Shown piece after piece: positions 1 to 64,000 of a stretch of 64,000 nt of DNA. The first letter of the stretch is position 1. Every line of letters begins with the position of its first letter. Position numbers and translations under genes: made by a program. A model generated the notes under the pieces. It was given only the letters and a program-made list of their open reading frames with translations. It was not told the origin of the DNA and made no database searches. The stretch is from positions 461,558-525,557 of the forward strand of contig OZ316891.1 of NCBI GenBank assembly GCA_973895155.1, in the 5' to 3' direction. This DNA comes from Marsupella aquatica (lineage: Eukaryota; Plantae; Marchantiophyta).

Positions 1-2
1 GG

Positions 3-1874
3 ATGATCTCGATTGAAGTCGCTATCTTGTGAAGGATTGGTTTCACTGGTGGGCTCATGGCTTACCTGTATTGCCGGAGCCCTCCCTTCTCCTTCTGTTG
101 ATGTTGACGAAGAGTCGATCCTTTCCTCCGTAACCTTCCCTTTATTTTTGGCCAGCCCATCCCACCTTTCCTTCCTTCTGGTAGATCGAGTAGAGACCCG
201 GTAGCAATCATGATCTAAATCCTCCTCTGAGAAGGTTGATAGGGCTTCGGCCTCATCATCAGATGGTACGAACTCTGCCTCGGCATCCTCTTGCCATCCT
301 AGTTCGATGTGGTTGATTTGAACTCCTCCGGGGGTAGTACCTGGCGGTAAGATCTTGATCGGCAAAAGCTTATGATTTGCGGCCAGGCCTGCCAACCAAG
401 TAGGACATTGCCCTAGCATATGACCTTCCTGTCGGCATCCCATACATAGCTGAGCTGGTTGTCCATCACCCTGTTTGCGTGCATTCGGGCATTCTCTAGC
501 AAAATGGCCAGGTTGACCACAATTATAGCACGCCGCAAATCTTTGCACATTCGGCCTAGGAGGTACTGACGGGTTCTGAATAATCCGAGGATACATCTCT
601 CCTGGATTGTTCCTTAACCCTGACCACAGAGATGCAGGTCTGTTGGATAGGTCTCGTGCTCCAGTCTCACTGATGCCGAAAACACTATCAGCGGCATCTC
701 CCAAAAAGTACTCTACTTCTCCCTGACATGGTCTGATCTCGGCCACATGCCGAACATGATTAGTATTAAGCTTAGGACAAGCATCTTTATGGTGTCCGGT
801 TTTATAACATAAGGCACACCATACAGAGCTATCCTCCTGTACTACCTTCTTCTTTGGTTTTACCTCTGCAATGATAGCCTTAAGTTGCTCGGTAAGGGCT
901 ACGATGTTATCTGGTGGCTTAGCCTCCATCTTGACTTTCGTCTTCCCTCTCCTTCTGCCCTTCCTTTTCCTAGTTTTTTCTTCTTCAGAACTAGAAGATG
1001 ACTCACTCTTGCTACTCCCACTATCCGAGCTTGACTTATCACTTCTAGACTTCTTGGAATGTTTCTTCTTCTTATCTTTTTTCTTATGGGGTGATCCCTC
1101 CTCTGATGAGGAACTCTCAGACTTAAGCTGTTTCTTCCGGCTTGTGATATCTGCATTAATGTATAATTGAATATCCTTAATTGCTTCGGCTAAGGTCTCC
1201 GGGTTCTCCTTCCTAATTGCAAAACTCATCTTCTGTGGCAAAGCATTCACCAACCATTGAAGTTGCATACCTTCAGATGCATTGGTCTTTGTACGTCTTA
1301 CCAGTTTCTGAAAGCGTTGCAAGAACTTCCTGAAGGATTTGTTCTCCTTGAACCGAAGTTGTCCCAACTTCAGCACTGCTAGTTCTGAAGTTCCAATGGG
1401 TCGAAACTCCTTAACAAAGAGTGTTTTGAAGATATCCCAGATGGCTTGATCTTCCACATCTAATGCTCTGTACCAAGGCCTAGCCTCACCCTTGAACAGG
1501 CCGGGAAGAATCTGCATCTTGATGGCCGATTCTCCATTTGCTGCAGCGGTTCCCTCGAAATCATCCAACCATTCGTCCGGATCCTCATCTCCTCTCCCAT
1601 GAAATGCCTTGTAATGTATGCGCGACCGCTGGCTCAATCTGGTCCCTGGCCTCTCGTCTGGCCGTGCCTCTGGTTCCCCCATGTCGGTTGGAGACTCACT
1701 TCTCCTTACCGACTCTTCTTCTGGTATGTCTTCTTCGACGCCACTTCCAGTTTCGGAGCTACCAGCTCTTTTTGCCCCTCTCAGTCGCTGTGTATCATGC
1801 CACCCGGCGAGCTGCTGCAGTCGAGCTCTCTCCCGTTGAATCACTCTTTCTTCCCTCGGCGTAAGGTCAGTCAT
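3..1874 (-). CDS. gag: Gag polyprotein (partial, open to the window edge) with capsid-like region and three CCHC zinc knuckles
   Basis: Manual translation from ATG at 1874: MTDLTPREERVIQRERARL... HFMGEEDEDPDEWLDDFEGTAAANG... WCALCYKTGHHKDAC, CYNCGQPGHFAREC, CMGCRQEGHMLGQC. Probably missing from the ORF track because no stop occurs inside the window. Confidence 0.85.
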   Translation of the reverse strand, partial: MTDLTPREERVIQRERARLQQLAGWHDTQRLRGAKRAGSSETGSGVEEDIPEEESVRRSESPTDMGEPEARPDERPGTRLSQRSRIHYKAFHGRGDEDPDEWLDDFEGTAAANGESAIKMQILPGLFKGEARPWYRALDVEDQAIWDIFKTLFVKEFRPIGTSELAVLKLGQLRFKENKSFRKFLQRFQKLVRRTKTNASEGMQLQWLVNALPQKMSFAIRKENPETLAEAIKDIQLYINADITSRKKQLKSESSSSEEGSPHKKKDKKKKHSKKSRSDKSSSDSGSSKSESSSSSEEEKTRKRKGRRRGKTKVKMEAKPPDNIVALTEQLKAIIAEVKPKKKVVQEDSSVWCALCYKTGHHKDACPKLNTNHVRHVAEIRPCQGEVEYFLGDAADSVFGISETGARDLSNRPASLWSGLRNNPGEMYPRIIQNPSVPPRPNVQRFAACYNCGQPGHFARECPNARKQGDGQPAQLCMGCRQEGHMLGQCPTWLAGLAANHKLLPIKILPPGTTPGGVQINHIELGWQEDAEAEFVPSDDEAEALSTFSEEDLDHDCYRVSTRSTRRKERWDGLAKNKGKVTEERIDSSSTSTEGEGRAPAIQVSHEPTSETNPSQDSDFNRDH

Positions 1875-1921
1875 TACCTACGCTTCCGTTCTAACTTCAT
1901 ATCTCACGGCTTAAGAAATGC

Positions 1922-1939
1922 CCCCTCCATCTAGCGCCA
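1922..1939 (-). promoter_or_regulatory. Primer binding site (TGGCGCTAGATGGAGGGG) of the Gypsy element
   Basis: Starts with TGG four bases after the LTR-terminal CA and lies upstream of gag. The cognate tRNA was not identified. Confidence 0.75.
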
Positions 1940-1943
1940 AAAA

Positions 1944-4900
1944 TGTGGTGCGTCCCATGGCTCCCTAAACCCAAGAAACCCCCCAGCTCAAGCCGATTCC
2001 CGCAGGTTTCGTGCTTGGCGAGGCCGTTTCCGCGGCTTAGCGGCATGGGACGCTGCTAACCTTCTACTACTACTATTAACATTTTACACACATATACTGG
2101 ACAGATCCTTCATCGGGTCATGAGATATGTAGCCGGCCTAATATAGGCCTTCCCCTGTCTTCCCCTGTCTTCCCCTCCGTCTTGTTAGGTATGTTTGGAT
2201 TCCGCCGCCGGAATGATCCCCAATAGGCTTGGTTAAGCCGCTAAGACCTCTCTCAGCTCGACACATCCAACTCTCACTCCCCTGCTTACTTTCCTTCCTT
2301 CTGTTGATGTGGGCACTCTTCACACAAGTTAATGCGACACACAAATAGCAAAATGACTCATTCTGACTGAGTCATACCATGCACTTGCCATACAAACAGT
2401 ACATCTCATACACAAGTTCTGCGAACTAAGCCGTGAGGCCAACTCTATTCAGCTCTTAGGCATGAGGAAACATGAATATACACAAGGGTCACTGTATGAC
2501 TAACCGAGAGCTTCTCGTACTACTTGATCCCAGCCCGGCTGGTGCAAACTAAAAACTTGCTAAAGAAGAGGCCCTGAGCTCCCCGCTGCCCAGGTACTTA
2601 TCCTGGTAGTGGATCCGCCATTCTTTGCATCGTAAGCCTAATCTACTTAACAGTAATCTACTTGCCCGAATCTACCTATGTACAGCAAGGCAGGAGCACA
2701 AGTGTTGCTCCTACCAGTGGGACCGCAATCCCACTAAGCTAAGTGTCAGGGCCGCTCCTGGTTCTGATCCTAATCCTAAACGTGGAGATCCGTGCCCGCC
2801 CTGCCCACTCACGCCTCCTCCCTCCACGTCCGCCCTCCCTAAAAGGAACGGCGCCCTTGCACCGTCACGACACCGGTGGTGGATCCTCAATGGACGCCCC
2901 CAACACTTCCTCCTCAGCCACTGCCGTTGGCCCGCCTACTGACAGATTACCTGCCCTTGACCGAGTCAACTCTCCATCGGCCTGACTGGGTCCACCTTCG
3001 GCTTCAGCCTCGACAACTCCCACGGCTTCGGCTTCAGCCAACCCCACGGCTTCGGCTTCAGCCAACCCCACGGCTTCGGCCTCCCCTTCCCCTAGGGTAG
3101 TTGGATCCTTAGCCGTGACCCTGTCTGGGGTCGGTGCTGGGTCTACCTCCTTGATCACCACGGCCTGTGAAGTCGTATTACTCCTTGACCCTGAAGGTTT
3201 CCGCTTCTTCTTCGTTGGTGGCTCGGCAGCTGGTCCCTTCCCCTTCCCACTTACCTCCGGCACTGGTGCAGGTGGCGCGGCTTGTCCTTCGGCAATTACC
3301 ACCCCTGGTAACTGGTTTGTCCCAACAGGAGATGGACCTGCTGCAGCTAAGCATTTAAATACTGCGGCTTGTTTCTTCAGCCGCTCTGTTTGGTTGTCGG
3401 CCCGCCGCTGTAGGTTCTCCATCTTCCTCGTGATTTCCTCCAACTCCTCTTGGGTTTCATCCAGGTCCTTACGTGCCCCCTCCAGCTCGTTTTTGGCCTC
3501 CTCCTGCTCCCTGTGGGCTTCCTCCAATTCCTTCTTCAAGGTAGCCTTCTCCTCCTGGGTTGCTCTTAGCTCCTTGTCGAGCTCTGCAATGATGACAGAC
3601 TCCATCTGGTTCATCTTGGCGTAAGTCTGTTCGAGCATCTCGTCCTTCTCCCTTAGGTCGGCCTTGAAGCTGGCCGTCAGGGACGCAAGCTCCTGCTGCA
3701 GCGCCATAATCCCTTGATAGGATTTCCCTAACTCGACCTCCTTCTGCTCAAGGGCTCCGCGGATTTTCTCGAGCTCCCCTTTCAACGCCCATTCCTTTCT
3801 TTGGGTCTCCGCCATGGCCCGGCTGTTGGCTGTTATGTGGGCCTCCTCTGTATTCTTCAGCTCTTGCTTCCACTTTTCCCTTTCTTTGATCATGTCGGCC
3901 AACTCTTCCTGCGTCTGAGTCAGTTTATCCTTGATATTCTGATTATCAGCCTGCGCGGCGTCCAACTGCCCCTGCATGATGTTCAGCTCATGTCGTTTAA
4001 TCCGCAGTTCATCTTGGGCTTTCTTGGCCGCCCTTAGATCTTCAATCTCGGCTCCCATCCTCCTAAGCCGCCGAATGACCTCGTCCTTCTTGCTTCTCTC
4101 TAAAGCCACCGCTTCTTCTAATTGGTGCTTCTCCAACTGCTCCCTATGGAAAAAGGGTCCTACCTCCAACTCCTCTCCAAAGATGCCGAGCGCAAGTTCC
4201 CCACACATCTCACCATACTCCATGGCTCTATTCTTAGCATAGGTGGAGTAAGTAGAAGTGATCGGCATCGCCCATCGTGGCCTCTGCTCCCAAGCCGTCC
4301 TGCGGATCTCTTCAATCGTGGCTAGAGGTTTGCTTCCTTTTTTGGCTAGCCGCCTGATGTCCTCCGGCCAATCTCCTCCTGGTAAATCCTTTTCCTTAGC
4401 CAGGGCGGCCTCTTCCTCCTGCTTGATTCGCTCCTGAAATTCCTGCACCGTCTGTTTTATGCCGTCGAAGCTCGGGGGAGCAACATCTGGTGGGGGAGAC
4501 TCAGGGCTACTCTGCTGGTTGGGGTCCCCTCGCACTACCCTTGGAAGTGTGGGGACAAACCGGCCACAGGTCCTTACTCCTGGAACGTGATGGTCCGACC
4601 CATAGCCGGAATTATCATGGCTGCAGTCCTCCACTGCCTCCTCTACCTCTTGGATTTCCGGCTTCTCCCTCTCCTCTTCCTCGGTAGGAGCTTCAGGCAA
4701 TTCTGCCTCAGATTCGGAGCTTGAGGTTCCCACGTACATTCGAACACCTGGCTTGGATTCCGGCCTGATTCTCTCCTTGTCTCCAGCAAAGGGGTTTTCT
4801 CTTGTGAGCCGGTGTAGGCCTACCTCTGTAGTAGTGTCCTGCATTGTTGCCGTTGCCGTTGTTGTTGCCGATGCCGATTTCTTTTCTTTCTCCAGTAGTT

Positions 4901-6591
4901 TCAGCAGACTCTGCATGCCTGGTTGCTGCATCGGCAAGTCTTCCTTCCTGGGCCTAAACACCTGCTCGATCGTAGGACTAATAGGTGGTTGAGGCTTCTC
5001 AGCCAACGGCCTCGGTGTTGGAGCTTCCTCGGGTGCCCTTACCTGCAGGGGAAGTACCGGGGCAAAAGTCTGACCTCTGGCATACCGGCACAACAGCGGC
5101 ATGTGATAGCCAAGCCGCGACACGCTCCCCATGCTGATTACCTGCTGCTCCTCCTTTAAGATCTTCTTCAATTGGTTGAGGAGGTACCCGTTGTAGTCCC
5201 GGCTTGGGTCTGGCCTTTCTGCCAGATAGACCTGTGCCTTGCCGATCTCTGCCCTCGGCAAGTTACAATGCATGGTCACCCGCAAGAAGTCGATCATCTC
5301 TCCTATGTGCGGGTTGGTGCAGGTGTTCCGGAAGAAGCCATTCTTCGTTGATGGCCCGGGGAACGACCGGAACTCCTTGTCAGGCAAGGTCTTCCTGGTA
5401 TCAACTTTGGTCTTATTGCCCATCGGCAAGCCAAACACTTCGGCAATTACCTTGGGAGTAAGATAGAAATCCTTCCCATATATCCTCGTGCAATTGGTCT
5501 CGGGTTCCCATGACCCCACGAATTCTAATAGGTCTGACTCCGGTACCTCCGGCTTCAGCCATGGTAATCTTACAAAGGCCTCCAAGCCGGATCCGGCCAT
5601 GAAGCCTTGGTACTTCTTGGTCTGCATGGCCGTAAAGCATGCATCCTCCTCCCGTGCAAAATGTAGTTGCACCTCCACCGGTAGGGTTGCCGCCCAGCCC
5701 TTCCAGGTGTCATCCCTGGTTGGAATGGCCTTGATGGGATCGACCTCCTCCTCTTCGGCTTCTCCCTGCCTCCTGCTCTGCTGCTCGGCTGGCTTCTTTG
5801 GTGCCGCCGACCTCGTTCTTTTTGCCGGGGTGGCTTCATCGTTGACGGCTCCCTTCCTCTTCATCTCTGCTGCCGTGGAGGTTTCTCCTAGCACCGTTGC
5901 CTGGGTCCACCTTTTCGTGCTACCCTTTAATTACCAGTGGATGTCGTTGCAGTTCTTGATGGCCTCTCGGATGCCGACGACGCTGTCTTTGCAAAACAGA
6001 AGATCGTCGAGTTGATTGGAAGTAGGCGTCCACAGGAACTCGTCCTTGATGAGTTCGCCTCCTAAGAAAGCCGTCTTGTGCAGCTCCCACAATCGAGCGA
6101 GCTCCTGCCGTTCTCGAGCTGCCCTTTCTGACTCCTCGTCCTCGTAAGTCTTGATGTACTTAGTTGCCCGTTCGAACAGGCATCCCCAGAAATGTGCCGC
6201 TTGATTGACGTTGCTCATACCCTCCTTAGGTTGATCGTCGGTATCTACTCTCTCCCCGAGTGCTTGCCTAAGCAGCTGACAGTAGTTGGCCTCCCGTAGT
6301 CGTCTGCCTAGTTCGTGCTCGCAAATGAGCCACCATCTCCTGCAAGCGCTCCTTACCCCTCTCCTCTGCCGGTCCTTCTTCCCGTTGATCCTTCCTAGCC
6401 GCCGACGCTTAACGCGCCCTAACCCTAATCGGGTTTTCACCCTTAGCCTTACCTCCGGCCTCTGCCCGGGTTCCATGGTTGCCCCTAATTGTTTATATTT
6501 TCCTTGTTTTGTCACTATACTAAGGTGTTCCTAGGGTGCCTTCCTGCTTTACCCACTTAACCGGCCGAGTGATTCCTGTCTAGGCATCACA
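1944..6591 (-). repeat. Long terminal repeat, 4,648 bp (copy 1)
   Basis: TG...CA ends. The end TGTGGTGCGTCCCATGG recurs at 13134 and the end TAGGCATCACA recurs at 10654, each time abutting unrelated sequence, so both boundaries are independently defined. Confidence 0.85.
2865..6476 (-). CDS. LTR-encoded ~1,200-codon protein (PMD/plant-mobile-domain-like region, acidic/Pro-rich linker, long coiled coil); one premature TAA at 5931-5933 in this copy
   Basis: The 194-aa and 1009-aa ORFs are in one frame, separated by HW*LKGSTKRWTQATVLGET; copy 2 reads HWELKGSTEGWT with no stop. LLEFVGSWEPETNCTRIYGKDFYLTPKVIAEVFGLPMG resembles the PMD pattern LVERWxPETxTF...ITLEDVxxILGLP. The C-half is E/K/L-rich heptad-like; AEAEAVGL repeats at ~3001-3081. 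Confidence 0.65.
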
Positions 6592-9500
6592 CCGAGCGCA
6601 AGTTCCCCACATATCTCACCATACTCCATGGCTCTATTCTTAGCGTAGGTGGTGTAAGTAGAAGTGATCGGCATCGCCCATCGCGGCCTCTGCTCCCAAG
6701 CCATCTTGCAGATCTCTTCAATCGTGGCTAGAGGTTTGCTTCCTTTTTCGGCTAGCCGCCTGATGTCCTCCGGCCAATCTCCTCCTGGCAAATCCTTTTC
6801 GCTAGCCAGGGCTGCCTTTTTTGCTTCCCTAAGTCGTTCCTGAAATTCCTGTGCCGTTTGCTTTATGCCGTCAAAGCTCGGGGGAGCAACATCTGGTGGG
6901 GGAGACTCGGGGCTACTCTGCTGGTTGGGGTCCCCTCGAACTACCCTTGGAAGTGTGGGGATAAACCGGCCACAGGTCCTTACTCCTGGAACGTGATGGT
7001 CCGACCCATAGCCGGAGTTATCATGGCTGCAGTCCTCCACTGCCTCCTCCACCCCTTGGACTTCCGGCTTCTCCCTCTCCTCTTTGCCGATAGGAGCTTC
7101 AGGCAATTCTGCCTCAGATTCAGAGCTTGAGACTCCCACGTACATTCGAACACCCGGCTTGGATTCTGGCCTGATTCTCTCCTTATTTCCGATAAAGGGG
7201 TTTTCCCTTCTAAGTCTGCTTAGGTTGACCTCTGGGGCAGTGTCCTGTATTGGTGTCGCTGCCAAAGCTGGTGCCAGTGCCGTCTTTTCCTTCTCCAGCA
7301 TCTTCAGCAGATTCTGCATGCTTGGTTGCTGCATCGGCAAGTCTTCCTTCCTTGGCCTAAACACCTGCTCAATCGTAGGGCTAACAGGTGGTTGAGGCTT
7401 CTCTGCTACCGGCCTCGGTGCTGGAGCTTCCTCGGGTGTCCTTACCAGCAGGGGAAGTACTGGGGCAAAGGTCTGACCTCTGGCATACCAGCACAACAGC
7501 GGCATGTGATAGCCAAGCCGCGACACGCTCCCCATTACCTGCTGCTCCTCCTTTAAGATCTTCTTCAATTGGTTGAGGAGGTACCCATTGTAGTCCCGGC
7601 TTGGGTCTGGCCTCTCTGCCAGATAGACCTGTGCCTTGCCGATCTCTGCCCTCGGCAAGTTACAATGCATGGTCACCCGCAAGAAGTCGATCATCTCTCC
7701 TATGTGCGGGTTGGTGCAGGTGTTCCGGAAGAAGCCATTCTTCGTTGATGGCCTGGGGAACGACCGGAACTCCTTGTCAGGCAAGGTCTTCCTGGTATCA
7801 ACTTTGGTCTTATTGCCTATCGGCAAGCCAAACACTTCGGCAATCACCTTGGGAGTAAGATAAAAATCCTTCCCATATATCCTCGTGGAATTAGTCTCGG
7901 GTTCCCATGACCCCACGAATTCTAATAGGTCTGAATCCGACACCTCCGGCTTCAGCCATGGTAATCTTACAAAGGCCTCTAAGCCGGATCCGGCCATGAA
8001 GCCTTGGTACTTCTTGGTCTGCATGGCCGTAAAGCATGCATCCTCCTCCCGTGCAAAATGTAGTTGCACCTCCTCTGGTAGGGTTGCCGCCCAGCCTTTC
8101 CAGGTGTCATCCCTGGTTGGAATGGCATTGATGGGATCGTCCTCCTCTTCTGCTTCTCCCTGCCTCCTGCTCTGCTGCTCGGCTGGCTTCTTTGGTGCCG
8201 CCGACCTCGTTCTTTTTGCCGGGGTGGCTTCATCGTTGACGGCTCCCTTCCTCTTCATTTCGGCTCCCGTGGATGTCTCTCCTAGCACGGTTGCCTTTCA
8301 CTAGTACATTTTACCTCCTTTTTCCGATTCTCTCCACATCGGACGCCTTTGTAAAATAAAATTTGAAAAACCATATATCCGATACTACTAGCATCGCAAC
8401 ATGCCATTTTAATAGTATCGGATATCGACAATCGGACTTCTATCGGAAAGTCCGATGGTGGGAGAATGGGAAAGTCCGATGGTGGGAGAATGGGAAAGTC
8501 CGATGCTAGGAGAATGGGAAAGTCTGATGGTGAGAGAATGGGAAAGTCCGATGCTAGGAGAATGGGAAAGTCCGATGGTGAGAGAATGGGAAAGTCCGAT
8601 GCTAGGAGAATGGGAAAATCCGAAGCAATCAAAATGGGATATGCATTTCAGCGGACGTGATATGCTCAGGTCACCCATCTCTTCCTTTAATTGGGTTTCT
8701 ACTTTCATTTGGAACTATGAGCTAGGTGCCCATCTCCCTTGACATGTGAACTCTTCAAATTTTCTCAACTAATTGGTCACCCATCCCAATTGCTATTCCT
8801 CCAACATGAGCTTAACTTTGTGGTTCTTATTCCTTACATTGTACATGTAAGCTTAGCACTTTTGTTGTTTGACTTAAAGTGTTTGGGGATTTTATACACT
8901 TGTGAGTTTACTAAGACCCATAATTTGGATCCATTCTTGATCCATTTTTCTCTATCATGAGATTAGATCTTTGCATCAAGTGACCTATTCTAGTTACCCT
9001 ATTACATTCCCCTAGGAGAAACCAATAGAAATCTGGCAGGGGTCATTCATCGATAGTAAAGCCCTCCTTCATTAGATTTGATATGGGATAATTATGGCTT
9101 ATTAGTTATGGATGATATTTTGGTCCTTCCAAAGCCTCAGCGTCAATGGCTCCTGATTGTCTCATCTTTTATCAACTATGTTGTTGTTGGACTTGCAACA
9201 AAGACTACATGGGACAAGCAACCTCCTTCTAGATGATGAATTTTGGACTTGGCATGTTGAGCACATATTTCCGTAAGGGAACAATATGTTGGGTCTTGGA
9301 ATGAGGCAAAAACAACACTCAAGTCCATTTGCCTCAAGTATGAAGTTATTCATGCATGCAAGAATGATTGCATCTTTTGGGAAGAGTATGTCGGTGCAAC
9401 CACATACCCCATCTAACACATCAAAACTTTTCATTCTAACACAATCAAAAAAATTCTTTTTGTCATAACCAGTCTTTCCCATACTCCCAGCATCGGACTT

Positions 9501-10539
9501 TCCCATTCTTCTAGCATCGGACTTTCCCATACTCCCAGCATCGGACTTTCCCATTCTTCCAGCATCGGACTTTCCCATTCTTCTAGCATCGGACTTTCCC
9601 ATACTCCCAGCATCGGACTTTCCCATTCTCCTAACATCGGACTTTGCCATGTTAGCACAATCGGATATAATATCCGTTATTATTAACTACGGAAAGTTTC
9701 CGATCAATATTGTAATGCACATCATTTTCGTTACAAAAAACATCGGACATATCAATCAAAGTTTCTGTTGAGGGATCCGATGTGTTTTCTAACGGATATG
9801 ATCCGTTTTTTAATGCATCGGAAAGGTTCCGTTGTCAATTATATCGGAAATGAAGATATCCGAAGCCGAGAGTATGGCATATTGCCATTTTTTGATAATC
9901 AGAATTTCCGATGCTAAAAGAATCGGACGCCAATTGTTCGCAAAAATTGAGCATCGGAAATCAGCTTAATATGTACTAGTGTTTGTCCACCCCTCCGTGC
10001 TACCCTTCAACTCCCAGTGTAGGTTGTTGCAGCGTTTGATGGCTTCTCGGATGCCGACGACTCTATCTTCGCAAAACAGAAGATCGTCGAGCTGATTGGA
10101 AGTAGGAGTCCACAAGAACTCGGCCTTGATGAGTTCGCCTCCTAAGAAAGCCGTCTTCTGCACCTCCCACAATCGAGCGAGCTCCTGCCGTTCTCGAGCT
10201 GCCCTTTCTGATTCTTCGTCCTCGTAAGTCTTGATGTACTCAGTTGCCCGTTCGAACAGGCATCCCCAGAAATGTGTCGCTTGATTGACGTTGCTCATAC
10301 CCTCCTTAGGTCGATCGTCGGTATCTCCTAAGCAGCTGACAGTAGTTGGCCTCCCGTAGTCGTCTGCCTAGTTCGTGCTTGCAAATGAGCCACCATTCCC
10401 TGCAAGCGCTCCTTACCCCTCTCCTCTTCCGGTTCTTCCTCCCGTTGATCCTTCCTAGCCGCCGACGCTTAGCGCGCCCTAACCCTAATCTTGTTTTCAC
10501 CCCCAGCGTCCTTACCTCTGGCCTCGGCCCGGGTTCCAT
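6592..10539 (-). pseudogene. Disrupted second copy of the LTR-encoded PMD-like/coiled-coil ORF
   Basis: The 77-aa, 110-aa and 579-aa ORFs are homologous to copy 1. There is a ~20-nt deletion near 10326, a CACTA insertion and truncation at 6592. Confidence 0.75.
8299..9981. mobile_element. Non-autonomous CACTA (En/Spm) DNA transposon, 1,683 bp
   Basis: TIRs CACTAGTACAT...ATGTACTAGTG with a 3-bp TSD TTT (8296-8298 / 9982-9984). 24-bp subterminal repeats GGGAAAGTCCGATGCTAGGAGAAT at ~8446-8625 and inverted at ~9475-9650. The host LTR is continuous once the element is removed. Confidence 0.92.
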
Positions 10540-10654
10540 AGTCGCCCCTAATTGTTTATATTTTCCTTGTTTTGTCCCTATACTAAGGTGTTTCTAGGGT
10601 GCACTCCTGCTTTACCTACTTAACTGGACGAGTGATTCCTGGCTAGGCATCACA

Positions 10655-13133
10655 CTGGGTGTCTCCAATTGTGATAGTTCCCAAGAAAGCTGGACCCGAT
10701 GGTAAACCCAAGATCCGGGTTTGTCAGGATTACAGGAAGTTAAATGAGGCTACGTTGAAGGATCATTTTCCTTTACCCTTTACTGATATGGTGCTAGACA
10801 TGGTAGCCAGTCATGAACTATACTCATTCATGGATGGGTACTCTGGTTATAACCAAATCAGGATTAGGCAGGAGGACCAAATCAAGACGGCCTTCATCAC
10901 GGAATGGGGGATCTATGTCTTCAATCGTATGCCGTTTGGACTATGTAACGCACCAGCTATGTTCCAACGATTAATGGTGAACATTTTCCATGACTACTTG
11001 AGAAAGTTCATGGAAATCTTCATTGATGACTTTGCAGTATTCGGGAAGGCATCAAAACATGCTAAATACCTCAGGAAGACCTTCATGAGATGCAGAGAGG
11101 TAGGTCTCAAGTTACACCCAGATAAATGTTTCTTTGGAGTAACAGAAGGTGTGCTGCTGGGTCACAAGGTATCAAAGAAGGGCATTGAGATTGACAAGGG
11201 TAAGCTAGCAGTATGGCTAGATATCATGCAACCTAAGAACATAAAGGATGTGAGATCCTTCTTGGGGTGCATTGGGTATTATCGCCGGTTCATCAAGGAT
11301 TTTGCCAAGCTAGCTTTACCATTAACCAACATGCTCAAGGTAGGTGCAGACTTTGAACCCACACCCAAACGAGTAACTGCAGTGGTGGAATTGAAGCAAA
11401 TGTTAGTAGAGGCCCCAGTCATGATAGCACTAGACTGGAACAAGGATTTTAATGTCTTTGTAGATGTTTCAGGCTTCTGTATCGGCTCAGTATTAAGTCA
11501 GTTGGATGAGAAAGGAAGGGACCATCCCATATACTTTGCAAACCGCCAGCTTGCCGATGCCGAACGAAACTACTCCACCACAGAAAGAGAAGCATGAGGA
11601 GTCATTTATTCTTGTAAAAAGTTTAGGCATTATTTGCTAGGGTACAAAGTAATCTTTCATACTGATCATGAAAGTTTGAAATACTTAGTAAATAAGCCGG
11701 ACCTTACAGGCAGGGTAGCAAGATGGATTTTGCTATTACAAGAATTTGACTACGAGCTAAAAATCAAGCCGGGAAAGCTACACGCCAATGCCGACTTCTT
11801 TTCAAGGATCACAGGTGAACCTGCCACGGATTGCATCGATGATCGATTTCCCGACGAAGAGCTATTTGTTGTGGAAATGGCTGATACATGGTACCCTGAG
11901 ATTTTACAATTTCTAAGCACATCCAGATTATAGCCAGGGCTAAGCCGAGAGCAAGCCGCAGTCTTTTTGCGGAAGGTCAGACAGTATCAGTGCATTAAGG
12001 GTGTACTACACAGGTATGGAATCAGCGAAACGATTCAAAGGTGTTTGGAGAAGGGAGAGGTAAAACGAGTCTTACGGGCTATGCATGGAGAGGAGGCCGG
12101 AGGACATTTTGCTCCAATAACCACGTCTAAAAAGATATTAAATGCCGGTTACTGGTGGCCCACCTTGCACAAGGATGTCTATCAGTTTATCAAACAATGC
12201 GATCCTTGTCAGCGAGCGGGAGGACCAAGGGCGTCCACAAGACATCCACTGCACCCTATTCTACCTCTGGCACCATTCGAGAAGTGGGGTATTGATTACA
12301 TTGGACCTCTAAAACCATTGACCCATCCTCGGAGAAACAGGTACATAATCCTGGTCACGGATTATGCAACTAAGTGGGTAGAGGCCAGGCCAACAACGAA
12401 GGATGATGCAATTACTACGGCTCGATTCATGTATGAGCAGATCTTCACCAGGTATGGCGCACCCCTAGAATTAGTTAGTGATAGAGGTACCCATTTTCTG
12501 AATGATATAATCAGTTGTTTAAATGAGCAGTATTTAGTTAGACATAGGCCCACTACTCCTTACCACCCAAAGGCAAATGGGTTGATAGAACGAGCCAATG
12601 GAATTATAGGAAAAATATTAAACAAGACTGTAGCCCAAAATAAACTCGATTGGGATGATAAGTTGTTTGCTGCTATTTTTGCTTACAATTTAGCCTATAA
12701 ATCCACTACCGGTCATACACCATTTTTCTTAACCTTTGGGCAGGAGGCTCTGGTACCCATGCAACTTGAGATTCCTACATTTCAAGTTACAATTGAAGAG
12801 AGAGTCTCAGAGGAGGAAAGCCTAAAGGAGCGAGAATATAGATTAGAAGCCTTAGAAGAGGCAAGAATGATTTCAGCTGAGCGAGTAGAATATAGATAGA
12901 ATATCATGAAGCAACAATATGATAAAAAGTTGAAACCAGTTAGTATTCACACAGGAGATCTTGTATTACTTTATGACAGTAGGTATAGTAGGTTTCCAGG
13001 TAAACTTTACACTCGCTAGTTAGGACCCTTCAAGGTAACCATGAAGTTCTCCAATGGCTCCGTGCAACTGGCCAACATTACTGGAGAGGTGTACCCAGTT
13101 TGCATTCATTACGACCGCCTCAAGAAATACTAT
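10655..13133 (+). pseudogene. pol: Ty3/Gypsy pol fragment (RT, RNase H, integrase): single frame with four nonsense codons
   Basis: WVSPIVIVPKK...RVCQDYRKLN, MPFGLCNAPA, FIDDF; RNase H DVSGFCIGSVL, NYSTTERE; integrase H..GGH..CDPC, GIDYIG, SDRGTHF, IERAN, GPF motif. RT-RH-INT order is Gypsy-type. Confidence 0.92.
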
Positions 13134-13530
13134 TGTGGTGCGTCCCATGGCTCCCTAAACCCAAGAAATCCCCCTGCACAAGCCGATTCCTGCAGGTTTC
13201 GCTCTCGGCAAGGCCGATTCTGCGGCTTAGCGGCATGGGACGCTGCTAAACTTCTCTTTACTACTATTAACATTTTACACACATATACTGGACAGATCCT
13301 TCATCAGGTCATGAGATACGTAGCCGACCTAATCTAGGCCTTCCCTTGTCTTCCTCTCTGCTTTAGGTATGTTTGGATTCCGCCGCCGGAATGATCCCCA
13401 ACTGGCTTGGGTAAGCCGCTAAGACTTCTCTCAGCTCGACACATCCAACTCTTACTACCCTGCTTACTCCCTTCTCTTGGTTGATGTGGGCAATCTTCCA
13501 ACAAGTTAATGCGACACACAAATAGCAAAA
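13134..13530 (-). repeat. Third, truncated copy of the 4.65-kb LTR (terminal ~400 bp)
   Basis: Homologous to 1944-2353. Inserted at the end of the integrase frame and cut by a Sola-like TIR at 13531. Confidence 0.85.
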
Positions 13531-13916
13531 ATCAACCTATTCATTAAAAGTGTATTTTCTTTTGTTCACAAATGAGTCTTGAAATGTACACTTTCATGGC
13601 CCCAAATGTACACTTCAAGACACCCAAATGTACACTTTTGTGTCTCTAAATGTACACTTTATAGGCCAAATCACATTAGTATTATATTAATAAATAATAC
13701 ATATTATATTATTTAATAATTCACAGAGAAGTGGAGGATAGGAACTTATAAAAATATTTCATCCCCATTTAAGGACCAGATATTGTACACGTGAACAAAA
13801 TAACATCATTCCAAATAGATTATAAAATATCTTTATACAATTATCTGCAAATTTACAATGAATACGAACATATTTCTGGTACTATCCAAGGGGCTTAACA
13901 CAAGTCAATTAAATAT

Positions 13917-16900
13917 CTAAACCAAGTGCTCAGTACAATGTGTATTTGAGCATGTGCTCCTGTCTCCTTTCCTATCTACCGTATTGTCACGGTTGCAACG
14001 CCCTTTATTTTCAGGGAGTTGAAATCTGGTGGTGTTGTTCCTAATGGCTATAATCTCCCGCAAAAAGTGTCTGGGATTTTCTCTATATGGACCTGAATAG
14101 TCCTTTCCTAAAAATGATTTAGCAAGTGAGTTGAGAAGTGCATTGTCAAGTTCCGCCTTGGGACGTAAACTACATATACGGTGCTTTACATTCCAAGGGA
14201 TCTCATTGCTGTTGAGGTCCAACACACTATGCGTAAACTGTGACTTCCAAATTTTTGCTGCAAATCTCTTGCTAAGTTGATCATAAGTAATCTCATTTTT
14301 TGCCTTGTCTCTCTTCATGTGCAAAAGAGACCACTTTGGAGAGTTGAGAAGAAGATAACATCGAATGTCACTTGCATGTGATAGTTTCTCAAGACATGGC
14401 CAAAGAATTGCTAAGAAAATTATCTCCACGATTGGCATGCCTGTAGGGTGTAGTTTGCCATAGAGAACCAAAAATCACATTTTAAAGTCTCCAAACTCGG
14501 TATTCGTTCCCTTTAAGAACAAGATGGGGTTGGTTTGATGTAATAAACTAAAAACAAAGCTTTAAGCTCTTGTGTCACACATAGTAATCAATCTTGACTA
14601 CTTTAATCAGGTACTTTGAAGATCGCTCCACAGCGGTGAGTAGTTTTTGATGATAACTCAACATCAGATAACCTTCAATTAAGCAAAAGATTGCAATTAA
14701 CAAAACACAAGGAAAAATCTCTCAGAGTATGCTTAAGGGAGTCTGGAATAGACCAAGGTTACTCCTTAGACATAAGTAATAATGGAATGACTTTAAGGGA
14801 ATCCAAATCCACACGGCTTTTCAGATCTAAACTGCATACTAGAGTATCCTTTTAAAATGCCGGCAACATGTCTTGACCTTTCTTCCTAAGTGATACTTAG
14901 TCAAGATCTAAAAGGATAAATACTTCAGCATTTAGATGGTACTAAGCAACATGAAGGTGAAAACATCATTTCCAATGTAACTTAAACTCAATGAGTTAAC
15001 TCTAAGAACTTGTGAGATTACAATGTGTCACCAAAGCGGAATCTGACATTATAATTCACGAGATTCATAACTGAGGTTTTACTTCAAGTATTTGGGTTCC
15101 AAAATACAAGAAGGAGGTAAGTCTCTCCAAATGTTAAACCTGATCTCGAACTCATAGATTCATGATCAACTAGTTTAACACAAGGGAGAGGCAAAACTGC
15201 AAAAACTTAACCATCTCTCTACACTAGGGGAAGAGGTATAAATAGTGATGAACTACAGAATAAGAGGTCACAGGGTCGAAGAGACATGCCTCTTCATAAC
15301 CCTCAAAAAGTCAAAACGACGATTCAATAAGTGGAAAGCCGGAAAAAAAAAAATGGCTAAGTATGAACTCTTAAACTCTTAAAAACTTAAACTCTTAAAA
15401 ACGTAAAAACTTAAACTCTTAAACTCTTAATTTCAGTATACTAAAAATTGAGTAGATTCAACTATTTTTAACTTTCTACTCCTGGTTCGGAAAACTCTGA
15501 AATTTTTCCAGCAGGGTTTCCTAGGTACAGACTACAGCCTAAAGAAGTATGACAGCTTCTAAAGCTCTAGAACACATTTAGAAAAATTGGTAAAAGTACT
15601 ATACTTTTCAATACTAGCTAAAAATATAGTCTCCTTCAAGCTTGTTGTCGAATATCATCGGGTTCGAGCAGCTCCACGTAGGTGACAGTCCGATTCTGTG
15701 TTACCTCCATCAGCTCAGTCTGACGTGGTGATCCTCGAGAGTAGGGTAGGCACCTTAGTTGTCTCTCAGGATACATCAAAGGCATTCGCTTCATCAAATA
15801 ACATGAATCTATACGAAGAGCTTCTCTGTATATCCCGATCACATCATAGTTGTTGCAGGTGGCAGCATATACTTGGGGATAGTGATGCAGAAACTCATCA
15901 CTATTCATCATCCTGGAATAGAAGGGTCGAAGTCTCCATTTGACATCTCTGAAATACCGGTTGAAGCTGGGCAGAGTTTGAGAGGTAAGGTGGAAGAGAA
16001 GTCAGTAATGAGCGCCTATGTCTTGCATTCCTTCCCTCTTCAAGGCCTGCTCCTCGTTTTGTTGCAAAGTCCCGTTGGAGTTAGCCGAGCCTGTCACAAT
16101 CGCGGGGCTCGCCAGTTCGCAAGTCGCAACTCTTAAAGTCGTAAAGTCTTAAAGTAGGGTTTACTCGTAAACCCTTAAACTCTTAAACTATTAAACACTT
16201 CAACTCTTCAACTCTTAAACTCTTAAACTATTAAAGTAGGGTTTACTCGTAAACCCGTAAACTCTTAAAACACTTCAACTCTTCAACTCTTAAACTCTTA
16301 ATCTTCGGCAGAGTTTAGTTTACTCGAGTTATCAGCAAATATAGTTTAACTACTTCAAAAATTTAAAAATTTTCCGGTTTTCTTCATGACTTTGGAATTA
16401 CTGCCTATCTACATAGGGCACTGGAAATAATCCGATCATGTCTGGGTTGACAAATGCCTTAAGGGGGGAGTCATCCACAAGGAGGGTGTTGGTTTCATCA
16501 TATAGATCTGCAAATGCATTCCATACCACCTGAAAATCCTTCAGTAGCACATTTGCCTTTCCGTTTGTAATGTCACACCTTTGAATGCCTGTGTCAAAAG
16601 CTTCCACCTGTGTGAATACAAACTGGAGTTTTGACCTCTCCTCATCAGTGAACATCATGTTCAACATTTTCATTGTTTGCGGTATCCCAACACATGTCCA
16701 AATTGCAACGTCAAATCTGTCAAAAACCAACTTTAGAAACTCATGGAGCCCTGGTCATTCTGTATACATGCGACTAATACCATTTTTTCTATCCCAATGC
16801 ACTCCACTTGAGGTGACAATATTCCTGGATGTGCCCTTGCTTTGGAATTCAATAGAATCCCAAAGTATTTTATTAAGGTCCAAAATCAGCAACTTCCGCT

Positions 16901-17018
16901 TGACAGGACCAGGTCTCGATTCTGCAAGTGCACCAAACACCATTCTCAGAGAAAAGACCAAAAGTGAACTTTGGATTAGGATTGTCTCAGTCCAAAAATG
17001 CAAGACAATGGCTGACAA
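13917..17018 (-). pseudogene. FCP1/NIF-type HAD-domain gene, disrupted copy
   Basis: Pieces of 87, 110 and 184 aa match the 377-aa ORF at 31878-33011. A CGA>TGA stop at 16755 and a solo-LTR insertion disrupt it. Confidence 0.8.
14449..16413. mobile_element. Solo LTR A, 1,965 bp
   Basis: TGTAG...CTACA ends with 5-bp TSD TAGGG (14444-14448 / 16414-16418). Absent from the homologous site at ~32406. Inverted homologue of 18672-20536. Confidence 0.88.
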
Positions 17019-17160
17019 AAAAGAAAATTAACCTACATACCATTTTTAGAAGCCTCACAATGTGTAGACAAATATGGAGACTTTAATTGGTGACCACATT
17101 CTGTGAGACCGAGAAGTATTTTAGATTGATATGAATAAATAGAAAGTCAAAGGCTGAATT

Positions 17161-20100
17161 TCATTCCAAAATAAGAGATCCGTATTCATCAATAATCATG
17201 TCAGCACCAAGCTCCTGTTGGATTTCAAAATTGACATCTGAAGTACTTTGTTCTACCCAATAAGGTGAAGTCCAAACAGGAGTTATCAACCCCAATTCTC
17301 CCCTCTTATACTCCTCCTTATTGAGAATTGAAGGAGCAGCATCCAATGATATTTCTTGGCCTCGATTTGGCCCACTTTTCCACACGTAACATCGTGCGTT
17401 GCATTCCAATGACCTCCATCCAGTTGATCCAACTCTATTTCCTTTCTTTTTTGAGAGCGGAAGGATAATAGGACACCCCGAGTGTGAACGAACGAACACC
17501 AATTTGTCATCAGAAGTTGAAAAGAGTGTGTCAGGACAAGTTGAAGCACCTGCCTGGTTGTCAGCAGCCGTTGATGCATTTTCTCCTGGATTGATGGGAA
17601 TGTCAGGCAATCCGCCAATCTCCCCCAGAGTCAATTCTTTAGTTTCAGCTTTATTTGAATCTCCAAGCCTCGTTGCGCCTTCATTGATCAGATTGGTTGA
17701 AGAAAGATGATCAAACGTATAAACCCTTGCTCCTTCTAGTTGCTCCATCTATCCTCCCGACGGTGTTGGATTGGGATCATCCTTGTCCAAGTTATCATCA
17801 ACTTGAACTTCATTGGGCCCCGGAGGGATGTCATCTAAACCAGATGAACGGTTTGGTGCAAGTCCAATATCATCATCTACATCGTAAGGCTCACCTTGAC
17901 CAACACGATCATCCAAATTCTTGACATATGCCTCCTCCGATGCCTCTACGCCTTCAGCCACTTTGTTAGCAACATCTTCAGACTCGGAACCATCGGATTC
18001 AACAGCGACAGCTACAGCCGCAACAGTGGTAGTCCATTGTCGAGAATTTTCAGCAAGTGATTCACAATGGGCTTTAAGTAAGGGAACTCTCTCGCAAAGG
18101 TAGGAAGCAAAAGCTTCCACAAAATGCCTATCGGAGTGAGAGTCACAATAAACAAAGCATTCCCTATCGCAAAAAAATGATGTCTTCATGACTTGGCCAC
18201 CAAAGAAAAAATCTAGAACCAAATCTCTCGGTTCTGACAAGGATTCAATAATCCTTCGGATCATCCGCGTGGGTTTGGCATGAGGATTAACCCACCCTCC
18301 GCGACTGCCAACTGTCTCAAATCGAGGGGCCATATTCATAATCTTGACGGCCTCTTTCGGGTCCAAAACCACTTTTAGGTCGTCGTTTTGTGTCCCCTCA
18401 TCTGATTCCTTAGCCTTCCCCTTTCCCTTGTCGATTTTGCATACTTCGTAATCAACATCCTTTGAAGTATACAAAAATTTTGGCTTTGGATAGTTGGGCT
18501 TGAAAACTTCATTCCAATTGACGTCTTCATCTCGAGAAATCCCCGCAAAGATAACTTCTTCAATCCCCCCACCCCAACATGAGTCATGAGGGTGCGGTTG
18601 ATCATCTAGAGAATAACTCCCATACTCAATGTGAATGGTCAAAGCTTTCTCTTGTCCCAATTTACGAAGGGTGTAAGTAGTGGGTAATTCCAAAAGCATG
18701 AAGAAACTGAAAATTTTTAAATTTTTTACGGTGTTTAGACTGCAATTATTGCTAACTGTAACTAAAACAGCATTCAAAGTTACTAAGTTCCTAAGTTACG
18801 AGTAAACTCAGTTTACGAGTTTACTAGTTCACTTCTTTACGAGTTACACCTTAAGATTTGGCGACTCTGTGATCGTGACATCTTACAACTAGTTCAACGG
18901 GACTCCACAACGGATGAAGAGCTCACCTTGAAAGGGAAGGAATGCAAGACATAGGCGCTCATTACTGACTTCTCTTCCACCTTACCTCTCAAACTCTGCC
19001 CAGCTTCAACCGGTATTTCAGAGATGTCAAATGGAGACTTCGACCCTTCTATTCCAGGATGATGATGATGAGTTTCTGCATCACTATCCCCAAGTATATG
19101 GTGCCACCTGCAACAACTATGATGTACTAGGGATATACAGAGAAGCTCTTCGTATAGATTCCTGTTATTTGATGAAGCGAATACCTTTGATGTATCCTGA
19201 GAGACAACTAAGGTGCCTACCCTACTCTAGAGGATCACCACGTCAGACTGAGCTGATGGAGGTAACACAGAATCGGACTGTCACCTACGTGGAGCTGCTC
19301 GAACCCGATGATATTCGACAACAAGCTTGAAGGAGACTATCTTTTTAGCTAGTATTGAAAAGTATAGTACTTTTACCAATTTTTCTAAATGTGTTGTAGA
19401 GCTTTAAAAGCTATGAGACTTCTTTAGGCTGTAGTCTGTACCTAGGAAACCCTGCTGGAAAAATTTCAGAGTTTTCCGAACCAGGAGTAGAAAGTTAAAA
19501 ATAGTTGAATCTACTCAATTTTTAGTATACCGAAATTAAGAGTTTAAGAGTTTAAGTTTTTACGTTTTTAAGAGTTTAAGTTTTTACGTTTTTAAGAGTT
19601 TAAGTTTTTAAGAGTTTAAGAGTTCATACTTAGCCATTTTTTCCGGCTTTCCACTTATTGAATCGTCGTTTTGACTTTTTGAGGGTTATGAAGAGGCATG
19701 TCTCTTCGACCCTGTGACCTCTTATTCTGTAGTTCATCACTATTTATACCTCTTCCCCTAGTGTAGAGAGATGGTTAAGTTTTGCAGTTTTGCCTCTCCC
19801 TTGTGTTAAACTAGTTGATCATGAATCTATGAGTTCGAGATCAGGTTTAACATTTGGAGAGACTTACCTCCTTCTTGTATTTTGGAACCCAAATACTTGA
19901 AGTAAAACCTCAGTTATGAATCTCGTGAATTATAATGTCAGATTCCGCTTTGGTGACACATTGTAATCTCACAAGTTCTTAGAGTTAACTCATTGAGTTT
20001 AAGTTGCATTGGAAATGATGTTTCCACCTTCATGTTGCTTAGTACCATCTAAATGCTGAAGTATTTATCCTTTTAGATCTTGACTAAGTATCACTTAGGA

Positions 20101-20920
20101 AGAAAGGTCAAGACATGTTGCCAGCATTTTAAAAGGATACTCTAGTATGCAGTTTAGATCTGAAAAGCCGTGTGGATTTGGATTCCCTTAAAGTCATTCC
20201 ATTATTACTTATGTCTAAGGAGTAACCTTGGTCTATTCCAGACTCCCTTAAGCATACTCTGAGAGATTTTTCCTTGTGTTTTGTTAATTGCAATCTTTTG
20301 CTTAATTGAAGGTTATCTGATGTTGAGTTATCATCAAAAACTACTCACCGCTGTGGAGCGATCTTCAAAGTACCTGATTAAAGTAGTCAAGATTGATTAC
20401 TATGTGTGACACAAGAGCTTAAAACTTTGTTTTTTAGTTTATTACATCAAACCAACCCCATCTTGTTCTTAAAGGGAACGAATACCGAGTTTAGAGACTT
20501 TAAAATGTGATTTTTGGTTCTCTATGGCAAACTACAAAGGGCACCATGGACATTCAATGCAAGTTGTCCAGGATGAACTGTTATCGTCACAACAATCGTG
20601 GGATTTTGTGGAAGCTCCACAATATATTCAAAGAGAACAAGAAGCTCTGCTTCAGTCCATTGTTTTTGCGGAAGCCGGCTAAAATCAACAATGGCAAGAG
20701 GGCAGGTCGGAGGAGCTTCTTGCAATGACTCTGGATCAATGGTCTTCATGAGATTGTCGCTAAAAAATGTAACCCATGGTAGGGTCCGAGAACGTGATCC
20801 TCCGCCAAATTTCTGGCAGTATATATCATCTAGGCGGAATGCCAATGCCGTCGGCAAGATTGCGCTCTCCCGCGTATGAATTGGCTTTAAAAGGTTGGCA
20901 AGATAGACCTCGCCAGCGGC
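17161..20920 (-). pseudogene. 3' part of the ParB/amino-MTase-like cargo gene, disrupted copy
   Basis: The 195-aa, 342-aa and 159-aa ORFs match the 788-aa ORF at 33154-35520. Disrupted by a CAG>TAG stop at 17749, a solo LTR and truncation at 20920. Confidence 0.8.
18672..20536. mobile_element. Solo LTR B, 1,865 bp, inverted relative to solo LTR A
   Basis: TGTAAG...CTACA ends with 5-bp TSD AAGGG (18667-18671 / 20537-20541). Absent from the homologous site at ~34660. Confidence 0.88.
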
Positions 20921-21679
20921 GGGGGATCTCTCCGTGACAGCAAACAGCAAACAGTAAACAACAAACAGCAAACAGCAAAACTCATACCAGCAAATGTGCA
21001 CCCAAAAAAGACACCAAAGGGTATGAAAATATTGTCACATATATTGGACGTGAAGCGGCCATTGAGTACATTTATACTAGCGCCGGGCGCTATAAGGAAA
21101 ACAACCAAATAAAAACCTCTTTGAACTACCGGCTACAGTAATAGCGTCGGGCGCTACTCCAATCCGACACATCACAGTGTTCTTATTGAGTGTCGTCGTT
21201 CTCCATAAATGGGTAAATAAAACAAGGAAAACTAAAGACCAGATCCACAACCACCACTCGACTCTAAGCCCGATTCAGAACCGCTACTTTCTGATCTATC
21301 AGTGGACTCTGCTTCGTCGTCCACATACTTGGATTTTGCAATATCATCTACGAAGTGATTCTGCACAAACTTTCTATCTGAGCCTCTCCTGAGTCTAAGA
21401 CCCTTACTCTCCCAAGTAAGCGTCCTGACTGAATCTGCTCGTCGTGCCGCCTTTTCAGCATAAGAGGGGAGAACAAATGGCTTCTCCAGGGTCTGTACAA
21501 TGTTCCTAGAGATGTTCCTTCGAAGTTGAAAATGCCTCCAAAGATTCCACTCTGACCTGAGAATTTGAACTGGAGTTCTTTAGTCGAAGTCGGGAAATCG
21601 GGCGAATTTTCTAGACAAAAGGGAGTAAAGGAGTTTTTTGGAAAAAAGTATACAATGAGAGAAAGAAAGCTAAAGAAAA

Positions 21680-24600
21680 TTACTCTTCTGACTCTTCACT
21701 GTCCTCATCTCCAGATCCAAGGTCCACCACATTCTTTGACACCTCATCATCTTTAGATTGCTGAGAAGCATTTCCACCCTCATCCTCGTCTTCCAAATCA
21801 AAATTTAGAATAGCACGGAGCATGTCCTGCTTCTTACTTCCAGGAATCTTCTTAGGAGGAGTTGGTGCAACCACTTCTTTGTTCTGTAAAAGATTGAGGA
21901 AGACCTTACCGGAAGTATCAACAAACTCTGGCCGATTTTCCAGCCCAACAACAAAGCGACCAGAATAATCTCCAGCCACAAACATACTACCGGAACCTAC
22001 TGTCCAGTCCATAACGATATCTCCAGGAAGAGTCACCAATTCCAAAATAGTTTGCATGAAACCCACAGGCAATCGTGAATTTCCTGCAAATTGGAGCTCA
22101 GGAGTCGCGTCATGTCGCGGCAACGAAAACCCAATAATGTTAGTGACAGAAGGGTCTTCTTCATTCGATAGTGGCCGGAACTTGGGGTCTTTCGGGACCC
22201 TTCCCTTTGTCGAAATGCGGCAAAATATATTAAGAGTAAGTGTGAATATCTGCAACACAGTTTCCCAATGAAGGCAGTATAAGAAAACAGACACATATAT
22301 TAGCGCTTGGCGCTAGTCAACCATTCATCCTTACGAAAGATAAGTGAATTGTAGATATTGCGAATGCTGATAGTAGCGTCGGGCGCTAGTATGTGCAAGA
22401 CGAATTGTTACCTGAGTATCAGATCGGGGCCTATACATTGGTGTAGTCATGACCACATGGTGGGTTGAAATACACTGGAAACACTTAGAATCGTGGCAAG
22501 CCGCAATCACTTCAGATACCTGATCATAGTCTCCTCTGTGTAAAATTGCAAGTAGGCCATCGTCTGCAAGGAACGGCTCCATGGCTCGAAAGAAAGAGCT
22601 GGGAATAGTGTAATCCTGAAGGTTCCACTTGGGAACCTTCCGATCAAGAAGTGTTGGTTTTAATCCAGTGGGAATGTAGATGAAACCAGCATCCACACCA
22701 AAGCCCCTCTCTTTTCCGCCACGCATTACTCCCTTCTCTCTGTCTCCTGACTTTACCAATTCCTTTCCCCAGGCCTCAACTTTAGTAACCCACATGGGCT
22801 TCATCCCCTTGTTAAATACCGAATCGTAAAATTCGTTTAAATTGGACTCCACAAAACAGTGTCTAGAACACCTTCGCTTAAAATTCCCGACATCTCTCTG
22901 GAGTCCACAGGAAATAACGTCTCGAGTAGATGATGCTGCTTTGTCCTCACCGACGCCTCTCTTTTTCTTTTTCTTCGTGCTAGTTGCGTCAAGAGGGACA
23001 ATGGATTTGCCAGCACCATCCGGAGTCCCTTGATCCGGGGTTTCTTGAGCTCCAGTGTTTGCCTCCGATGCCTGAGGAGTTGCATCATTCTTCCCTTCGG
23101 CAGCCGGGACCTCCGTGTCGGACTTTCGACCTCCTGTTAGGCACAGAAACTTGAATGAGTCCAACCTTTCAGACTAGCGCCAGGCGCTATTAATCAAAGG
23201 AATTTCCAAATGAAACTCTTGCATAAGCAGCGCCAACAAGTAACCAAAAAGCGCTTAGACTACTCACTTTTCTTGAAGGACCTTGTGGAGTCACTTGGTG
23301 CAGCCGACTCATTCTTCGCCTTTGCTCTTGGCTTACGGCTTCGGTCAACGTGCATGACAAGAGACTCACAATTCTTCTGTAACTCAGATGCAGATTCGTC
23401 AACATCACACTGGAGACCTTGCTTCATTGCAGACACATAGTTGGCAGGGATCTGGGACTTCTGCAACTTCATGAAGGCATCCTTCTCAGCTTCGTCGAAT
23501 GGTAAATCTCATTTGTCTGTGTCGACGTACCACGGACAGTGAAGTCTCTCCCACTCCGACAATGAACGTGGTGGAAACTTTCCCTCCGCTGGGTACATCG
23601 AATAAAGGTCGGCAAGAGCGTCTCCCTCTTCGATAGACACCCATTTCTGAAATGCAGCCGGGTATGCCCACAGAGTGTCAGGAGATCTAAGCTCCATCCA
23701 CATGTAAAACCGGTATAGATATCGTTTGGCTCTCTTCCGGTTCCGCTCTGTGTAATCTTCCTTGTCCGCATATTTGGAAGGCCACAAGTTGTTGAAGAAT
23801 TTTGCCTTGACAAGATCCCCAAAGTTTTTGAATTCATCGAGAATGATCTTAAGCATGGCCTCCATTGACTCACACCCAGACTTTGTGAGACGATCAGCCG
23901 GCATCCGGTCAGAAATCTGTTTGAAAGAAGTGTGAAGCATTCCAGTTGCAATTCCCTCCACAGAATTCCAAGTATGCCATGTATGGCACCACTGCTTCAC
24001 AGGCTCATCGTTGACACTTGCAGGATGGAAAAACTGTTTCCGAATCTCGGGAGTGCAGTGGGCTACTAGAAGGGTGCACCTCAATTTTGGATCCAGGTAT
24101 GAAATAGCAGTAAACAACCTGGCTCGATCCATTGTGCATACAACTATGTCTGGCTTCTTCTCCCGTTTGTTCTTCTCAGTTACGGGATACATCTCAGCAC
24201 AGGTTCCCAAATAATCTCCAAAATCCGGATGAAGTAAAGGGGTGATCTTCGTCACCTTGATTGACCAATCTTTGGTCGCCTCCTTCATCATTGCCTCATG
24301 CCTCTTTGTGGTCTCCTCTTCTGACCAAGAAGCCCCTTGAGCTTTGGCTAAAGCCATATCAGACTTAAATTGATTTGAGTAAGACTTGATTTTGTCCACA
24401 CACAGAATGTAGATGAGAGCATCCTGTGGCATTTTATGTGTAAACCAAGACCCCTTTCTTGTCTTCTTTCGGATCGCCTCAAACTTTGCCATGTTCGCGC
24501 TGTCGATGAGTGGCTTATAGTGATCAAGATCACGCGACAGAATTTGGGAAATTCTGTCCGCGTCAAGAATCCAGGAAGGCTTGACAACTGCTTGTCCAAG

Positions 24601-27014
24601 CCTGGATGCAATGAAAAGGAATTAGTAGCGCTGGGCGCTAGCAAAAATTGGGGAATGAACACTTTCGCAAAGCATGTTTGGTCCAAAATGAATGACAGGG
24701 GTAACAACAGTTAACGAATAGAACTTACTGGTTCACGGTGTGCATTGCCGCCTCGAGCTCAACTAGCGAACCTCTGTCACCATTGAAAATGACACAAATC
24801 ACATGAGGATGATACTTCAAGTTGTCCGGATTCTCCCTCGTGTGACGATTGACCACGAGTATAATCGATGATTTCCGTCAAACACACAAAACATTTTATC
24901 TTTTAGAATATGGAATGCTGGGTCCGCATCACACTCTTCCTCAAACTTGTCATTCTCTGCGACCCAGATTGGATCCCAAGAGTCCCGGATCTCGCTGGTG
25001 CATATCTGAGAAACCCCATCGGCATTTGCAGGCTGAATGTAGAAAGGCATCCCAATGCACGAGTTGTACCCGGTGACACAGAATGATTCTTTCAACTTCT
25101 CGATCGATGCACTTTCTTTCTGTAAGGTTTGAACAACCTCCATGGGGAGCAATCTACAAAGAGGAATTCGAGGTGGCTCCTTATCGAATCCTCAAAAATC
25201 CTTCCCGAACGACAATGCGTGCGTTGATATTACCTCGTCTATCGATAATCCTATGTCACTGACTTCACCCATGGAGACGTCCTTAGGGTCCATTCTCCCT
25301 CTCCTCGACCTCGGGAAGGGCTGTGCAGATTCAGCTTTGGAAGTCGACAGGGATGCAGTCGATCGAGTGATGCGACGGGTGTATACTGAACCAGCAAACG
25401 AAGACTGAGAGGACTCAGAATGACCACCATCAGCCTCCCCCATTCTCGTATCACCCAGCCAAAAGTTGCCGTGGAGAGCGACTCGACCAAAGGCACTGTC
25501 GGACGCGCCGTGCAGTTCTTGTCACGATCACGTCTCAAAATGTACGGGACCAATAAAGGACGCACATACGCACTTGACAAACTCATACAGTCCGAGGTCT
25601 GAGCCCGTAGACGGACTAAATTATCCCAAACGAGCGATCTCCACCTCGTATTAAGACACCGATACATTGGAACCAGCCATTCGATTACAACGGTCCCAAG
25701 TACAGATGGCATTCTCCGATTGGACTTTCATCCCAGACAAAAGCAAAAAGGGTTCCGTGAACCTCAATCTACTATAATATTACCGTTGGAAAGTGACCGT
25801 TGGAACCACATCAGTGTCGGTAGTTGTGGATAGCGCCAGGCACTATTATACAACATACTTTCAAATGTATCTGAAAAACCGTCTTAATGTAGCTTCGGAC
25901 AGTACTATCAACACAAGTGTCTATAAATTTTCCAATTTTGTGGAGGAGTCGACAAGCCAACTTTAGTAGCGCTCGGCGCTAGTATTCAAATAAATGATGA
26001 AATCGGAGTCCAATGACAACAAACATGACCACATGAACCCATTCATTCAATGAATATTCCAATGAATTACAATAGCGCCTGGCACTATTAAAATGCACAT
26101 CAATTGAACAGACTTTGTTGAAATAAAAGTAAAAATAACTCCGAACGGGTCTGACTTGTGATTCCTTTCATTAATAGCGCCCAATGCTATCAAAAACACT
26201 TTACAGATACGACATGTCACGACAGTGTTACGGACACTTTGTTTGTCATAATAGCGCCGAACGCTAGTGAAAACATTGACAGCAGACGAGTGTTTACGGC
26301 CATTTCAAAGAAATAGATCAGTTTCGCATTCAGAAATACAATGCAAACACGGGAGTAGAACCCAAAATTAAAGCTTGGTCTTCTGAATTCAAAAGCATTG
26401 ACACCGGGGTAAAAACGAACGGCTGTGCCATTCATATACAAAATGTTACAATACACTAGAAATCCGGCATACGAGGAAGGAACAGTATGGGTTTTGTAAC
26501 GGAAAAAAACGAGTGGAAACAGATCCTATCAACCTCGATGGATCCTCCAAGTCTCTCTAGCACTCGAACGAGACGCTCTGACACCGGGAAATCAGTCTTC
26601 CCACCAACTTGGCTTGTACGCATCAAAGTCGTCATTCGAGTTGCTCGATCCATACCACGCAAATCCTCGCCTGCTCGGTGATGAGTCCCCGCTCGAAGAA
26701 CGATCACTCTCAGTGGATGAAGAAGATACGGAGACTCCTGTGCAGATAGTGTTGGCTCTTGGACGGCCGGCTGAAGTATGGGCGATATCCCTATCGGGAA
26801 CAGAAATCGGGCCGCTCGCATTTGGCCGACTGGATCCTTCGTTGCGTCCCACAGTTGGGGCATTCTTCATCTTTGAGATGAGTTTCCCCTTCTTTGAGAT
26901 TGGAACCGTCGTCCTCTCATCCCGAGGGGGTAAGCTATTTGATGCGGGGGTCTCCCGGTTGGTGTCACTCGGGACAAGTGCCTCCTCCTTTGCCTTCCCC
27001 CGTGGAGGTGCCAT
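21680..27014 (-). pseudogene. Multi-exon cargo gene: ParB/sulfiredoxin-like domain + helical region + beta-class amino-methyltransferase-like domain; nonsense and frameshift lesions; 5' end uncertain
   Basis: RIPLCRLLPMEVV...GY...FCVFDGNHRLYSW (ParB-like DGxHR). VDAGFIYIPTG...FLADDGLLAILH and RLPVGFMQTILELVTLPGDIVMDWTVGSGSMFVAGDYSGRFVVGLE (N6_N4-MTase-like SAM-binding region). GT-AG introns ~24602-24728, 23134-23247, 22251-22411. In-frame TGA at 25192 and 23509; frameshift at ~24835. Confidence 0.7.
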
Positions 27015-30000
27015 TGAAAGTGAACTAGGACGAGAACAAGAAGCGCGAACAAGAACGTGAAGGAGGACAACAGCGTGAACTAGGACAAGAATGAGAAACA
27101 AGGACGAGAAGGAGAACAAGAACGTGCACGAAAGCCAAAAAGAACAACTGGGCCCGAATGCGAGAACGGGAACCATGCGCCCGAAAGATGAGCCACAACT
27201 GCGACTCAGTAAAGAATGGCTTGACAATGAGGACATCGGAGGAGAACGACTAGATATAAGGAGAGTTCGCACTTGGTCCTGGCTGCCCACTTCGAAGAGG
27301 ACCCTCTGATATAACTTTCGTGGATGCTTCCTCTCTGACACATTTGGACCCGGGCGGATCGGATTCGCGAAGATCCAGTGGAGATCTTAAAGCGTGCCAA
27401 CTTAATGACTCGTACTGTACCGCGTTATCGTACTTATCCTTCCATTGAATGTTTTCAAGTCCATTGAAATAGGTAGCACCAGGCGCTATTATTTATTGCC
27501 TTCGTACTCCTCACCCAAGAATGTTTGCACCCAGAGGTAGCGCCAGGCGCTATTATTATTGGCATTCGTAGTCCTCACCCAAGAGTGTTTTACACTTAGA
27601 GGTAGCGCCAGGCGCTAGTAACTATGAACCCGAATCCTGCCGTTGGTAAGACGACAAAACGTCATTGATGGAGTGCGTCCAAATCTATAACGACTCTATA
27701 ATGAGAATGGAACGTTTACTTCTCATACTCGAATCTCATGATAAACATATTTCATTTCGCGTGGGGCAAATGCATATCCCTCTTTTGAAGCCATGGCTCA
27801 AAATATCGTTGTCACGAAGAAGGACACTCTGGATGTAATCACAATTCCCGTCCTCGAATCATCTGAATCAAAGCGTGTTTCAGAGGAATATTTGGAAGTG
27901 AGATTTGATGTCGCCAAGGAGTGTATTTTAGCAATCTCGTTAGTGTCGGTTTGTTTGGGGGAGACTCCAGTTTTCTACGATGTTGTTCATGGTCTAAGAT
28001 ATTGGACTCTAGAGGCTCAGAAAGAATATGAGGTTTTTGTTTTGAGAGATTCTGGGGCCTCCTATACTCGTCCTCCCACAGTGGCTGAACTCGATGTCAT
28101 TGAACTCTCGGAAAGTTCTGGAGATGATAAGCAAGCGACAACTACTCTCGGAGAGAAGATTCCAATTTACCCATCCGAGGTTAAAAAGGAGTCTAATGCG
28201 GATCGAGAAATGATTGTGCCTTTGACTGTGTACCGGCAGAGTGCAATGGATACAATCTTGAAATCCAAAGGTCATAGTGAATTGTCTCGGTTTATAAGGG
28301 GGAGTGATTTTGTTCATCACGTAGTGCCTAGTCTTCCCACATCTTACAATGGGAATGTGGTTTTTGAGTTACCCCCGGTAGACTGTGTGAACGCAAAAGG
28401 TGAACGTTTGAAAGATATGGATCGTGGTAAGGATTGTTATTATTGGACTCGGATTGTGAAAACGTCTTCAAATGTTCTTCCAAAGAAAATGTGGGATTTC
28501 AGGAAAGTCCAATGTACGGGATCGTTGCAGTGTCGAAATAATGTCTGTCCGTGGTGGAAAGACAACAAGTTTCAAAATAATGAGATGTGGGCAAGAACCC
28601 CAAAACTTTCGGGCCCATTCCAAGTTGGGGAATTGATCTTCGAAGGTGGAGTTGTTTGTCACCATTGCTCCGAACCTCCGATGTGCGTTGAGGCCTGCCC
28701 TGCTCTAATGTTCTACATGTATCCATTTGCAAAAGTTGACGTTAAGTCTTTGGCCCACATGTCGCGACTAGCTGTTCATATGGGATTTCACAATCATCCC
28801 AGTCGATGGGTCTTTTCGAGGGAGGCAGAAAAGGTTGCAAAGTCTCATCTGGAGAAGGGATTCACTGCAAACCCCATGGCATCCCCAGCAGGGATTAAAA
28901 ACTCTGCGACTGAGACACTGACAAATACATTTTGCGAGGCCTCTGTTGAAGAAATCTCTCTTGAAGAAGAGAAGGAAATCTGGGAGTCCCTGATGGTCAT
29001 CGCATCTCCTCAGAAGTTTGCATCCGTGTTAAGGAGTGTCCGTCAAGATCAGAAGGGGAACTGGAATTTCTTGTGGGGATGCAAAAGTGTATCCGACTGC
29101 CTTTTCTTCATAGGTTCTTGCTCCCTGGTCAAGGCTGTCAGGACGAGAGTGCTCATATCTTTAAAATGATCGTAAAAGGTGACAGTAGTGGTCTGGACCT
29201 GCTCCAAAGAATGAAACCTGGTGGGTCGTTAGAGGGTTCATGGGTAAGTTTTGACGTGATGCATCAAAGCATGGCAGATTGGCTTACTTTCAGTGCCCAT
29301 GTATATGATCATCATTACCGGGCACTTTGCACCATATTCACTTGTGAGCTAAAGGCCGAAGATGCAAAATCTCTGGAGAGAGCCTGGCGTTTGATGTTAG
29401 AGGTTGCCGATGAAAATGGTTTACAGGATGTTACAATTCGGGGATTCATGGCGGACAATGCTCAGGCTGGTTGGAATGCTGTTCGAAACGTGTTCTTTGA
29501 CGGTGTACCCGACCCAGAGCGAGAAAGATCAGATGCCTTTCATTTTTTCCAATCTTTTCATCGTCATTCCCGAGAAGGTGTAAAAGATGGAAAGCACGGA
29601 GAGCACAAGGAGATGTGGGATCGTCTTCGGAACGCGCCAACTTTCTTGAAAGCATATCAAATCTCTAGGGAAATCGATGACTGGTGGAGGTCTGGCAATT
29701 GTCACTCAGGCAAACTTCGGATGCTGCAAGGGTGGCTGTCTTGGTGGGTTGTCCGATGGAGACAATGGGGGAACTTCATAAGACTGGTGAGTTATACACT
29801 TCTCTAGGATGCATGTTCCCATTAATAGCGCTCGGCGCTAGTGAAGCATGTGTGAGATAGAAGGGTTCCTTATCTGCAATAGTAGCGCCGAGCGCTAATA
29901 ATCCATTTGGACTATGAGTGATGTAAGGACTACCTTTATTCTGTGTTAAACGGTTCTTTACATGGAAATATCATCATCAGTTTATTAGCGTCTGGCGCTA

Positions 30001-31546
30001 CTGTTATTTCCATTGTGTTGCCACTTTTGTGTGCAATTTCTTACATGTACTAAACCCTTGCGTGCAACGTTTCAGAGCAAGAGTGCCAAAGAGGTTGGGA
30101 TGATTCCTAATTGTACTGGTTTGGAATCTAGGCATGCTGGAATAAAAGCATGGCAACAAAAAAAAGGTTGGTCTATTTGAAGGATGTAAAACGGACCAAA
30201 ATAGAGCGGTTGCTCAAATTGCTGCTTATACTGCATACAAAAGGGGATTGAGCAGAGGAACTGGCCCAACTATTTTTGAGCTTGCCTTCAGATCGGCGGA
30301 CCTGGCGGGGTCACCGCGTCTCTTTGAGGAAGCCACCAATCTCCTCCTGTCGAACGCTGCTGAGTTTGATTTGGAAAGAAGCGTTCCATTGAATGGTGAT
30401 GTTGTAACTCGATCGGTGAAACAAAAAGGACATGCAACTGGGAACGTCTCGGCAGAAGACTCGCACAGGCATGATACCATCCTTGTTACTTCACCAAATA
30501 CAAAAGGTTTGAAAAGGAGAAACCTGCATTCCACTGATTTCGAGAAAATGCCTTCTACGCCTTCAGCCGGTGGAATTGATGCGGTCCATAATTTGTCAGA
30601 AAGCGATGCTTTTGAGGAAGTTGTGGTCATTGACACACCTCGCGTCGAGCAACAAGATCCTCTGTCCCACCAGTCACGCCTGCAAGACCTGTCGAGATTG
30701 CATATTGTCATTCAGTTTCCCCAATGGAAAGTGAAGTACCTCCCGGTGCCTGGCAGTTGTGTCGGACCTCAAAACGGGGTGCGGGTCCAGTGTGTAACGG
30801 AACCCTTGTTACGGGGAGGTAGTCGTGATGAATGTCAAAATCGAGTAAAGAAGGTTGGTCTTCCGAATCCAGATGGTGTTGTTGCAATTTCCGTGAGAGG
30901 ATGTAGAATGTTCAGGGGGCAACCTTATAACGATCAGATATGGTTTTGCCCCAACAACCACTGTCACCGAAGCACAACAAGGAGAGGAATCTCCAACATT
31001 CCCAATGTTCCTTCACATCTCCCAATTGCCAGAGGGACCAATCTTTCTGGAGCAGAGATTCAATTTTTGAAAGAACAAGGACTTATTCTCTCCGAAGGCC
31101 GTGGAGATGAAATTGAAGCACCGTTGCCTTCTGCGTTACGGATTGATGTCAATCTTTTCCCGGAGAGGATCAACCTAACTGACCCATTTGTGAGGTGCGC
31201 TTCAAGGAACGGGAAGAAATGCTTGCAAAGAGTGCATCTTACCCAAACACATTTGAAGAGAATTGAAGCCTCTGAAAAAGAAGTGATGAACGTCATTGGA
31301 GAGAGAGTGATCACGAGTGGAAATGCGTCGGGGAAACAGTTTTGTATCCGGACCCATGAACATGAGAGATCAGTCGCCTCTTATTGGGTTCAGATATGTT
31401 GTTTCCCATGTTGCTCTTGCGAGGATTTCTACCATCAACATACTTATCGGAAGCCTTACATGCCTTGCAAACATGTGTATTGGGTGTTCAAGAATATCAA
31501 CCTATTCATTAAAAGTGTATTTTCTTTTGTTCACAAATGAGTCTTG

Positions 31547-31625
31547 AAATGTACACTTTCATGTCCCCAAATGTACACTTCAAGACACCCAAATGTACAC
31601 TTTTGTGTCTCTAAATGTACACTTT
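31547..31625. repeat. Left subterminal AAATGTACACTTT repeats of the Sola-like element
   Basis: Four copies here; also at ~13582-13660 in the truncated copy. Confidence 0.8.
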
Positions 31626-31877
31626 ATAGGCCAAATCACATTAATATTATATTAATAAATAATACATATTATATTATTTAATAACTCACATAGAAATGGA
31701 GGATAAAAATTTATAAAGTTATTTCATCCCCATTTAAGGACCAGATATTCTGTGAACAAAATAACATCATTCCAAATAGATTATAAAATATCTTTATACA
31801 ATTATCTGCAAATTTACATTGAATACGAACATGTTTCTAGTACTATCCAAGGGGCTTAACACAAGTCAATTAAATAT

Positions 31878-33011
31878 CTAAACCAAGTGCTCCCTACAAT
31901 GTGTATTTGAGCATGTGCCCCTGTCTCCTTTCCTATCTACCCTATTGTCACGGTTGCAACTCACTTTATTTTCAGGGAGTTGAAATCTGGTGGTGTTGTT
32001 CCTAATGGCTATAATCTCCCGCAAAAAGTGTCTGGGATTTTCTCTATATGGACCTAAATAGTCCTTTCCTAAAAATGATTTAGCAAGTGAGTTGACAAGT
32101 GCATTGTCAAGTTCCACCTCAGGACGTAAACTACATATACGGTGCTTTACATTCCAAGGGATCTCATTACTGTTGAGGTCCAACACACTATGTGTAAACT
32201 GTGACTTCCAAATTTTTGCTGCAAATCTCTTGCTAAGTTGATCATAAGTAATCTCATTTTTTGCCTTGTCTCTCTTCATGTGCAAAAGAGACCACTTTGG
32301 AGAGTTGAGAAGAAGATAGCATCGAATGTCACTTGCATGTGATAGTTTCTCAAGACATGGCCAAAGAATTGCTAGAAGAAAATTATCTCCACGATTGGCA
32401 TGCGTGTAGGGCACTGGAAATAATCCGGTCATGTCTGGGTTGGCAAATGCCTTAAGGGGGGAGTCATCCACAAGGAGGGTGTTGGTTTCATCATATAGAT
32501 TTCCAAATGCATTCCATACCACCTGAAAATCCTTCAGTAGCACATTTGCCTTTCCGTTTGTAATGTCACGCCTTTGAATGCCTATGTCAAAGGCTTCCAC
32601 CTGTGTGAATACAAACTTAAGTTTCAACCGCTCCTCAACAGTGAACATCATGTTCAGCATTTTCACTGTTCGTTCTACCCCAGCACAAGTCCAAATTGCA
32701 ACGTCAAATCTGTCAAAAACCAACTTTAGAAACTCATGGAGCCCTGGTCGTTCTATATACATGCGACTAATACCATTTTTTCTATCCCAATGCACTCCAC
32801 TTGAGGTGACAATATTCCTGGATGTGCCCTTGTTTTGGAATTCAATAGAATCCCAAAGTATTTTATTAAGGTCCAAAATCAGCAACTTCCGCTTGACGGG
32901 ACCAGGTCTCGATTCTGCAAGTGCACCAAACACCATTCTCAGAGAAAAGACCAAAAGTGAACTTTGGATTAGGATTGTCTCAGTCCAAAAATACAACACA
33001 ATGGCTGACAA
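31878..33011 (-). CDS. FCP1/SCP/NIF-family HAD phosphatase-like protein (cargo), open ORF; true start may be downstream (MVFGAL)
   Basis: KRKLLILDLNKILWD, ERPGLHEFLKLVFDRFDVAIWT, LLKDFQVVW, NTLLVDDSPLKAFANP are NIF/FCP1-domain motifs. DxN replaces the canonical DxDxT. Confidence 0.8.
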   Translation of the reverse strand: MSAIVLYFWTETILIQSSLLVFSLRMVFGALAESRPGPVKRKLLILDLNKILWDSIEFQNKGTSRNIVTSSGVHWDRKNGISRMYIERPGLHEFLKLVFDRFDVAIWTCAGVERTVKMLNMMFTVEERLKLKFVFTQVEAFDIGIQRRDITNGKANVLLKDFQVVWNAFGNLYDETNTLLVDDSPLKAFANPDMTGLFPVPYTHANRGDNFLLAILWPCLEKLSHASDIRCYLLLNSPKWSLLHMKRDKAKNEITYDQLSKRFAAKIWKSQFTHSVLDLNSNEIPWNVKHRICSLRPEVELDNALVNSLAKSFLGKDYLGPYRENPRHFLREIIAIRNNTTRFQLPENKVSCNRDNRVDRKGDRGTCSNTHCREHLV

Positions 33012-33153
33012 AAACGAAAATTAACCTACATACCGTTTTTAGAAGCCTCACAATGTGTAGACGGATATGGAGACTTTAATTGGTGAGCCCATTCTGTGAG
33101 ACCGAGAAGTATTTTAGATTGATATGAATAAATAGAAAGTCAAAGGCTGAATT

Positions 33154-36100
33154 TCATTCCGAAATAAGAGATCCGTATTCATCAATAATCATGTCAGCAC
33201 CAAGCTCCTGTTGGATTTCAAAATTGACATCTGAAGTACTTTGTTCTACCCAATAAGGAGAAGTCCAAACAGGAGTTATGAACCCCAATTCTCCCCTCTT
33301 ATACTCCTCCTTATTGAGAATTGAAGGAGCAGCTTCCAATGATATTTCTTGGCCTCGATTTGGCCCACTTTTCCACACGTAACATCGTGCGTCACGTTCC
33401 AATGACCTCCATCCAGTTGATCCAACTCTATTCCCTTTCTTTTTTGAGAACGGAAGGACAACAGGACTCCTCGAGTGTGAACGAACGAACACCAATTTGT
33501 CATCAGAAGCTGAAAAGAGTGTGTCAGGACAAGTTGAAGCACCTGCCTGGTTGTCAGCAGCCGTTGATGCATTTCCTCCTGGATTGATGGGAATGTCAGG
33601 CAATCCGCCGGCTTCCCCACGAGTCAATTCGTTAGTTTCAGCTTCATTTGAATCTCCAAGCCTCGTTGCGCCTTCGTTGATCAGATTGGTTGAAGAAAGA
33701 TGATCAAACATATCAACCCTTGCTCCTTCCAGTTGCTCCATCTGTCCTCCCGGCGTTGTTGGATTGGGATCATCCTTGTCCAAGTTATCATCAACTTGAA
33801 CTTCATGGGGCCCCGGAGGGATGTCATCTAAACCAGATGAACGGTTTGGTGCAAGTCCAATATCATCATCTACATCGTAAGGCTCACCTTGACCAACACG
33901 GTCATCCAAATTTTTGACATATGCCTCGTCTGATGCCTCTACGCCTTTAGCCACTTTGTCAGCAACATCTTCAGACTCAGAACCGTCGGATTCAACAGCG
34001 ACAGCTACAGCCGCAATAGTGGTAGCCCATTGTCGAGAATTTTCAGCAAGTGATTCACAATGGGCTTTAAGTGAGGGAACTCTCTCGCAAAGGTAGGAAG
34101 CAAAAGCTTCCACAAAATGCCTCTCGGACTGAGAGTCACAATAAACAAAGCATTCCCTATCGCAAAAAAATGATGTCTTCATGACTTGGCCACCGGAGAA
34201 AAAATCTAGAACCAAATCTCCCGGTTCTGATAAGGATTCAATAATCCTTCGGATCATCCGCGTGGGTTTGGCATGAGGATTAACCCATCCTCCGCGACTA
34301 CCAACTGTCTCAAATCGAGGGGCCATATTCATAATCTTGACGGCCTCTTCCGGGTCCAAAACCACTTTTAGGTCGTCGTTTTGTGTCCCCTCATCTGATT
34401 CCTTAGCTTTCCCCTTTCCCTTGTCGATCTTGCATACTTCATAATCAACATCCTTTGAAGTATACAAGAATTTTGGCTTTGGATAGTTGGGCTTGAAAAC
34501 TTCATTCCAATTGACGTCTTCATCTCGAGAAATCCCTGCAAAGATAACTTCTTCAATCCCTCCACCCCAACATGAGTCATGAGGGTGCGGTTGATCATCT
34601 CGTGAATAACTCCCATACTCAATGTGAATGGTCAAAGCTTTCTCTTGTCCCAATTTACGAAGGGCACCATGGACATTCAGTGCAAGTTGTCCAGGATGAA
34701 CTGTTATCGTCACCACAATCGTGGGATTTTGTGGAAGCTCCACAATGTATTCAAAGAGAACAAGAATCTCTGCTTCAGTCCACTGTTTTTGTGGAAGCCG
34801 GCTAAAATCAACAATGGCAAGAGGGCAGGTCGGAGGAGCTTCTTGCAATGACTCTGGATCAATGGTCTTCATGAGATTGTCGCTAAAAAATGTAACCCAT
34901 GGTAGGGTCCGAGAACGTGATCCTCCGCCAAATCTCTGGCAGTATATATCATCTAGGCGGAATACCAATGCCGTCGGCAAGATTGCGCTCTCCCGCGTAT
35001 GATTTGGCTTTAAAAGGTTGGCAAGATAGACCTCGCCAACGGCTCTTCGACACCTGCTGAACTCTGAATCAATTGCTAGCGTAGGAAGAACCTCAACTAC
35101 TTTCCCCCAATTAGTATTTGTCGGGAAATTCACCGCATCCTTGGTGCAATAGTAGTCTTCAATAAGGGACTTGAGTTTCCGCACGATCTTCACATCTTTG
35201 GCCAACTCCTCTATAGATGGCATGTCTGATTTATTAGAGGCATCTTTCTTTAGCAATACCTTTCCTGACTTCACCCGCGTCAGTATTCTTGTGATGTCTC
35301 GTTGTGAGATCAACTCACCATCAAAACAACGAAACATGGCAACAGTAATTGCTTTTTTAGACTTCTCATTTCCTTCTACACCAGCTCCATCGGGAAGTTT
35401 CCCATCCAACCACAATTGGCATACCAAACTCCATAAATCAAAAAGAGCATTGTCGGCAAACAGTAACCAGTAGACATTACGACAATCTTTCCTTCCCATG
35501 GTCATTCTTGCAAGAGCCAACCAATCCTACAATTGCAAAGGAAAGTCTGTTAGTTCTCCATAACTCAATTGTTTGAAAGCACTCAGGTGCGGACTGAGAC
35601 CATCCCAGTCCAACACAGAAGTAGACAGTATCAGTGGAAATATTATATTGAATGTGCATGATTTAGTTTGGACTAGGACCATCCCAATCCAAAACAAAAC
35701 TAGACGGTATCAGTGGAGAAATATTCTACTGAATGTGCATGAATCCATTTGGACTGGGACCATCCCAGTCCAACACAAAACTAGACAATATCAGTGGAAA
35801 TAGTCTATTGAATGTGCATGAATCCATTTGGACTGGGACCATCCCAGTCCAACACAAAACTAGACGATATCAGTGGAAATATTCTACTGAATGTGAATGT
35901 ATCCATTTGGACTCGGACCATCTCAATCCAAAGCAAACTTGAAGCTTTGTGGTCAAAGACTACCATCTCAATTGTAATCACACATGGAGAGTCTACGGTA
36001 TTGTACCAATCAAGCAGTAACACTTCATACCTGAAATTTTTGATTGTCTTGAGCGTTTGTTTTGTTGTCCCCATGTTTTGGCCGGCTAGGTTTTCCACAT

Positions 36101-38287
36101 TCCACAAATTGCCGCCTAGCATGAACGACTGTATCTTTGAAGCATGACTGAAACACCATCGTGCTATTGATAGCATTAGATCGCATTGAATGCTCAACTA
36201 ATATTGATGATGGTGTTCGATGAGATAATATTCTTGACTTTCGAAATTCCAGCTTTTTTGCCAATGCTGTTAGCTTGGCATCCTTGTTTGCCCATTCTCG
36301 AATCCATCTGGCTGCTCTGGCTGAATGTTGACCGCTAATGGCAAGGAATTGAACCTCCCCCTTTTTCACGGCTGCTACAAAGTCCCTCCTATCTGATTCC
36401 GTGTTGTCATATTGCATTAGGTTTCTATGTTTTGTAGTGTAAGGAATCAAGTCTGCTATGTGTGGTTCATGCCCCGGATTTCTTATCATGGAATTGGCCA
36501 CCTCCTTTACATGGTCTGCATTCAACATTCTGTAACAGAGTCTTGCCGACGCAGGGAAAATACTCTCTACGGGAATAGAAAATATCGAATTGATCCCAAA
36601 CGTATAATATTGCTCCATTTGTTGTAGTACCTCATTACCTTCTAAGACCTTCTTCTCCTCAGGAGCGTCCAACTGCTCGTCCATATCTTGTGAATGCACT
36701 GTCAGGTTTTCTGTAGTGTCATCCATGATGACACTGTCAATTTTCTGTTTCTTCTTTTGTCTTGGCCTCTTTTCACTTGCACTTGGCTTCTCAACCGGAC
36801 GTTTCTTCTCAACTGGCTTCTCAACTTGGCTTCTCGTACTCGGCTTCTCAACTGGCTTCTGAACTCGGCTTCTCGTACTCGGCTTCTCAACCAGCTTCTC
36901 AACTGGAAGTTTCTTTTCAACCGGAGGTTTCCTTTGGCTTTGTTTTTGTTTTCCCACTGCTCTTTGAGAGGTTGCTGCTGTAGTTCCCGCGGTCTCTGTT
37001 GTAGGTTCTGGAGCTTTCTCTGGCGCCTTCTCGGGCACAGGGTTTGTATTCACCGTTGGAAGGTTTCTCGTCTTTGACAAAGATTCTATCCATTGCTTTG
37101 CTTTGACTAAATCAAAGTTGGGATCAAATGCAACATCCTTATCAATTAAAACACCAGGCTCCTCTGACTCCAACGATAACAATCCAACTTTCTCAAGTAA
37201 ATTGCTTAACGTCCAAGTAGTTGCAAAAGAGAAATTGCCTTGGTGCTTCATCATGTTGAGTTTCAAATATTGAAACCCATACATAATGTCGACTGGAAGC
37301 ATACCAGTTACCCCGATGACCAACTTCTTTGTGTCATATGTCTTTGGAAAAAATCCCATTGACAAAACGCTCAATTCACCACTTGCGTGCCATTCGACAT
37401 TGAATTCTGAGGAGTATGCCTTTGACATAAGGTTAACTTTAACCCAGCATGACCTATCGTGCATCTCCAGAATGACCGAATTCATCCCTCTCCCTCCAAT
37501 GCCAACAGAGACCACAGGTCCGCAAACCAAAGTCAGGCTATCATTTGCTCTGCACTTTAAGGTCAAAACAGGTTCAATCGTGCTTGATGGCACTTCATTA
37601 TTAAGCGGGGTTCTTGAGAACTCAAGCCCCCATCGGAAGCCTGGGGATCTCTCATCTAGTAAGAATCCGTCCCGGCAGTCGGTCGGTGCAATCGCGGGTT
37701 TGAAACCAACAAGATCGCTCCCTGCATCATAAAAACATCATCCATGTTAGACTTATTAAGTTTAAAACATTTGAATAACTCTTGTTGGATTAGGATGGTC
37801 CTAGTCCAACTTGAGATGGTTTTAGTCTTGCTCCTACAATCGAGATTCAATCTCCTGGATGGATTAGGATCATCCGAGTCCAAGTTTGGATTGGGATCAT
37901 CCGAGTCCACGTTTGAATTAGGATCATCTGAGTCCAAGTTCGGATTGGGATGGTCCGAGTCCAACTTTGGATTGGGATCATCCGAGTCCAACTTTGGACT
38001 GGGATCATCCGAGTCCATGTTTGGATTAGGATCATCTGAGTCCAAGTTCGGATTGGGATGGTCCGAGTCCAAGTTTGGATTGGGATCATCCGAGTCCAAC
38101 TTTGGACTCGGATGGTCCCAGTCCTCTAAGACTTAGGGAGGATAGGTGATGGATACTTACTAGGGATTCTTGATTGAAATTGTTTGGAGTCTTCAAGTGC
38201 CAGTTCTACACTGTCGCTCATAGAGGAGAGGTCAAACTCCTCTGTTGCTTCCACGGAGGACTGCACAAGGACGCGATTCGCTTCCAT
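33154..38287 (-). CDS. Cargo gene, predicted 3 exons (38287-38161, 37721-36031, 35526-33154), ~1,396 aa: ParB-like domain fused to a beta-class amino-methyltransferase-like domain
   Basis: GT-AG junctions give a continuous frame (RIP-R|SDLVG; QKFQ|DWLALARM). IPVESIFPA...RMLNADHVKEVANSM...FLAISGQHSARA is ParB-like; NPHAKPTRMIRRIIESLSEPGDLVLDFFSGG is N6_N4-MTase-like. The DPPY position reads LAIVDFSR. Confidence 0.72.
35590..35930. repeat. ~80-bp repeats containing TGGACTGGGACCATCCCAGTCCAA in predicted intron 2 of the Sola cargo gene
   Basis: About five copies of the same core as the 27-bp arrays, in reverse orientation. Confidence 0.75.
37790..38122. repeat. 27-bp tandem array (GGATTGGGATCATCCGAGTCCAAGTTT-like) in predicted intron 1 of the Sola cargo gene
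   Basis: About 10 direct units; gives the spurious LDSDDPNPN-repeat ORFs. Confidence 0.88.
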
Positions 38288-39344
38288 CTTTCTGACACGT
38301 GGCAGAGTGACACGTGGCTTCTTAGCAGGCGTCCGATTTAGGGCAATGAAAAAGAATGGAGGTGGAGGCGGAAGCAGGCAGAGGCGGGGAGGCGGAGAGC
38401 AAAGAGCGAGGAGAGCGAGCGAGTGAAGGCAAAGAGCAGAGAGCGGAGGCGGAGAGTGGAGAGCGTGAGCAGAGTGAGGAGCGAAAGAGTGAGAATGAGA
38501 ATGAGGTCCTGGCTGGACCTCTCCGTCCCTTTACCCCCTCCTGCCTCACCCCGGCCTGCGTACGGCCGGTTGCCTCCTTCTCCTACGTACGGCCTGATAG
38601 TGCGTACGGCTTGCTCCTGCGTACGGCCCGTTGCCCGCACCCTGCATACGGGCCTCCTTCCTTGATGTCCTGCCTACCTAACAGCCTTGCACGGTAGTCC
38701 CCGCGCAATTAGGCTCGTGAAGATAAGGTGTGCCGCAAGCTAAGGTGAAGGGGTACTCAACCCTTATCTTCACGCGATTTCCGTTTGAGCCGACTCGAGC
38801 AAAGGGTATATTTCGGGAGACGCCCACTTCGGAGCTCATTCTTGTTCTAGTTTCCCAAATCTAAGCTCCATGTAATCCGGAGTTTCTCTTAAAGTGTTAT
38901 GTATTGAGCCACTTACCTTCAATGGGTCAGCTTAGCCAGCTTCTTGACTTTTGGGGTCCTCTCAGTTTATCTTTTACAGACATGTGTGGTTTAGGGTTCA
39001 GTTTGTTTTTTACTCCCAAGATTTAGTGGCATATAGCTTGTATTTCAGGGTTCTGGGAAAGTTTTTACCAATCTACAGACAACAATGTATCCCCCTTGGA
39101 TGTGATATTCATATTCTACCAGATCTTAATACTAAGGTGAGTATAAGGTTAACGCATTCAAATATAAGGCTAGGTTTCATTATTTCATGAAACTGTATGT
39201 AGACATTAGGGTCTACCTTAAGACCACGCAAACTTTAGGCTACACCATATAGGGAGATCCGTAAAATACGGAGTCTTCCTAAATTTGGAATTTTCTTAGC
39301 TTAAAATGTTTGAAGTTTATCTCCCGTTACATTATGGGTTGGTC

Positions 39345-40100
39345 TAGGATGGTCCTAGTCCAAGTTTGGATTCAGATGTGGACTAGGATCATCCGAGTCC
39401 AACTTTGCATTGGGATCATCCGAGTCCAACTTTGGATTGGGATGGTCCGAGTCCAAGTTTAAACTTGGATGGTCCAAGTCCTAGTTTGGATTGGGATGGT
39501 CCGAGTCCAAGTTTGGACTTGGATGGTCCAAGTCCTAGTTTGGATTGGGATGGTCCGAGTCCAAGTTTGGATTAGGATGGTTCAAGTCCAACTTTGGATT
39601 GGGATGGTCCGAGTCCAAGTTTGGACTTGGATGGTCCAAGTCCTAGTTTGGATTGGGATGGTCCGAGTCCAAGTTTGGATTAGGATGGTCCGAGTCCAAC
39701 TTTGGATTGGGATGGTCCGAGTCCAAGTTTGGACTTGGATGGTCCAAGTCCTAGTTTGGATTGGGATGGTCCGAGTCCAAGTTTGGACTGGGATGGTCCC
39801 AGTCCAAATCCAGAATCGGAGGATCGTACTCCAAATCTAGACTCGGAGGATTCCAGTCCAAATCCGGACTCGAATGGTCCCAATCCAAATCCATAATCGG
39901 AGGATCGTAGTCCAAATCTAGACTCAGAGGATTGCAGTCCAAATCCGGACTTGGATGGTCCCGGTCAAAATCCGGACTCGGATGGTCCTAGTCCAAATCC
40001 AGAATCAGAGGATCGTAGTCCAAATCCGGACTTGGATGGTCCCGGTCCAAATCCGGAATTGAAGGATCGTAGTCCAAATCCAGACTTTGAGGATCGCAGT
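39345..40100. repeat. 27-bp tandem array (GGATTGGGATGGTCCGAGTCCAAGTTT and variants) upstream of the Sola transposase ORF
   Basis: More than 20 direct units between a GTGAGT donor (39137) and a TGCAG acceptor (40153). Confidence 0.88.
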
Positions 40101-40168
40101 CTGAATCAAAATTTGCATGACTTTGGTTGTAATCCATTTTTTTCAGTGTGCAGGATAATAGGAAAAGG

Positions 40169-43100
40169 ATGTCTCAAAGGTTTTCTAGGGGCGATGATGT
40201 GACCTTGACAATGGATGGTTACGACGTTGGAAATGGGACAGTTCAAAAGACAGATCCGCAAGAGAGTGTTCAAAATATTGTGCTGGGAGAGAATCGAATT
40301 GGGGTTCTCATTGAGAAGGCCTTTGGTGAGACCAGGAAGCTCGCTTTTCCAATGCCTAGGGCGGAAAATCTTCATGATGCCATTGACTCATGTGTCATTT
40401 GGGATATGTCATGTGCATATCGATCTGCGGATAAGATTACTCAAAAACGCATCAGTATTGGTAGTTGTTCGACTCGAAAAGATAACAACATCCATAATTC
40501 TGCAAATGTACAGGAGGATGCTTCGACCACCCTAAGGCCAGGTGATGAGGTTGAAATGTTTATCTCTGGCCATTGTGTGGCCTTTGGAGTTGTTTTCAAC
40601 ACTGATCCAATGGAGAGATGTCATAACATATTACTCGGTGAGTCTCGGGTTAGTGTAAAAATCACAGATGTGATTCATGGTAGTAAGACTTTACCTTACG
40701 CACATGGTGGAGCTGCAACAATTGAAGAGGCAAAGGGCTCCTGGGTTCTATGGGATGTGGCTGACGTCCACAATAAAGTATGGAATGTTGATATCGATGG
40801 GAGCAACAAATCTTCCTCTAAGAAGCAGAAGGACAAGGCGGATTTTGTTTCACAGTCTTGTTCGGCAAACACCACAGACACTAAGTGTGACTATTTTCAT
40901 CGGGCAAACTGGATGTCAGAGTTGGTTGAACTCTACACTGGTTTGGATCGAACCAAAATGGTTGCCACGGGAACGATCACTGTCCCTCAAGTGATGGCGG
41001 CAGTTGATGATGAAATTCTTGGTGATGACCATGTTGGGATTGCTGTGAAAGATGTCGTGGCAGCACAATACTTTCCCAACATCCACAAGGGAGTAGTGAG
41101 TTTGATTCGATGGCGGATTGATTCAACAAAACTAGTTGCAAATGGAAAATTTTTGTCAGATATTTTGGTGGAAGGTTCTGAAAGGATGGACTCAATGGAT
41201 AGGGATGAACTCAATGCGGATGTAAGTGATAGAGGAGTACTGCGTTCAAGGCCCTACAATTTTAACAAGAGGAATCAAGTAGATCCAAATGAAAAGAAGA
41301 GGAGGTTGTTGGAAACCAAGGCAATTTCAAAAACAACAGAGGCGTCAATTGATGACGTGAAAAGAGAAAATTGTTGCAAGCAAAAATGTTGTCTCATTAT
41401 GCCAAGGGAAAACATCGAAGATATTAGGATGGAATTTCATGGGATGTCAAGCGAGTCAAAAACGTCACACATTTTCAACCTCTTTCACTATAGAGAGGAT
41501 GATGTTCGTGATAAGGGACACCATGTTCTTAAGGGTATGGTCGTATGCAGACATGCATTTGCAATTATCCACGGTTTTAGCCACACCAAATATTATGATT
41601 ACAAAAGGAGATATGTGGAGGGTTGCAAAATTGGGTTCCATGGCAATACGGGCTTGATGAAAACAAGGGCAAATACCTTGCATGCACGAGCTCTGTTGGA
41701 GGCTTTTTTGACTCGAAATGCAGAGCCCATGCCTCATATGCCTTATGGAGGGGCACATGGGACAGACTCTATTGAGTACCGTCTTCCGGCGTGTTACAAA
41801 AAGCTAGAGATTCTGGAAGATGTGAGAACAAAGATGAAGGAAGAAGGGCTTCCTCCTGTCACAGAGAATACTCTCTACAAGATCTGGAGTAACTCATTTG
41901 CAAACTTCAGTTTTCATAAAGATGGTGCATTTGCCAAGTGTACTCTTTGTTGTGAATACAAAGACAGTTTGATGCGAGAAAGAAGGAAAAAAGAACGTGC
42001 TGAAATTGAAGAAAAATGAGCGCAACATCTTCGTGAGCAAATGTCACGTAGATATGTTTACTACGCTCATCGAGTGATGGCCAAACAACACCCAGGAGAA
42101 TATCTTTGCATTATTCACGACAAGATGGATCAAGCAAAGACATGGATTCCAAAAATGGTTAGTACTCCTAAATCTCTTTCGGGTCATGGAATGCCGCTAC
42201 CTATTGCTCTCACAGGGATGTTGACCCACGGGAGGGATCCAGGAGTTTATGCACACTTTAGTGTCACTGGCCTTTGGCCAGGAGATGCCGATTTCACGGT
42301 GACATCCTTGGCTAAGTGTCTTCGAGACCTTGAAGAGTACAATGGAGACAAGACAGGTGACATGTTGGATGGCCTTCATTGGGAACCTCACAGACCTTTC
42401 TTTCAAGCCCTACTTGACTTTGAAGCATTTTTGACGGGTTATTTGGAACCAAAGAATATACCGGTGAATAGGTATATTGGTTCTGAAGATGGAGCTGAGA
42501 GTCGGACTGAGACCGTCCCAAACCAGCAAGATGAGGATGATGGAGAAGACATGCAAGGAGAGCAAGGCAGTCCATCGTTCAAGCCCTTGCCAAGGCACCT
42601 AACATTGCAGATGGATAATTCAGCAAAGGACAACAAAAACCAGACTGTCATGGCATTTTGTAGCGAGCTTGTGAGTAGAGGAGTATTTGAAACTGTTCAA
42701 ATGTCTTTTCTAATGGTTGGTCATACGCATGAAGATGTTGATGCACTCTTTTCAAAGGTATCATATCAAGTTCAGCACAAAGAAGTTGCAACCCTCCTTG
42801 CTCTTATGGCAGAGGTATGGGAATGCGAGAGCATTCATCCAGTTCCCAGATTGATACAAGAAGTTGCATCTTACAAAGAATATCTTCAAACTTTCAAGGT
42901 GAAAGATATTCAAGGTCACTCAAAACCTGTATCATTTCTTTTCTCTATGAGAGATAATGTACCAATATTTCAGTATAAGTCCCATGTAAAGCAAGCTTGG
43001 GCTCCACTTGGTGGAAGGTGCATTTGGGCAACAGATCTGACAACAAATTCTCTTCTTTTACCAAGTGGAGAGCCCTTAGCTAAATCCATTGGAGAGATAT

Positions 43101-43930
43101 ACAAAAAATCTGAAGAGATTATCCCATTTCTTAACAAGTACCTTGATTTTTTGAGAAGGAGTTGCACTGATGAGACATCTATAGCATATAAGGAAAGATT
43201 TCCTCTTGTGAAATATTGGGAGAGAATTGTGGAGTTGTTGACAAATGGGCTCGCACTAGAAGGGGAGGGAAGTACTCAATTTCCCTTGGAAAACAGATTT
43301 TGGCCTAAGACTAACCACGGCACTGGTTACAAGGTCAACCAACCGGAACAAAGTGGTCCTCCAAGTGAAGATGAGGAGAATGCAGAGATGACGGCTCTTC
43401 AAAATGAGGTCTTGGAAGAGATGGAAGATCAGGCAGCACCATTTGTTGGATCTCGAGCTGAGAGAGAACAAGGACGATGGATTCCTTTACAAGATATTTG
43501 TGAAGGAAACTTTGTATTTCTTCGACCCGAGGATGACTGGGAGAATAAAAATGGTGGAGGTCATTTCTGGTTGGTGAGAGCTTTGGGTTTGGTGGACCCA
43601 AAGCATGAAGTCCCAACTACATCTTCAACAAACCCTTCTCTGCCTCGACAGTACGCTCCAATGTTCCCAGTTGAATGGTGGAGGCCTAAACACTCTAGTA
43701 AACTTGATGTGACTGAGAGTGCGCGGTATCTAAATTGTTTCATGTCCACTAAGACATGGGAACGAGATCCAGGGTTTGGTGAGAATACTCAACATTGGCA
43801 GTATGCAAATTCTGCAATGTATGGTTTTAAATCTGGAATGAAAGAAGAAAACATGGCAGGCAGAGGTTTGAAGATCCCTCGAAATGTTCTACAAACTGTC
43901 CAAAATTATCTTCAAAGGATGGACAAGTAG
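40169..43930 (+). CDS. Sola1-like DDD transposase (~1,250 aa) with three N-terminal Tnp1/En-Spm-like repeats; one in-frame TGA at 42017-42019
   Basis: The 623-aa and 629-aa ORFs are in frame (EEK*AQHLREQMSRR). Motifs KCTLC, IIHDKMDQ, LTGMLTHG, LQMDNSAKDNKN, FLMVGHTHEDVDALFS. Three repeats of V..G.V...DP....LG...V.V.I..V.....LP.......W. Confidence 0.8.
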
Positions 43931-44182
43931 ACTTAGTTGTTAGAAGCTATAATAATTAAATAGATAGTTACTAGTTTTTATGTAACTAAGATAGTCACTC
44001 ATTCAAACATAGTAATTTATGTACTAGTTATTTACTATTCTAATAGTTTTAATGTGATACTATCTCCTCATTTTCTAAACTTTTGATCATTATAAATATG
44101 AATGTTTGCTTTTTCTACATAATTAAAAATGTTTTTCTATTCATTCCTTTCTTTTAAATGATTATAATAAGAGTTGGTAGGC

Positions 44183-44510
44183 AAATGTACACTTTTTAGG
44201 CCAAATGTACACTTTATTGCACTAAAAGTTACACTTTCTAGACCAAATGCACTTAAATGTACACTTGTTAAGCCAAATGTATGCATTTTGCACTCAAATG
44301 TACACTTTCTAGGCCAAATGTACTCAAATGTACACTTTTAAAGCCAAATGTATCTATTTTGATGTTCAAATTTACACTTTTCATTGCCCAAATGTACACT
44401 CTTTAGGCCAATTGTAAACTTTTCTATCCCCAAATGTACACTTTTCATTGGCCAAATGTACACTTTTCCAAGCCCAAAAGTACACTTTTCACTGCCCAAA
44501 TGTACATAAA
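44183..44510. repeat. Right subterminal AAATGTACACTTT array of the Sola-like element
   Basis: More than 12 copies at ~21-bp spacing immediately inside the right TIR. Confidence 0.85.
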
Positions 44511-45136
44511 TCAAATAATAATACACTTTTAATGAATAGGCTGATGAATGTGTTCAAACTGGATGTGCTCGAATCGACATTATGTAGCCAGCCAATTCTA
44601 ACATTGGGAGAAGTCCGTTACATACTTGATAGGCAGTTGGGAACGAGAACGTAGACTGTTGCTTGATCGTTGAACAACTACAATTGTAGTTTGTCTTTTC
44701 TAACGGGCAGAAGTGTGAGTTCTTAAAGTGTTGTTTTTTTGTATAATACTATACTAGCGCCGGGCGCTAGTATTGTATGACTTTGTTTCGACTTCATATT
44801 TCGTGGCAATATATTGGAGTCCTTGTGTAAAATCGTCGATAAATTTCCTCTAATGTTGTACAATGGTGGGACCCACCATAATATTGTCCACACAATTATT
44901 GCATATATGGACGCTACATACCGTGAAGAGAAGAAACTAAAATGCATACAAGAAAAAAAATACTCATACAAGAAAACAGAAACTCATACAAGAAAACAGA
45001 AACTCGTACGAGTAAATAGATATGCTCATACGAGGAACTTGTTTACTTGTACGAGACAAAATTTTGCTTGTACGAGGCAAAATTGGCTCGTATGAGAATA
45101 TCTATTTACTATTTGCTAGCACGGTGGTTATACCCC

Positions 45137-47677
45137 ATTCTCGGAGCACCCCCTTCATTTATGTCATGAAAACTCTCATGACCAATCTCCCCCATAACAT
45201 GGTCCAGGATAGGAGATTTACCTCTGTCAATATGGGAAACCTGAGCATTCTCCCCCTCCTTTGATAATCTGGACTCATTAAAGGATACATCTCTACTGAC
45301 AAGCAACGTGGAAGCTGTTGGATCCCACAGCCTGTAACCTTTCACATCCTTTGGGGTATTTATAAACGACAGCAAACAACAAACAATAACAGGAAATAGA
45401 AACTGGTAACAGGAAAATGAGTGGTAATTTTTTTTGAATTTTTTTTGAATTTTTCTTTTTTGAAAAAAAAAAGTTTTTTTTTGGTCGAAAATATTTTTTT
45501 GCTATCGCCCGGCACTGGTAATGCTAGCGCCCAAAGCTAGCCAAAAAATGTTGTCGGCAATTTGTTTTTGGGAAAATGTGATTTTTTAGGAAATATTTTT
45601 ACATTGTCATTTTTCTGGTAACAGTAAATTTTTGCTGGTACCAATAAACCTGTTTCCTATTTACTGTCATGCATTTCATACCCCATCCTTTTGATAACCA
45701 AGAAAAATACACTTCTTGGAAGTCGGATCTAGTTTAGATCAATTTTGCTTTGGTGTGAGAGCATATGCATCACTTCCAAAGACTCTCAAAACGTGATAGT
45801 CTGCTGGCCGTCCATACCTCATTTCAAACGGTGTTTTGAAATTGATGGCACTTGAAGGAGAAATATTTACCAAATAAGCTACCGTATTTATAGCTTTAGC
45901 CCAAAATTCATGTGGTAAACTTGATTGACTCAACATACTTCTCGATGCTCCAATAGTGTTCGGTTTAGCCGCTCAGAAACACCATTCTGTTGAGGAGTAT
46001 AAACTATCTTGAGATGGCGAGTAATCCCCTGCTCTGCACAATACAATTCAAATTCACTTGAACCATACTCTCCGCCGTTATCTGATCGCAGATATCTCAC
46101 CTTGCATCCAATCTGATTCTCAACTTGGGCTTTCCACTTCTTAAAAGTGGGGAAAACTTCAGACTTAGCATGTAGAAATATGATTCACACAAACCTTGAG
46201 TAGTCGTCAATGAACGTGACATAGTAAAATTTTCCAGAATGTGAGGGAGTTGGGGCTGGACCCCACACATCACTATGTACATACTCAAGTATAGCTTTGG
46301 TATTATGAGTTCCAACACCAAAGGTTCTCTTGTGCTGCTTCCCAAGCACACAGTGCTCATAAAAATCTAACTTAGTAGATTCCAAATTAGAAAGAAGTCA
46401 TTTCCTGCGAAGTATCGCCAAACGTTTTTCACTCATGTGTCCCAATCTGCAGTGCCACAACTGAGTCATCTCGCCTTGAGATCTGGTTACATTGGCTTCT
46501 TCACAAATCACGTTGCCCTCCAACAAGTATAGATTCCTATGCCGCTTACCCTTCATGACAACCTTGCCTCCGGTTGACACTTGAAGAATACCATCAACAG
46601 AACTCCACCGACATCCATTTGCTTCTAGCATTCCAAGAGAAATCAAGTTCTTTTTCATGTCAGGTATGTATCTGACATTACTCAATGTTCACACAGCTCC
46701 ATCAAACATCCAAATTTTCACGGATCCAATTCCAACAATTTGACAAGGATGATCATTCCCCATCAACACGGAACCGGTTGATACTGAGTAAGAACTAAAA
46801 AACTCTTTCATACAATAAATATGATAGGTAAACCCCTAAAATCATCACCGTTGTTACTAGATGAAATGCAAAGGGCAACATCTTGACTTCACAAGATTTT
46901 ATCATCAAGCAAGTCAATCATATCAACATCAGTGGCTGCGTTCGCTGATGGTTGATGAGTCTGCTTGACTCAACAGTCTCTTTTCATGTGGCCAGTCTTG
47001 CCACATTTCCAGCATGTAACCAGTTTCCTTTCTAGAGATTTCTCTCTAGACCTAGATCTAGACTTAGACCGAGCCTTGTCCTTACCTCTATTACGTGAAG
47101 GATAAGATTGTGAAAAAGACCTGTTTTCTCCAGTCATCCGCTCTCGAGTCCTCCCACGGTTCACATTCAACGTAGTGCCGGATGAAGATGATTGTCTGGG
47201 CATGACCCAATTTCTTCTGTGCATCATCTGACAGCAAAGAGCTTACCATCTCATCATATGAAATGGTTTTAAGGTCTCTATACAAGAGAACTTGCTTCAA
47301 ACCCTGATATGATGGGGGTAAAGAGCTAAGAAGAAGCAATGCCTTATCTTCATCTTCCACTCCCTTGCCAAGATTTGACAAATCCACAGCTAGGCTGTCG
47401 AATTCATCCAAGTGATCTCTAAGCTTGCCTCCTTCTTTGAGCCTCAAGCTCATCAAGAGAGACTTCATCTCCGATCCGAGACATCCTTGTGGTAGTACTT
47501 CTCTCCAATCCGAGACTTCATCTCCTCCTCTCTACTAGACTCCTCCCAAGTAGATAGCAAATGATCTAGGCCCATAGCACAAAGAATTCCCTTGACCTGC
47601 TTCTCCCATAGCAAGTAATCCGTCCGTCCATCATACTTTTCCACCTCAAACTTGACACCTCCAAACTTGGATGCCAT
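45137..47677 (-). pseudogene. Decayed Copia gag-pol (gag, CCHC, GAG-pre-integrase, integrase)
   Basis: FEVEKYDGRTDYLLWEKQ, LLLLSSLPPSY, CWKCGKTGHMKRDC, LWHCRLGHMS, YVHSDVWGP, FIDDYSR, KGYRLWDP; many frameshifts and stops. Confidence 0.9.
45353..45684. mobile_element. 332-bp MITE-like element related to the Mutator-like element ends
   Basis: GGGGTA...TACCCC ends with TSD ATCCTTT (7 bp, or CATCCTTT 8 bp). Removal restores Copia GYQKDVKGY. Contains GACAGCAAACAACAAAC like the 20921 end and two degenerate palindrome copies (~45503, ~45525). Confidence 0.78.
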
Positions 47678-47689
47678 CTTTTTCCTTGG

Positions 47690-48180
47690 GCTGAATCGGG
47701 CTACCAAATTTGGGCTATACCAAAGTTGGGCTGGACCAAAATTGGGCTGGACTAAAATCGGGCTGTACCAAAATTGGGCTGCAGTATCGGGCTGTTCATA
47801 TCGGGCTGCAGTATCGGGCTGTAGTATCGGGCTGCAATATCGGGCTGCAATATCGGGCTATCAATATCGGGCTGCAATATCGGGCTGCAATATCGGGCTG
47901 CAATATCGGGCTATAGTATTGGCCTGTCAATATCGGGCTGCAATATCGGGCTGCAATATCAGGCTGTAGTATCGGCCTATCAATATCGGGCTGCAGTATC
48001 GGCCTGTCAATATCGGCCTGCAGTATCGGCCTGTCAATATCGGGCTGCAGTATCGGGCTGTAGTATCGGGCTGTAGTATTGGCCTATCAATATCGGGCTG
48101 TAGTATCGGCCTGTCAATATCAGGCTACAGTATCGGCCTGTCAGTCAGGCAATGTCGGGCAATGTCGGGCAATGTTGTGC
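47690..48180. repeat. 13-15-bp tandem array (TATCGGGCTGCAA/G) in the Copia 5' leader
   Basis: About 30 direct units between the PBS and the gag start. Confidence 0.88.
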
Positions 48181-51100
48181 TGAATTGTCAATAGGTCTAG
48201 CAGAGTAAGAACCTCCGTTACATATCTTTCTCTTCGTGTCAAGTGCCAATCTCGGGCTTAGAGTAACCACCTTGCCGTGATCTCTTCGAAGAGCTATAGC
48301 ACTTCACATTTCTACTCCCGTGCCAAGTGTGACGACAAGAAAAAGCGTGCTTCAACAAAGCTAACTCTCCATAGCCATGAAAAAACCAGAAACATCTCTT
48401 TTACTCGTTGCGTCGCACTTGGTACACACTTGGTAACAAACCAGCTGCCAAAAGAACCAGCTTTGCCCGATCTATGATTTGAGCTATAACATGCAACTCC
48501 TCATGCACTACAAAGCTCACACCGTCGAGAAAACGATCTCAGATTTCTCCTCTGAAAAAACCATCGAAGAAACCGTCGAACATGAATCTTTTTACACAAA
48601 AAATCCAGAACGACGCAAACTTCAATTCCTCCACACCACGAACTCTGTTCATGGTTTTCTTTGCACCATTAGAAAGCCCTTGCCCCGATCTATCCGTTGA
48701 GCCCAACACCTCCAAGTTCCATGTAACAAAACTTTGTGAAATCCACCAAAACTAATCACTGGAAAAACCATCACAAACACGTCACGTGAGATCCTATCGT
48801 CACTCCCAAGCTTGCTCTGATACCAATTGTTGAACTATGATGTCCTCCTTTACAATAAGATTATGACTAATTCCATGCACACGTAGTCAACATAATCCAA
48901 TACGTGGTTCACCTCTTCTCCAAGGCTACGTCCACACGAACATGAAAGCTTTACTTCAGGAGTAATCTCCACACATGAGCTCACTTTCTCTCTCAAGTCA
49001 CTTCGTTACAATTAGCATACATCCTCACACCAGTGGCTTACACTAGCCCTGGTATATGCAAGATCACACACAACTAACCTAACCTCAGCTAAGTCTCTAA
49101 CTGTGGTTAGCCTAATTGCCGTAACCTATGAGTCACAAGACTAAGAGCAATCCTTAACAAGTTTAGGCTAAGAATAATTTTTAAGTAAGCTATTGACCTT
49201 TAATTTATCTCTCTCTTTCAATGATGGTGCAATCTTAAAAAGATCTAGCTAGACTAAAAATCATCTTCACACTAGCTAATTGACTTCTAATTAGTCCATT
49301 GGAATATTTCATCATTTTTTTCCTTGGCTTAGTACTATTTGGATTAGAAGTATCATCTTTGTTGAGATTCTTTCTCCACTATTTTTGTTGTAACCATGTA
49401 GGAAGTTTGGGCATTCCCTATTGCTTTCATAACTTTTCTTGCAAACTTGAAGAATCTTTTATTTTCATTTTTTTAACTTATATTGAGTTTTGTTATCAAA
49501 TATATATATTTTTCGTTGTGACCATGTAACAATTTGGGCATTTCTTATTGCTTTATTTGATCACTCATTAGTTGACACCTACCACCACTACTTAGATAAT
49601 ATTTATTTTTTCTATTGACTTTCAACTATAACTTATCTTCCCTAGTTCAACTAAAATTTATCTTGAATCAATACATTTATTAGTTTTGTACAGTAAATAA
49701 CAAATTGATATAAATTGTGCACAAAACAAAAACATTTACCCATATTTACATAATTTGCATGTAATTAGGTTTTTTAGGCATCTGACACACAATCAATGAG
49801 AGGTAGTAGAAACTGCTACCAAGAGTGTTTGAATGTTGGTTGTATGAGCTTTTGGCTGACCACAAGTTAGCTACTTCTTTGCTTCTTTTCTCTTTGCATT
49901 ATAATCTTGGTTGTGGACTAGGGGTACCCAAAACACAAGGAGGAAAGAAAAGTGTGATACTAGTATGATTGTTTGCATCACAAAGATTGATAACAAATCA
50001 TGTTTATATACAGTTGCAAACCTAGGAATGGTTGTAACTCATTTTGAAGTTAACCACGGCCCCATAGAAAGCTAGTATTAACCTTCCAATTGTATTCTTG
50101 GATATAATGTTATAATCTAGGTAAGATTATTTTCTCCAAATAGGTAGATAGCTTATGTTAACCTCTCAATTTTATGCATTCTTGGATGAAATGTTATAAT
50201 CTAGGCAGGAATCTAGCTAGGTAAGATAGTTTGCTCAAAATAATTAGCTAGCTAGTGGATGTCACCGCAACAACGGACTAGAAGTACCCAAAACAGAAGG
50301 AGGAATGCAAAGTGCAATCATACAAAAACTGTTGTTTAGTGCAAACCTAAGAATAGCCGTAACTTAAGTGAATAAAATTACAAAACCTATCGCTATTGTA
50401 ACTCATTCTGAAACTGACCATAAGCCCCATAGATTTCTGATGTTAATCAGCTCTCAAATTTATTCTTAGATAACATCCTATCATGTAGATAGTATGTTTT
50501 TCTCAAAATGGGGAGCTGGTGGACTCTACCCACTAAATGGACTAGGAGGACCCAAAAGAGGAGGAACTCAAAGGGCAATACTACCATCTTCCCCCGAACA
50601 CAGCGCCCGGGCGTTGTGTTTGAAAGTTGGAAATTTAGTGTCCTTATACAAAAAAGCATGTTTTCTTCGAACACAACGCCACTTTTACACAGCGCCCGGG
50701 CGCTGTGTTTGAATTTGGCATTGTGTTTGGGGATGACGTTGTGTTCGAACTTGGGCACTATGTTTGAGTGAGGGGTTTGTTGTAGTGTCTTCCGTTACAA
50801 TGAAGTGTTCGAAGTTGACATTATGTTGGAGTGAGGACATTGTGAAAGCAAACAAAAAGCTATTGACTTCTTTTACATAGCCAAATTATTTTGCATCAAC
50901 ATTTTTTGGACCTACATTTTTTACGCAACAATATGTTTGACACTTTTTACGCAACGATATGTTTGACACGAAGACATCGCAAAGGGTATCGAGCTAGTCA
51001 AATTAGAATAAACAAATAAAGCACGACCAAACATTTTTGGTTTGGTTTGAATAAAAAATGGCACATGATCTATGAAATTGCTATATGGTGAATCCACCTT

Positions 51101-51547
51101 TCAGATTTTGTCTTATTCAGAGTTTTGGTGTCATATATTTTTATTTCAATGTGCCTTATCAAGGGGCAGCCTGTGTATAATAGACATTTTTACTTAATTT
51201 ATGGACCCCTTTAATTATAGGATTCAAGAGTATTTTGAACTTATTTTGGCAGCCTCCTTATAAATTTTAATATTTGTGATTTATCAGAGATGAACGAAAG
51301 GCTCCACCAGTTGAACAAAGTATTCTCATGAATGAAAGAAATGGTTATGATTGTGTCTTAAGTTCCCCTTATGTTTTTCTTTCCTAAGTTTATGGTTTTT
51401 ATTGAAATGAGTGTCATTCATGAGGACATTGAATTAAGTGCACACATTGTAGTATCCTTGAGTGTAGTTTTCATTGGTCACTGTGCACCAACCATTCTAG
51501 TTATGTTCTCACAAGCCCCATGCCTGTGCGTTGCACGAAAGATTTCA

Positions 51548-51771
51548 AGGCGAGGGCAAGATGTTGAGGAGAAGGCAAGATGTCGAGGAGAGGGCAAGAT
51601 TTTGCGATGAGGGCAAGATGGCGAGGAGAGGGCAAGATGTCGAGGAGAGGGCAAGATTTTGTGGTGAGGGCAAGATGTCGAGGAGAGAGCAAGATTGTGT
51701 GGTGAGGGCAAGATGGTGAGGAGAGGGCAAGATGTCGAGGAGAGGGCAATATGTGGAGGTGAGGGCAAGAT
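51548..51771. repeat. ~20-bp tandem array GAGGGCAAGATGTCGAGGA
   Basis: About 11 degenerate direct units. Confidence 0.85.
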
Positions 51772-54194
51772 TCAAAGTGATGCAAACATGGTATCTCGCA
51801 TATTACTCACGGTTGGCCTTTAATCGCTCCGCTAGGGTTATGACACTTGATGTTGCCACACTTGTTTCCTGTACCAAATGGTCCGTGACACTTGGTGTGA
51901 CATTTGGTTGTGGCACCTCAGAAACTTCAGTCCCCTCTTGTGCACTTTGTTGGGGGCGTCTTGCATTTCTGGCTTCCCTATTTTGGGCATATAGCTCGCA
52001 ATCAACTTCTAATCTCTCCCCTGGGGTTCTCATATTCTTGAGGAAAATGCTTTAATTTGCTATTGGTGTTACCTGTTGTATCCCACCCTTAAAGACATGT
52101 TTTAGCTAGATATCAGTCAAATACAGTCCGAAGCTTAAACTGAGCAAACTTTTGTAAATAGTCACATTGATGTTTTTGTATAATGTATTCTTCTCTATAA
52201 AAGACCAGAAGTTTAAAGAGAAAAATCACAAAGTACATTTAGGTCTGGAAAAATTAATATGACCACCCTCTTCTCCATGAAACATGAAGGTCTGGAAAAA
52301 TTTTAATGGCCATCCCTGAATATGTGGAAGCAAGTAAAAATTCCTTTTTGGCTATGAGAATCAGCAAGCCAGTGCCGCTACATTCGCATGTCGTCACTCT
52401 CCCAGGAGCAACTTTACGCCACCACCATGTAGGTCTTTCTCTGACCCTTCCGGAAAAGGACTGAGCAAATAGTAGCGGAATATTGTGTGAATATTTTCCC
52501 GGTGGGTTGCCCGGTCACCCGATGGTACCCCGGCCACTTGTTCCTGCCCGACCTGCCCAAAAATTCAGAATTCAAATTTTTGGCCTCCACCAATGAGATT
52601 GTTTGGATTGTTTTTATCATTTTTCTCCCTCAAATTTATCATTTGATGATCTGGTTATTTCTGAGACGTAGATCTAAAAAAGATCTGCATTTTGAGCCGT
52701 AGATTGGCTCATTTGATGAACGGACAAAAGTAATCGTGCTCCTGATCAAAGAGCTACAGAAGGGCGTGCGTCAACATGTTTTTAGCGGACAATCAAGATT
52801 GTGTTTCGTTCTTTTTGAGTTTGTAAGCAGAAAATCCCCCCAGAATTGGTGAGATTGCATATTATAGTACTTGATGCCAAGTAGAAAATATCTCTAGCAT
52901 GCAAAGGATACAAAGAAAAAACATTACCGGGTGTGAAAGATGTCAAACAAAAAATATGTCAAGAACAAAATGTGTCGAGCAAAAAGAAGTCGTGCATAAA
53001 ACATGTTGAAAAAAGAAGAGATCAAAGAGAGGCCACAAAAACTACCCTCACAAAAAACAAAGAGAAAAACGAATAGCCCGGCCCCCTCTTAAGAAATCTA
53101 ACTAAACAGAGAAAATCATTCCCCACCAAAAACAAATATTTAGAAAGTCTATTTGTGGCCTTGGGGGCAATTTGGATATATTAAGTATCCTCCTCCTATA
53201 TTTTGGAATAAAGTTTATTGACACATTTTCCTCTAAATGCAGAATAGAATTATGACCTCGCTCTCACTCTTTGGATCTTAAAATTTTATATTCTCTCCCC
53301 ATTGATTTCCTTGGCTTTGTATTATAAATGACTTCTTATCTAGGATGTATTTTTGTTTCCCTTACCTTGTTTATGTACCATACATGTATTTATACCTCAC
53401 ACCTTTTTATTATCTCCAGTGTGGTACCCCATTAGCAACACACATGCTTACCTCACTATCCACTCTGACATTTTTAATGCACTAACTTGTGCTCCCTCCT
53501 ATTCCTTCTCACATGTCACTGACAGCCATCCCTATCCCATTGGACCCCATCCTCACATTCCTGTTGGACCCCATCCTCACATTCCTGGTACTTGCTCTGA
53601 ACCACTTTTTTTAATCCAATGGCACTCAAAAGTAACATCCTCATCCCAAGGCATGCGAGTCATCCCCACCTCCCTATACCACCATGACACTTTATTTTTG
53701 TTATCTAACTGTCTGAAAAAAATATAAAATGATCCATTGGCAGGGAATCATTCTCGCCTATTGCAATTTTCATAAACAAACAAAAACTAAAAAAAGCTAC
53801 ATTGAGTATTATAGTGTTAGATATTTTATTTACTTTCAAATCACTACAACAAATCATTACAGGACAAAAACTCAAGCATGTTCCATGAGTATGCTATATG
53901 AGAGGTTTCAGCTTCGGTTTCTGGCAAGCGACTTTCGGGAGGTTTTAGATTTGGTTTCGGGCACGTAATCTGTGAGAGGTTTTAGATTTGGTTTCTGGCT
54001 CGTGCGAATGTGCGATCCCTGTACTGTAATTGTTTGGGGACAACTGACGCTGATATCTGGCGGCGATAGAGGCTGTACCGTAGGACAGAGGGGCATGGGC
54101 TGCAAGAATGAGGAATGGAGGGGCGGAGCATGTCACTATATATATATATATGATGGAGCGACGAGCTTAAGCATTCTCAGTGGTCCTTTCGGTT

Positions 54195-54480
54195 CCGCGT
54201 CCCTGAGATCGAGTTGGCTTGTCGAACATCAGGGCGGAGGATCTGGCTGCTGTCTGCGGAGCATTTCGGTCGGGAGCCGGTCAGAATTGTTCGTGCGGTT
54301 TTTCCAGTGGTCTGGATACCCGAAGTGCGGATCTCAGTAGATACCGCGTCCCTGAGATAGAGTTGGCTTGTCGAACTCCGGAGCGGAGGATTGCGCTGCT
54401 GTCTGCGGAGCGTTCCGTTCCGGAGCCGGTCAGAATTGTTCGTGCGTGCTTTCCAGTGGTCTGGAAGTGCGGATCTGCGG
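54195..54480. repeat. Two diverged tandem copies of a ~149-bp GC-rich unit
   Basis: CCGCGTCCCTGAGAT..GAGTTGGCTTGTCGAAC...GGAGCCGGTCAGAATTGTTCGTGCG...TTCCAGTGGTCTGGA starts at 54195 and 54344. Confidence 0.8.
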
Positions 54481-55530
54481 TGGCGGTGGTCCTTTCGAAG
54501 TTGAGGTATATGCAGAATGCGTCGATTGCTCGAGGTCCTTCCGAACTCGAGTTTATACAATGCATCAATTTGCTTGAGATCGTGAACGATTGTCCCGGTT
54601 TGTTACTCTCGTTCTTTCTACAGAGGAAATTTTGTAGGCATCGTCGAATTAGATCTTTCCGCCAGCTCAAGCTATTCTGAGTTGGTTTTCTGGCCCATAT
54701 GTTCACGGCGAATTTGTGGTGCGCCTTTTTGCTTCTTCGTCTTGGTGCTGCACTTCCATATCATTCAGTATCACAGTAAGGCATGAAGAAGTCCTACCTG
54801 GTTCGCTTTTGCTCCTGTAAAAGGGAGAATTGCGCTTGCTGGACTTTGCAGTCAATTTAGCTTGAGGGAATTGTGAGGAGTCCCAACGGATAATTCTTGG
54901 TGATGGATCTAAATGATCGAGAATTCCCGTCTCAAGGGAAATGTTCCTGCGTCTCCTGCTTTTTCGTCTACGTCCTTTCGCTTCCATGTCTTGTCACGAC
55001 AGACTGTGAGAAGGCGTAGTGAGCTTGACGGACCGTGCAGAGACTTGGGCGGACGGTATAGAAAGCTTGGAGGGATGGTCAATGATGTCGCTTGATTTTG
55101 GGAAAACCCCTGGGAATAGAGTTCGTCCCTGTTTTGTTATAGCGTTGATGACCGTCAAAGCGCTTGGCTTGTCTTTCTCAATTGCTCCCTTTTCAACATC
55201 GCAGTTTGCATTAGTTGACAGATAAGTCTAAAGTCAACTGCGTAATTATGATCGAGAGCTTCTCACAAAATTATAACTGAAGGATGAGCGACAATGAAGG
55301 CACTGCCCTTATCTTCTCAAGAAAATAAATTCTGCTACCAACATTCGCTGTGAGGGATTGTAACGATTGATAGCTATTTTCCTCTGAATTCGTGATAATC
55401 CTATCATCAGTCTCGGTGAGAATGCGGTGCTTATACTTCTTCCTTCTGTCATTTCCCCTCAATTAGGTCGGGAGGGAATCCCCGGTTTTCAAGGAAGGAA
55501 CCAAGAGCAGGACTGCGAATTCGGCGATCT

Positions 55531-57561
55531 ATGGCAATGACAGGGGCGATGATTGTTGCGGGACACTGTGCTGGCGGCATGACTGCCGCTACGCTGACGA
55601 TGAGTAGTTGGTCGCCGGTTGAGAAGAATTTGACGAAGTTGCATCTGCAATGCTCAGGACTACGGCCGGCGGCTCACTTCAAAACGACTACTAACGCTGT
55701 GCCAAAGACTGCCTTCTCTTCTCCCAGTCTAACGCATTCCCGAGATTCCTCTCGCCTCTGCGCTCGAGCAGGTCAGCAGGATTGGCAGGTAGCGCCCTCA
55801 AAGGTGATCGTAATTGACAATTACGACAGCTTCACCTACAACCTTTGCCAGGTATGTGGGCGAAAATCCTCCTGACCACATTCCTGAGCTTGGTGTAGGT
55901 AGTGCCGACTGCAGTTTCGATTACGGGCTTATACGGCGACTTGTTTGAATGCAATTTTCGCTGAAGAGTTCTCATTTCTGTGCTGTGACTGTATTTGCAG
56001 TATTTGGGGGACTTGGGATGCGACTATGAGGTTGTTCGCAATGATGAAATTACCATCGAAGAACTTAAGGCGTGAGTATATTCATGTGACGAAGTCTTGT
56101 GTAGCTGGATGATTGTTCTCTACAAATGGAAACAGCAGAGTATAGCGCATAAGGATCATATGGTTATTGAAGTTTTGCACTTTCCTGTGTAGCTGGATGA
56201 TTGTTCTCTACAAATGGAAACAGAAGAGTATCGCGCATACGGATCATATCGTTATTGAAGTTTTGTACTTTCCGTTGGCTTCTTAAACCCTAGACCCTGA
56301 TTTGAACATTTCTTTGAATTTTCTTTAGGAGGAAGCCGCGGGGTATTCTAGTTTCCCCTGGACCTGGTTAGTTGTTTTTTTCTCTCTCTCCTTCTATATT
56401 GGGTTTGATGTGAAGATTTGTTCATGGGCTTGCCCTCTAGATCCTTTTTCAATTTACATGCAGTGTATATTTTGAACTATTTTAAACTATTTTAAACTAT
56501 TCTAACTGCTCATTTTCACTGAGCAGGTACACCACAGGACTCTGGAATATCTCTGGCAAGTATTGTGCACCTCGGGAGTGAGGTGCCAATCTTTGGCGTG
56601 TGCATGGGCCTTCAATGCATGGGAGAGGCATTTGGAGGTTTGTGCTCTTGTTTGTGTTTTGCACATCAGCCATATCTAGCGGCGGTGAAGGTCAAGTATT
56701 TGGTCGTACAGCCGAATGTTCTCATTGCAAAGTAGTCCGCGGACTGAATGACCATGGCACTGATCAAGTTCTGATTTTGAACAGGGAGAATTGTGAGGGC
56801 TCCAAATGGAGTTGTTCATGGCAAGACCTCACCAGTCTACTATGACGAGAAAGGAGAGGACGGGCTATTAGCAGGGCTACCAAAGTATGGCTCTTCAATT
56901 GACAGCTTTTGCGCCTCTTGTGCAGCACTTCGCATAGATTGTCATCTGCAAGACTATTGCTAGTTCAGCTACTGATTGTTGGACATTGTCTTTTGATTTG
57001 CAATTCTGACGATTTCTGATGTGTTTTCTATGGTCATAGCCCATTCATAGCCTGCCGCTATCACAGCCTTGTAATTGAGAAGGAGAGCTTTCCTTCTGAG
57101 GAACTCGAAATTACCGCCTGGACTGAGGATGGTCTGATCATGGGCATCAGGCATCGGAAATACAAGCACATCCAGGTATGGCATGCTCTCTGCCCATATG
57201 TCGCAGCGCTTATAAGAACTTCCAGACGTTTCTACAGCAAGTCCTTTCCCATGTTATCTCAAGGAACTTTGAGCAGACTGCATGCCACTTTCCTTGCTCA
57301 GAAGCTCTTCGCTCAGGTGTTGGAGATCAGACAAACCTGACTTTTTGCCACCTACTGAAGCATATGGATACTGAGCGCACAGGCAAAGGTGACTAGGAAC
57401 TATTATAACATGAAAGCTGGCTGATTTGAATGCAGGGCGTGCAATTTCATCCCGAAAGTATCATTACACAAGATGGGAAGAAGATTGTTGCCAACTTCCT
57501 GAAACTTTTGGAGCAGAAAGATGCAAACCTTGCCAAGGCAGAGCTGAAGGTGGCAGTCTGA
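55531..57561 (+). CDS. ASB1: Anthranilate synthase beta subunit (TrpG-type glutamine amidotransferase), likely plastid-targeted; 7 exons, ~300 aa
   Basis: Exons 55531-55851, 56001-56071, 56329-56366, 56527-56637, 56785-56884, 57040-57175 and 57436-57561, all GT-AG and in frame. Motifs [42 protein letters not shown]; Ser/Thr/Ala-rich N-terminal extension. Confidence 0.93.
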
Positions 57562-60437
57562 TTTCAATGTAAAGCCTTCCTCCAGTTTTTTTTTTTTGTT
57601 TGTCAAATGCAAACTACGCATAGTTTTGACAGTCCAGAATTCCATTCTCGACTGGCATGTGTAGCAATTTTTGGTTGCACGGCATTAGAGTAGAGACGCA
57701 ACTTCCACATGCCTTTTGACTTTTGCTGATTGGCTACCCCAGGTATCCTCAACGTGATCTCTTGCTCAGACATATATAGAAATTCACAAGCCAAGATTTT
57801 GCTATAAGAGAATTTTGTACAGTTCGTTGTCTCAAATTGTAGCAGAGAACCTCCCCTACATATAGTATGCCATGCCTTGCTTAACAGTACTTTGACATTC
57901 AAAGCAAGAAAAGCGTTCATAGGCATGAAACCGTTCATATTCATTGCCAAGATCTTCTAAATTAAAGGTTTTCTGAGGGATGGTGGCCGATTCACAGTGG
58001 GGAGAGGGACACTGTTATGTTTCGTGACGTTGTTGCTTTTCTCATTATTGTGATCATCGGGTGCACATTACCGTGCTGGTTGAAGTTAGGAAAGCCATGT
58101 CCACCCATGCAACAATTTCTGCGGTGTGTTCTGCGATGTCCTTGCAACCCGTACGAAACTGTGAGCTCGTCTTGCAAAATCAGAATGAAATTGTGCGACT
58201 TGTTTTTTTCTTCACATAATTAAAAAAAACCAAAACGTTGAGACTCGATGCATTGATATTTGGAGGACCCTTGGCTGTCACCGTTTGCTCTACTGCCCGT
58301 CGCCACTCGAGATCAATTGCCGGGGGCATCCTGAACCCGGCAGTGTACTCAATGTCCAATTGTAGGCCCAATTGTTTTTTGTTTTGGTTTTTTGGTCAGG
58401 CCCAAATTACTCCAGTCCCTTGAGTCATCAAATGCAGCGTAATCAATGCGCAGTGTCGATTGACCGAGACCACCTCCCCCCCAAATTCCACTTCCACAGC
58501 GTAATCAATGCGCAGTGTCGAGTGACCGAGACTACCTCCCCCCCCAAATTGCACGTCCAAAAATTCCAACGTCTTACCTCTAGTACACGTCTATCCGCAA
58601 CTAGTGATGCAAAATCATGGAGAATCTATTTGAATTTAGAAGTGCAATCAGAAATAATTCAATTTGACAAAATAACGGTTTGTTTCTGAAACATTGGGCC
58701 AACCTCTTTTATACGCTCACGAATGAGAAAATTACTCGATATCTCGATATTGTCATGGATGAATCTGGACAAAGCCTGGATAACACGCACTATGTATCTG
58801 GTTGAAGAATCGGTCCAGGTTAATCTTTGCTTCATCACACCCTCAAATAACCAATATTTATAATGATTCTGTCTTTCTTACTGTGCCATACAAATCTACT
58901 GCATATGGAAATTTCATTAAAAAAAGCAGTCTGCAGCCTGCTGTAACTCTTTGTTACCATGAGAGATATAGCTGACGGACCCTCAAAATGAAGTGTAATT
59001 TGATAGACCCTAAAATCTCATGGGGTCCATCAAGTAACACTTTCATTTTAGAGTTCCAACAAGTAAACCTCTCTTGTGACCATAGATGAAAGAAAAGTAC
59101 TAAATAAATTCTGGCTTGATTTTCGTGGTTATGAGTACATGAAACTAATGATACAGACTGGAGCAAACTGTTGGAGAGCTGACTGCAACAACTCGTGAAC
59201 AAACATCAGTGCTATGTCGGAAACATCACCTTTCTCTGTTGGCACTTAAATTTTAGTACCCCAACAAAAGTGCAGTCACATTACCTAGAGCCTTGAGCTA
59301 GTGGGTCCAACGAAAGCTCCATCATAGCCTTGATGGAAAGGTTGTCTAGTGAATAGATCGCACTTTCCAGTGGAGCACAGGAAGCTTTTTACTTGAGCAG
59401 CTATTGCTGAAACTTTACCTTTTTCCTAAAGGCCTAACTTCCGTCAATGATACTGATACATGTAACGATTTGCCTCACTCCAAACTCACCATAAATCCGA
59501 TAGTCAAGGTCCTTTGAAGGTTGCTCGCAATCCCGATTTTCATGCACAGACAAAGCTCACAGATGTGATACCGTTTTTTCATGCATAGACAAGACTCACA
59601 GATGTCCCAGTCTAACAAAACATATAGAAGTCCAAGTGCCCCACAGACAAAAGATGTACAAGTCCATCTTCACTTCCATTGGGTGTGAGTTTTGAAGGGG
59701 AAGCTAAGTTCACAATTTCTAATCTGGCCGCTGTTCTTAAGGCATTCCTTAGTTCACATCGAGCTCGACTTTTTCGACATTCATTACTTGTCTATTACGT
59801 TTAGATTGTTTTCATCATTGCGTACAGTTGGAAGAGGTTGTAATCAGTGATAGATTAGATGATCAGCAATTGAGCATAATCCCTGCATGTCTTGTCGGCT
59901 GCAGGTCACCTGGGAATCCTGTCTTGATTGGGTGGAGTTGAAGGATGTTAGTAATCACTGAAAGATTAGACGCTCCGCAAGTGAGTTTAATCCTGGCATG
60001 TACTGTCGGCTGCAGATCACCCGAGAATTCTGTCTTCACAGTTAGTCTGTTAGTTAGGATCTCCGATCAGTCATGGCTCTGGCGTGTACTTTTATTGGCT
60101 CCCACCGGATCCACACTCATTCTACACATCACTAAGATACGACGTGTTCTATAGAAGCAAGCCGGTATGGGAGTGGCCATTCCTCTCTCAACGTACAGCT
60201 ACCAGTACATAGACCTCCACATTCCTCTCTCAAGCAGGAGATTTGCTTGATGTGGCGATGGGGTCCTAAACCCAACCTCGTGTTTAATTGGGGCCCATTC
60301 GTGAAATTTACTTGGAAGAACTCCCGTTCCACAGTCATCGTTCCTTGTACTCGTGCTTCTGTCATGCTGCTTGCGTTAATAGAACGCGGATCACCCTATC
60401 ATGTGGATACGGAAAATTTAATTTAGACTATCAATTA

Positions 60438-60740
60438 TTATTTTTTGCCTTGAAACAAGGACAGACCCATCCAACAGAGTATACAAAACTACTACGGAGC
60501 TGGAGCCTCTTTATGGTAGCCACAAAGTCATACCCAGGGATCCAGACCAGGGGGGAGGGGTCTGGGGATAGACGGTTGAACCAGAGCCTCAACCAGAGCC
60601 CCATAGCGGACCAGCTGGGAGAAAGCAATACTGCCACCATTACACCCCACCCTCCACACCCGTTGCATGTGAGGGGAGGATTGAACCTGGGACCTCTTGG
60701 TTCTAGGCTAATCCCATGGCCAACTGACCGAAGCCAGTTG
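60438..60740 (-). mobile_element. Candidate tRNA-derived SINE (~300 bp)
   Basis: The minus strand starts AACTGGCTTCGGTCAGTTGG (A-box-like)...CAGGTTCAATCC (B-box) and ends in an A-rich tail. TSD is imperfect at best. Confidence 0.5.
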
Positions 60741-60983
60741 TTTAACTATATTATTTGAAACAAATATTTTTTCTTTACGCGCAAGTCAGGAACATCTACT
60801 GTAGGTAGCACCTATGATTCTTAACTAACTTCTCAACGCCTCAATATCCTTAGAGTTGCCCAGCCATGATCCTCAACCCCAGGTAGTCCAGGAAATGAGA
60901 AACGGCGAAGATCATTCAAGTTCCATCATAGGTAAATATGCTGGACAATAACTCAAGGTCAATGCAAAATCAGCAAGAGATCC

Positions 60984-63915
60984 TCAGTAATCCACCCCAC
61001 CCATGCACCCCATACCGCCAGGAGGGAATGGAGGGGCATCATCCTTTGGCAACTCGGTGACAACGGCTTCTGTCGTCGTCAACAACGAGGAGACACTGCA
61101 ACAAGAGAAGAGTAAAAGTCAGACACCATAAACATCGATTTCTGCATCGGTTTACTCAAATTTGCCAAAAAAAAGGGTCATGCCTTGCAGCATCTGTAAG
61201 GGCTGTCCTAATCACCTTGACCATATACACAATCACCTGGAGGGTATAAAAGCAAAATACAAGGATAAGTCCACTTCCTACGTTGGCTCACTCACATAAA
61301 ACCAGGGTAGGGTCCACAAAACATACTCACTGAAATTATTCCGTCCAATTAGGACAAAGTTGAGCTCTCTTCAAAAGGTGTTCCCTTCTCTAAAAGGAAA
61401 TCCACCTGTTGGAACTAGCGCCCTGTTCGCAAGGCATGTGCACGGATTACACAACTCGACTTACCCTTACAATTTTCACAAGTACAAACAGATATACAAA
61501 AGCCGAATCCTCTTAAATTTGACACCAATCACTCCACTTAAAAGGGACAACCATTCCTCTCCTGTCATTGATCAATTGATTCAACTAGGTCATTGCTGCA
61601 ATGCCTCGTTATGCTTCAGCTGCTGCATCTCCCTCATCATTACCGGATATGAAGTCATTCGTATTACAGAGATAGGGAAAGTCACACACCTGCATCATAT
61701 CTCATTTCTAGGCCCACTACAACTGCTCCTTCCACTCCAGCGTTTTGTGCTATAGTGTAGGCAAACATCTATCCAAATTAATTGACACGTGTTAATGACA
61801 CACTATAGCTCGATCAGTGGAGTTGACAAGCAAATGTCGCCCTAAATGCACAACACAATGAATGAATCAGTGATCTCCTCATTGAGCATATGTGAACTCA
61901 CTTTTGGTATTATCAAATGAAGACAAACCTTGAGCGCATTCTGGATAATTTGAACACCAACTTTTCGATCGAAGTTAGGAGTCTGGATTTTCTCCTACTT
62001 CCGAGATGCATACGACAGAGCTACTCCTATTCCTGGAAATAATTGACGATCAAGTAAATCAACTAGCTGGAGAGTTTATTATAAATCTGGACAAATAATA
62101 CAGAGGTACCAGCAACGGACAGAGACTAAAAATACACTCACTAGGTACGATTCCTTCCTCCCCAGCAGCCTTGATTGCGTTCAAAGCATCGGTTACCCGG
62201 TCCTTCTTCTCACTGACCTCAACTTCACTGGCGCCCCCAACCTTAAAGATGGCAATCGACAAAGGTCAGCAACAAACTAATGCAAGAAAGGAGAAACTAT
62301 CAACTTCTGAGAACAAGAGATAACATTTCATATCCAACATACCTTCATGACAGCAACGCCCCCAGAAAGCTTTGCTAAGCGCTCCTGCAGTTTTTCCTTG
62401 TCGTAACCTGAGGTAGCTGACCTAATAGTTTCCCTGCTCTGCAAAGGTCATCAATGACATTCATTAGAATGAACTCGCAAAATAACAAGGGCAAATACCG
62501 AGAGCCCATATAAACTGCAAGCCTAATCTTAGCACGTAACTGCTCTATGCGCTCTTCCATCAAATTTTTGTCACCGGATCCATCTAGAATGATTGTCTCA
62601 TCTTTGGAGAGTGTCACCTGCAAGGGACCGAAACACATAACTACAGACAGAAAAATCCCCACATGCTACGTAATCGACTTAAGTCTGGCCTGAAAATGTC
62701 TCTTGGGTAGTAAATTGTTTAATCATTGAGTTATCTCAGGTGTTAGGCAGAAATATGACGAATCAAAAAAGTAAAACACTTGTGATTGAGATACTGGGAA
62801 GGTTACTCCATTGAAAAACACGATCAAGGGGGTGGCATAGAAGCACCAACTTCAAGCAGTTAAAGATATATGAGAAACGCTTATTCACGGATCTGAACCC
62901 AATGACCCTATTCTACGACGACGTTTCCATAAAGCAAAATATGTTCTTACTAACCATTTTGGCTCTTCCCAGCATAATGAGCTGAATCTTTTCAAGCATC
63001 AGCCCCAAATCCTCACTGATTAATTGCATCCAATATATAAGGAAATCCGAGCTTAGAGTTGGCAAACACATACAGGCACAAAACTTAAGATTTAAAAGAC
63101 TTCCCTAGAATGTATATACTTGACCACCGGTAAGGAGAGCAAGATCTTGTAAGTAGGCCCTTCTGTTTCTCCAAATCCGGGAGCCTTAATGGCAGCCACC
63201 TGTTGCAAGAACACATCATGGTCAGCAAATACTTACATAATATTGGGGTACAATATGAGAACCATGTAAAGAAAAGAATAGCATAGATCACCCTTGCTCT
63301 TAGTGTCAGGGACAATTCGACCACTTAACTTTATTGCAATAAAAGCAGAAACCTTACATTAACACCAGCTCGCAACTTCTTCAAGATGAGAGTTGCCAAG
63401 GCTTCTCTTTCAACATCCTTAGCCACAATTAGAAGAGAGCGTTGGTCCTGCACCACAGTTCACTTTATGAATGGGTTTGAAGCTTAGAATCTGAGCTCCG
63501 TTTCAAACATCCGATAAAAGGGACTACCAGAGCAGAGAAACGTAAGTGCACTTACTCGCACAACCATCTCCAGAAGTGGCAGGATGGAATTCAGACCTGA
63601 ATTTTCTTGACATGAATCGAAATAACTGGGTTTCCCAATTCCTGTTGTGTAACCACAAGTCAGTTCAGAAAGAAATTTGTAATTTGATTTACAACAAATA
63701 TCAAACAAAGTGGACATATTTGTAAATGCTTCATGCAAGATTCCTCTGGAAAAAAAGACAGAGGGTAAAACCCATTATCGAAAGATTCTCGTCAAGGTCC
63801 AGGTTATTGAACAATTACCACTTTTGAGGACTTAATAGAGGAAGGAGATATGTAGCCTCGGGCAAGCTTCATGCCCACTACAACTGCCAGTTCGTTGTAA
63901 AGAGTTCTTCCGTCC
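60984..63915 (-). pseudogene. CPN60: Mitochondrial-type chaperonin 60 (HSP60/CPN60), 3' part, intron-containing but disrupted; 5' part off the window
   Basis: [65 protein letters not shown]...[11 protein letters not shown]. Lesions: 1-nt loss in GENRRA (~63165), in-frame TAG at ~61995, loss of AGIIDPLK (~61215), and one expected exon not found. Confidence 0.82.
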
Positions 63916-64000
63916 TGCAAAATAATTTTCATCTATTACTTAAAAGAAGGAAGAACAATGGGAAATGCACAAGTTTGCACAGGCAGGACTAGTCCATTGA

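Follow-up and report, generated by a model that had tools for sequence, protein, structure and literature searches.

A dispersed palindrome in a liverwort Mutator-like transposon as a putative site for its ParB-like cargo protein

The stretch of Marsupella aquatica DNA that we analysed (64 kb, hereafter the window) contains a large, decayed Mutator-like DNA transposon at 20921..45136, delimited by end alignments, which measures approximately 11.2 kb without the DNA transposon nested within it. Its ends are related, imperfect and begin with G (GGGGGAT.. / ..ATACCCC). Mutator elements create target duplications of 8-11 bp, and no matching target-site duplication was found at the ends of this copy, whose left end interrupts, at 20920, a copy of the nested element's cargo. 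The family is multi-copy, is represented by many variant contigs, and is present in four of four sequencing runs from three organisms. A separate, gene-less element of 331 bp lies beside it (45353..45683), with ends related to those of the Mutator-like element and an 8-bp target duplication.

The Mutator-like element has two divergent genes, one for a cargo protein on the minus strand and one for the transposase on the plus strand. The transposase gene is frameshifted and extends over 27793..31497, with a 45% match to part of the Riccia model P0038; its last 36 codons lie at 44544..44654, beyond the nested insertion. A predicted intron with GT-AG borders and phase 0 occupies 29787..30075. The translation exhibits what we take to be a Mutator-type HNH-type zinc finger, a D..D..E arrangement, a CxH-like motif and a SWIM finger, and the Mutator assignment rests on these features. 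No Pfam match to the transposase was obtained, including none to MULE or SWIM.

The divergent genes together have five predicted GT-AG introns of compatible phase, four in the cargo gene and one in the transposase gene. Read along the minus strand, the cargo gene model begins with an exon encoding a low-complexity N-terminus and a ParB/Srx-like domain (24729..25521; IPLCRL...DGNHR...AMH), which in this copy carries one stop and one frameshift, and for which other copies have a 2-base gap at 24840. The following intron (24602..24728) gives an ungapped junction against the Riccia sorocarpa homolog P0090, and many unspliced homologous open reading frames begin near its boundary. Next come the exon for a helical domain (23268..24601), which has 87 homologs and an in-frame stop at 23509-23511 where other family copies differ at 23509, and an intron (23134..23267) whose junction falls in a low-complexity linker, so that homologs cannot test it. 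The exon at 22412..23133 encodes the linker and the N-terminal half of a methyltransferase-like domain, with YIPT rather than DPPY as motif IV. An intron of phase 0 (22250..22411), again ungapped against P0090, separates it from the exon for the C-terminal half of the N4/N6 methyltransferase-like domain (21684..22249), which has a motif I-like DWTVGSGS. A final phase-compatible intron (21683-21557) precedes the predicted last exon (21232..21556), which weakly matches the C-termini of four homologs, with a best E of 3e-4 in a set of 122 sequences. The spliced cargo aligns with P0090 over residues 66-1072 at 26% identity (E 4e-77), and these two junctions are the ungapped ones. Upstream on the same strand is a short Ser-rich open reading frame (26592..27014; MAPPRGK...), either an upstream exon or a separate small gene, for which the 122 proteins tested include no homolog.

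Throughout the Mutator-like element we encounter copies of a palindrome, TAGCGCCNGGCGCTA. At two or fewer mismatches it matches 17 times in the 64-kb window, compared to 0.07 matches expected, and none of 100 shuffles reaches 17. Raising the threshold to three mismatches gives 22 matches where 0.67 would be expected: the additional ones are an eighteenth copy within the element (26175, three mismatches), two degenerate palindromes in the gene-less element (45503 and 45525, just outside the coordinates covered by the earlier note) and two isolated matches at 335 and 59286, a number within chance. The remaining 53 kb of the window outside the Mutator-like element contain no match at two or fewer mismatches, and the same palindrome is the top-ranked word in an unbiased count of spaced palindromes in the element. 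The earlier note had reported about 18 copies there, which agrees with our count, and all of its palindrome coordinates are correct. A metagenome pattern scan at one or fewer mismatches returned 118 loci, 117 with one copy and one with two; since nearly all are single-copy and none has a BLASTN match to the window, we regard these as chance matches.

Could such a sequence be maintained with no dedicated protein reader, as hairpin mini-repeats, footprints or splicing signals? This is very improbable in our estimation. A local tandem duplication did produce three of the copies, and the intronic palindromes could fold as RNA. However, a 7-bp arm with a 1-base centre makes a poor stem, some copies lie outside predicted introns, and Rfam yielded no match. 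The pooled consensus of both strands is WTAN-TAGCGCCNGGCGCTA-NTAW, so the 15-bp palindrome described earlier is confirmed as such while the site itself extends further. Positions ±8 pair in only four of 18 copies, whereas ±9 is A or T in 29 of 36 half-sites, a pattern consistent with a dimer contacting bases but not with a stem. The flanking DNA is unrelated from copy to copy, except in a tandem triple with a 64-65-bp unit and in the two terminal copies, so the palindrome is not simply a tandem repeat or MITE. On the ±8/±9 pattern and the unrelated flanks, a hairpin or MITE origin was rejected. The helical phasing of the palindrome spacings is not significant (five periods compared, best p 0.08).

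The distribution of the copies is likewise informative. Two are in the left subterminal region downstream of the cargo gene (21078 and 21142, spanning 21078..21156). Predicted cargo introns hold copies at 22301 and 22374, at 23175 and at 24626, and the transposase intron holds three more (29826, 29883, 29986). Five (25831, 25967, 26073, 26175, 26252) occupy a non-coding stretch (25831..26266) on the upstream side of the cargo, the tandem triple is located between the divergent genes (27474..27617), and the eighteenth by position (44755..44769) is approximately 100 bp past the transposase stop, where the left end recurs as a degenerate inverted repeat. None of the 18 is in a predicted exon, although with the approximate boundaries used here exons make up about 69% of the element and non-coding DNA 31%. 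This placement has p 7e-10, or 3e-5 when copies are treated as nine clusters, and by our own arithmetic approximately 3e-4 after allowing for the TAG stop within the motif. The absence from predicted exons and from the nested 13-kb element that was first claimed is therefore borne out. A copy in every predicted intron, as was also claimed, is too strong a statement: the transposase intron and three defined cargo introns do contain the palindrome, but intron 21683-21557 has none, and the exon after it weakly matches homolog C-termini. Similarly, the presumed first intron at 25831-26266 is non-coding as described, but homolog alignments reach only 25440, so it may represent either an intron in the 5' UTR or a spacer between genes.

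This layout bears on whether the transposase binds the palindrome for end recognition and self-activation, with the cargo unrelated to it, which we find distinctly unlikely. Three palindromes are indeed no more than 400 bp from an end and sit in the degenerate inverted repeat, the gene-less element retains two, and AtMu1c offers a precedent of a transposase that binds its own family and hypomethylates it. Yet AtMu1c and TnpA act at termini, whereas in our element 15 of the 18 copies lie over 1 kb away from both ends. Moreover, both the Mutator-like and the nested element carry other short subterminal repeats at their extreme ends, in the usual position of transposase sites, which argues against this explanation and for the cargo as the reader.

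The nested DNA transposon (31498..44543, 13 kb) offers a natural comparison. Inserted within the end of the transposase gene, it encodes a DUF7869 transposase, a NIF-like phosphatase and a methylase-like cargo. It had been labelled a Sola element. Sola target duplications are 4 bp, and this label does not survive our finding of CA..TG ends with a 2-bp AT duplication, which we take to fit EnSpm/CMC better. The nested element has its own palindrome of 25 bp, with 40 matches in the window (38 here and two in a second copy), a count that is partly circular owing to the way the pattern was derived. Of the 38, 37 are outside predicted exons. The 25-bp palindrome is absent from the Mutator-like element, and the 15-mer is absent from the nested one. 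The nested cargo also matches PF01555, while its N-terminus gives no alignment to the profile of the first cargo family, and the two cargo proteins match each other only around methylase motif I. That the same layout recurs beside an unrelated transposase type and a methylase-like cargo is a further point against the transposase, and the combination of a different palindrome with a PF01555 cargo counts for the cargo as the reader. A palindrome bound instead by a transcription or chromatin factor of the host, and collected by the family for its own expression, would fit the non-coding placement and the retention of copies as any protein site would. We judge this improbable: the other 53 kb of the window lack the palindrome at two or fewer mismatches, and the nested element uses a different one, which points to family-private readers.

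Retention among family copies was assessed in the four runs for the region 25790-26300 only. Among the 40 differences listed out of 74, 38 fall outside the five palindromes and two inside. Both of the latter (26084 and 26185) are changes toward the consensus and make up 90-100% of the depth in the runs that cover them. Consensus palindrome bases are changed at 0 of 62 positions compared to 37 of 436 others (Fisher p 0.006, for this region and the 40 of 74 differences listed), with the caveat that contig ends often fall inside palindromes. Conservation among family copies, which had been named beforehand as a test, thus held for this region and those differences. In the window copy, all 16 departures from the consensus are C>T or G>A, and 12 of the 16 affect the inner CC/GG, a bias stronger than the one first described. 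In run X1, differences in 25790-26300 at or above 10% include one C>T, outside the palindromes, and no G>A.

What kind of protein might read such a site? The cargo protein comprises about 1,200 amino acids with a ParB/Srx-like domain, a helical domain and an N4/N6-methyltransferase-like domain. A full HMMER search recovered 87 homologs, and liverwort homologs share the domain order; two word-based searches of longer proteins found no cargo homolog. The N-terminal domain is predicted to be ParB/Srx-like. DGNHR is present in the window cargo and in 12 of 15 aligned rows, with an AMHNLN-type helix downstream, and we take these to be the GxxR-type nucleotide motif of the ParB/Srx N-domain and a following helix with its Asn. 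The top four of 22 VIA rows are Noc, ParB and pNOB8 ParB, a weak fold match, and the Noc match covers 202 of 203 residues, including the DNA-binding part of Noc, again with a weak fold score. Foldseek gave no significant match, and the ParB-like exon has no match in PDB sequences or phages, a PDB profile search returning low-complexity matches only. For the helical domain a confident helical model was obtained with the homolog P0024; the single-sequence fold of the window exon was unusable (pLDDT 40). The nearest Atlas neighbours of the ParB-like segment of P0024 are DUF3723 clusters (0.96), a resemblance that we treat as a lead only because no Pfam DUF3723 match was found by HMM. Pfam scans of the cargo exons and 24 homologs revealed no plant-transposon family. 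True chromosome partitioning was rejected as a role, because the open reading frames of the element and the family matches include no ParA ATPase gene and a chromosomal insertion has no need for partitioning.

The C-terminal domain had been overlooked when the cargo was first proposed to be a ParB-like protein with dimer loading sites, a proposal that the nucleotide motif, the weak fold match and the symmetry of the site otherwise support. Exon 21684..22249 matches PF01555 at 28.8 bits (cut-off 26.7), as do five of 27 cargo homologs, and the domain aligns with five phage or virus methylases. Its motif IV ... motif I order is that of beta-class N4/N6 DNA methyltransferases, of which Marchantia DN4MT1 and rotifer N4CMT are eukaryotic cases. 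In contrast to these enzymes, the cargo lacks the catalytic aromatic residue of [DNSH]PP[YFW] (motif definition in the available text of PMC4738411) in 26 of 26 ungapped rows (seven of 33 rows are gapped). Instead, motif IV reads D[LM][PS][ST] in 22 rows and Y[IL]PT in two, the other two being misaligned or truncated, and in the window cargo Y replaces D. The domain is probably inactive as a methyltransferase.

These observations temper a related possibility, namely that the cargo does bind the palindrome, but for compacting or pairing in transposition, for guiding insertion, or for writing a 4mC/6mA self-mark with a non-canonical active site. The evidence for binding would be the same as for an anti-silencing role, and two palindromes are kept in the gene-less element. 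For a self-mark one can further cite the first acidic residue of motif IV, which 22 Riccia rows retain, the conserved SAM-loop region, raised 6mA at retrotransposons with prokaryotic adenine methylases (as described in the available part of 10.64898/2026.05.21.726589) and 4mC in Marchantia sperm (likewise in 10.1101/2021.02.12.428880). The missing aromatic residue and the Y for D of the window copy argue against the self-mark, and gene regulation accounts for placement in introns and in the spacer between divergent genes no less well than end pairing does. We therefore consider these other jobs unlikely.

Several known systems resemble this arrangement in part. As described in the available text of PMC5735166, VANC21 binds short motifs in introns and in intergenic and terminal non-coding regions of VANDAL21, and VANDAL21/VANC21 and VANDAL6/VANC6 of Arabidopsis share with our element a Mutator-like transposon, an accessory gene and a short, family-private non-coding motif that is partly tandem. 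However, the VANC motifs are 8-9 bp, non-palindromic and of one orientation, whereas here we find a 15-21-bp palindrome that is mostly dispersed singly; and VANC binding and hypomethylation are demonstrated (PMC5735166), whereas our cargo, ParB-like and methylase-like by prediction, is a putative binder of its palindrome. According to the available part of a preprint (10.1101/2025.02.11.637652), red-algal Plavaka elements (EnSpm) carry accessory genes PAG2, with a PF01555 methylase domain, and PAG3, with a ParB-like N-domain, for which inverted-repeat arrays are proposed as sites; homologs occur on Chondrus Mutators. Both systems thus combine transposon accessory genes for PF01555 and ParB-like domains with inverted repeats. 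In Plavaka each domain has a protein of its own, SET and 2OG-oxygenase partners accompany them, and the repeats form tandem arrays beside PAG3, whereas the window cargo is fused, with a degenerate motif IV and liverwort homologs, and its sites are spread through both genes (10.1101/2025.02.11.637652).

Bacterial ParB/parS, Noc/NBS and VirB share with the element a palindromic site, a GxxR-type motif and, by the weak fold match, the N-domain and following helices (6sdk, 7ol9). The length of parS is similar to that of our palindrome. Unlike these proteins, the cargo is eukaryotic, predicted to be spliced, approximately 1,200 amino acids long and encoded on a transposon without ParA, and any clamp properties are ascribed to it by analogy. 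Shigella VirB is a ParA-free, CTP-dependent anti-silencer of the ParB family, as described in the available text of PMC10653881. Fungal Starship DUF3723 proteins are also conserved transposon accessory genes and include the Atlas neighbours of P0024; the available portions of the Starship paper do not mention 'ParB' (10.1101/2021.12.13.472469).

Taken together, enrichment of the palindrome, its non-exonic placement, its protein-site symmetry, its retention in one region and the shared domain order of cargo homologs count for the hypothesis that the palindrome is a putative family-specific site of the cargo protein, which may keep family copies from silencing as VANC does for VANDAL. We hold this tentatively, at slightly less than an even chance. 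A cargo dimer would read the two half-sites of the palindrome. By analogy with ParB and VirB, CTP binding would then close the protein into a clamp able to spread outward from every site, so that a handful of short sites might suffice to cover 11 kb of element. The outcome would be anti-silencing or activation, as for VANC on VANDAL, and recognition of the site would let the element tell its own family. Given the family-wide absence of the catalytic aromatic residue, the methylase-like domain might act as a binding or recruiting module. Weighing against this hypothesis are the weak fold score and the C>T decay of sites in the window copy. In addition, sites are kept in the gene-less element, and a Mutator transposase is reported to counter the silencing of its family on its own, though at termini. 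A broader proposal, that several superfamilies of eukaryotic DNA transposons share a bacterial-type module for self-recognition, in which a CTP-driven ParB clamp would load at private palindromes and slide over the element with a swappable chromatin effector (in this case a pseudo-methyltransferase), and of which two orthogonal copies would be nested here and DUF3723 would be the same clamp, seems to us rather unlikely.

A literature search with limited coverage of subscription journals found nothing on the liverwort ParB-methylase cargo or its palindrome. A ParB accessory gene with inverted repeats has already been proposed for red-algal Plavaka (available part of 10.1101/2025.02.11.637652), so what is gained is a sharper, more testable case and not a first proposal. 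New here are a land-plant Mutator, a predicted ParB–pseudo-methylase fusion and two nested, apparently orthogonal systems.

Sequence-specific self-protection by accessory proteins is demonstrated for few plant transposons (VANC and TnpA). If the cargo reads the palindrome, an unrelated fold gave the same cis layout as VANC, and, if the clamp proposal is true, a plant nucleus would harbour a working sliding clamp of the CTP-dependent kind known from bacteria. Such a finding could also supply a function for DUF3723, a common Starship gene. With two proteins and two palindromes, the locus is a ready test of specificity.

The 13-kb DNA transposon nested within the Mutator-like element (31498-44543) has its own 25-bp palindrome, of which 38 copies were counted over this interval with a pattern that is a consensus derived within the present analysis. 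Twenty of the 38 reside upstream of the nested transposon's transposase, and two predicted introns of its cargo gene contain 5 and 11 copies. One more is located upstream of a NIF-like phosphatase gene on board the same transposon (31878-33020; PF03031, E 2e-15), and another falls within the cargo ORF, which carries a PF01555 match. Both transposon ends bear AAATGTACAC repeats that are distinct from the palindrome. A truncated second copy of this family, 96-97% alike, occupies 13528-20920, where a long foldback (14449-16170 versus 18796-20536) breaks it up; at 20920 the Mutator-like element cuts into it.

A gene-less 331-bp element (45353-45683), accompanied by an 8-bp target duplication, has ends related to those of the Mutator-like element, and its central part holds two degenerate palindromes. 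Its insertion site is retrotransposon-like sequence. Another small element (8374-9669) has arms in inverted orientation, and tandem repeats of 24 bp occupy subterminal positions. ORFs at 2865-13530 are ones we take to encode a Gypsy-type reverse transcriptase, an integrase and a long coiled-coil protein, the last in duplicate, and the segment at 55420-55875, presumably similar to the start of plastid glutamine amidotransferase, is probably a host exon.

Among the homologous proteins, residues 140-320 of P0024 have fungal DUF3723 clusters and one cnidarian cluster as their closest Atlas neighbours (0.95-0.96), which offers a lead that DUF3723 might be a ParB-like domain. P0038, a Riccia sorocarpa protein (KAL3676455.1), is a single gene model joining a transposase-like piece, 45% identical to the transposase of the Mutator-like element, to a cargo piece. 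This model hints that the transposase and cargo genes sit together in Riccia too.
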